Shown: piece after piece, positions 1-64,000 of the stretch | Layout of the letters: each line of letters starts with the position of its first letter | How positions within the stretch are numbered: position 1 is the stretch's first letter | Assembly (NCBI GenBank): GCA_037379345.1 | Contig: CM074513.1 | Location: forward strand, 34,654,885-34,718,884 | Source: Perna viridis | Taxonomy: Eukaryota | Direction: 5' to 3' | Length of the DNA stretch: 64,000 nt | Translations under genes and position numbers: made by a program | The notes under the pieces: generated by a model | The model's input: only the letters and a program-made list of their open reading frames with translations | Database searches by the model: none | Told to the model about the DNA's origin: nothing

Positions 1-146
1 CATTGCAATTTATTGAGCGTAAAAAATGTACTTATTCTGCAGAATACATACATATTAATACAGAATTCAATTTTTTTAATAAAAGAAATTTTCCTGTAAA
101 GTTATTGTTATTGGTTGGAAATTGGAAATCTTTTTATTTTACATAG

Positions 147-174
147 GACAAACTTATTCTGGTTGTGGAAACAG
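147..174 (+). CDS. NCAPH: Candidate 28-nt NCAPH micro-exon (xQTYSGCGNR) with GC donor
   Basis: Pyrimidine tract then catAG at 145-146; donor CAG|GCAAGT at 175. The frame is open and ends in phase 2, as the exon at 393 requires. Confidence 0.5.
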
Positions 175-392
175 GCAAGTGTCTAATAAGATGAGATAAG
201 TTTTCCTGGAGCAATTAGTTGCCTGTATCACAGAAGTTGCAAAATTACTACTTAAATGTTCCATCTTCATACATTGTAATTTAGAAAACTATTTGCAAGT
301 TGCCAACTATATTAAGTTGTGTTCAAGGCAGATTTTGTTTGTTTTTTTTTTTTTACAGAAAATAAATAAATATAATACTTTTTATTTTCCAG

Positions 393-486
393 GAGAGGAT
401 CCTTCTCGTCATCTTCCAGTCATGGACTCACTGCTAATCAGCTTGCTGATCACTACTCAAATTGTATCAAGTTGTCTGCTGAAAAT
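393..486 (+). CDS. NCAPH: NCAPH exon ([31 protein letters not shown])
   Basis: ttttccAG acceptor, GTAATG donor; N-terminal kleisin motif. Confidence 0.9.
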
Positions 487-3400
487 GTAATGACATACAT
501 TCCTAATCAACCATCATTCTTTTGTACTTTAAATTTCTGCCAATAATACATTTGTACAAGAAATAGAGCCATGCATGTCTTTCAGTGAACACTTGAATAT
601 TTGTCTCATGAAATATCGATCTTAGACGCAATGAGTTCCACTGAAATATTTTTTTTATTAGTAGTCAGTGATTTTGTTACTCTTTTATTGCATACAAATA
701 TCAGCTGTTTTCCCAAAATTTTGAAAAATATTTTTCCCAAAGGGAGGAAAATTCCCAATTGTCAAGCATAATTTTTTTTAAACCAGGTAAATAAGCCAGT
801 GAAATACTGTATTTTGGTGTATATAATGCACATATTTTTTTATAGAAATAATTTCCAGAGCATGGGGGTGTGTATTATGCATCTATATATAAGATTTGGC
901 CAAGAAATGATTTTTATAAGAGAAAAGAGATTGTGTAATGAAAACAAACAAACCAGAAGTGAAATGTTATTGAAAGAAAGTTTATATAATCATCAAATAC
1001 GTCTTTAAGTCTTGAATTTTTAATGATTTTGTCTTCAAATCAAATTTATATATCTTAATGCAGCACCATTGCGTATACCAATTAACTGAAGTGATTGAGA
1101 ATTTTCATACATTTATTACTTGACTTAAATAAGAAAAAGATTGACAAATCCATCATTTTCCTGCCGATCTTTCAGTGTAATGAAAGCACATGGTGCTGAA
1201 ACTACGAATCAGTCATAGTTTGTAATTACTAATTCATTGATTGAATCTTTTTAATACAGAAGTAAACAACTCATTCAAGTCAATGTACAAAATGTATTCG
1301 CGATTTTATTTTTAAAATACTCAACATTTTTTCATCACTTGGAAGTTTTTGACTGTTTGCCGAGGTGATGAAAAAGTCTGAGAGACACGATGTTGTGTCG
1401 AAACCGAACTTGTTCACTTGTTAGATATTTTGTAAAAGACAAGTACGTGATTGAATAACACATATTCCAATATTTTCTTTAAATAACTACAAAATATGGT
1501 TTTTAAAGTTAATTCTTGAGCTAGGCAGGTAAAAGACTGACACAAACGTCTGCTGAAATTTGATAAAATGTGCGACATGGGTTGTCAAAATTTCTGTACC
1601 CTTGGTCTTAATAACATGTTTGAGACATAGGTTGTACAATATTTCTTTCTTATAAAACACGGTTAGAGATTAAAATGAAACAACTAAAAATCAAAAAGTA
1701 ACAAAATCCTTTTTTGTCAAACCCTCCTTATTGAATGCTTTTGCAGCTGAAAATGATTATTTTGAAACCTTTGTTGATTGTTTCTAACTATTTTATTTCT
1801 GTAAAGTATGTTGAAAAAGAAAAATTTTGAAATCAAAGTAGCAATCAAAACTGGAAATGTCCGATTCTCCAGACTTTTGATTTTGTTTCATTTCATACAT
1901 CCTGTGTCAATTTTATCATGCTTCGAAATTATAATTATCCAATTTATGTAGCCACTGATCTTAACATGATATTTAAGTGTGAATAGAAGTTCCTTTCCTT
2001 TACATTTATGTAGGAAATACTTGACCCAGGTAAATAAATTGACAGATCAAGTACAAAATATCAATCTTTTGTCTTACAAAATTCTACTGCAATCTATGTC
2101 TAAAAAACTTTTTTTCACACATTTTGACCTTCAAAATTGTACTGCTCACAATACATAAATGCACATTATACACACCAAAATACAGTATATGTTCCTCAAG
2201 ATGTAATTTCTCGGCACTTTACTTTGTTCACTTCTTGGGAATGTTTTTTTTTTTGGCAAATTGAACCTAATGAAAAATTGGGAGTAGGTATTTGTCAGTT
2301 TGGTATTGGTTTTATGTTCCGGAGCAGCATATGATGCATTTCTGTCCCCTGCAAAATATTTTCCCAATGTGTTGTAAACACGGCAAAAATAAAAAAAAAT
2401 AAATGGGTTAGGCTGCTTTTAAAACAAGTAAAAAATCACTGGGAGCATAGTTTTTATTGATTCAAAAAGCAAGTAAGCGTAGAAAAAGAAAGCGATTCAT
2501 TTTCTAATCATATAGCACGATAGGAATTTATGTGATACCTGCATGAAAGACAAGTTGCTAAATGCAAGGGAAAAACAGGACTCTTAACAATTATAACTAC
2601 AATACAACAATGAGCATTTTATGATATTGATTACTGATTATTGATTTTTCATTTCAGAAAATTAACTCTAAAAATGCGTTTGGTTTACATTTGATTGATT
2701 ACATGTCAGATCTGATCAAGAAGAAAGAACTTGAGAACTTTCAGGTAATTTTAATTAACAGTTAGTGTATTTGCTTTCTAAGATGCAAGATTCATGACTG
2801 ACATCACCAACTTATGTCAGGATAGGAAACTCACTCAAATTCTAGCCAGTCCTGAATACAATTTTTCAATATATTTACTATATGGCTATATAGATTTTTG
2901 CTGAAATAATCCAGCCCTGCCAAAAAATGGGCAGGCGGGTAGGCTACAATATCTAACTCTGCTTATGTATTGAAACTTGAAGTTATGAGGAAAAGTGGTG
3001 TATGAGAGGGTTGATTTTATTTGTAAAAAGGAGAATGAGTATTTGCAGCATATATTTTAGAGTAATCAAGGGAACCAAAGTTATAGCAGTAATCAAAAGA
3101 ATGTAATCCAGGAACAAAGACCAGACATGGGAAACAGACATACACAACAAAGAACATAAAGTAACTAAAATCATACATACAAAGTAACAAAAGCAAATGA
3201 GGAACTCAGACTCCACGAAAAACTGGGAGCATGGTTTTAGTTTGTCCTATATATGTAGATATACATGAAACCATGTTCTTTGAAGCTCAGTCTTTTTATG
3301 TTAATTTTAACTTTATATCTATTATCGATAAATATATTTACCTTCTTTGACAAAGTTGCCAAAACCTGTTTTAAGTAGATGATATTTTTTTGTATTCATG

Positions 3401-6400
3401 ACAATCTTTTTATATTTTTACCTGTGCCATCAAGGGTGAAAGTGGGTGCAGTAGCTGCTTGACTCTGTCATGCTTAGGGTACTTTGTGTAATCCAAATCT
3501 AAATGTACTTCAAAATTTGCACAGTTACTATATAAATATTGAAGTTACTTTTATTTTGTGAATTATACTTCTTTGTGTAATCTCTAACGCAAAAAGTATT
3601 AAAGCGATATTCTAATATGACATGCTTTAAAGCTTTTTAGACCACAGCCATTGTATAACAGTGATAAAATATGACCAATGCTATAGACGTATGACGGTCT
3701 TTTTCGCTACATCATACATAAATTTAAACCAATTTTTCAGACGTCACAACAGAATTTTACTTCAAAATAGTTACCATTTCCTGCAGCACATAGGCTGTGA
3801 AGAAAATATGAAGAAACTGTTCTATTAGAATTGAAAATGAATCATGAAAACCACCGTTTTACCACAGGCTGGCCAATTATGTCATTATTTAACCCCTTGC
3901 TATCTCTTAGGGTAAAACAGTGGAACATAAATGTCCAGCCTGTGGTAAAACAATAATAAAATGGAGTTTCTGTGATTTATTTCTTAATTATTCAAACTTT
4001 GCACTTTGATTATATGCATATTGAAAACGTGCTCCTCCTATTATAGAGAAGTTTGATAATTTTTTTCCTACATTTTTAGCAGGCAGTGATTTTTCTAGCG
4101 CTTGTCATTTTCGTCATTGATGAAAGACTTTTCAGAATGACGAAAATTACTTAGTCTCATTTCATCACCAGAAATCTATGGAAGTACAAAAAACATTAAG
4201 AGCTGTAAGTCTGACAATGGTTCAAGTGGCGAAAGTGACAGTTATACTACCCTAAGCTTAATACAACTCTCAACAGATGTCAACAATCACCTAATTTGCC
4301 GATTACACTAATCAGGCATGTGAAGTAAATGTCGATAATTTACTCAAATGTGACTTTAATGCACATGGTTAAAGGCTATTAAAGTTCAAATGCTGGTGAA
4401 AATTTCTGCAGGGAAAATCTTTTACTTATCGCTAACTTCATATTAAATGACATAGAAAGTCATTTATCATTTATTTTTGTCATTAAACTTGAGTGTAAAT
4501 CAATTGTGGGTTGTTTGGCTACAACCACAGTTTCACTAATTTTGTAGTTGCATGTCGACAATATTTATTATTTTGAAAATATCATTTATGCCGTCAATGA
4601 ACTCCTCAGATACCAATACTAAATATAAGTCTGAAATAATGACATTAATTTGTCATTGTCTTGATCCCAATAGCGCACTTGAAAATTGTGGTAAAAATAA
4701 AATCTCATGAGGCACCACAAGGTAAATATTTATTTGAAAATATTTATATCTGTTCAATGCATGAAATACTGGTGCATGTTAAGGCAGAACATACATGTAT
4801 CCAAATCTACACTGTGTCTAGATGTATTTTTGTGTTTCTATAAAAGGTGGCCATGCAGAAAACAGCATCTTTTCAATATTAAAGATACTTAAAACTGTAT
4901 TAGGAATGTTTAGATTATATGGTCCCTGATTAAATAAAGTAGTGTAAAAGGATTTTTATTTTTGATGATTCTTAAAGACTGGTGAGTTTCTGTTTTAATT
5001 AAATCTTGGGTATGTTATTGGGATTGTCTGGAAAACATGGTTACATGATAGTGAAAAAAAAATAATGTGCTTTATTTGCAGGCAATGTACCTTTAATTTT
5101 ATTTAATGTCTTTACACAGTGCTGTAAATAACAGATAATACTGAAATATCTTATGTCAGATCCAAATACTACTTAAAGAAATATACCATTAAAATGCTCA
5201 TTTTCTCGTGCAAAAGTGACTAAAGCTTTCAAAATCCTGAAAAAAATCCTGAGCATGTTTTATAGTGATTTGTCAGCAATATTATGCTGTCATTAGGACA
5301 TTCAATCTGTTACCCACACTGTAGTTTTTTTTACTTCCTTAGTGTTTACATACACATTGAAGACACTTGTATGCTGACAAATATATAATGATGATGCAGG
5401 ACCAGGTTTTGTTATATCCTCATGTTTTAATGGTATATTCTTATTTTGTAATGTCCTAGTGATATTGTATTTTACAATCACTCTTTTTTTATAAAGTACA
5501 TTGGTCTGATGTTTTGTTTGACTAATGGATTAAACAAGGTAGTATGTAAAGTTATTGTTTCACCTAAATACAGTTTAATTATTAAAATTTTGTTAATTGA
5601 TAGGTGGCAAGTACAACATTAGATGCTAGTGCCAAAATTTATGCTGGCAGAGTTGATGCAATCCATGCCGAGACTTACAAAGTATTGTCTGGACTTGGGT
5701 CATCTAAAGACAAAAACAAACAGAACGAGGAAGGTATACTCTTCTTTATCAGTATTATACGTAAATAAAGTAAAATAAAATATAATACAGAGAAGGGGAA
5801 ATATTAGGGCTGTTCCATTAAAAGATGTGAAGTACCTGGGGAAGACTCTTTTTTTACCAGGGGAGCCATCCATATAAGTTCTATAGATGTTTTGTATTAA
5901 ACTCAATATTTTGTCTAGAGACCTAAACACCCACCCATGTACAAAGTATGAAAGTGCCTTCCCTGTCCCTAATATGTTCTACTGGAACAGCCTTCATTAA
6001 CTTTGTTATAATGAATTTGATAAGTAAAAAAAAATGATTATAATGTGTTCTTGGCATCACTTACATTAATTAATTTTGAAATTAAAAATTGTTCTTCATC
6101 TTCATTGAAACCTGCCTTTAAATGACTTGCACATTTATATGAAAAGGAGGTCCTTAGGCTAAAATTTGAGTTGTCCAATTCGATGACATTTAAAGTTAAC
6201 ATTGACACTAGCATTGATTCTGTCACCAAGATGATTTTTTGGTTGTTGGTAATTTGACCAAAACAATAATTTACTACCTTATTTTGTGTCAAAAATTCTT
6301 TGGAAAGTTGTTACTAACAAATGTTTGTTTATTTTCAAATTTCAAAATATATATATATATGTACAATTGCAGAGGAAGAAGATGGTACAGAACCTATGGA

Positions 6401-9400
6401 TGAAGATGGTACTCCAGATAATGAGGACAAAATCAAAAAGAAGAAAAAGGTTATTGTACTTCTTAAAAAGTGTGATGTAATTTTTTTCGCTTGTATCAAT
6501 AAGTGTGGTTCTTTCAGATTTCATTAGTTCAAAGAAGTTTGAAATCTATTCTTTGGAATATGAATTCATTGACCATTTAAACTTTGTGATTTGTTCCCCA
6601 ATGATAACTATATTTTATTTACAGTAGAAAATATGTTATTGTACTACCATCACTAATTGTTTTTTTTTGTGTACACATTTTGCTTCTTTACTGTTTTTGT
6701 CTAAAACTGCAATTTTCAAATAAGTGTTGAAGATTAATTATTGTTTTTTTTTGTTTATTTCAAGAAGCTATTTTGTTTGATGCTCATTGAACATGGCTTC
6801 TTCATATGATACTTATATTTGTTATGTTATTTTCTGCAAAAAAAACCCCATCTTTTATGATATAACAGTGTGACTGTGTACTCCACCATGCAGAGTTACA
6901 TGTTATTATGTGATACCCATCATTTTGATTGGCAGGTACTAGTATTTGTCCATCTGTCAGTCCTTTAGAACCCCCAGTGCTTTTCAGATGGCAACTTAAG
7001 AAAGATAAATGGATTTTTTCAAACTATGCACAATGATTCAATACAATAAATTACAGATAAAGTTTGATTGCCAGCAAAATCCCATTTGTTGTTTTCAATT
7101 TATCCAACCTTTATGAAACTGGTGAATGGGTTCATATCTAATGATGTAAGCTCCCTTTTGATTTTTATAAATTTCAGATTTTTCGTTTCCGTGTTGTAAA
7201 TTTTCATACTTAAAAAAAGGGGGATTTTCAAGTTTTCGGACAATAACTCAAAAACGCTGTCACCTACTTTTATAAAACTTTGGTGAATTGTCTACATCTA
7301 TTGACATAAGCTCCCTTTCGATTTTTATAAATTTCAGATTTATCGTTTCCATGTTAAGAATTTTTATACTTATGAAAGGGGGGATTTTTAAGTTTTTGGA
7401 CAATTACTCAAAAACACTTTCACTAACTTTTATGTAACTTTGGTGAATTGTTCATATCTATTGAAGTAAGCTAGCTTCCGATGTGTATAAATGTCAAATT
7501 TTATGTTTTCCTGTTATGAAGTTTCACTCTTTTCAAAAAGACGGAAATGGCCAAGGAAATTTATTCATTGAAAAATAGTTGAAAAAGGACCATTTGTTAT
7601 GATGATTGACAAAAAAATGTAAAAGGTACTTGGTAACCTTGTCAGAAAAGTGTGTTTTGAACAAGATAGAAATGTATGGGTGAAAAATCAAGACAACAAA
7701 CTTAGTTCAACTTCAGGTAGCCTTGGTTCTGCCAAATTTTTTGAACATTTTTTTTTTTTTGTGGGGGGAGGGTATTTGGCAGGGCTCACAGTATTTCTAG
7801 TGGATCATATAAACTCATTAAAAGCATAAGGACAAGTTAAAAGGGCAACAGGTGTATCATGAGCTTAAAACTTCTTTTTTTTTTGTCATTTCCTGATTGA
7901 TCTAAGAACAAATCAAAGGATTCTATTTAAACCTTGCACAATTTTTTGGTATTGTACTATGTATAAAACTGATTATGATTTGGGATGAACAGGGATGATT
8001 TTTTTCCGCTTTTTAGTGGAATTCCGCTACTTTAGATCCAGATTTTACTGTAATGAGTCTTTTTTTTTTAACTGTATATTTACTTCCTATTTTGCCAATT
8101 TCCGCTTGGTTTGTCAACCTCTTAAAATCATCCCTGATATAAGCATAATCCATTTTTTATTTGATCTTCAGCTGTGTTTTAAGTTATCCACCCCTCTATT
8201 TTATTATTCTGATTTTTTTTATGTGTATACTTTATTGCCCAAAAACATGGCAGAGTATTTTGATACCCGCTTCTATTGAGAGGGGAGTATACTGTTATAC
8301 CCTTGTCTTTGTTTCTGTGTTTGCGTGTGTAACAAATTTTTCTGTCAAAGTTTTCTCAGCAACTACTTATCACAATGGCTTGAAATTTTTACACATTCTT
8401 CCTGTAGGCATACCATATAGTAAGTTTTATTTTCGAAAAATAATTGAACAACAACATCCTGTTCAGCTATGACTTGGTACATTTCCCTTATATCATGGTA
8501 GAAAGAAGGGGTATTACTAGTGAGCCATAGATCACAGTTTTTGGTTTCATGTCTCATTTGATGCCTTTTTTCATGTTCAGTAATGTTAGAAAAATGTTTT
8601 CATCAATGTTAAATTCTGTTATTTCAGAAAAAGAACACAACTATAGAAACAAATTTAAAGAACATTACAACTGCTAAAGTAGACCTAGCATTTGAAGTTG
8701 ATCCAATGTTCCAGTTAATGTCTGAGGCGTTTGATGAGGGTGGAACCATGGGTTTACTTCACAATACCTTACGGTGCTATAATGACAATCAGGAGTTGGT
8801 TCTAGACTCAAGTACTGTTGTTGGTGGTAACTGTTGTGAACCTCCTCAATATAAACCTATCGATATAAGTGATTTAAAAGGTATGTTTTTTCTACATGAG
8901 AGAATTCTTTTTATACCCATCTTGACAATTTGGTGTAGATGGTGGTCCTTAGGTAACACTGTTTTTGTTTCCATTTGATATATAGACTATTCAATATAAA
9001 TGCAAGTCAAAAAAAAAAAAACAAACTAAGATTATCATTGATAACCATATCAATTTCATTTGATTTTATAATGTCCTTGAAGCTTTCCAATGTTATATGT
9101 TATATGTTAATTGTTTTCAGATTCATCTAACATAAAACATTATCTAGATGAGTTTATTTCTTGCTAACACAATCATTTACTTTTCCTCAGACATGTTCAA
9201 AGGAGTAGACATCAAAGCCAAAGAAATATGTCCATCTTTTTCTAGTTTCACTTTCATGGACTGGGATGAAAATGCAGAGGTAAAATATATTTATATGTTA
9301 TAGATATCAGATTAAGTTATGACATTATTGACAAGCATTATCACAGCTGTTTAACCAACAGGACAATATTTTATTCAAAATATATATAAGAAATGAAAAT

Positions 9401-12400
9401 TCTTGGAATTAAATAATTTTCAATCCTTCATAAAACTGATAACCTCACCACTGTGTTACTACTTGCTATAAAAAGACATAAAGAAATAAACAACAGAATT
9501 TTGTTTTGTCAGATACTCAAAATTAAGAAATGAAACTCGAAGTGTTTTTTTTTTTTTTAATACAGGATCCTTCAAACGTGTCACAAGATAATGAGGACCA
9601 TGCGTTTGATATAAATGCAGAACCAGAGCCAATACCTGAGGGAGATAATGACAATGATGATATGCCAGATATGGCTGGAGACTTCCCAGAAAATGAATAT
9701 GCTGGTATAATCATAATATTTAGTTTCAAATGTTTTATAGGATTACAATGTCTGTAGCCAGTAATGTATATCTTTTAAAAATCAAGAGAACAATATTGTT
9801 GCACATATACATGAAGTTAGTTTACCAAATATTTCTAATTGAAAGAAACAGTTCAAGATAAAGTAATGTTACGTTAAATAGGAAATGATGCTGGTCCTTA
9901 CGTCCCAGTTCCCTACAGTAGTTCAATGGTAATGTATGGACGAAATAAAAAACTGTTACAGTGTGGGAAGCCATTTTTTTCCCAACTTGCCTTTCTGGCT
10001 AGTGGAATATTGATCTTGATAGCCAAGTAGAAATTCAACTTGCCAAATTTTATATTTTAATTGATAACATATTTTTAATGTATGATGTTTAGGGATGTTT
10101 AACTAAATAATTATATAACTTGTTGGCTGGTTAATGTTCCTTGGAACTTGCCAATCAAATGATGGCCAATTGACGAGTGTAAGCTAATAATAACTCGCCA
10201 AATTACACATCTACTCGTATTTGGCGAGCTGGCAAGCGGTGGTTTCCCACACTGTGTTAAAATACATGACAATGAGTGTAATTACAGAATCTGATACAGA
10301 AGATAATCAAGGTAGTGGGGAAACAATAGGTGATGGTAAAGCAGCTGAAATGATAAATACTATGGAAAGTATCAAGTAAGTCACAATAACTTCTTCCCTT
10401 TTTCAGTGAACTAAGTTTTTTTTACGCATAAATATTAAAAAAATAAGGGCTATTTCAATAAAATGTCCATGGAGGGGATGGAATGCCACTTGAAAATTTA
10501 AACCTTGATAGGGGGTATTTCTAATGATTTACACAATTTAATGCATTGCAAAAATGAAATGAATTTACTTGGTGTTACCCCTAATGAATTGTTGCATTCC
10601 ACCCCCTTCCGGAAAATATTACTGGTATAATCCTAATTTGTTCCAATGTAAAACTTTTCTTAAATGTTTAAAAACTTGTGCTTATGTATATTTAAATGTG
10701 TAACCAATGATGATTGTTGTGATTTCTTCTGATGCAAAGTTAAAATGGAATATACTGAATTTATAAAGATATCCTTATGACAACTGACAGTTTATATAAA
10801 AGACTGCTAGTTCTACCCTGAATTTAAAAAAAATTGTTAAATACTTGGACAAATTTTCCCCCATGAAATTTTATGAAATTCTTGTTCTTTCAAGGTAAAG
10901 TTTTACCATTTTTTAATTTTTTTTTTAAATTGTATTTGATAAAAAGATACTTTCAAGTGATAATAATGATTGATAAGCCATGCAATGATACAATTCAGTC
11001 TTAAGTTTAATGATTCTTTAAAAGGAGTTATTGTCCTTTGAAAGTCTATTTTGCTGTCAGTGTACTTTTTTCTAACTTCATCAGTTTATTGCCATCAGAA
11101 GGTAAAATTTGCTGTCTTGAAAACCATACCAAAAACAAATTATTTGTGAAATGATCCTCTTGACCAGGAATATTATTTACTTAGGTTCTCCAAAAATGTG
11201 TTACAGTTTAGCAATGTTTAGATCTTCAATGCTAAGTTAAGCTATTAAAGATTTTTGAGGTCAATTTTAAATGGTCAATGTATATATTTTATAGGCATGG
11301 CACAACAGGAACTTTATTATCAGTTCTGGCATCTGAACCTTCAGATTATTCATACTTTAACAGTACCTTACTTAGAGCATGGGCTGGTCCCTCACATTGG
11401 AAAATCAAACCATTGTCAAAAGGTAAAACAGAAACCTGTTATGTAACATAGTGTCAAATTTTAATTTAATCAAACGCTCACACTCTTTAAGCACCTGAAT
11501 AAGTGCATTTTTCAAATTTTATCTGAGTAGAAACAATGTAAAACAGACATGTAGCTTTGTTGTTTTTGTGTTCTTGTGTATGAACTTGCCTTGTAAAAGG
11601 CAAAATAATGTTCAGCACAGCCTCACATTTTCATGGGGTTTTAAGCCTCTTCTGTTTCATCAGTTTTATGTCATGTTAGTGCCTAGTTATTGTCTATATG
11701 CACTATTTAAAGTAATTATTTTATACTTGGTGATTGGGTATGAGGGGAATAGTAAGTTTATTTTCTTTGAAGTACAACTATTGCTTGGGCACGAATCATA
11801 GCCAAGGGCAATAGTTGTAACCAAGGGGACAGTCAGTAAGTGTTTTATTGTACCAAAAGACAATAAACACAAATTATACCAAAGGCTAAAAGGGACAACT
11901 TGCTAGATGTCAGGAAACTAAGAACTCTATATACCTATATTGGTAATCACATATACAGTCACATTTTTTTACCTTGAGGTTAAATGTAGAAATGCAAATT
12001 GACCTGCCGACTGGGCATCATCCATATTTTTTTGTGTTGTCCGACACAAAATTTAGAATCTCTGAAAACTGCCTTGAAACTGTTGACTGGTCAATAGTCT
12101 TTTAGCCGACAACTCATCAGAACTGTTCACATAAATTTTGTAAAGAAAAAGTATACTGAGGTATAATAATTTCATATACACTAACTTGTTTTGGGTTGTA
12201 TTTCAGACAGTAGAATCAGGTCATTAGCAGAACCGGGAGCATCAAAGAAAAAATTACGAAAAGAACCATTTGAAGTGAACTATAACCAACAGATTGACTT
12301 TGATAGTTTCTTTAAGCCATCTAAATCTACAATGTTAACCAAAGCAACAATGATTAAACACAGTAAAAAGAAGAAGTCTTTACCTAAAGACTTACACTAT

Positions 12401-15400
12401 GATGCAGACAAACTGTTTAGGTTGTTTGGTAAAAGTAAAATCATGGTAAGTATTATCTAAGTTTTACAGAACTTATGCTGTATTTGTTTTTTATTGTAAA
12501 TTTTTCTAGAAAGCTAGTTTGATTTCTGCTGCTCTTTCTTAAAGTGGGGAATTAAGGTACTTACACTCTGTTAGATAGCAATCAATGTTACTATCATACA
12601 AACTCAAACACAAGACTTTAATAATTATATGTATGTTACTGTACAATGTAATAATGTTTATTTTACACTGTTTTCTTCTCCATTTTAGATAAAGAGACAG
12701 AAAAATACAAATGATAATGTGGATGTGGATGCTGAAATTGACAACTATAACTTTAACAACTCCAATGATATGGAAAATTATTGTCCTAGAGGGGATGAGG
12801 TATAAAAACTTCATTTGATGAATATTTGTCATTTACTTAAGTGTATTGAATTGGTAATAAAATTGTGGTTAATTAGCTTTTTATCAATGCCAGATTTAGT
12901 TCAAAGGTGTAGGGGCATTAAGGTATGAATATCGCCTAAAATATCAATTTTGTTGACATGACTTGAAGGTTGTTTATAACTTGGTAAAATGTATAGATAA
13001 TGGGAAAAATAATACTTTGTGGCTTTAGTTCATTGTAATGATGACATAATGAAGCCACAAGTTTACATCATTTACCAAAAATTGCTTAGAAATGTAAATT
13101 TTGTTGTTTTTGTATTTTTTCCCCAACATATTTACATCCAGGACACAACTTAATATTTTCACATATGATAAACAATGTAATAATGAATGTATTTATCATA
13201 TATGAAGTTGTTTCTTGGGTGTGGACACCTTTTTACTTCCCAAAAATATGACCAGAAAGTGACCAAAAAGTACAAAATTTGACAGAATATCTGGATATTT
13301 TTTGAACTACAAGCAATTTTTCTGGGCTATCATCACAAGAATTATCAGAAGTTTTTATGTTTTCCCATTTGTGAATGATTCAAGTCTCCAAATTCACAAT
13401 TAAAAGTATTAACATTTTTTTTTGATAAGCTGAGATGTGTTTATGTTTAAATAAATTTCTTTGTAGGCCTGTGATGATGATGATGATGAGAATGGAGACT
13501 TTGGATTTAATTTTACTGCTGATGTTGGTTCTCAGGAGACAAATGATTCACAACCAAGTGTTCTGGTGAATGATACAGCATTAGATGGCACACTACTGGG
13601 AGATAAACTGTTAGAGGTTCCTAGAAAGGTCTGTTTCTCCTTGATTTATACTTTTTAGTGAAAGAATATAACATTATCTTAATCATATTTGTAGTGTTTG
13701 AGAAAAAATAAGATAAAATGTCATCATGTTTAAAAGTATAACCATGGAAAGCAAATTTAGGTTTTATTACACGAAAGTCCTGGAAGCATAACATTTACTT
13801 TAAACTTTTTCTGTTACAAGTGCAAGAAATTATTGATAATGGAATGAATATTGTCATATTTGGTGTGTCATTCTCTGAAGAATTACTATTTAGGTAATAT
13901 ACATCTGGTGTCAATTTCACAAAAACTTATAAAAGTAAAAATGATGATAACTTACAGTGTCACAAGAAAATAGCATTGTGACATCATAACTTACAGTGTC
14001 ACAAGAAAATAGCATTGTGACATCATAACTTACAATAAATTTTACACTTACGACTTTTTGTGAAAAGGTCTGTAGCATGTACCAGCTAGACATTAGGTAC
14101 TTGAATATATAGTATTTAAGATAATTCAATAAATATTGTAATTTTTTTTAATAAAAATTTTAATTGGAATATTTGTGTTTATTTTACAGGTAGCTAAAAT
14201 AGATATAGGTTATGCAAAAACAGCAAAGAAGCTTGATGTCAAAAAACTTAAAAGAACCATTTGGGGAATCCTTACTGAATCTGAAGAGGATAAGGTAATG
14301 GTAGATAATGCTAGTGCTGGAAATAGTTTTCATTGATATGTAGAATTATACACATCCTCTAGGGTTTTACTTTCAAGATCTGATACAAGTGTAAGCTTAA
14401 GTCTACAAGTGTCAATGTTTCAAGAAATCTTTTGGAAATGAGATTTCATCCAATTTTCAACATGGATCTCCAGCATTTTCTCTGAGATACTTCGGTGAAC
14501 ATGAGAAGCCAGAATTAGCAAAAGATTATTCAGATAAACGAGACCATAATCATCCTAGTTGTTAAAAATAAAATTTCCAGCACTCAAGGTTTGAATGTTA
14601 TATATATTTAGTGAATTGCTCTTTGCTTAGGTACACACAGAAGATCTCATGTATTTAAGGAAAATATTTTTTTTTTGTTCAATTTGACTCAAAGTAGTTT
14701 TCACTTAGATTGATGAATATAGAATATTCAATTTGACAGTTCTAGTGAGTGTACACTTCATTTATGCCGTAACTTATTTGATTTGAATCATTTTACAGGA
14801 TAAGCCTGGTGCTAGTGGTGGACAGACAGATATACTAAACAAAACCATGGATAAAACTATTTACTTTACTGAACTGTTGTCAGAGTTGCCTAAGAGAGTG
14901 TCTGGACAAACTCAAGAAAATCTTAGTGTACCGATAGCCTTTGTCTGTTTACTACATTTGGCAAATGAGAAGGTAAGAATAAGGGTTGTCTGATTTTGAA
15001 GTGAATACAATAAGATTTATGAATAGAATGATTTGTAAGTATAATCAAATCCATTGTATTATATTGTATTAAGAAATCTGACAAAAATGTTAAAGAGACT
15101 TAATAGAATTTTTGATATAACTGTAGTATCAGGTACCGTCAAACTTTTATAACATTGTATTGTTTCATCTTATTTGTACTAAATAGAATTATATTCTCCT
15201 CCTATCTCAAATTTTTCTTCCAATCTTTGATTTCAACATCTGTGGGTTGCTTAAATGTTTATATAAAACTCAAATGGGTCCTGTTATTATACAAAGCCAT
15301 TTTACAATAGATACACTTTTGCTTTATACTAAATGTGTAATTTTCTTTCTTATTTTTCAGAATTTAAGGATAGAAGATAGTGAAATGAAGGACCTTATTA

Positions 15401-15423
15401 TATCTCAAGATGTTCTTCACTGA
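393..15423 (+). CDS. NCAPH: Condensin complex subunit 2 (CAP-H/barren, condensin I kleisin), 5'-partial spliced gene: join(393..486,2658..2744,5604..5733,6373..6449,8628..8880,9191..9279,9566..9704,10288..10375,11295..11422,12207..12445,12689..12799,13467..13628,14190..14294,14799..14972,15361..15423)
   Basis: 15 exons with GT-AG introns join into one open frame (~645 aa) ending in TGA. It carries Cnd2-family motifs: [122 protein letters not shown]. Confidence 0.95.
2658..2744 (+). CDS. NCAPH: NCAPH exon ([29 protein letters not shown])
   Basis: tttcAG / GTAATT; highly conserved KINxKNAFxLxLIDYM motif. Confidence 0.95.
3059..3234 (-). mobile_element. Interspersed retroposon/SINE-like repeat, copy 1 (5'-truncated)
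   Basis: Highly similar to 30838-31012 and, inverted, to 41404-41602. All three copies share the same terminus (...ttgattac). Confidence 0.7.
5604..5733 (+). CDS. NCAPH: NCAPH exon ([32 protein letters not shown]...)
   Basis: tAG / GTATAC; conserved TLDASxKIYxxRVD motif. Confidence 0.95.
5806..5994. mobile_element. Small MITE (TIR gggctgttcca / tggaacagcc), PIF/Harbinger-like
   Basis: Terminal inverted repeats. Related decayed copies lie near 10446-10635 and end near 27443. The superfamily call is inference. Confidence 0.6.
6373..6449 (+). CDS. NCAPH: NCAPH exon ([26 protein letters not shown]), acidic then basic
   Basis: tgcAG acceptor in phase 1. The donor AAG|GTTATT is weak but gives the phase 0 needed by the next exon. 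Confidence 0.8.
6910..7880 (+). mobile_element. Helentron/HINE-like element carrying ~2.5 copies of a ~160-bp internal tandem repeat
   Basis: The anchor ggtgaat recurs at 7121, 7282 and 7442; tgataccc start; a related monomer lies at ~46530-46610. Boundaries are approximate. Confidence 0.55.
8258..8547 (+). mobile_element. HINE-like non-autonomous element
   Basis: tttgataccc start, microsatellite-like tgtgt tract, ggggtatt subterminal IR and a 3' stem-loop gtgagccatagatcac. A similar element lies at ~48374-48535. Confidence 0.55.
8628..8880 (+). CDS. NCAPH: NCAPH exon ([13 protein letters not shown]...[16 protein letters not shown]...IDISDLK)
   Basis: tttcAG / GTATGT; conserved VDPxF..FDEGG motif. 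Confidence 0.95.
9191..9279 (+). CDS. NCAPH: NCAPH exon ([30 protein letters not shown])
   Basis: cctcAG / GTAAAA; ICPSF motif. Confidence 0.9.
9566..9704 (+). CDS. NCAPH: NCAPH exon ([22 protein letters not shown]...ENEYA)
   Basis: Poly-T then tacAG / GTATAA; FDxNAE motif; phases consistent. Confidence 0.9.
9959..10254. mobile_element. MITE with 15-bp TIRs (CAGTGTGGGAAGCCA / TGGTTTCCCACACTG) and a 5-bp TSD TGTTA
   Basis: TIRs match at 14 of 15 positions; TGTTA at 9954-9958 and 10255-10259; subterminal ct(t/c)gcc repeats. Confidence 0.8.
10288..10375 (+). CDS. NCAPH: NCAPH exon ([29 protein letters not shown])
   Basis: tacAG / GTAAGT; bridges phase 1 to phase 2 as the neighbouring exons require. 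Confidence 0.85.
11295..11422 (+). CDS. NCAPH: NCAPH exon ([42 protein letters not shown])
   Basis: tatAG / GTAAAA; YSYF...WAGPxHWK motif. Confidence 0.95.
12207..12445 (+). CDS. NCAPH: NCAPH exon ([10 protein letters not shown]...[22 protein letters not shown])
   Basis: tttcAG / GTAAGT; basic segment and LPxDxHY motif. Confidence 0.93.
12689..12799 (+). CDS. NCAPH: NCAPH exon ([37 protein letters not shown])
   Basis: ttttAG / GTATAA; NxND..NYCP motif. Confidence 0.92.
13467..13628 (+). CDS. NCAPH: NCAPH exon ([14 protein letters not shown]...[10 protein letters not shown])
   Basis: ttgtAG / GTCTGT; phase 0-0, open frame. Confidence 0.9.
13947..14033. repeat. 39-bp tandem duplication with an internal inverted repeat (tgtcacaa/ttgtgaca)
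   Basis: ataacttacagtgtcacaagaaaatagcattgtgacatc, ~2.2 copies. Confidence 0.85.
14190..14294 (+). CDS. NCAPH: NCAPH exon ([35 protein letters not shown])
   Basis: tacAG / GTAATG; YAKTAKKxDxKKLK motif at the start of the C-terminal winged helix. Confidence 0.95.
14799..14972 (+). CDS. NCAPH: NCAPH exon (DKPGASGG...[18 protein letters not shown])
   Basis: tacAG / GTAAGA; LLHLANEK motif. Confidence 0.95.
15361..15423 (+). CDS. NCAPH: NCAPH last coding exon ([20 protein letters not shown])
   Basis: tttcAG acceptor; ends in TGA immediately followed by TAG. Confidence 0.93.
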   Translation, partial: NLRIEDSEMKDLIISQDVLH

Positions 15424-15862
15424 TAGATTGTACATATTGTTCTATATATATATATATATATTGTATAGTGTGAAAGCTAACAGACAGCTATTGTCTTAAG
15501 GTTGCTGTTTAAGAGAAGGGTGTCATATTAAGTACTCTCACCAGTGTTCATTACATTCGTTGTAAACCAGATCTCTATACAAAGCCAGCAGATGTGTTTT
15601 TAGGTTTATATGAGTCTTCTTTTCATATCAGATCTTGATTAATCTGAACTTTTTATTTTGCACAGAAGGCATTGAATCATACTATTTTTAACTCAGGTGA
15701 AATAGTAATTAATGAATGTTGTTATTTATTTTAGTAAGCCTTGTTTATTATATTTTTTTATTGTGAAGTATTTTTAAAGTTGTTTTTACGTGTTATTTAT
15801 AAATCTGTTTTACATTTAATATCAGATGTACAGTAATGTAGAATGTTACCATAATTATAGCA

Positions 15863-15868
15863 AATAAA
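15863..15868 (+). terminator. Putative NCAPH polyadenylation signal AATAAA
   Basis: First AATAAA I see after the stop codon, following a U-rich ~440-nt 3' UTR. Confidence 0.5.
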
Positions 15869-15874
15869 ACAGTT

Positions 15875-16084
15875 AACTTCAGGGGATAGACTTGTTCTTG
15901 CCCTGACGGAATTGTCATTACCTGATGAGGTAAATAATTAAGTGGACAAATGAGGAGATTTAAACTGTTTACAGAATAGTGGAGTGTTCAGATTTCTTTG
16001 TCAATTGTCCAGTTAACTATTTAAGACAGTTCCTCAGGTAATGGTCAATAAATCAAGGGAAGGCGAACTCCATTCCCTGAAGTT
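15875..16084. mobile_element. Fold-back (palindromic) MITE
   Basis: The arms pair imperfectly over ~90 bp: aacttcaggg/ccctgaagtt, cattacctga/tcaggtaatg, and taaataattaagtggacaaatga/tcaattgtccagttaactattta. Confidence 0.75.
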
Positions 16085-19000
16085 TACCATTTCACTCTCA
16101 ATAACATTATCAGAAGTAGTTGGCTTTGATATTTACAAGTTGTGTTAGTCTACCTATATTTGTCCCACTTTTCCATATTAAATCACAATAACGATTTGTT
16201 TTTTTTTTTTTTGTTACTTGCTTTCATTATCAACTATCTCTCTTTCATGTCTTTACTCATACTATGCAAAATATGCCAACACCCACTAAAAACAACATTC
16301 TACAGTTGATGATTTGAGGTAACCATTTTCATGATTTAGTAGAGCTTGATTTAGCTACTTTTTATACAGCAAAAATAAATTGTTTCTATCATCTTCTCTA
16401 TCATCTCCTTAGTTCTCACTTTTAATTGTATTGTATATATTACCATACTTTATTTTAAACATTACACATGTAATTCGTAAATGAACATGTTATGTACAGT
16501 ATGAAAAATAATATATGTAAATAACTGATAGTTGAGAAATTCTTCTATGGAAGGAAGTATAAGTAAAATAACGTCCAATTAGATATTTCATTAAGGCACA
16601 ATATTTCTCATGTGAAAATTGTGAAAATGTCATGCACTGATTGTTCAAGTAGTAGCTTTATTAATTCATGCAAGTTTTACATGTATTTTTTTAGTCCTCA
16701 TCCAGTTGTCATTAGGGGCAATACACATTACATTTGGTTAAGTGTAAGGGATCACTACTGGCATCATATATCACTATAATACACATGTCAGTGATGCAGT
16801 AGTATGAAACTGCTGAGACTTGTTACACTTAGTTGCTGCTAAACTGTACTATTGATAAGTTTATCTAATCTTAACATTAACAAATAAAAAAAACAACATA
16901 AAAATTACAATGATACATCCTTAAGGTTTATGTTATGCGACTGTCCATAATGCGGGATAGGCATCTCATGGAATTTTCTGTATATTATTTATTCATACAT
17001 CAAGAAAAAAAAATATTGACAAGATTGAAGCTAAATTTTAATTAAACTAATTATTATAATAATAATATTTCTATACAATAAAGACAAATGATCTCATTAT
17101 ATACATTTAGGTGATGTTTGGTATGTCTGTGCCATAGTTGAGAATTGTTTGTTTTTGGAAAAATGAATAAGTTCACATTATATAAATATAAGACAAGGAA
17201 TATTTTCATTAGATTGATATCATGTTACAGAATCATTCCTTCACTGAACTTTTTATAGGTGCAATGAATTGTACTGTGTAATTCCTGTTATAATGATTTA
17301 ATACCTCATAAAATATATGCAAGTTATAATCATGTTACTGGAACATTTCTGTTTTATTTGAAGTTACCATTTATTTGTGATGACTTATAGTCCTTATAGA
17401 AGTAAAACTTGTGTAAAACTGAAAGGAAATATTGTCCAATCAATAAAGCATAGAAATCTAAACTTGTTTTTAATTAGAATGTATTATTTTTGTATAAAAA
17501 AAAAATAATAAAATTGATACTAAGTTTACACACTCATATAATGTGTTCCATGCAGGTTTTGATAAGAGCAGGGTAATGCAGGTCAAAAGAGGGCAATCTT
17601 GCACTTTTTTGAAGGCATATCATGCAGGCACTAACATCTGTTTATGACAGAAAAGAGCAATGGCTTGTATATAACTCAATTAAAAGGACAGGGCAGTAAC
17701 CTGTGTGTCTATAGGGAACACTTATATATTTTGGGTGTCCAAAAAAAAACATGAAAATTGGTACCCCATGATCATAATACTTTCACAGTAATTTCTTCTT
17801 GAAATTACCTTAATTTTTGACTTCTTTAAATTTTTGTTGGATACTAATAACAATAAATATAATTTCTTGCTAACTATGTGCACCAACTGTTCATTGTAAC
17901 AATCTCACATGAAACATACACTTGAAACTATTTTATAAAATTAAATCTTTAGTAGTATACACAGATCAGCACTTCAGAAAACAACAGCAATTCCATTTCA
18001 TCGTGTAACAATATAAACACGTACCTGGTATATTCCTGCTACTATTGTTAGATCACAAAAGACAGAAAACATGATTGACATCATGTGATTGGGATTTAGC
18101 TGTTTGTTATAATAAAAAAGTAACAATATCAGGTTGAATTTCACAACTCACCCTCCTGTCTGGCTTTACACTTTATCATTAAAATCTTAAATAGCTCTAG
18201 AACACTTTATATGCATACAGTACTATTTTTTAAAGGTTTTTATCTTTGATCAGTTTTAATTGCATGTATAAAGTGCTGCATTCATTGTTGGATGCAAACT
18301 AAACATATATGTAAATGTGTAACATTAGTCTTGATCCATTCAAGTAAGATTAATGTACAGGTAGGCTTGTTCATTTTGATAGTTAGATCATTTGAATTTT
18401 ATTCTTAGTGTACCTCATTTTGTTATATTTTCTGAGAGTTCTTAATGATGCTACACAAGTTATGTTAAACTTTTCAGTATTGACAGAAATCTGGAAGTGT
18501 ATCCTAGATCAGGTGCATTTGTATGCCATAATTTAGTTTTGTTTTAAATCTCTTCTACTGCAGGTGTTTAACTCATTAATTAAATATGAGATTGATTTGG
18601 ATTCAAGTTAATGTAGGTGGTGATAAAATAATCACTTCTATCAAACATTTTCTATAATAGATTAGAGTTATCTCCCATTACATATTAGTAAATTTTGACT
18701 GTATTCCTAGTTTTCACATGAAAAAAAGTATAATTTAGCTGCATCTAAATTGAAATCAAATTACTTTAAGGTGATAAATGAATTATCTGCCTGTTTATCA
18801 ATTGTTATTCTAATTTTAATTAATTTTAGTTTTTTGGGGGTGTTTTAGCTACCATGTAATAGATTGCAGATGGAAGGTTTGGTTACTGGCTTTAGTACAG
18901 GAATTTTTAAATGCACTACAGCTAGGGTTTATTAACTTGAATAACATTTGTTTGAATGAAATCAGCTTTTGATAGTTATTAGGTACAAAGGAATTTACTC

Positions 19001-22000
19001 CGGTCCTGTGTATTAGCTCGTGCTAAGTCAAAGTAGTGACCTTCTTCTACAGAACAAACAGCACTATTGGTTAACTTCATTACTAATTTTACACTTCATT
19101 CATATCTTATTTTAGATGACAATAGTATTCTCTATATGAAGCACCAAAATATCTTCTTATATACGTAATTACTTTGCAGGGGCCATTGAAGTAAATTCTG
19201 AATTAAGTTGTACGAAGCAAAAACTAAAAACAAAAATGTGTATCCATTGATAATGTAGATGAATTATGTTTATTTATATCAATATATAGTTGGTGTATAA
19301 TATCTCCTACTTAGAATCAATGTGTTAACTCTATTTACATTTGCTTTTGAGTTAGAAAGAATGTGAGATCTTAGCATATGCATATATTGTGATCAAAATT
19401 AGTATCATTTCAAGTATTTATTTCTTATTGATTTGATTTTGACGATAAAATTCTGTCATTGTAATTCAATCTTGCTCTTATGGTATTTAAATGTAACAAA
19501 AGTAAGTGATTAAGCAAATATTGAATTGAAGAGTTTTAATTTCATTTAATTGGAATGTGAAAAGCACCGATCAAATATCAAATTTGTGATCAAAATTTAA
19601 TATTATTTATGAAATTTATCTGCAATAGCAAAGGAGCTGATTGTGTCATGAATGATATGGAGATATGGACCAATTTTGCAAGAATATTTGTGAAAATGCA
19701 ATTCACATCATTTTATTGTGATGATTATATTTCCATTATTTAATTAAAGTTTCTTTAATATCTAATACAATAATTGGTATTTTTTGATTTTTTTTACTTA
19801 GAACATAAAAGATATTACATTGGTGTCAGCACAAGGTATGACTGTCAAAATTATTATTTGGTCATTATAAGATATGTTCAAGGCTCCTTTGGCCTGTCTA
19901 ACAGACAAAAATATAAGATTAGAGGTAAACATGTTTTACATGGTTAATATATTTTGCAGTTCTTGTTTGAAATCAATTATAATAATCTGCCAAAACATAT
20001 TTAGCCCATGCCCATGTATTTATCTGTACAATTCTGATTTTCCATAACATTGAAGCTTTCTTTCTATGATTGTGATGTCCCATTTTGAAAATTGGTACAA
20101 ATATTAGTCATGTGAATATATTGACAGAATAGTCGTTTTGATATTAAATGTACACATTTTCTTTTAATTAAAGGGTTGCTTAAGACCAGGGACATTAACA
20201 ACAAATTTGTGTTGATCTTTTTAGCTTGAAAGTGTTGTAAAATCTTAAGATTGTTCTTTACATATAGGTTCTACAAGATCAGCTTGAGAGATGAAATGCA
20301 ATTCTGAAGACAAGTTTTTTGTCATCAAAGGTTTGTTGCATGTTTTGGAATTTGTAAAAAGTCTTTTTAATGAGAAAATACAGTTAAGAAATATATAAAC
20401 AAACTTATTCTTGCTCCTCAATAAAAAGTTTGACTTTTACTTGTACTTTATAGTTAAGGTTTTATGTATTACCTATTCTCTTAAGTATATCCTTAGGTCT
20501 AGTAAATCAGGTATATAAAGTCACTGTGGAATATCACTGGAGGATTTTCTCCCTATTTCATACTTGATCAATCAAAGGGATTATATTACTCTTGAAATTT
20601 AAACCTGTACTTAAAATTTTACAAAAATCCAACTTAACCATGCTGTTCTTATTACATTCAATTCTGTTTGGCTTATCGTTATACCCTTAAATGTATAGAA
20701 ACAACACTTCACTGTTGTTTCACCTGATTACCTATAGCTGTTTGCTTTCTAATCCACTTTCCTTAAAGATTAAATGCTCAACACCAGTATAGGATTAAAG
20801 GTACTTATCTCCACTCTTTAGTGCTACTATAACCAGGATTGTCTATCAGTGATCAAGATATTATCTAACTTAAACAGTTTTAATGTAACTATATGATATA
20901 TTGTAGTGTGTTGTTCACACCTTTGGTTCATTCTACTAATGATCTTATAAAATGGCATGTCCATAGACCTTTAATAGCAAATTCCTCAACTACCTTCTCC
21001 TGTAATTGGCAAGTCCATTTGTTTTGAAATGTTTCTGTAGATTTCAGGATCTCCATTTATTGGCTGGTCCATTTGTTTTGAAATGTAATATTTTTTTCTT
21101 GCTATCTGTGCAATATTTTTATGTTTGGTACCTTCTACATTATAAATGAATTACACAACGGATATCATTTTTTAAGTGGAACTTTCTGAATCTTTGTTGT
21201 CACTAATTGTTTAAAGCCGTATAGCACACTAATAACAACTTTTTATAATGTCATAAACTTGAAATGAACTGGAGCTCTCTTTATTTTATAGGGTCTTACT
21301 TCAGTATGACAATTTCCATTGAGGAGAATGTTGGTTTATCCTTACACATACTGAGAGGTAATTTGCCTACCAGTTCATAATGAAAAAAATAATGTATTGA
21401 ATTGAAAATTAGTATTTTTCACATGGATCTACCTAATGTTTGTGGTGTTTTAACAAACAGATCAATCTATTATTTGTATGTTAGGTAAAGTGATCAGCAC
21501 TCTCTAAATGATGACTAAAGTTGTAATGACCATAATGTCCACTTACTAAATTTAAGTGGACAATCATACCTCGTCTCAACAGTACTTCTGATCATAAGTC
21601 ACACTGATATACCTTTTAAGTATTTCTCAAGGTTATACTGCTTTATCAAGGTTTTAATTACTTAGAATCATGCCGAAAGCATTTTTAATGGGATTAGTTT
21701 TAACTTGGTCAGACTAACCTTGTTTTGATATACTTACATTGTTGAAGTACTCAGCTGAAATAATATGAATGTTTGGAAGACTTGAGACTGCAATAACGAC
21801 TGGATGAAATACTAAAGGTCAAAGATTAAAAATATTATCTTAGAAAGGAAAAAGTTTCTATAAGGTAAAAGTTATGGTGTCCAAGATGACAAGCTACTTA
21901 ACATACTTGCTGTTTTAGGCCCTTTTGGAAATCATAGTTAAACCATTTGATATCAGGAAATTGAAAAAAGATCAAAGATCATTTTGACAAAATCAGGTAG

Positions 22001-22013
22001 ATTGTATGAACAA

Positions 22014-22430
22014 CAAATGAAACTGAGTCATACTTCCATTTCATATCAGACAAATGAAACTGAGTCATACTGCCATTTCATATCAAACAACTGAAACTGA
22101 ATCATACTGCCACTTCATATCAGACAACTGAAACTGAGTCATACTGCCATTTCATAATTGACAAATGAAACTGAGTCATACTGCCATTTCATAACAGACA
22201 AATGAAACTGAGTCATACTGCCATTTCATATCAAACAACTGAAACTGGGCCATACTGCCATTTCATATCAAACAACTGAAACTGAGTCATACTGCCATTT
22301 CATATCAAGCAACTGAAACTGTGCCATACTGCCATTTCATATCAAACAACTGAAACTGAGCTATACTGCCATTTCGTATAAAACAACTTGAGACCGAGTG
22401 ATACTGGCAGTTTATATCAAACAACTGAAA
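22014..22430. repeat. 37-bp minisatellite, ~11 copies (caaMtgaaactgagtcatactgccatttcatatcaaa)
   Basis: Unit starts at 22014, 22051, 22088 and onward; copies decay toward the right end. Confidence 0.95.
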
Positions 22431-23538
22431 AAAAATATTATTGTATCTTATTGCTTCCAATAAAAATAAAATTAATGTTCCTTGAGAATATATGGAATAA
22501 AGTCATGAGGGATTCAGTCTACTCTTAGTTTATTGATTAAAATATTTAAGTTAGGTAACAGTTGTAATTCTCTTGTTATATCAGAACTTGTGAAGATGTC
22601 TATCTCCAGAATAATAACATGCTACAAATACTCTTCATTATGATAACTGCTGCGCTGTCCACAATTTATGAGACAGTCAACAGTTTTCTCCTGTTGATGA
22701 AATTAACAATTTTTCCCTCCAAATGATTACTGCTGGATAAATATGTAAATATCAGCTTTAAACTGGCATTACAATGTACCTTCGGGATTAGGTTATTTGA
22801 TACAACTTTATCAAAGCAAGATCTTAATGTAGATCTTACTTGATTTATATCTTTTGATGATACCTATTTAATATAGAGTTGGATGCCAAGACCTCACAAT
22901 AAAATGCAAAAACTTTATAAAATATCTCTTACTAGGAAACAGAATTGGTGAGGAATTATTGTTAATCTTTTGAAACTGAATATTTTGACTGCCATAGTTT
23001 GAATTGATTTTTGACCTTTAAAGAGCTATTTCATTGCAAATAATCTGATGTGGTGGCTACCAGTATCAGCTTTTATAGGTTTTAAGTTTGCTGTTTTTGT
23101 GTATTAATTTTAATTTATCTGCCTTTTTGCACATTTTATGCCCATAAAACAATTATGTCTGAGTTGATTGCATCTTAATTATGTAATTGTAATTCCATGT
23201 TTAATGTGTGTTAGATTCTGTTAAAGATTTACCTTACCATGGCCATAACTCCTGATGACATTTTAACATGCAACAAACACATAAATAACAATTACCAATA
23301 CAATCAAATACATGTAAATAATTGTCAAAATACCTTTCGTCTTAGAATCAAGGAGGTGAGACAATATTAATGGTAGTTATACATACTGAGATGGTAGTGG
23401 CATTCTATATGGATAACTGGGATATTTCATGATACCCTTTAAAAATTGTGTGTCTGTCTGTCTTCTGACAGTTTCCAGATGATATTTTAGGAACTGATGA
23501 GTGATTTATTTTGAAACTTTGCACAGTTGTGAAGTTTA

Positions 23539-23916
23539 AGTCTTTGTAAGAATCAGGTAAAATGGCAAAAATTCAGAAACATGCATGTCAAAACCCCTCC
23601 AAACTGTCAATATAATATCATGGATGTTTTCTCTATTTGAAATGACCATTATTTGATCTCTGTATCACTGGATTTGGTCAGAAATTTTTCAACAGAATGT
23701 AAGAAATATAGGTTTTTGACAGTTTTCTGCCCTTGAAACGTTCATTTTCAGGGCATTTCAATAAAATTGAAACTCAATTTACCATAATGGACAAATGGTA
23801 TGAAAATCTTGGTCTTTTTTCTGTGATTCTGATGGTGCAAAAAGTCAAATTGAACTTTCAAAATGGTGGGCTTTTTCATACTTTGTTTGATCCACTGCCT
23901 GATTCTTATAGAGACT
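23539..23916. mobile_element. TIR non-autonomous DNA transposon nested in a HINE-like element
   Basis: TIRs agtctttgtaagaatcagg / cctgattcttatagagact match at 17 of 19 positions. The host begins tgataccc...gtctgtctgtc (~23430) and resumes to ggcggggtatcatt (~24020). Confidence 0.65.
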
Positions 23917-25957
23917 GACACTGTAGTATCATAGAATTCAGGTTAAGTTCAAAAATCCAAACTGTAGTTTTCTAGTTTGGTCGTCTCCCTTTTTTCACTA
24001 TTACATGGCGGGGTATCATTAAATGTTCCGTTAATCCCCAATTTTTATTGCTGAATTTCAATTTGAAATATTTGAATTTATTGTTTCTCATTATCGTTAT
24101 AAAAAATGAGTTTGATGGCTGTTTATTTTCATTACTTTGAATATAACTGGGTGAATCAGATTTAAATTTTAGAGCTGAACATAATTTTATACTTTTCATA
24201 AATCTAGTATATGTAAAAATAAATATATAGAAAAAAACAATTTATTCAGTTTTACCAATGAAGTAAATCTCCATATTTTACATGAAATTAACATTTTTTT
24301 TTTTTCATTGCTCTTTGATTTTATCTTCAGTGGTGAAGATGTTATTGCCATAAATAATGATTTCAATTAAAAATTAGATCTTTGTTTTGAACATTATTGA
24401 GACAATGAGAAAACAGGACGGTCAATTGGTAGTCATCGGGCTAGTGGCTAAAGGCAAGCACTGTTACATCATTGTGTTCTTCATCACTTTTGAGAATATT
24501 TTTGTAATTAATTCATTCTGTGATTACTTCTGTATTATTATCTGGCAAGACTAAGAAGTAAACAATCTATTATCTCTCCATTTTTCTCCAGATTCTTGAA
24601 AATTTGATATTTTCTGCTTCATGATAGTGATTCACAGTTTTGTCAATTGAACTTACCGGTATGTATATCATTTTTAGTATTAGAAAAATAATTTGGCTGT
24701 CTACTAACATTGATGTGTTAATTAGTGACAACTAATGAAAAGTTATGAGAATTCTTGTGTTATGAGGAAAGGTCTAATGATTTTGTTATGAAAAAACTGA
24801 ATTTTAACTTTAATACAAAACTCACTTTAAGTTAACAAATAGCCGTGTAGACTTTCTCTTATACAAATAATAAAAATTGAGGTAATTTTTGTGGTGAGCA
24901 GAACAAATCTTTTTTTTTGCACTGGAATCATGACGAAGCAGTACCAATACACATACCAACTATTTAAAATCATTTTATTTATTAAATGCAATGCAATACT
25001 TTTAATTGTCCCCTATCAGATATATTTCACTCAATGCCCTGCCTATACAAAAAGACAATCACAATAGAAAATATTTCATTTACAGTTTCTTTATGTCCCT
25101 CGTGTGAAAATCAATACATTGATAACTGCACAATGAAATGCAAGTTACATAGTTTTTGATTTGAGCATTGTGTTTTTGGACCCCCTATAAACAATCCAAC
25201 TCGGCAGGAGATATACTATACCAGCTCTATGTCTCTACCCCGACACCTCCTGAGTCGATATATTGGGTTTACACACCTGTCAAAACTTTCACCTAAAGAC
25301 AAAAAAAACCTATTCAGGGGTGGATAACTCTATTTTGATCAGTTACATTAATTGCTGTTTTGTTAGTATTGGGTAAATAGACAAATTGACTAGTAGAACA
25401 CTGATTAGAGAGTATCTGTATACAGAGAGGCTCTTTTGGATAGATATATTGTTGTAGGCCTTTAATTATTGCACAATATAATGACTTGCATATCTAACAT
25501 TACCTTTGTATAAGCTGTATTAGGTACATGTAGTGATAACTTTACAATAAATTGCTTGTTTTATACTACCTAATTTTTTCACCACAAATATTTGACAGGA
25601 ATAGTGCTATGTAATCCTTGTTTATTCAGTGATAACCATTATTTGGAGCTTTTTTTTGGACGTTTGATGCTAAGTTCATGCTGATTGTTTTTTTTTCTCA
25701 TTTTTTTGTGCATAAGTTGTAAATCTAATACAACTGCAAAATTTTTTTTTTTTATTTATTTATTATGGTGAAGAATCATATGATTGAATACCCAAGACAT
25801 AATATATAATATTTTTATCATTCCTTTCATAGGGTTATTTTCTGTAATAACACACTGGAAAATAAAATTCTTGATATAAAATGAACAGAGTAATACATGA
25901 ATTTATGGTTGTTGTCCAAATTTTATTCTTTACTCTTCACTTTTGTTTTATTTACAG

Positions 25958-26039
25958 CAACAGATTTGTACAGTGAAAAATGTTGCTGGCCACAATCCCA
26001 GGTCAAGATTTTACTGTTGTGATTCTTCAAGTGTATCAG
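25958..26039 (+). other. Candidate upstream exon of the Ig/Cys-rich gene (5' UTR, or coding from ATG at 25980)
   Basis: Long pyrimidine tract then tacAG; donor CAG|GTATGT. ATG25980 gives 20 codons that continue in frame into the 56446 exon. Confidence 0.5.
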
Positions 26040-29000
26040 GTATGTCAGTTATCTCCCCATTTAAAAGAGGAATGAATAGTCTTAATATATATATTCATTT
26101 AAATAATTCAAGTGCTTAATTACTTTTGAAGGTACTGTTTGTCTGATTTTTTAAAGAATTATGTTGACTTCTTTGAAAGCTAGTTTCTTCCTGAAATTTT
26201 AGCTTGAAATCATGACTACTGTTATACTAAACATGAAAACCCTACTCATATCTACCCTCATACCTGGCACCATATAAGTAGATAGCAATCAGGACAGGTG
26301 TAACATGACCTTGTCAATTTGTCATGCCGTAATTGTCAATTTAATTTTTACTTTAAATTTTTTAATTCAATTAAGTGTTAATTGCATTTATACCCAATTT
26401 TGAGTGAATTGTCATATGGTAATTTCTACATACCCACTTAGTCTTACCATGACAAGTTAATAATGTTAGGGCTGCCAAGCATGGAAGGTCTGGTTACATG
26501 TGGGGGTAATATCATCTTGTTAATAAGTATTACAACTTGAAGAAAACATTCAGTTGGAGCTGGTGAAGCACTGTCTTTATTCTGTGGTAGCCAAATGGGT
26601 TACATCAACTTCCCAGAAAATGATGCAATAAAACTTGAATGAACTTCAGTTTACCAAGTCCTAAGGACCAAGTTTTATATTATACCTATGGATAGCACTG
26701 TAATTGATACCAATTTACTTTGAAATCTATGAATAGTCCTACAGATAGTACTGTTATTACCCGGACAAATTTGTTGGCTTTGAACTAGGTTAGCATTACT
26801 GTAGTTTTTTTCTAGACAAAACAGTTATAATACAAAAATCATTTTGAGGGTTGATAAATTCCAATATCAACCCAGTTCACAGTCAGTTTAAGTGTTTTCC
26901 TATATGCTTATGCCACAGAAAAAAATATTCATCAAACAGAATAATTTCAACATTTTTATTGATATACTAAATTTTACTTGATAACCTGTGTAACATAAGG
27001 TGGTCAATTTGATTAGCCAACAAGTGTAATTACTTGCCTATTCTATATTTAAGAATTGACTGTTTCATTTTTTATGTTTCATCAGCCTGTATAACTGTTG
27101 ACCATAGCACATTTTATATGCAGCTCTCTAGCACTTCATGTCCAAAAATTATTACTGACCGGTTAACGCTTTTACACAACGATGAAACATCAAAAGTGAA
27201 TTATCAAATTCTTACATTTCACATTTTTATCATATCGTATTTCTGTTTTATTTTTAAATGTACATAGAAAATGGGCAATACACAGTGATCAATTAAAGTA
27301 GTCCACTTGTTTGGGAGGGTAGCCTATATAATGTTTCATTGACTTATGAAACATCATATAAAAGGGTGTTCCGTATTGAAGTTCTACTGATGTATAAAAG
27401 TACCTTCCTGCTGTCCCTCATGTGTTTTACTGGAACAGTCCTAAAACTTTTTTTCCATTGAGGTAAGTGTATTTTAATGATATTAATGCTCAGTAAATGT
27501 AATTATTAAATAGGTTTCCCTAATTTGATAAATGTGAATGAAAAAAAAAACAAGCATGGCCACCATCTATACCAGTATCTATATCATTGTCACTTATAAA
27601 TCTGTAAAAGAGTGCTTTATCTCATGGTCATTTACTATCGTTAATTGGACAATGAAACCAATTCACTGAAAATTTGAGGTTATTATTCTTGCCGGCTGAT
27701 TAACTTACTGGCTTGCAATATGAATGATTTGCTGGTATCAAAACTATGACAATAGGATCATGATCAGCCAAACAGAAAGGTGCTAAATGGTCAGAGGTTG
27801 TCTTTTTAGACAAAATTAATTTAGTTAATCAAGCATAAGTAAGAAAGAATTAAAATTGTTTGATACAAGACAAGTTATGAAGATTTGCATCAAAGGATCC
27901 CTAGGCAGAGATTTCTGGACAAAGGTGTAGGTAGGGAGTTTGACATGTTTTTCTTCACTCACTGGTTATGATTGTCACAGTTTATGGTCTGTTATTGAAT
28001 GTTTGAACTCCATGAATTGATCTTGTTGGCTTTAGTCATGAAAGTTGTCGCCAAAGGTGTCTGACTATTGTTAAATGGGAGTGAAATCACTGCAGGACAT
28101 TTGTCAACTCTTGATTTTCATCTTTGATTTTTATAAAAACATTTAATTTTATGGGACAAGCAGGTTGATGTGGTTGGGGTATGTACTGATATTTTTGTTC
28201 ATAATAGGCAATGAAAATTAAAATAACTTTAATCAAGAGACAATCAAAGATTTTGTGGAAAGAGATAATGTATTATGATATTAAAGATGAAAGAGAAGTG
28301 AAGACATGACAATATGTATTAAATTATAAAATTTCAGCTTGTTTCTAAAGACAGTTTTAGTTATTAAGGATTGGTAGTTTAACACGTTGAAAGCAAATAT
28401 TTTGTAAATTGGAGTAAAAACTCAAAATACATTGTAGGTTGAAGTAGGTCAATTTAGAAACATGTTTTTTTTATACAATTTACTTCACATCAACTGTCTT
28501 AATGTAAGAATTATAAATAACAAAGAAAACTGGAAGCATATTTTTATTTATGGTGATATTATTTGAGCCTATTTGATATGCATAAGAAAGGATATGGTGA
28601 TATGATTTTGATACAGAGCTGCACTTTCATGGGTAAAATATTTTATCTCCTGTAATAAATATAAGGACAAAAGCCCATTGATAGTATCTATCTGTTAATC
28701 CATACAGTCTCAGTCCTGATGACAAAAATGTGAAATTTTATGGGTTGGAAAGATCAGCTTATGTCATATGCACATCAATCAATATACCCTGGGTAAATAT
28801 CTATGTCAGAATTCCTGGTGAGGCGATTCCTATTACTGTCTGGTGCATGCTGATCTAGATGTATAGGTATGACATCGGAGATGGTGAACAGTTTTCTAGA
28901 TATAAGGGGTGGTAGATAGTTCTGGGGGTACCTGTGGTGTGATGGGAACAGTTTATCAATTTCAAGGTTGTGATTAATGATGATAGGTGACAGGATTGAG

Positions 29001-30837
29001 AGGGATATTTGTTTTTTGAAATTTGATAACGATTGAACTTTACTTTTCTATATCATGTACAACATTTATTCTGTTTTAGTGAATTTCAATATATGAGGTG
29101 AGTTGTACAAAACAAAGAAAACTGCCATTAATATTTAAATGCACTAACCAAGCAGCAGAGCAGAAACCAGGCTTATTGCTACATTTACTCCAGGAATAAA
29201 ATCCACAATAGAATTGATTATAATAGCATGTATCCCAAGACATTAAATAAAACCAAAAATTGTATCATTTATCTTGTTCATTGAGAGGTTAACCACAGAA
29301 TGACAATCATTGATTAACTTTTACATAAGTTCTCACCTACCACATGGCACCTGAACACTTATCAGTCATCTGATTAGATTTACAATTAAAGTTTTTTAAT
29401 TTTTTCTTTCATCATCTCCAAATGCATTCTCCTGTGAAGATGATATCTTCCAAGTACAGAATATTATCAAACACTTGCTATATATTGATGTTCCTCAGGT
29501 ATCTTGTGTTTTGATGTTGACTGTCTGATATTTTTCTTGAGTTCTTCTACTGTACCTCAATATTCAGATAGTCCTGTATCAAATTATTGTATGCACAAAT
29601 TATTGTGACTTTGTCATTTTAGTGGAAAAATGTGATAAGATTTTATTGTAATTCTAAGAAAAATACAGCATCCTTAATGTTCAGAATTCCTTAATGTGAG
29701 TTCTTATTATTGCAATTTGAAATTGGGCACGTTTTTCACAGTACAAAAACGTAACAATAATGCCTAAATTTTCAAGAAAAATTTGACATGACATTGAGGG
29801 TGATGATTTCAGTCTGAGTATCTATTGGTTTCATGAGCTAGCAGATAGAGCTAGTTAATAGAGGTTAGAATCAATCAAATGATTGGTCATTTTCTTGACA
29901 GTGTATGAAATGTATTGACAAATCAATCTTTCATTTCATCCTTTGTAAATACTTGTATTGACAAGATCTTACAAATATGATATCAGGGAGTTTTTTTTAT
30001 AATCCTGATGTGAGACATACTGCCTCATGTTACAATGCTATTCAGATCCACCGACTATAGTAAGTTAAATTAATTTCCAGAGGTTAATCCCAAATATTGT
30101 AATTTCAACTTTTGCTGATAAAATGTAGATTCTGAGGACTTTCAACTAAGAAAAGAAATGAACATAATGCACATTAATAAATATATATCACTTGTTTCTA
30201 GATATTTAGTTATGTGTTTATCATAGCTTGTCTGTCTGTCTGTCTGTCTGATGTAAAATCCTTAAGTCTTATAAACCAATATTATTATACTCCAACTCTC
30301 ATTGAAGCATATATCACACATGTTTAAGCTTTTAGAATAAACAGTGTTGTGTATTGTTCTTTATACAGTATTTTGACTTTGTGAGTAGTTAATTATCTCT
30401 AAAATTACTTACTTTCTTCTAAAACATAATTACAGTCTCATTACAGTGAAACAAAAGCCAAAATATTTTATATGTATATGAGGTGAATGTATTAAGATTT
30501 GGCAAAGATTTGGTTTTCATTTGCAGTTGTAAGACTGAAGAGTGAAAGGATGTATAATTAACAGGTCATACTGGAGACAAAAGATGAATGTCTTCAACAG
30601 TTGAAGAAGAAAAAATCTTGGGTGTTAAATGCCTTCATACTTTGATTCTTTTGTGTCTACAGTTATTTATATATTTTCATTTCTGAAGGAGGGGATGTAC
30701 TGTTATAGCCTTGTCAGTCAGTCTGTCTGTCATTGTAGTAACAGTTTTCTCTGGACCTACTTGTCACACCCACATAAGATAATTTGGCACAAGCTATTTG
30801 AATACTTGCTTTATATTTTGACCATGTACTAGAGTTA

Positions 30838-31110
30838 AGAGTAATCAAGGGAACCAAGGATATAGCGGTAATCAAAAGAATGTAATCCAGGGACCAAACC
30901 AGACATGGAAAACAGACATACACAACAAAGAACATAAAGTAACTAAAGTCATACAAACAAAGTAAAAAAAGCAAATGAGCAACTCGGACTCCACTAAAAA
31001 CTGGGAGCATGGACCAGATGCACCGGTAGGATAAGCATCCTCTGCTTTTCTAGAAACATCCGCCGAGTTGCTCTTAAAAAGTCAAGTCTGGGGTAGACAG
31101 AGGAGGCAGA
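30838..31110 (-). mobile_element. Interspersed retroposon/SINE-like repeat, copy 2 (longest)
   Basis: Same family as 3059-3234 and 41404-41602. It appears inserted in a HINE-like element that starts near 30680. The far boundary is approximate. Confidence 0.7.
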
Positions 31111-32581
31111 TGTATCACTAGTATAGATGTTGGCCCGCAGATTTCTTGCTTTTCCTGTTTTATATTTTTTAGTATGTACTATTATAGTAATCTTTGGAAT
31201 TTACACTATTTTACAGAGAATTGGTCTGATTTGTCATATTTTATTTTTAAATCTTAGTATCAAGGTAGATTAAATATTTGTATAAAAAAATGAGATATCA
31301 GAGTTTCGAATTGTAAGATAACCTCCCTCTAAAAAGTTCTCTGGTCAAGGTCACCTTCAGTTTATGCTATCAACTTAAAAAAAAGCATTAAAAAATCTAG
31401 GACTAAGATATAAAAATAGATCCTGTAGAGGGAAATAACAAATTAAATGGAAATGAAATTTACCACAGATGATACAAAGAGGCTTCAATTAAATTTCCCA
31501 ATGAGTTTTAAATTGTTTATGTCTCCCAAGAATGCATCAATACAGTCAGCTTATTATAAGGTAGTAAAGTTGTTTCTGTTATTTGTCTCAGGTCTGTAAT
31601 GTCATATTTATTGGCTTGGTCAATTGACCAGTTCAAATGATTCTTCTATCAAATCCACATAAAACAAGACATCAAACTCCAAACCAATTTTCATGTTTAC
31701 TTGAATGGCCATTACCAATAGGTTTCAAAGAGAAGAATAAATTGTGTCTAGTTGTTTGTACAAGTCTCATATTCAGTGGACTGGAATATTTTCCTGGGAA
31801 CTTAATTTAGACAATTATCCAAAATTGATGGAAAGTTCATTCCATTATTCTGCTCTGGTAAGTTACTATCTTAGTTTCATTGCGATGCTACATATAAATA
31901 TCTAATGAAGAACCCATGTTCATGACAAGGCAGGCCACACCTTTATTTCTGTTTAAATTTCCTGGCACATTTTTTGAGCGTGTTTTATTCTCTGTCTGTC
32001 TGTCAGTCTGTCTGTCTCTCTGTCTATTGTACCATGCATCCTTTAGTTGGTTATGTCTCTGGTTAAGATAAATGTTGAAGCTTTAACCCATAAATGAAAT
32101 ATCATAACAATTTGTACGCCATATGAAATTTTAAAAAAATGTAGGGTTGTGTTATTACATATTTGGTTGTGAAGGATTATAGGTCTGGTAAAACTATATT
32201 ATTGGAAGTAAAGTTTGTACGTGTCATATTCATCAATTTTTGTATTACTCGGTAGATATATCTGAAACAAAATACACATTATGTTAGAAGTCTAAAACTG
32301 TGCTAATATAGTTCAATAAAAAATAGCTTTAGTTATTATTTTAGGTCATAATGCCCATTTTTTGTAACTTAAAAACTTTTCATTGGTTTCTGTTATAAAT
32401 GTTATTTTGCCATTTATCCAGTTGAAATAGATGTATTTACACTTGTGGATGCCATGGGCGAAAATAAAATATATTCCGGTTGTTTTTGTACTGAATTCTC
32501 CTTCAACTCTAAGATCAATGACGTCACAATTAAAAATCACATTGTTTCATTGATGTCAAAAGGTTATTTGGAGACAAATCA

Positions 32582-32920
32582 CACTTTCTCACAAGTCCGA
32601 AGCTCACCTTTCTCACAAGTCCGAAGCTCACCTTTTTCACAAGTCCGAAGCGCACCTTTCTCACAAGTCTGAAGCTCACCTTTCTCACAAGTCTGAAGCT
32701 CACCTTTCTCACAAGTTCGAGCTCACCTTTCTCACAAACCAAAGCTCACCTTTTTCACAAGTCCAAAGCGCACCTTTCTCACAAGTCTGAAGCTCACCTT
32801 TCTCACAAGTCTGAAGCTCACCTTTCTCACAAGTCCGAAGCTCACCTTTCTCACAAGTCAGAAGCTCACCTTTCTCACCAGTCTGAAGCTCACCTTTCTC
32901 ACAAGTCTAAAGCTCACCAT
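32582..32920. repeat. 24-bp minisatellite, ~14 copies (cacctttctcacaagtcYgaagct)
   Basis: Direct tandem repetition. Confidence 0.95.
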
Positions 32921-34678
32921 TTTGAATCAAATGATCGTTATATCTTAAAGTGAAACAGAGTTGAAAAGCTTTTCTTGTAACATACAACTGAATTGTCAGT
33001 TTGCTTTCCTTTGAGTAAATTCAAGTGATATATATGATTTTCTCTGTTTTAAGTAACTTTTCATTAATGTAGCATATTCTAAAACATGGACTGGCCTTAA
33101 TATTAGCTTGGTCCAAACATTTTTTGCCATGAATTGGTTTCTGCCATTTTTAATGAAACCCCTTTTCACTCATTTCTTGAACAAAGTTAAGTGATTGTTT
33201 CTCAATATGACTATAATTTGTCAACATTATTACATTTTATTAGGGAAACAAAATATCATTAGAATTTAAAGTGTCAAAATATATTAGTCATACAATGCCA
33301 TTTGTGTATGGTGCTGAAAAAGCACAAACTGTAGAAGTGTTAAAACCAGTCAGTTCTCATGCAAATCACTGGTTTGTATTATTGCAAAAATATGGGTCAT
33401 AAAATTGTTATTTTGACTTGTCTGAACTTAGTGTCACCTGTAGAACCAATTTAAGCAACATCATGTTCTATATTATCAGTAAGTATCACTGTGTTTAGTG
33501 GGCACTGCAGTCAGTTAACTTAACTTACAAAAAGTAGTAACAACAGACTTACAAAAAATAGAAAAATGTTCAGGCCAAGCCAGTCTACCAAAACATCCAG
33601 GCCAGACAAATTGCTATGGCAAAATTAACTAGGACATACTAGCCTGATGAATCAAGATCATAGTTCAGAGAATGCCTGTTCACATGATTACTGAGAAAAA
33701 AATAATAAAATGAAAACATTTAAAATACATTTGTATTGAGGAGTGCATGTCTTAAATGATAGTATGTTTAACTATATTTTTTTCTTCCATTGAAAAGTTG
33801 AATTTAGTGAAGTATCTTCTGAAGTTTTAAGTACTTCAAAATTGGTTCATGCAGATTTGAAGATTGTTATTATTAGTTATTTCCCTTGAAACCAATTTAT
33901 TTTAGAAATACTTTCAACTAAATCGTTATATTTTAAGTGTTATGAGACTTAGGCATACAGAATAACCATTTACCCTTATTTCATATTTCTAAAGATATTG
34001 AGCTGTGTGCTGTTATGAATTATACAACAAGAGGAAGTCTGAATTTAAAAAAAATAATTTTCTGACATTGGACTTCAAAATCATAAAAAATTAATGAGCT
34101 TTATTTTTTGTTTTTGTTTTCTTTTTCTAAACATGTTCAGCATATTCTTATTCTATAAATGTTTCTTGATGTGTTAACAGATATAATTTATATTTGGCTA
34201 AGATTAAGACCATTTATTTATGATCACAGTGTGTCAGATACTAGTACCCTTTCAAGTACTAAAGCGTGGTCCAACGAGCAGACTTGTGAAGTTTGTAATA
34301 TTGCCTACTGTTCAGGGTTGTCTATTTGTGTTTTTACATATCTACTTCTATGTTTTGACTGGTGATAAAGAAAATGCAGTATTTATTAAAGAGTTAGGAA
34401 TTTGATCATTTTCCATTTTGGAACTCAGGTTTTGGAATGATGTGAATAACTTTTCTTTGTATGTACCTGTTTTCAAATTAGTTCATTCAGTATTAAAACA
34501 GTATTAAGGATTGGATAAAGGACTCATGATAAATCAAGCATAAATATAGCACTTAAATATGTATAGTATATGAATAGTATATTGTAATCCTCCTTGTATT
34601 GTGGTGACATTTCCAGTTGGAGGTGATACTAAATCTGACAAAGTAATCATTTAATCATTACATCATTACCATAAGTAG

Positions 34679-35728
34679 TATACTATAGCCTCTACTTAGA
34701 TAGATGCTACATTGATGGTCCCTGGGTCTATACTATGGCCTGTACATGATAGATGCTAAACTGATGGTCCCTGGGACTATACTATAGCCTGTACCTAGAT
34801 AGATACTAAACTGATGGTCTCTGGGTCTATACTATAGCTTGTACCTAGATAGATGCTAAACTGATGGTCCCTGGGTCTATACTATAGCCTGTACCTTGAT
34901 AGATGCTAAATTGATGGTCCCTGGGACTATACTATGGCCTGTACCTAGATAGATGCTAAACTGATGGTCTCTGGGTCTATATTATTGCTTGTACCTAGAT
35001 AGATGCTAAACTGATGGTCCCTGGGACTATACTATAGCCTGTACCTTGATAGATGCTAAATTGATGGAATCTGGGACTATACTATAGCCTGTACCTAGAT
35101 AGATGCTAAACTGATGGTCTCTGGGTCTATACTATAGCCTGTACCTTGATAGATGCTAAACTGATGGTCCCTGGGACTCTACTTTAGCCTGTACCTCCTT
35201 GATAGATGATAAACTGATGGTCCCTGGGACTATACTATAGCTTGTACCTAGATAGATGCTAAACTGATGGTCCCTGGGTCTATACTATTGCCTGTACCTA
35301 GATAGATGCTGAACTGATTGTCCCTGGGTCTATACTATAGCCTGTACCTCCTTGATAGATGATAAACTGATGGTCCCTGGGACTATACTATAGCCTGTAC
35401 CTAGATAGATGCTAAACTGATTGCCCCTGGGTCTATACTATAGCCTGTACCTTGATAGATGCTAAACTGATGGTCCCTGGGACTATACTATGGCCTGTAC
35501 CTAGATAGATGCTAAACTGATGGTCCCTGGGTCTATACTATAGCCTGTACCTTGATAGCTGCTAAACTGATGGTCCCTGGGACTATACTATAGCCTGTGC
35601 CTAGATAGATGCTAAACTGATAGTCCCTGGGTCTGTACTATAGCCTGTGCCTAGATAAATGCTGATGGTCTCTGGGTCTATACTATAGCCTGTACCTAGA
35701 TAGGTGCTAAACTGATTGTCCCTTGGTC
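34679..35728. repeat. 50-bp minisatellite, 21 copies (tatactatagcctgtacctWgatagatgctaaactgatggtccctgggWc)
   Basis: Direct tandem repetition with 45, 49 and 53-bp variants. Confidence 0.97.
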
Positions 35729-36148
35729 AACATAATTTTTTTTCTTGTTGATATATTTATTGTGATACAGTTTTAGTACTGAGATGGCATGTTTGATTCA
35801 TGATTCCACTTGAGTAAGATGATGAAATTTAGGTGGAAATGGATAAAGGTTTGCCAGTTATGTGTTCACAATATGTAGATTTGTAGGTTCTTGCTCCAGC
35901 CCTCAAATTCACAGGTTAGAAACTTTAATATAGAACTAGTGAAATATTTTTTTGCATTGAGTACTTGTATTATCGAGCAAAAGGAGAACACTATTATATC
36001 TTCCCTCCTTCAGTTCACCTTCCACATAAAATACTGTGAACTTATTTATTTTTGGCGGTTGCTAATTTTCTCAATTCTGTCGGGTGAACATGTTCCCTGG
36101 TATCAATTCTGTCAGGGTGAACATATTCCCTGGTATCAATTTTCAAGA

Positions 36149-36209
36149 TCGCCTGAATATAGCTGAAATATTGCTGCTCGGGCGTTAAACCCCAACAATC
36201 AATCAATCA
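36149..36209 (+). mobile_element. 5'-truncated SINE/LINE 3' tail with (CAAT)n and a 14-bp target-site duplication
   Basis: atatagctgaaatattgctg...ggcgttaaac followed by (aatc)n resembles mollusc SINE tails. It is flanked by atcaattttcaaga at 36135-36148 and 36210-36223. Confidence 0.75.
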
Positions 36210-39200
36210 ATCAATTTTCAAGACTTTATAAAATGCTAAGGGCTTCCAAAGTGTTTAAAATCAATTTTGCAGGTACTATTTATTGCACTTATCTCTCCAT
36301 TGCCAAAAAAAGCAAAAAATCAGTACACTGTGAAAATTGATACATTAACAGTTATAGCTTATGACATCCTACAGTTATTGTTATACACGTTTGGCAGGTC
36401 TTTGTTAATGGCTTGCATAGGATTTTAGGATGTATGGGTATTCAGTTCAGCATTCTGTTACCACACAGTTTGAAGGGTTAAACTCCTGACAGAGAATAAA
36501 AGGCGTTTTTGCACCTTAAATTGCAGATAATACTGTGCATAGAATTATAATCTGTTTATGGCATGAAACCTTCATAGCTATACAATAAGCCAGTTAGTAG
36601 AATTTATAAGTGGATTAAGTATGCCATAAGGATGTTAAATTCCATCTTTTATTTAACTATAAGGAAAGTATTTTTGGCATCAAATAAATAAAATATAAAC
36701 CAATGGGAGGGACAAAAGCACGAAATAGATTTATAAAGTTTTTACACAATATAACTATTCACTACTAAAATATATGAAATTTTGAAGATATTTCAGTCAT
36801 TACGAAAAAGATAAAACTATTAAGTGCTCTATAAATTGTTATTGTTAAATGTATTTCTCGCAGTTTGATGACTTGGATATCATTACATTGAAAGACCTTT
36901 TTAGATCTCAGTATTTGTGAATCATTTTGTTCCTTCAATCACCTACTTAGTTCTGTCACCCAAGCTTACTATGTCTTAATTGATTTTCATTTTCCTTATT
37001 TAGATCACAGTGGAGAAATCTTGTTATTTAAATTATAAAATTTAAAATACTTTCATTTATTTATAAAATAGTAACTGTTCAGTTTATTTAATTTGTTCTT
37101 TTAATTCCAAATTGTATGTAACAAGGCTAAGCAAAGGGAGGTCACTCTTCTCTTTGATATTGTCGTCCAGATGTGCCTTTTATGACTTAGATATTTTTTT
37201 TCTGCATATATTTATTGAAACAAATTGCAGCTGACAAAGAATTGGCAGTAACATTTATTAGGAGTTAATAAACTAATAATTCTCTTCTTGTATGTGTCAG
37301 ATTACAGCTAAACTTGGCAACAGTATTATACAAGGCAATTGTTTTTCTTTAACAAAAAAGAGCTAACAAATGTTCCTATATAACACCTTGCATACCTGAG
37401 AGGTAATTATTGAAGGTATGAATTGGATATGTTCTTTGTTTCAGAGGGAGAACAAATAACCAGATTATAGTACATGCTTGAGAGTTCAATCATGATGGAT
37501 GGTATCATTACAGAATAACAGGTAAAAATGCTCAACTCATGATAGCCTTCATTTTTCAACATGTCCAATTTCTTGTTAACAATTATTACCTACTGTGACC
37601 ACCCACACATTTAGAAATATGGACTATTATGATTAATTAACATTTAGTACAGTTAAGGGTCATTTTAGTTGACTTCTGTTTTAATATGAATTATAATTGT
37701 TATTAAAAAGGAAGAAGAAAGAAATTTTAAGGTGCCTGGAGCTATTTCTGTAAGTCAATTACTGCAATGATTTTGAACTTTAATGTTCTCGTTTAACAAC
37801 AAAGGTCTGAGCAGTGCATGTTTTGCAGTGAGGTGATTAAATGCAACTCTCCTGGCTATTCTCAATAGATTTAAAATTTTATTACAATTTCAGTAAAATT
37901 TGATTTATCTGATTAAGATCAAAACATATGATATCATGACAAGATTAACACATTCTGCAATGTTTAAGTTAAGAAAAAGAAAATACATTGTATAGATATT
38001 TTATGTTTGTGTAATCTTCTGACACCCTTATTACCGACAAGCTTTTAAGATGTATGTAGACAACACACCTGTCTCTTAGCCTACTTACAAGGGAGGCAGG
38101 CATTACACAGGGAAAATTCAAAATCTACTAGGATTCCGAACAATTCATACAGATGTACAAACAGATAACGGTACTTTACTGACACTTGAAAGTATTATAC
38201 ATGTACTTGAATTGTTTGTAAATCCTTTAATGCAGGATGAATATGCACTTCACATAACACAATAGAATAATTGACATCACACCTAAAACTTACAAATCAT
38301 CCATATATTGTGTAGGTGTTCTCTGAATCATTGTAGACTTAATTTGAGCTTGTCTTATGGTTTTCTTTAATTGGTACATAGCTGGGGGTCTGAAAGAGAC
38401 TAATGAAACAAGATGGAGTTATCAAATTTTCATAGCCAATTAAGGAGAAAAAAACAAATGTCTTGCATCATATGAAGTCATAAAACAAAACTTAAATGCA
38501 ATTTTAGAAATAAATTTAAGTAAGTATATATGAAACGGTTTTAGGGAAAGCTTGAACAAACTTGTTAAGCTAGAAATTTATTTAAAATGATTGTAATATG
38601 AAATAAAACTTCAATATGTTGTAAATATAAGGAGAATGGATAGAGGGATGAAAGATGCATGTATCGTTAAAAAAGTCATGATCGAAATTGAAAAGGAACT
38701 GAAATATAAGGAGAGGTTAGTATTGACCCATATTATTAGCCCCCTCTCCAAACTCCAGCCAGTTCTTCCTGTAAAGGAGACGAGAAGACTACAAGTTCTT
38801 ACCACTTTAGGTGCAGATATAATTGATATTAACAAATATTATTTTCTTTTGATAGTAATAAAAATAATGGTAAAGTTCTGCGTCTCGACAAGAATAGACT
38901 TTTTAACCTTATTGTTTGAAGGAATTAGAATTGAACTTTTTAACTTATGTCGGTTTAAATATAAATGGTAAGTCCACAATTATATATTCTGACACTATAA
39001 ATATATGTACTTCAGTTATAAGAAATACAGTGTAGTATGATATGACCAATATTTTTAAATCAGCTGTCAAAATTAACCAGGTTTTGTTTAAATGTTAAAA
39101 GCCTGTCAGATTTCACCAGAGGTCAGTTTATGTTTTGCTTGAAAATAAATAGAAACTTTACATGAAGTAAAAAAGCAACTCAACAAATGATGTCAGAGAT

Positions 39201-41403
39201 AAGATTTTTCAGCTTCTGTCTGCTGTAGTTGGTAGTGTTTTTACCCTTGTCAAGTGCAAGATACATTAGAAAATAAAGTTAAAAAGCATTTTTTTTTCAA
39301 ATTTTAAGTTATTTTGTATAATTTCTCATGAACTTGTGCTTTCATGACATTTGCAGGTCAGGAAACCATTTAACATAAGTAGTCCTTAGTCTGGTTGAAG
39401 TTTGTATTGTGAATATGTGTACTGCTAGCTAGGCTGTGGTGTGAACACTATTAAAGACTGTATATCATGGTCTTTCAGAGCTAGCCCAATAGTGAAAATA
39501 TAAAACATCAGAAATCTTTAGGAGACATCAGGAGGATTTTTTAAATCCCTAATATTTTTGTTATGGTGTTTGACTGGCTCCATGGAATTGCCCCTCTTCT
39601 GTTTTTACATGGTAATAACCCACAATGTCATAAAAAGCCCATTAAAATCACACAATCTTCACTTTCAGCCTGGAAGAATAGACCATTTCTGACTTCCCCT
39701 CTTTGAAGAGACTGCTATAAATATAAAATGATAGATCTGTAGATATTCATACAAAGGCAGGTGAAAGGCATCAGATAAATGATGTGTTAGACTTGATTCA
39801 TGTTTTTTAAGGTGTTACATTTGCCCTCCAGAAGACAAATTGTAAACACAAATTAGATCATCATGATTCAATCTCGAAGTTTTTATTGAGACTATTAGGC
39901 AGATGTGTTTTTGTACTAACCTTAAATTATCCAGAAAAAAATTTTTGCATTTATTTCTATTATAACTTTAAGGTTTTGCACCTTTATCAGATTTAAGGTG
40001 GGGTGAATTCCAGAACTTTTTTTCAGCTGTTGGAAATTTCTATTTCTGAGAATTTTTTGTCAGTACATTAATTTAGAATTATTTTCATTTTGATATGTTA
40101 CTTGAATTCCATTTTTTCAGGCCAGTTTTTCTTCAGCAACTTTTTTAACATTTTCTGACATGATTTTTTACTCCCCTTAGAGTCAAGTTTTGATGTTGCA
40201 TTGTTCTTTGAATAGAAGTATAGCAATTTTATTCCACCAGAGATGTGCTATTGAATAAGCCATGAATTAGGATATAGCAGAACCATTTAATGCTAATATT
40301 GATTTTTTTTAATTTTAAGTAAGCATTGCTCAATTGACAGTAATAAGAAAGCCAGGCTTTGCAGGTTTAATTCAAAACACTTATAGTAGAGCTAGGGTTA
40401 TATGCTTTTGATACAACAAAGTTTATTTGAAAAAAAAACTTCAAAGCAGAGCAGGTCGCTTTGGTTGCCAAGTTTATTTAAAAAAAGCATCCCAAAAACT
40501 CATCTAGACAAATTTGTTTCATCATTGTAAATAATTGTATGAATCTGTTCTGTAATGATAAATAGTAAGTGGATAATTAGGCAGGAGTCTTTAGTAACCC
40601 ATTGAAAACCTATAAATCTTGTTAGGTGGAAAGATGTACACAGACAGAGAATAATTAGTCTACAATCTACCACCTGTTATATCATCACTTACTACACTCT
40701 CTCCCTACTTTTGGCTTTACTGCAACTTTGTCATTTTGTGGAGTAGAAATGTTGACATGTTTTTGTTACATTTTTCAAACCATCTACACAATAGTCACAG
40801 TTGCTTGGAACAGTTTCTTACTGTCACTTCGCAATTTTCTGCTAGAATCTTTGTTCTCTTGATCACTCTTTTAAAAACACATAATTTGTCTCTTGTCCTG
40901 CATAACAGCTAAAGACTATATAATTCAGCATACTAACCATTCTTCCATCCTTCAGAAATTTGTTTTACCAGGCATAATTTTTGTCAGCCTTCATAAATTA
41001 CTGGAATTTTATTCAGATGATGGTTTTAGGTATTAGGAAGACACCTTCTAATCTTAGGTCAGTAAGTCTGGGGTCAAGGTCAAAAATTTATTTCCTATTC
41101 ATAACTTCTGTATTTCTCCATGGATATCAACAATTTTTTTACATTTTAAAGGTTTAAGTAATAAGGAGCACCTATTGCTGTGGGGTCAGTAGGTCATAGG
41201 TCAAGGCACAATATTCTACTAAATAAATTTGTTGCTGGTAGAAAGGAGTCCTAGAGCACTACTCTCTTTAAAGCAAGTGAAAGAATATCAATTTTTAGTA
41301 CTGGGGTAATTAAACTACACTTATAAATAATCAAGACAATTCTTTCAACTTTTTTATTGAATACTTTCTTTGTATCCACATTATGAAGTGTTTGTTGGGA
41401 TAC

Positions 41404-41602
41404 CTTACCCTACCGGTGCACCTGGTCCATGCTCCCAGTTTTTAGTGGAGTCCAAGTTGCTCAGTTGCTTTTGTTACTTTGTATGTATGATTTTAGTTAC
41501 TTTATGTTCTTTGTTGTGTATGTCTGTTTTCCATGTCTGGTCTTTGTCCCTGGATTACATTTTTTTGATTACGGGCTATAACCTTGGTTCTCTTGATTAC
41601 CC
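41404..41602 (+). mobile_element. Interspersed retroposon/SINE-like repeat, copy 3
   Basis: Reverse-complement match to copies 1 and 2. Confidence 0.7.
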
Positions 41603-44600
41603 TACACAAGTAAACTTAAAGTAACCTTACACTAGATTTATTACTGGTTGCTACATGTAGTGTGTGATGATTTACTCCTTCAATGGTGAGTTAATTAGAT
41701 AAGTATCTATACATGTTAGATAATGCCCCACCTGGTCTGGTCAGCTATTGATTCATACAGTTGGTTCTGACAATATCTACAACAGTGTGATAATTCAATT
41801 GTTACAGTTCATGGATAGTGATAAATTGTATGAGGGGATTAATAGTTCCAAACATGCTTAGAATTGGGTTACTTTTTCCCTTGTTTGTATAGTGATAAAA
41901 ATATAAGTAGAAATAAGGACTGTGAAGTATTCCATATCAAATCCACCTCAAACACAGTACAGTAACGGCTATAACTTGTAAATCTCTCTTGACAAATTTT
42001 TACATGGGAAAAATAACTGAAATTCTCAATTTATTCTAAGATTCATGACTACAACAAAAAGCTTATTTCTTTAGGTGTAAATAGAATGTAAAATTGAATT
42101 GAAGGCTTTTGATTAATGTATAATGTTTTTGTTTGTTTTTTTTTTTGGTTGGAGTCTTTGTAATTACATAATTGTAAAGCTACCTTCTATAAGAACACTT
42201 CGTTGATATTTCCAACACTATTCCAGTTAAAGTAATAAAGTGGTATGGTTTTGTCTATATAGTACATTAATCACTTTGAGGTATATTCAATCAAAGTAAA
42301 AAAAATAAAATTCTTTTTATACTTGTCAAAATGATAGTTATATGATTACATCAAGAGGATGCTAAATATTATCATAAATTGAAATTTAGAATAGGTTAAT
42401 GTATGTAGATGGATAAGCATCATGGATTCTAACCACAACAGGTTGAACATTGAATACAAAATTCACAAGTGTATTTTGAAGTTTTGGCATGCTGCAGTTT
42501 TCTATTCATTCACATTGAAGTCATGAATGTTATGGTTAGTCTCCCTCAGCTAACAATTTCCAAAGTAAGGTAAATATTTCAGTATAAACCTTTTATTAGA
42601 TGTTTTATATTCATGGAGCAATCATCTGTAACCAAAGCTCCCATGGTGAAACTCAATAGTGACCAACCTATAAGTCTTGATTTAGAGTTGACTCAAAGAA
42701 TTCTGATAAAGGCCATTTAGATTAATATTCCATCATGAACAAATACCTTGCTCTGAAAGACACCAAATATAATTTAGGATGATAATGAAAAGTAGTTTAT
42801 ACTCATTTATTAAATTTCTTTCCAATTTTGACAGTTGTTAATAGGAAAATTCCTCATCATTTTACCAATGTAATAGATGGACCAGCAGATTTATCGTGTA
42901 TTTCGTGGAATATTAAAATCATACACATCATTTAACATGGAAACTCAAACTGTTTATGTCCACTTTATTCTTAAACTTTGTTAGATTATATTAAATCATC
43001 AAGCAATTCTAACTTCTATTAAAAAATAAATGAAAAGTTCTATAGTCAACTTTAAAAAAAATTTTGGAATCACTATTGCTAAACTGGATTGTTATTTGAT
43101 GTTGAAAATAGGTGATTTTTTAGCAACTTTTCGATCTTTTAATTCACAAATAAGTTCATAAGATATTATTTTAGCAAGTGCTGTATTTTTAACAGTTTTT
43201 GTTAAAGTTGTTTCCCACCATCTTTTATGATGATACCACTTGTATGTTTGCTACATACCCCAATAGTCACTACCTCTAACTGTTAATATGTGCATGTACT
43301 GTCAGTAATTGTCATCTTTTAATTATTAGTCTTGTATTAGTTTGTGGTTTTATTGGTTGGTATTTTTTTAAAAGCAAAAAAAAAAAAAGGCTGGTATGTG
43401 AATTTTATCTAATTTGTTGACGGAATACAAGAAACACTTAGATATCACTACAAATAACACATTTTCAGTATAATTTATATGGCCATTGACATTTTGATTT
43501 GGTAACAGTTGACAATAATTCCTTTGTAGTCTTAGGTTGAATTTCTTAATTTTTTACTCCCAGAGTTCAATTGGGTGTTTGAATTCCTTTGATAATGTTA
43601 AAGCTTTATTTGTACTGAAAATATCCCTCAGACTATGTGATTTTTTTGCTATTTTGTATGAAGGTGTGAATTTATAAATATTTATATTTTGTCCAGCACA
43701 AATAGCCAAATTTTAATTAGATATTCTACAAAGGGGAGGGAAAAGTGATTGACCGAAGTTTAAGTTATGAGATATTATCCAGTCTCCTGATTTCAATCTG
43801 ATTTTCTTTGTTACTTACCAGGTGGGAGTTTAAACAAACTACACATTTTAATGTAACCTTAACTCTAATGGGAGGGTTCATGAAAACGAAATCTTTGCTT
43901 TGGTATGAAAATATTTACTTTTAGTGCTTTTAATGAAAAAAAGATATTTCAGGATGTGTGATTACATGTAACTTTGATCATTAATCCATTTCAGTCCATG
44001 TGTAGTCGGGTGATTTAACTAAATCCATTGTTCAGGATTTACTAAAGTAAACAAAACTTTAAACAGGGGGGTCACAAAAGTTACTCATTTTAAACTCTGG
44101 TTTTTAATTATATACTTTGGGTATTTTCATATTATTTTGTAGTCAATACATCATTGTGATTCAGCATCTTTGCTGGAGGTGCGTTTGATTGCTGTATCAC
44201 GGTCATGCATGTGGAGTCTAAATATAGATCCTTGATTTTATCAGCAATTTAAAGTTAATAATTTTGTAGCTGGTTTAAGATCCTAACATTATTAAAATAA
44301 TATGTAGTTGGGATGTACCTGTTTAAGCAATAAGTCTTTAAATTGAAAATACCCCAAAATATCAAAATTACTATGGATGATTTATTTTGTACAAAACTTA
44401 TGTATTTAATTTTACTTTGATTTTAAATAGTGAAGTGACTGCAGATGCTTTTAAGTAAACAATTACTATGAAATGTCTGAAAATGTATCCAATTTATTAT
44501 TTTAAATGATGAAAGAATCTGGCTGGTCACATGCATGTTACAAGAAAGCATATTCTACTGACTATGGTGGGAATCCACAGGGACAGACTTCATGACTTAC

Positions 44601-45000
44601 TTCCATGTGTCTTTGTGTGTTGTGTCGATATTTGACTTCTTAGTTTATTTCTGTTTTCAAAGATTTTATTACTTTTGTTGTTGGGGCCTTTAAGAGCTTA
44701 CTTAAAGATGTGTTTACACTTATTGAAGACCTTTTGGTGATCTCTGAAAGTATTTACTATTTTTATAAATGTTGTATATTGGTGCATTAATTGTGTTTCA
44801 CCATATCTGTTCCTCTTTCTATCAGGAGGCATGTGCTCTACAGCTTGGATTGCATTACTTTGTTACTTTTTTTAGAAGCAATTACATTGATGCACATCAT
44901 AACCAAGAACAAGAAAACCAGTAATCATGACATTCTGATGTTAACAGTTTATTTTAACTAATAAATGATGAATTTTCGAAGTTTATTTTTGTATTTTTAC

Positions 45001-45036
<36 letters not shown>
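45001..45036. repeat. (AGTT)9 microsatellite
   Basis: Perfect tetranucleotide run. Confidence 0.95.
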
Positions 45037-46999
45037 GTCAATAATTGTTAGTAGAGGAACTTTTATGTCTACAATGACCAGAAGATATGGTAGGCAAGTA
45101 ATCTGGTTCCCTAGTCAATATCATAAGTGACCCTAGGATCAACATATACATGTAATTGAGAAGAACTTGTGGAACAAAAATATTACCCAGGCTTCCAGGT
45201 TACGCAGGCAAGCTGCCCTGTTTTATGTCTGAAAACAGTAACTTCATGAGACAAGTACTAGTGCCATAAAATTTAAAACAATAAATCAAATCTAATGTAC
45301 TATGAAATGTGACATCTTAAAATCACAAAATTCTGATTGGAACTTGCACAGAACTTTTAAAATGCTCTCAGATTAAAGAATTTTGTATGTCTTGTGGCAT
45401 CTGAGCCAGTTCTTTGTAATATAATATATCTTTTTCACTCCACTATTTAATTAGGGTGCATTCTACATAGAGCCTTAAATGTACAGTTATTGTAAGATCA
45501 GACTCAATTGAATAATACAGTAGTTATATGAAAGTGTTCCTGAATGGTAATGATAGTCTGAATTCTTTCTTTCTGCAATGCCTATTACTTGGTACCTGGG
45601 TGTACAGTAAGACATAATCTGTTAATTTAAGTGGTGTAATCTGTGTAATAGGTACCAATGAGTTGGGATGATCCTTACTTATTGAAGAGGAACCTTAAGC
45701 ATACAGCAGTTAAGTGGATTGTCATGAATGATATTCGTATTTGAGTAATATAGTCTCTTCAACATATAACAGTAGTAGAAAAAGCTTACTTTATATGGAC
45801 ATGTTATTGGAGACCAAAAATAAACATTGACCATTAAATTTCATGGTTCTATGATGGAATCCATAAAGACACAATGGGGCTGTTTGTATGTTGATGTTTT
45901 TAAATCTTGTTTACATTCTAATTATTGTTGGCTTTTCACTTTATTCAGATAAAGTATTTTCCCAATTTATTTTAGTATTATGAATATGAATATCCATTTC
46001 TTGACGTAAATGAGACCTTGTATATTGAATGGCGTTTCAATTACCTAGGTAAACTTTAATCACCAGAAAAATGTGAAAAACTTAATATTATTTGTGGAAG
46101 TCAGTGTGATATTTGTGAAAGGTTAAATATTTCTATAACGTAGACAAATATAGGTTATGATTAGATTAACGCCATAAAGCCTATCTGATCAAACAAAGAA
46201 AAATATTCACTGTGATAAATACATGCTGTCTTGTAAATATTAGGCGAGTATAGTAGTCAACCAATTATCTTGGGTGGATTCCTTGAGCTGATGGAATCAT
46301 TCCTTAATTCCAGTCATTGTATGGCAGCTCTGCATCTTAATCCCTTAATTTAGAAATTGATTATTTTCAATGTGTGCAGGCTTATTTTGAAATTTTCATT
46401 TTTATTTTCATATTTCTTTTCAGACAGGACAAAGTATTGTGTAGCTTTATTCTGTCCACCATCCTGTTGATTCATTCCTCAATCACAATTTGAATAATAA
46501 TTCAAAAATTGTTTCAGCAAATGTCATGCAAGTTTGGTGAATTATTTAAATCTGTGACAGGGCTCCCTTTCAATTTTTATAAATTTCTGATCTCAAGTTT
46601 TATAATTATGCAACTTACTTATTGATAATGGATTTTTCTTACCGAGTTCTGTCAACTTAATACCAAAAGAAAAAAGAAAAAAAAGAGGTATACATGTGCT
46701 TTTTATGGCAGCTGTTTACTGAACAGACCCCTACCTTTTTGAATTCCAGGATCCACCGTGACTACTGGTATCTTTCTAGTATACTGACCTAAAAAATATA
46801 TGTCTTATTTGTTTATGTGTGTAGGGAAGACAGTCTTTCTGACTTTTCAGCTTTCCTTCATACTCTCTATAATGAAGTTTGATCCTTTTGAAGTCCTGAT
46901 AATCAGGTAACTATCATGCTCAATGTCTTTTATGAGTCCACCCTCTAGTCAGAACTCAGAACCTTTGCTTTTTATACAATTACTCCTTTGTTTCTATTA

Positions 47000-47490
47000 T
47001 CTTAAACTCTGATTTTTCCTCATGCCATTAAATACCTTATGTACTTTTAATATTTCATTTTCAATAACAATAATACAACCAATATGATTTGAGATATCAT
47101 TCATTAAACTGGTCCAAGGACTCATCTTATTTTCATAACTTTCCAGTCCATAATTTACAGTTGTACGACGAGACTGATTCTTTTGAAACTTGTCTATTAC
47201 ACCAGATTGTTTAACAGTGAATAATTCATATTTCTCATGGATGTACAATATTTTTCTCATTTACATCTTATCTCATTAGAAGATGACCTGTGTTATGTGA
47301 TACTTGTTTGTTCTACTCTTTTTACAAATTTCTGTTTTGTTTGTTCATTGAAATTGACACCTTAACAACTTTATTTACCACCTGTTCAGGTAAACAGTAT
47401 AATAGATATCAGCCCTTTTGTTTAAAGTTGTTTTTCCAGCTCTGTTATGAATTACACTGGAATATTTTTTTGGGCCATTCAACATTTGTC
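47000..47490 (-). mobile_element. Highly decayed CR1/L2-type LINE ORF2 C-terminal remnant
   Basis: Minus-strand fragments across frameshifts, in the expected order: FQC, KLL/GVNFNEQ, TEICKK, YIHE..ELFTVKQS, RTTVNYGLESY, WTSLMNDI. Confidence 0.45.
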
Positions 47491-48180
47491 CACGTTGACG
47501 TAAATGTTGTACATATTCATTAAAAGTATGAAAAGAATAAAAATATTTTTCACCATTCAGATATTTCTTAATGACGAAAAAAAGAGATCCTGTTTATCCA
47601 TTAGTAAACTTATCAGTAATCAGCTAAATTTTTTTCCAAATACCTTTTGAAGAGGGTAGATAATTGATCAACCTACCCTTGGATATTAAACGACCTGTCA
47701 GTTGAAAGATTAATACATTTGTACTTTTATCACAATTCATTCCACCCAAAATTTTCTGTCCAGGTTGGCCAGATCTAATGGTGAAATATTTGCAAATTTG
47801 CAAATTAAATCATTCCTGGACATGTCAATTTATCAAAATTACTGGGTGGCTCCCTCATTATAAATATGATTTAACAAAATTCCTACAAATTTGATATGAA
47901 ATGCTTTGTTATGTTATTGTTGAAATTTTATAAAAGATATTCTCAAAATTGTTGGGTGTATCCTACATATTGCAACTGCACTTAGTATTGTATAGAATTT
48001 TATAAGTGAGTATGGTGAAAGGTATTATACATTCAAGTTAACAGTTTATCACTGTGAAAAGTGGTGCTCTCAAAACTTGATAATACCCCAGGCTCAAGGT
48101 ACACCCAGTAATTTCAACAATTCATCAATCTGTTTCGATAATTCTGTTGTCATATTCTACTTCATGGATGTATAAGTATA

Positions 48181-48289
48181 ATATATTTAGAAAGAAAGAA
48201 GTCATGAAGGACATAATATATTTGGAAACAAAGTCATGAAGGACATAATATGTTTGGAAGAAAGAAGTCATGAAGGACATAATATGTTT
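48181..48289. repeat. ~33-36-bp tandem repeat, 3 copies
   Basis: aagtcatgaaggacataatat occurs three times. Confidence 0.85.
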
Positions 48290-50040
48290 TATTCAGTTTA
48301 TAACTGTCAGTGCTTACAAGGTGGTTCTTCCAGTTTTTCAGGTACATGTAGTACAATTTTGTAAAACAGGTATTTTGATACCCCCATTCTATGAGTGGTG
48401 GTATATTGGAATCATTTTGTATGCCTTCCATTTCATTGCAATTTTCTTGGCTCCCAATGGATGGATTGATTAGAATGTTTTTGTGATGCTTCATATAGAT
48501 GGGGTATACTAGTATGCTGAAAGTGATATTGGTTTTTCTCTGATGTTAACTTCATGTACGAATGGGGGTATGTCTACTACGACAACACATGCAACTTTAT
48601 GCAACTTAATGTTATTATTTGGGGGAAAATTTTGAGGAATTAGAACTATTCTTTTATTCTCATTTTTATTTGTCATGATAAATTGGCACCATTAGGCATT
48701 GACTATTTTCTTCTTCAGGTGTGGGAAGGGACCTTGGCTTTTAAGAATTTTAAGAAGTTTTTATTTGGTGATCTACATTGTTTAATAATGGAAAGTAAGG
48801 CAAACACTTTTTTTCCATGGCTGAATGAAAAATAATCTTTGCTAAATATTTGTCTTAATTTTTATTCTTTTAAAAAAATTCCCAGCACCCCCTCCCTAGT
48901 AAAATGATTGGTGCATTATGTTTTAAACATGATTTTTTTTAATGCTGAAAGGCAACATCAGGTGACAAATCACATTGAGCCCAACCTCACAGGCAGATGA
49001 TACTCATCCAGATGAAATAAAAAAAATGATCTAAAGTTATACACTACAATGCTTAATTATATATTTTATATTGCTATGATTTACAAGTGAAATGTAAGCT
49101 TCATATAATGCTAATAAATATGCCACAAAAATTGTTGCCTTGCACACCTGTTCATTGGTAATGGAAAGATTGCATTTTGAATGTTGATTTACTTTCCATA
49201 TACGACCTAATATAGAAGAATGATTATAAAAAGGAAAGACACAATACAGTAATATTAAGCTTGCATGCCCCTAAATCAAAATACTTGTAGCTTTATTACA
49301 CCTCTGAACATGACCCCAGGGAATTTTAGTCTCTGCTTTTATTCAATCCCTTTAATTTACTTTTTTCATGTTAAAAATTCTGCTCAACACAAACTAGAAC
49401 AAAAGAACTTCAACATTTGAGATGTTTTCTTTTTTTCATGTTTGTTTGGATTTCAGATCATATGTACATTATGTTATCCTACAGTTTTAGTCGCTATTTT
49501 GTCAGGCGTGAAACTCCCGCCTTCATATCTCAATGATACATATTTGACAAGAAACTGAAACGTCTTCCAATGCTATTGTTACACAGACAAAGGATTCCTG
49601 ATAGTCTATCTTGTCAGTATGGTCAATTTTATGTGATTAGTTTAACCTCAGACTTTACATTGTACTATATAGTGTCGACATAAGTTCATCAGTCAGCCAC
49701 CTTACTTGTAATCTTTGGTATACAATCTGGTGTAATTTTCATAGTTTTTGTATTATAAATGTGTTTTGACTCTACCACTGATCTTTCCAAGTTATTGATT
49801 CATTACAGATTTAAGACTTTCAAAGATCCTAGTCAAGGAAAACTTAGATGGATTTCAGTAACTGTACCATAATTCACTTTTTTTTTTATATTTCTAGTTT
49901 TTAAGATGTTGGAAGGTATCAGAAAATATCATAATTCCAGTTTACAAATGAGGTTTTTTAAATGTAGATTAGGTAGAATGAACTCAGATTATAATTAAGA
50001 ATTTTGTTTCTATGGCACCGTTTCTATGAGGTAATACAAT

Positions 50041-50156
50041 TATACTTTGTCACTGTTTTTGGGAGATGTGTTACAATGTTATACTTTGTCACTGTTTTTG
50101 GGAGATGTGTTACAATGTTATACTTTGTCACTATTTTTGGGAGATGTGTTACAATG
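50041..50156. repeat. 39-bp tandem repeat, 3 copies
   Basis: tatactttgtcactgtttttgggagatgtgttacaatgt at 50041, 50080 and 50119. Confidence 0.9.
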
Positions 50157-53100
50157 ACAAAAGACTTTACCAAGCAATAATTAAGTAAAGTAAATGGAGA
50201 TTTTCATGTTGCTTCTGCTATGTAGATTATAGTTAAATTGAGGTGTAGTCTGTCAGCCATTTGTTCTCTTCCAGTGTATTAATATTTTATGGTTAAGTTA
50301 AAGATAGATTAAAAGAACTTCACTATGCTGATCTCAGTTTGAGATGTTTTTATGAAACCAACCCCAGGCCTGATTTACAGTTCGTGACACAAGTGAAAGA
50401 CTTCTTCCAAATAAGGTGTGGCTAAGTGTCCCTTAAAATAATGTCCTTTTGCTACACTGTTTCATGAATGCTCAGATAATGAAGCATGTCCTTTGTTATA
50501 ATGTGTTAAAGAGACAAGATTGATCCTGACAAAATCAGCTAGTTTGTTAATTTGACCTTTTTTAGGTTTTAGATGTGTTTGCTAGTTTGCATAGATAATT
50601 TGGTGTTGTATAATTTTCTAATCATATTGAATTAAGGTATGTAGTTTAATGTATACTTTGATGATAAATCATGTTTTTTTTTATTAAATGCTGACCTTGG
50701 CACTGTCTGCACCTGTCATTCTGTGGTAGTTAATCTTTGATCTGATTTCATTGATTACATTTTTCTACATATATGACACAGCAATTAATTCAAGGATAGA
50801 TCTTAAAACTGTGCTGTTCTTCGTCAGTAGAAACAAGATCAGTATTGTAGAGGTAGGACATGGCAGGTACCAATATGTGATTCCTGTAAAAAAATATACA
50901 TTGTCTTCTAACTTCAAATAAATCAATTCTAAGTTTGATGTTTTTATGTGTCCATGAAGATGTGCTTGTAATGGGTGTGTTTAAAAAATAATTTCTATGT
51001 GTAGAACTCCGTTCTTGTATCCCACTTTTTTAAAATACCACTCCTAATCACTTGAAGATTAAAAGCAAGTAAGAAATAGTTGTTGTCTTTTAAGTTTTCA
51101 TAGCAGGAGTGCATAACAATAGGCCTCACCTGGTCACTTCTGACAAGGTGGAACTGTGGTCCAATAAACATACTTCATACCTATAGTGTTTGCATGTACA
51201 GCAGGATACTGTTTAAGTCAGCAATATTGTAGTATCTACATAAAAAACCAAAGAAACTATTGGCACATTTGACCTTCTTATTTTGAACATTAATGCAACA
51301 ATCATGTTAAATAATTTACAACCTTTTATCCAATACCAACAGGTAAATGGTGATAATATCATTAACTTATTACTTAATAATAACTACTAGATAGTGAAAT
51401 ACTTCTGAGAAAATTCTAGGTAAAAGAATGCTATTGGTCGATTGCAATCACTCTTAATATTTATGTTATCGAAAAAGATTAAAGAAAATTAGCTAGTGAT
51501 GTGTTTGCCTTTAGCCATAGAAAAAGTGCAGTTTTGATTGGAATCATTTCAATCATCAGTGAGTAAAAGCTCTGATTATTTTATTGAAATGTACTGATCA
51601 TTTTAAATAAGTAAGGATTGTTTTGTGTCAGACTACTCATGTCAGATGTAAGAAGTGATATCCACTATGATATTTCATTTTTAGTAGACTAACAGGAAGA
51701 TCTGGGATAGATAAACATGACTTTAACCTGTTATCATATCAAAATAGGTTTTGAAAGAATTCCTCTTACCCCCATGTGTGAAAAATAGAAAAGCTTGTAG
51801 ATAGGAGTAACCTTCAGGTATTGTGGAAAGTGGCTCCAGTTTTCTAAGTGCCTAATTAATTGAATCGTTAAAACTTTCTACAATACATGTCTTGTCTGCT
51901 TGACTAATTTTTCAATTTCACATTTTCATTCATTTTTTTTTCATTTTTTAAGATTGGAATGTATAAATTAAGAAGAGAGAGAAAACAGAAGTTGAATGTG
52001 TAACAATAGTACTGTATTAGCCATGGAATCTGTAATAGGAAGATAAACATATTTATGGTATGTAGTCTAAAGTTATCTGACTGATGTTTATCGGCTCAAT
52101 TAAGTTTTGTTGACTCGTCATTTACAAAACCACAGGTAGTCACTACTTATACCTCCTAACAAATGGGTACCTTTAAAACATGACAGCTGAGCCAATGAAA
52201 ATCGTCTATGTAGTGTTAATTCTATTCCACTTGTCAACGCTTTAAGTGTAGGATATTAGCTGCCTAGGAGTACTTATTACTTTATTACTTAGCTAGAACA
52301 CATAATATTTTTACATCTTTGAAATAGATAATTGCATTTTGATTGCACTTTGCATGGATTAAGTTTTAGTGCTTTGTGAGAGGAGAAAATTTCATGCTAA
52401 TAATTTATCATTGGAGTAAGGATTATCTCAGATTGTATTGTGAACTTTACTTTTTGGATTTTGTATATTATTACTAAATAGGTAAAATAACTTTTTTTAT
52501 TTTATAGAAAAAAAGAGATGTTCACTGACAAAAGGTCTTTAGTACCGAGATGTACATAATATTTCCTTGATTTAATTTAGTGATAAACATACTTACAAAT
52601 ATACAGGAGAAAGATAAAAGCAACTGAAATCAAGAAGACATAGTTTTACATCCATGAATGTGAAAAATTTGTTTTAACTCTCTTATCAATGTAATTTATG
52701 TTTTTGTGAAAAAGTGCTTATTTTTTTTATTGCAAAAATTGTAAGGCATGCTTTGTTTTCAGGAAATTGGTGTGAAATGTTTTCCAGATTTATATATTCA
52801 TATAATATCTGTTTTTTTAATTTGTAAAACTTTTTTATTTTCATGAGCATGCAGTTACACCCTAGGCTGCATTAAAAAGTAATGATATTTTTGCTGTGTA
52901 TGCATTTCTTAAAATTTTCAAAATTCACACTGAATTAGTTAATTTTAATCCCATGTCACTGAGACCATGTAATCATTATATTTATAGTTATATATATATG
53001 ATCATAGCATACCTTATGTTTCTCATGTTGCCTCTCTATAAAGTAGGCGACTTAATGTATGTGCTGAAACATGCAAATTAAATTTCTTTGATGTGCAGTT

Positions 53101-56100
53101 TAAATATGCATAGAAATTTGTCTTTTCTTCAACCTAAGTTGCACCAAATATATTTTGAATAATTATAGAGTGCCTATGAAATGGATAGGTAGATATGCAT
53201 CCTTAATGCATCTGCTACACATCTACTTTGTAATTTGCACCTGTTTTAAATACCGATTATATAACATTCCACAATATCGTTACAAATAAGGCGGGATTCC
53301 GAGGCATTATCAAAAGGATCATAACTTGTCCTTTCATATCAGGGTTAAGTGTGAATCAATCCGATGCTCCTCGGCTAAGTATAGGTTTCTGGGTACAGGC
53401 ATTTGTTGAACAGTTGTTTTGTATTCAAGTTTACCTTGTATAAATTTGTTCTTAGGAGCTGTGATAGGACATTAGGTATTGTTATGGTACATATTATATT
53501 GATGCATTATGAAATATGTTGAATATGGAAATTAATATTGATTTAACTCCTTGACAATTTTTAAGGCAGATATTATATTTTTGTGAGGATTCAGATTTCA
53601 AAAGGATATTTATAATAATTTGATGCTGTATAATGATTAAACAAAAATTGAATATTTAATTAAAAACTTGGACATCAACACTGGGAGTTTGATGGGAGAT
53701 TTTTTACTCTAAAAAATCTATGAATATTAATTATATAATAAGCTGGAATTTTTTAATCTTTAACTTTGGGAAAAACCTTTCCCCTATGAAATAAATTGAA
53801 ATAAAATTCCTGAAAAAAAAATGTTAGCATATTTAGAATATCTACTTCAAGTTAACTTAGTTTGAAATTTATACCCTACCATTTATCTGTTTAGTTTAAT
53901 TCTACAGTTTAAATCTAATAAAATCCAGGGTCTGATAAAAAAAAAAGATGTTATTTCTGTTTTGTTCTTCATTTAAGTTGGCAGCATGTGACAATTTTAT
54001 GTCTAGATTTTATTTCATCCTCCCTCTGTGAATACACCTCTTTTGTAATATATGATATGATAGACATTAGTTTGCATTTTACACAATTATTTTGATCCGT
54101 TAGATGAAGTTTACACATATCTGTTTTAATTTTTATGAGCTATCTCTCTAATGATATTAAATTTTTGCAGATATTCATTTAATCATTGAATAATGCTGTT
54201 CAGAGCTATTTGATACTGCAGTTTCAGTTTAATGCTCATTGCTAAAGAAAACTTGTGAATTATGATAAGGCTTTAATTAATTTACATAAGATTGATAAGA
54301 AGTGAATTTTTTTGGCTTCACTCCACTTTGATCAGTTGAGCAACATGATAGTTTGACAAACACAAGTTTCTTTTAATGCCCACAATATAAGATTTTCTAT
54401 CTAATAGTTTACACCATTTTTAGTTTTAAAAGCGGTTTAGTGCAGGCTTGTCAAAATCTGTATGTGATTATAGTGGCTTGGCCAGAAATTAATTTTTGGA
54501 TCAAAGGTTCTCAGTATTTATTCTGCCAATAATACCTACTCAAAACTTTATTGACTCTTATATTCCATTCAAAGCCATTGTTGATATTACGAATTGAGTT
54601 ATTTTTAGCATTTAAGGTGTATCCCTATAATGCATTCCATACCAGAGTGCATTCCTTTGTATTTCTGTGTATTTGTCCACCCCCTCTGTAAATACAACTC
54701 CCTCACCAGAAAAAGAACCAGATATATACCTTTACTTGAGCAGCCTGTACCTAGAACTTTTATGTAAAGCTTACTTTTGCTCAAATTAATGTTAATTTTC
54801 TTTAATAGGGGTCTATTCCTAGCTATATGTTTGACTTGAGAACAAACCAGCAATAAACTTTATGTTTGCAGTAGTTTGTGCACTCCATAAACTGAATTTT
54901 TAAAACTCTGTTCCTTTTTATTATCCTTGAGGAGGTTTCAATCCTTTTTTAACAGATGTTATTTCTTTTTAAGTCCTTTTTTGCTTTTACCCTTACATGA
55001 TAATTTAGGCATTCATATGTTGTTAGTACTATGACCTTTGTCGATATACTTTTCCTCTCTAACGTTCAAACTGTTTGAAAACCTAAAACCAATATCAATA
55101 TTTAATCTGGTGTATCATTCTTATGAATACATGTGTCTCCTTCTATATCAGCATTTTCCCTTCTTATATGACATAGAAAGTGCACACTGCAGCTTCCATT
55201 AAAATCTATACCATAAAATGTATTTAAAAACATGGGCCAGGCAAAGGCTGAAAGAATTGATCAGAATTTTTTTCTCAGTGCAGTATGTTGATTTAATCTT
55301 TATTGTATATTTTAATGTTAACCTTGAGTTTTACTGAATATGTTCTATCATAGAACCAGCTGGGGTCATCAATCCTGTAAGAAAGAAATGATATTTTAAA
55401 CATCTTCTAAATCTTTACAAATCTATATATCAATTATGGATCAGTAAGAATAGCGACAAGGTTTAAGGTGGTCCCCAACTTGTCCCCATTAAGTTGTACA
55501 AATAAAGACATTATTTTTTCCAATACAAAGGTTACAGGTTATGGTAGTTTATGTGAACAGCTATAATTTTCTTGGTAATTGTTGACCTCATTGAACTTAC
55601 ACATTTCTTTTTAACATATTTTTGGGTACAGATGAATGTAAAGGCCACCCCAGAGACTACAAAGTTATTTCAGTTGGATACCTATGGATTAGAGGGATTT
55701 TAGTCTGTAGCCAGTTGCATTGATTATTTAAGTCAAAAATTCATATGGCCCACTGTTTTTTTATACTGGTTTAGACAACTGATAATACAATTGACTGCTA
55801 TATCAAAATATTTATTTTCAGGGGATACCAATATTTGTGGTATTGTGGTTTGGCAAAAAACCTTGTAATTAAATTTCTTCCAAAATGTTAATCTATATAA
55901 TCTCATATACTAACACAATTTTACCTAACTGTTTACATCCATATAAAGAGGGCAACAATATACTCAATTTCTATTACATGTAAGATTTCAGTGATTTACT
56001 TGGGAACAAATGTTTTACAAAACTTTCTGGAAATTATTTTATTTCCAAATTATTTCTGCTAAAATTTGTAAGTTAACAATAATCATTATTTTGTATTAAG

Positions 56101-56451
56101 TTACGGCCTTGTGTGACACTTAAAATATGCAAAATACCAGAATTAACAGTTCCACTAATTGTCTTCTGTTTCATCTAACAATCTTTTAGGTATTGTGTAG
56201 TTAAATGAGATTTATATCCAGTTCATAAGTTAAATATTGTGAGTCATTTGTTTATAAAAAAGAAACCTTTTGTTTATTTTTAAATTCTGGCTTGTTTAAA
56301 AAATCATACATAATTGTGTTAAGTTAAAAGTTGATTTCATAGGAGTAACAAAGTACTAATCTTGGTTGTCAGTAGAACTATGTGTAACTTTATTTAAATA
56401 TATTTGCTGTACAGTATTGATATAGTTTACATATACTGTTTTTAGGTCACC

Positions 56452-56539
56452 ATGTATGAGGAACTGCTGATCATCATCTCAATTATCTGTGTCATCCTTA
56501 CAGTTAATGTTTCATCTTACAATCATATCAAAGTACCAG
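56452..56539 (+). CDS. Signal-peptide exon (MYEELLIIISIICVILTVNVSSYNHIKVP)
   Basis: Acceptor ttttAG at 56445, ATG at 56452, donor CAG|GTAAGA; hydrophobic core followed by a VSS-Y cleavage-like site. Confidence 0.85.
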
Positions 56540-59500
56540 GTAAGAGTTGTCTTTCTTAAAACTTCGAATTATCTCCTCTAAAACTGTCTCATTTTAAGTC
56601 AGTCAAAGTTTGCATTTCATGTGAAAAAAATATCTTTGTCTCTAAAGTTTGACATTTCTATCAGTCAAAGTTGGAGTCATTTGCTTGCATATTGAAATAA
56701 ATGCAAATCATCATCCACTATCACAAAATTTGACATTTTATCTGAAAATGTATGATTGTTAAAGTTAAGTAGTAGGGTGTCATAATATGTCATATCTGAT
56801 AATCATAGATAAAAATCCTTCACACTTTGAAGAAGAACAGAGTGAAGACGCCTACTGTGGAAAGTCATTTACCTGACAAGCACACCTGTATAAATCATCA
56901 AGGGCCATCACTCTTCCATGTGATAATGATTGATAAAATGGGTACCGGTAATTTTCAAATTTAAAAATAAATTTACTCTATTTTCTCCACTAGGCTCAGG
57001 ATGTTCAGATGGATCTCAGAAAGGGTTATATGGACATGAGAAAATTGCTACATGTCAAGGTCAATGGAAAGGTCATATCAACAATTCCAGCCATCTGTGT
57101 GCTGCAGGTTGGCAAGTTTGTTCCTATCAAGACTCTGATTTACTAAGGACTATTTCATGGGAGGAGGCTATATCAGTACAGGGTTGTTATGCCATAAATG
57201 CTGCTCAAGATGGTGGCAAATGTCAGAAATGTGTGGAGGATTATGGACAGGTGTGTACTAATTGAACTGTTAAAAATACCATTACTAGCATCACCCAAAA
57301 AATATCATAACAGCTTTGCTATCTTTGATAACATACTAAGTCTATTATCAGGGCCTCTTTTGTGGTACAGTGTACAAACCTTTGTTGAATAATAATGAAA
57401 AAAAAAGTGTTACACTGCAATTTATTTTATAGTATGGAATTAATCATACAAAACATTTGACAGATTTACAATATGCTCTCTATTTGATTATATACTACTT
57501 TCCTTTTGTTATAATTTATTGGTTTATTGCTTTTAATAATATAAACTTCATACAGTAGAAAATATTTAGAAGAGATGAAAATATCCATCTGTGAGAATTT
57601 TTCCTTAAAATATTAGAATTCCAAAGAAACTGCATAGCCAAGAGTTCTAAATTAGAAAATGTTAATGGTGCATACGATTTGATGACATTTTAAAGGTATG
57701 TTTCCTATGCCCAATGCCATTAAATCTAGGGAGGACCAAGTTTATCTCTTCTAGATTTATTAGATAAAATGTGGACACTTCTTATAAAAGGGACTCTGTT
57801 TATAAGAAATATTGGACCATGTCTTTTCTCAAATATTCTGCTAAATCATGCTCAATGTAAAAAATAAACAGGAACAGTGTACTTCAAGCAAAATACCAAG
57901 GTACCCCAAACAAAGCTGAGAATTCCATAGATTTTGATCATATGTGGGCTAGAGTCTTGAGTGCTCCTGTAATGTGTTATTTTTATCTGAGGTCTGTAAG
58001 GTTCAATAGTTAAAGTCTACAAAGAATTGGTTTCTAGCTCTCAATCAAGATCAACAGCTGATTACCCATGATAATCTTGTCAACATTGTCATCGATGTGT
58101 TTTAAAATAGGTGTTAATTGTATAAACATTCAGGTAATTTTTACACCTGGAATGTGTCTTCTGTAGCAGTAATTAATTATGGAATGAGATATAAAAGTAA
58201 ATATTTGTTGGCAACACTGATAATATTGAAAACCAGGTGTAGGCATGATAATTCATACACTATTAGCACCAAGATACTTCTCATGTGCTTTGAAAGTACC
58301 ATTATATTGAAGAAAAAAAACTTTGTTAACAATTAATAGGATAACAGAAATTATGTTTTACTTGAATGTTGTTGAGAGGACTTGGGTATAGAGGAAACAT
58401 AATTAAGTGTTATGGTCAACCCTAATGTTTCTTTTGTCTCAATGACTGATAATACCCACTGGCTTTAGAATGGAATATCTGTTTCCATAAATTTGTCTGT
58501 ACTTTACACCTTCTTTTAGATGCTGGTTATAATATAATCTTTTCTATTTCGGATTTTATTAAAAGAAGATAAATATGGAAGCTCTCACTTCTTAATGTTG
58601 CATGACCAAAAATGAAGTGATATTTTACATATTCTTTTATGAATACTCAATGTAGGAATGATTTGATTTAGAAAATTAACTCTCTATGATTCAAACTTTG
58701 ACAAAAGATTTAATTGAATTGGAAAATCTGGTGGATTTCCGTTTTATGGAATGAAATAAACAGACTTCTCTTTAATGACTTATTTTTTATTTCTGATAAT
58801 GAAAATGATAACCAATTTAACAGTCATTACCTGTAAGATAAATTGTTTTTGGTCTTTACATCATATAAACATTTCTAAAGGAGAATAAGAACCTGTTTCT
58901 CAACCCATCATTCTGGGTATGTAACATTTATAGTCTATGGTCTGGTGATTAACTGTAAAAAGGACCTATATTGAATAAATGATTTTAAATATTTGGTAAA
59001 TATTAATTATAAATCTTAGTAGGATTTGTAAATTCACTTGCTGTGTGATCTGTTTAGGAACTTCAAAATGTTTTATGATGAATGCAAGGTAGAAAAGTCG
59101 TGATGGTTATCATGTAGAAATACTGAGGGCTTGGCTGATATTTAAAAGGATGATTTTACACTCATATAAGTTCTATGTAAAACGAAAGTACTGGCTATGG
59201 TAGAAAACTGGTATAAAGTTACAAAGTCAAAGACTAATTAATTCTGGCTCGGAGATTTTGGAAGTAGATATACTACTGTGAGTTTGGCTGTTAGATTTAT
59301 GACTGACAGAGAAATGTCACTGCTCATTTCCCAGTTATGCAAAGCATGTCCAAAGCAGCCAACATGGTTGTTTTTATTACAATCAGTCATTTATATTTCT
59401 GGCAGTAATTATGTGGAACTAATAGCACTGCATCATGAAGAGAGGGTATTAACATAGAGATTAACTGTACATTGTCATGTAACTTTTTTACGCTGGTTGT

Positions 59501-62500
59501 ATCGTTTAGAATAGGTTTTTGTTTAATGAATATCAAGTGTTCTTCAGAACAACAATTTTAAAATCTGCAAACAGATCTTATATATTTTGTTCAAGTTATT
59601 TCCCTTTCTTTTTAAGTGATCTATTGACCTTTTCATCATTTTATAGTCTAACAAACTAGCCAAACATATATTTATGTACCTAAAACAGTAAGACACTCTT
59701 GCAGTGAATTACAGGATGATAAACTTCTTTATTTCTGTTGTACACCTGCAGACCATTCTTTACCACAGTTAGATTCCTGAAATTGTAGTATCAATGAACA
59801 GAAAAAAAACTATGCATACCCTAACCATTGGATCCTCTTCATGAAACAGTTTCTAAATACAGGAAGTCACATTACCTCATTAACTTTAACAACCTCACAT
59901 GCATTTTCTACCATAAAGAACTATTAATTGACCCCATCTCCTTCGTAATGTCTGTTTTCACCTTTGTTATATTATTAATGCTGCTCTCAAATTGCACCTG
60001 ATCTATCATCAAGAATTATGATAGTTACTGAACAAATACTGAGTTCATTGCATACATTTGTTTGGCCTGACACTTTAATATTGAAAGAAAAGATTAAAAT
60101 CTCTCACAATATAATTAAATTTTTTTTCGTTTTATTTGGCTATAGATGTTTGCAATGTTGTCTTTTTTTTTCAGTCTTCTCTTTTTTAGGACAGGTGTAT
60201 GTAGAGACTGTTGGAACTGATCATTGATATCCTATCAATTCTTTTCTTTGTTTTACAGGATGATATGGCAGGTATAGGGCGGGGTTGTCCTCATCAGAAC
60301 TTTGGGCAGACGTCATGTATTCGTGGAGGAAGAATTGACTCCAGTTGTTGTGTGGATTCACATTTCAATCAAGCCTGCCATTTTAAGCCTAATATCAATG
60401 GTGTTGTGTGCTGTAAGATGGCAAGTAAGTTGCTTAATCAGGGCTGCCCATGTAAATGGTAGACATGGCAACATTCAAATCCTCTGTTATCATTATGTTA
60501 GTGCCAATATAAATTGACTGTGGAAAACCAAGTAAAGGGGTTAAGTTTAAGTTCATGAAAATATTATTATTACATTTTCTATCTTAACTTTCAGAACACT
60601 GGTTCTTAGACTTCCGAACTATTCAAACTGTTTGCTCTCCACATGATTTTAGGACAGTTTTAAAATTTCTTTTTGTCATTTTGTCTTATTTATCCCCTAA
60701 CAATACATAACCATTGCATGGTAAATTTGATAATTCTATGTAATTTGTCAACTCAAATTGACCAAGACTGATTCAGAAATTTTCCCATTGATTTTTTAGA
60801 ATTACAAGTATAAATCTTTTGTTAAGGATCATGTTAAGTGAAGTTGACCATAAATTCTCAATACATAAAATATTAGTCAAGATGATATTTACCTGGTGTT
60901 AAACAAATGCCTGGTAAACAGAGACGATGTACTGAAGGGAAGGATAATGAATTATGATCCTTTGTCATTAAATATTTTGTTTTCTGATTAACATCTAACA
61001 TTACAAAGTTGTGGAAATCAGATTAAAGTTACATAGACAACCAAATGTTGAAATTTCTACTTTATTAGGCGTCAACTTTATTAGTTTCTTACTTATTCAG
61101 GCCATCAATTGGTGACAAAAACATGCCTTGGTTGACCATGAATCTATAATTTAGAATTCATCGTCATTGTAGGTGTTTAAACCATTCCTTTGTTTTATAA
61201 TTTCATGGGATAATTTAAATAGTTCTTGTTTACTGTCAGTTTACCAGTACTACTGTCAATGTGAGATAGCCATTTTTAAGAGACAAAAAAAATATGCATC
61301 AATTGCCGCAGTGATTACTCTACTGGTAAAAGAAAATAAGAATTTGGCAGTAACTTGGTGTATTTCTTTGCCATAACACCATGTAGTTTCATATGATATG
61401 TTTATATTAATCTTGAGTAATTAACAAGAGTTGACTAACTATAGATTAAAATGATGTTTGATCTCCCAAGTAATTAGAATCATCATTAGTTGTTTTTTCT
61501 GTCTGCACTGTAGCTCTACATTTATCTGTCTGGTAATTTTTTTTTACTCCACCAGACATCTAGAAAGTGATTTTTATCATTCTACCTATCAATACTTTGT
61601 TACTATTTAGAGCAAATTGTAGGATAAACTTTAAAGAACATGATCATAACATCTTATATGTCTTACACCATGATTATGTATAGTCTGAAACATTAAGCTG
61701 AGAAAAGGCATGAAGTAAGCCAGCCATTATAAACTGTAGTGTTAGTTGCTGAAAAAAGGCATGAAGTAAGTCAGCCATTATAAACGGTAGTGTTAGTTAT
61801 ATAATGGTTCAAATTGATTGATTTTTAAAAAATATTTTTGGCACATAACTGCACTTAGGCTCAAGTCCCTTCTTGTAGGTCACTTAAGAGCATTAATGAA
61901 CTAACTGCATAATAGTGGTGTTGAGGCATACAGAGACAGATTAGTAGCACATTCAGACATCATTTTTGCATAAAAACCAGAAGCGGAATATTAAAAGTGG
62001 TAGAATTTATAGAGGAAATGATTTTTTAATTATTTGCATAGCCAGTGTATTGTTTCTCAACCAAAATAAAATTTGATGTTTCATCAGTTTGAAAATATTT
62101 TTATCAACCTAAAAGCAAAAGGATGTAATCAATGAACAGCTTTGAAATATTGATGTCAGTTTCAATAACTGTTATATTCATTCATATGATGTGTAGTGTA
62201 TGTTTAAGACAGATTTAAGTAATATTTATGGAGACATGAACTTTCATATATATTGCATACAAGGATTTATCTTAGTGAGATATTGCTGTGAGAATTGATA
62301 TTTTGGGTAATATTAATTTTGCATTCATCAGGAAAGATTAAGTGATTCTTCAAGAAAGTTTTTTTTCTTGGTGTAAAAATGATATTATGGGTATTTTTAG
62401 TATCACCTTCTTCTTAGAGTTACAAAACACCTTTGGAAACCAAGGCTACCAGAAGTATGAATGGTTGTTTATACGGGGTTCAGTCATTAGCAGCAATGTG

Positions 62501-63754
62501 ATAATTGGACAAGGCTGTATGTGGTCTGACTAAATTCCACATTCCAACATTATGTGACGATAGAACCTAATGTCCTGACAAATCTACTATAATCTGTAGT
62601 AAATCATACTGACCAGGACCTATTAATCTTACCCAATTAATACAATTATCATCAGAAAACCTTTCATTATACACCACTAAACTGCTGTAAATCTTAATTG
62701 TAGAGGGCTTGATAAGACAGGGCTATTGATTTGATACAGTACCAGTTGTTAGAAATCTAATTAAATTGTCCAAACCTTGCTACTAAATCCTTGCGTATCT
62801 ATAGGCAACAGTAAACTCTAGAAGTTTTGTTTTAAAGTACTTTTTTATATCATGTTACAGCCTTGCAACATATTTAGTAGGATATTTGGCATAGATTATA
62901 ATATCAAATTGTAAATCACCAGTAAAAAATTAAATTTATTTAAGAGATCTCTGTGTTAATAGATAAGTAAGAATGTTTGTAAGTGTTAGTATCAGTAAAT
63001 CTTCTTGATGTGTTTCCTATGCTCATCTGTTCCGTTTTTCAGGGGTTTTCTTTGACTCATTGACCTAGTTTTATATTGAATCCTTATTTTACTTACCAGT
63101 ATTGAACTTGCAATATTACTGGGAAAATAACGTACAATTTTGGGTTTTCCTAAAAATTCCAGATTACCTTACAGGATTTTTTTCTTATACAATCCTTGCA
63201 TTGAAATAAATTCACAGAGCTTACCTTTCTACAAATAAAAAAGATAATTTTAGGTGTTGTTTCTCCCCTTTTATATTAAAGTTCTATTTAGTAGTATATG
63301 TTTTGTCTTGAGCATGTTTTTTTTCCTCAACTGAAAATTGTAACAGTAGGAAGATTCCATATAATCAAGGTAAATGTTGTATGCTGTATTTGTGTTAGCA
63401 CTGAATCACTGATCATTAAAATGCCATAATATAAACCTAGTTTATTTTCATAAATATTATCTCTTCATTTCGAATGTCACAGTGCAGAAAAGTTATAATA
63501 TATGGTATCTTAATTTGTTTCAAATACTTGTTTAAATTTTCTGATTTTAATCTTCCATCTCATGTTAATAATATCTATTGCAGCAAGAAAGCCCAAAATA
63601 GTGGTAAAGCCCAAGGAGAGAATTGAAGTGAACACAGGTTTGATTTTCCTGTTGACTTGTCAAGCTACTGGTTCCCCAATACCTAGAATCCAATGGTATA
63701 AGGATGGTACACAAATATCTAAATCAAATACCAGGATACAAACTCTTCCTTCTG
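56452..63754 (+). CDS. Secreted or cell-surface protein with signal peptide, unassigned 14-Cys module and I-set Ig domain; 3'-partial: join(56452..56539,56994..57250,60259..60424,63584..63754)
   Basis: Four GT-AG exons join in frame (intron phases 1, 0, 1, 1). Kozak-like gtcaccATG, hydrophobic leader, Cys-rich module, then Ig strands (LTCQATGSPIPRIQWYKDG). Confidence 0.88.
56994..57250 (+). CDS. Cys-rich module, first exon (GSGCSDGSQKGLYGHEKIATCQGQWKGH...LCAAGWQVC...CQKCVEDYGQ)
   Basis: ccactAG / CAG|GTGTGT; open frame with 7 Cys and 3 Trp. Confidence 0.9.
60259..60424 (+). CDS. Cys-rich module, second exon (DDMAGIGRGCPHQNFGQTSCIRGGRIDSSCCVDSHFNQACHFKPNINGVVCCKMA)
   Basis: tttacAG / GTAAGT; phase 0 in, phase 1 out; 7 Cys. 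Confidence 0.9.
61698..61798. repeat. ~50-bp tandem duplication
   Basis: gctgaRaaaaggcatgaagtaagYcagccattataaacKgtagtgttagtt occurs twice. Confidence 0.85.
63584..63754 (+). CDS. N-terminal half of an I-set immunoglobulin domain (TRKPKIVVKPKERIEVNTGLIFLLTCQATGSPIPRIQWYKDGTQISKSNTRIQTLPS)
   Basis: tgcAG / GTAAGT; canonical I-set pattern P.I..P......G....L.C.A.G.P.P.I.W.KDG. Confidence 0.9.
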
Positions 63755-64000
63755 GTAAGTTAAATATTCTTCACTGCTCTAATCTGTAAATTATTTCGTT
63801 GAAAAGCATTTTTCATAGAGAAGACTGTCATAATTTTTAGTTTTCTAAACAAAAAATTTTTTTGAATATTGAAATATTTCTATATTATCTTTAAATGTTG
63901 TACAACTGTCGGAAGAAATGATATCCCAGGGTAGATGTTAAGACTTTAATCATTTGAACATATGACACATTTGTAAATTTCTTAAGTTAGTTTTCTTTTT

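Follow-up and report, generated by a model that had tools for sequence, protein, structure and literature searches.

An unnamed cysteine-rich domain family in a conserved bivalve gene, with a predicted and highly divergent C-type-lectin-like fold

A gene that begins in the 64,000-nucleotide stretch of Perna viridis DNA analysed here (the window) is real, expressed and conserved, and it carries an undescribed domain family that is new as a family and not as a kind of system. Our best explanation is that this domain, hereafter the module, belongs to an unnamed disulfide-rich family with a predicted divergent C-type-lectin-like fold and likely serves as a surface-recognition head in secreted proteins of animals, amoebae, and myxobacteria. 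We lean toward this explanation modestly, and the leaning applies to the family, the fold, the ligand sites, a bivalent cross-linking role, and an ancestral origin taken jointly.

The gene lies on the + strand. Loose RNA ends before position 56443 match the window from 52449 and place an upstream non-coding exon there (52449..52481, mapped at its 3′ end only and followed by a GT donor). The first coding exon (56446..56539) supplies an ATG at 56452, a hydrophobic leader that by eye is likely a signal peptide, and a phase-1 donor after 56539. From the letters alone, the first-pass annotation had read two exons encoding about 140 residues with 14 Cys, set between a signal peptide and an I-set immunoglobulin (Ig) domain and bounded by phase-1 introns on both sides, and this observation is confirmed. 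Module 1 spans 139 residues with 14 Cys (protein residues 31-169) and is encoded by exon A (56994..57250; phase 1 in, phase 0 out; 7 Cys) and exon B (60259..60424; 7 Cys; phase-1 donor), which have AG/GT borders and join in phase 0. Exon A, as assigned from the model, encodes the strand-helix-strand-helix half with N68 and D72, and exon B carries D86/D87, D112, an extra Cys115-Cys116 pair, and the terminal G-x-x-C-C strand. The first exon of the Ig domain follows at 63584..63754 (Pfam Ig_3, E 2e-11; I-set, E 4e-9), and the next intron (63755..64000) leaves the window, with the gene continuing in neighbouring locus L003. The three introns within the window have GT..AG joints, all present in assembled contigs of two runs (X4 and X11). 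The first two are additionally crossed by raw RNA reads, and for the third 8 raw reads link the same exon pair with two differing letters at the junction. In the bins up to 60043 that lie wholly within introns, RNA coverage is nil. Reads of run X20 depart from the genome at 57151 (T>A in 4/4 reads) and at 60423-60424 (two differing letters, 8 reads), differences that are probably alleles. The intron between module 1 and the Ig exon contains a unit of ~50 bases in two head-to-tail copies (about 61698-61799). Elsewhere in the window, ordinary exons of a gene for condensin complex subunit 2 (Cnd2/CAP-H; Pfam PF05786, E 2e-15 and 7e-11) lie upstream on the + strand at about 8613-14990, and tandem minisatellite arrays at 32534-32950 and 50030-50185 yield repetitive open frames.

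The rest of the gene was followed into the neighbouring DNA, where base 1 of L003 is window position 63117. A downstream repeat of the module, which the annotation had proposed looking for, begins 284 bases beyond the window end. On the + strand of L003 the second Ig exon (899-1006) is followed by the two exons of module 2 (1168-1408 and 1713-1903), which has 12 Cys, a net charge of +15, and phase-1 introns on its outer sides. Three EGF repeats come next (2962-3072 and 3313-3501), then a short last coding exon (from 3881); the six introns past the window are each backed by raw reads and contigs. In order, the protein has the leader, module 1, the Ig domain, module 2, three EGF repeats, and a tail. 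The product is likely secreted, and no membrane segment is evident downstream of the leader. A chance or pseudo-exon reading of the module is ruled out because the spliced 520-residue protein is identical at 435 of 520 positions to an uncharacterised Mytilus edulis protein, P0001. The two modules share 53 identical residues, and their internal introns differ in place and phase. The module had been suggested as possibly mobile, but we see no promiscuous shuffling, since a genome search found only two copies (a lower bound), both in this gene, and bilaterian orthologues keep one architecture. The intron between module 2 and the first EGF exon holds a very high-copy repeat (L003:1966-2700; thousands of reads on both strands, many variant letters) that looks like a SINE-type element, and a similar stretch occurs reversed in L008 at about 6995-7525.

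The module has no name in the collections searched, as had been suggested. Pfam returned 0 families for both module 1 exons and 0 relevant families for 28 module sequences, with no match at E<=10 to Lectin_C, Xlink, Lcl_C, InvE_AD, or DUF7495. NCBIfam holds no model of the module, and its few matches fell on members submitted as whole proteins. Sequence searches of the PDB with the module gave nothing significant, and a Foldseek structure comparison with PDB and viral models found nothing at E<=1e-3. The openly available main texts searched contained no description of the domain and nothing on DUF7495 or seven orthologue identifiers; supplementary proteome tables may list orthologues. A 'hemicentin-1-like' oyster gene in PMC13070813 could not be linked to this one. 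We rejected the automatic names of the orthologues ('hemicentin-1-like', 'Notch-like', 'VWDE', 'Titin', 'adhesive plaque matrix protein 2-like', and 'Tenascin') as uninformative on the module, and the orthologues resemble the proteins so named only in having Ig and/or EGF repeats. In contrast to hemicentin, VWDE, and Notch, the orthologues are about 500-560 residues long, and Pfam scans reveal neither vWA nor VWD nor Notch domains in them; the 520-residue product described here has one Ig and three EGF repeats instead of long arrays.

Structure prediction was more informative for the single module than for the whole protein, for which a model of a 520-residue orthologue from a 3-row alignment had a pLDDT of 39. 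The module model runs strand, helix, strand, helix, and closing C-terminal strand. Its nearest solved folds are the C-type-lectin-like domains of KLRG1 (3ff8), PLA2R (CTLD7, 6jli), and CLEC5A (2yhf), and nearly all of the neighbours listed from among 48,161 chains have one fold, mostly matched over the whole model. We read the module as, most likely, a recognition domain of the C-type-lectin-like kind that has diverged very far. The annotation's remark that it is not a canonical C-type lectin stands for the sequence, but the predicted fold is closest to that group. Likeness to the C-type lectin-like domain (Lectin_C, PF00059) lies in the predicted order of strands and helices with the closing C-terminal strand, the extracellular setting, and the disulfide bonding. 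In the model, invariant C35 at the end of helix 1 and C136/C137 in the last strand take the positions expected for the disulfide that joins these elements in C-type-lectin-like domains. The differences are the missing Pfam match and the absence, from a 96-row module alignment, of the WIGL core and of the Ca2+ site-2 motifs EPN/QPD and WND, in place of which stand other conserved acidic residues. Link modules (Xlink, PF00193; TSG-6, LYVE-1, aggrecan G1) have about 95 residues and 4 Cys, whereas the module has 12-14 Cys and no Xlink match, and hhalign gave 0.3% against 10 partial Link-like exons (a shallow alignment with one row in the wrong frame). This bivalve genome also holds twelve Link-module-like (Xlink) matches (L047-L056), most of them a family of their own. 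Language-model (Atlas) neighbours of the module, with scores of 0.77-0.84, were Lcl_C (PF07603) and InvE_AD (PF05689) at 0.77-0.78, the invasin tip, and, as the best named lead at 0.84, diatom DUF7495 (PF24325). The bacterial lectin-fold tips resemble the module as terminal heads on surface proteins, the role that such a tip plays in invasin, but these domains and DUF7495 have another Cys pattern and no Pfam match among the 28 module sequences. An hhalign comparison with 11 Lcl_C rows gave 0.1%, a weak test given that the Lcl_C versus Lectin_C control reached only 2.2%, and a scan for DUF7495 members found them in 0/151 genomes with controls likewise silent.

Candidate binding sites emerge from residue statistics over 302 domain matches, 234 full-length and 209 both full-length and unique. 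Twelve Cys are nearly invariant in the 209 domains. Of these domains, 80 have both Cys115 and Cys116, 126 have neither, and 3 have just one; because the other twelve Cys persist without the pair, a bond between the two is the simplest reading, though a reshuffled pairing may occur. Vicinal disulfides can bind ligand rings, and one contacts arabinofuranose, according to PMC12102755. Animal module 1 and the non-animal domains alike conserve N or D at position 68 together with D72, D87, and D112, and animal module 2 has other residues, often Arg or Lys, in place of D72 and D87. Averaged across 38 two-module orthologues, net charge is -2 in module 1 and +10 in module 2. The conservation suggests that N68, D72, D86/87, and D112 form one site that may bind Ca2+ or sugar, and the charge suggests that module 2 binds glycosaminoglycans. 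In general the module likely binds sugars or other cell-surface molecules. In the mechanism we propose, module 1 would retain this ancestral site together with the Cys115-Cys116 pair (likely a vicinal disulfide), and its ligand would be a glycan, perhaps bound along with Ca2+. Strongly basic module 2, having lost D72/D87, would work with a Lys/Arg linker to grip sulfated glycosaminoglycans or other polyanions. The whole protein would then act outside the cell as a bivalent cross-linker, with the matrix at one end and, tethered to it at the other, a cell, microbe, or protein that bears glycans.

Rather unlikely, in our judgement, is that the lectin-like fold binds protein, in the manner of NK-receptor, invasin-type, and thrombomodulin domains, and that the animal protein is a secreted modulator of signalling ligands on heparan sulfate, with basic module 2 and the EGF tail as its possible anchor. 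WIF-1/Shifted, a secreted signalling-ligand modulator held on heparan sulfate, is a loose analogue. The top structural neighbours are mostly Ca-independent protein binders (KLRG1, NKR-P1, LLT1, and CLEC-2), the canonical sugar motifs are missing, and a gene that is single-copy and highly conserved looks more like one with a developmental role than like an immune lectin in expansion, with 2 module copies in the genome versus at least 151 Lectin_C matches. However, the acidic residues are kept in bacteria and amoebae, where an animal signalling ligand does not exist. It is less probable still that the module is a small disulfide-stapled alpha/beta domain with a fold of its own, that its likeness to C-type lectins reflects a common arrangement, and that its role is structural or one of metal-ion binding. 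Against this speak the single fold of nearly all listed neighbours, the language-model leads to the same C-type-lectin-like group, and a terminal position on long stalks that suggests recognition.

The distribution of the module bears on both its role and its origin. A word search found 43 proteins of 289-921 residues. Nearly all contain Ig and EGF domains, and those that carry a name belong to molluscs, annelids, and echinoderms. Searching 1.84 billion representatives with a profile yielded 303 matches at E<=1e-3 (197 at E<=1e-10), of which the best 150 were listed. Thirty matches were looked up, and those with names are the animals Acanthaster, Strigamia, Priapulus, Styela, Ciona, Saccoglossus, Soboliphyme (partial), and the sponges Sycon and Oscarella, as well as the amoeba Balamuthia and a Gymnodinium transcriptome entry. 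Further named holders are Ptychodera, Patiria, Asterias, and a Myxococcaceae protein. Vertebrates, insects, and cnidarians are missing from the named matches, which is not proof of absence. The label 'invertebrate domain' was too narrow because Amoebozoa, other eukaryote-like proteins, and bacteria also carry the module. Sponge proteins are laid out as module-module, module-module-EGF, or module-EGF, and amoebal ones as module, Cys-rich stalk, and membrane anchor. One Saccoglossus database model (P0054/P0214) joins a DEAD-box helicase part to an Ig-module-EGF part and is probably a gene-prediction chimera.

In bacteria, the suggested resemblance to myxobacterial proteins is borne out by actual homologues, 32-47% identical to the Mytilus module. 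They occur in 14/401 genomes of the phylum of a Myxococcota MAG, in 17/301 genomes (2 weak) of the phylum of an 'uncultured delta proteobacterium', and in 0/301 of the phylum of Promicromonospora, all lower bounds because only 10-13 candidates per genome were scored. There was no match in 72,556 plasmids, 50,697 phages, and 3 further genomes. A pattern scan of named genomes for the domain gave 78 stretches, 0 confirmed, and 15 loci from a scan with P0133 were discarded, since their matches were confined to its low-complexity N-terminal part and the domain was in none of them. Bacterial loci with the module are intron-free with a G+C of 0.60-0.74. Partner domains in 75 matches scanned include MopE, TSP3, DUF4215, Dicty_CTDC, LamG, and WD40. 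The module lies within 12 residues of the C-terminus in 56/67 bacterial-looking representatives (a label inferred from partner domains and composition) and in 10/10 loci examined from the delta-proteobacterium-phylum set, and it often caps long Cys-rich repeat stalks. Giant bacterial open reading frames of up to 3,554 residues (L089-L098, e.g. L092 and L094), with Cys-rich repeats capped by the module, look like uncharacterised stalked adhesins.

Two trees were built. FastTree, with 117 rows (61 named or eukaryote-like and 56 of 88 bacterial-looking after removal of those >62% identical; close animal orthologues excluded), placed animals apart from a main bacteria-plus-amoebae group. IQ-TREE, with 65 hand-picked rows and 145 columns under plain LG+G4, with no mixture model (bootstrap support had not fully converged; several animal labels inferred), put all 26 animal-labelled rows, sponges to tunicates, on one side of a branch at 85/95, with the remainder lacking resolution. 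This grouping makes it likely that the domain was present in the animal ancestor. The patchy bacterial spread makes transfer between eukaryotes and bacteria likely. A constraint tree joining animals and amoebae was not rejected (p-AU 0.51), so eukaryote-to-bacteria transfer or shared ancestry may apply, and the direction could be either way. A recent transfer from myxobacteria into an invertebrate lineage followed by exon shuffling, the horizontal acquisition that had been raised, would suit the bacterial homologues, the phase-1 boundaries, and the taxa missing from the named matches, but it is very improbable, since the branch keeps the 26 animal rows together and the holders range over two classes of sponges, a priapulid, a myriapod, a nematode (partial match), deuterostomes, and tunicates; a recent mollusc-specific version is rejected.

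Our favoured explanation, a recognition head of ancestral origin, can be sharpened into a more tentative proposal, a possibility that falls short of probable. The module would form a new C-type-lectin-like branch whose glycan binding depends on a vicinal Cys-Cys disulfide together with a novel acidic (Ca2+) site. Its holders would be the tips of myxobacterial adhesins, surface receptors of amoebae, and one secreted animal protein, single-copy, that predates sponge divergence and was lost in vertebrates, and ancient gene transfer would have carried the module between early eukaryotes and Myxococcota. What is defined here is a sharply bounded extracellular domain family without a name in the Pfam, NCBIfam, and PDB copies searched, within an animal gene, ancient and strongly conserved, whose database labels of hemicentin, Notch, or VWDE are wrong. 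The domain is small and confidently folding, and its natural variants either carry or lack the Cys-Cys pair and the acidic site, which makes it easy to test. If the lectin-like reading is true, the family would represent recognition chemistry outside the EPN/QPD rule and a testable case of an extracellular module common to Myxococcota, early-branching animals, and amoebae.
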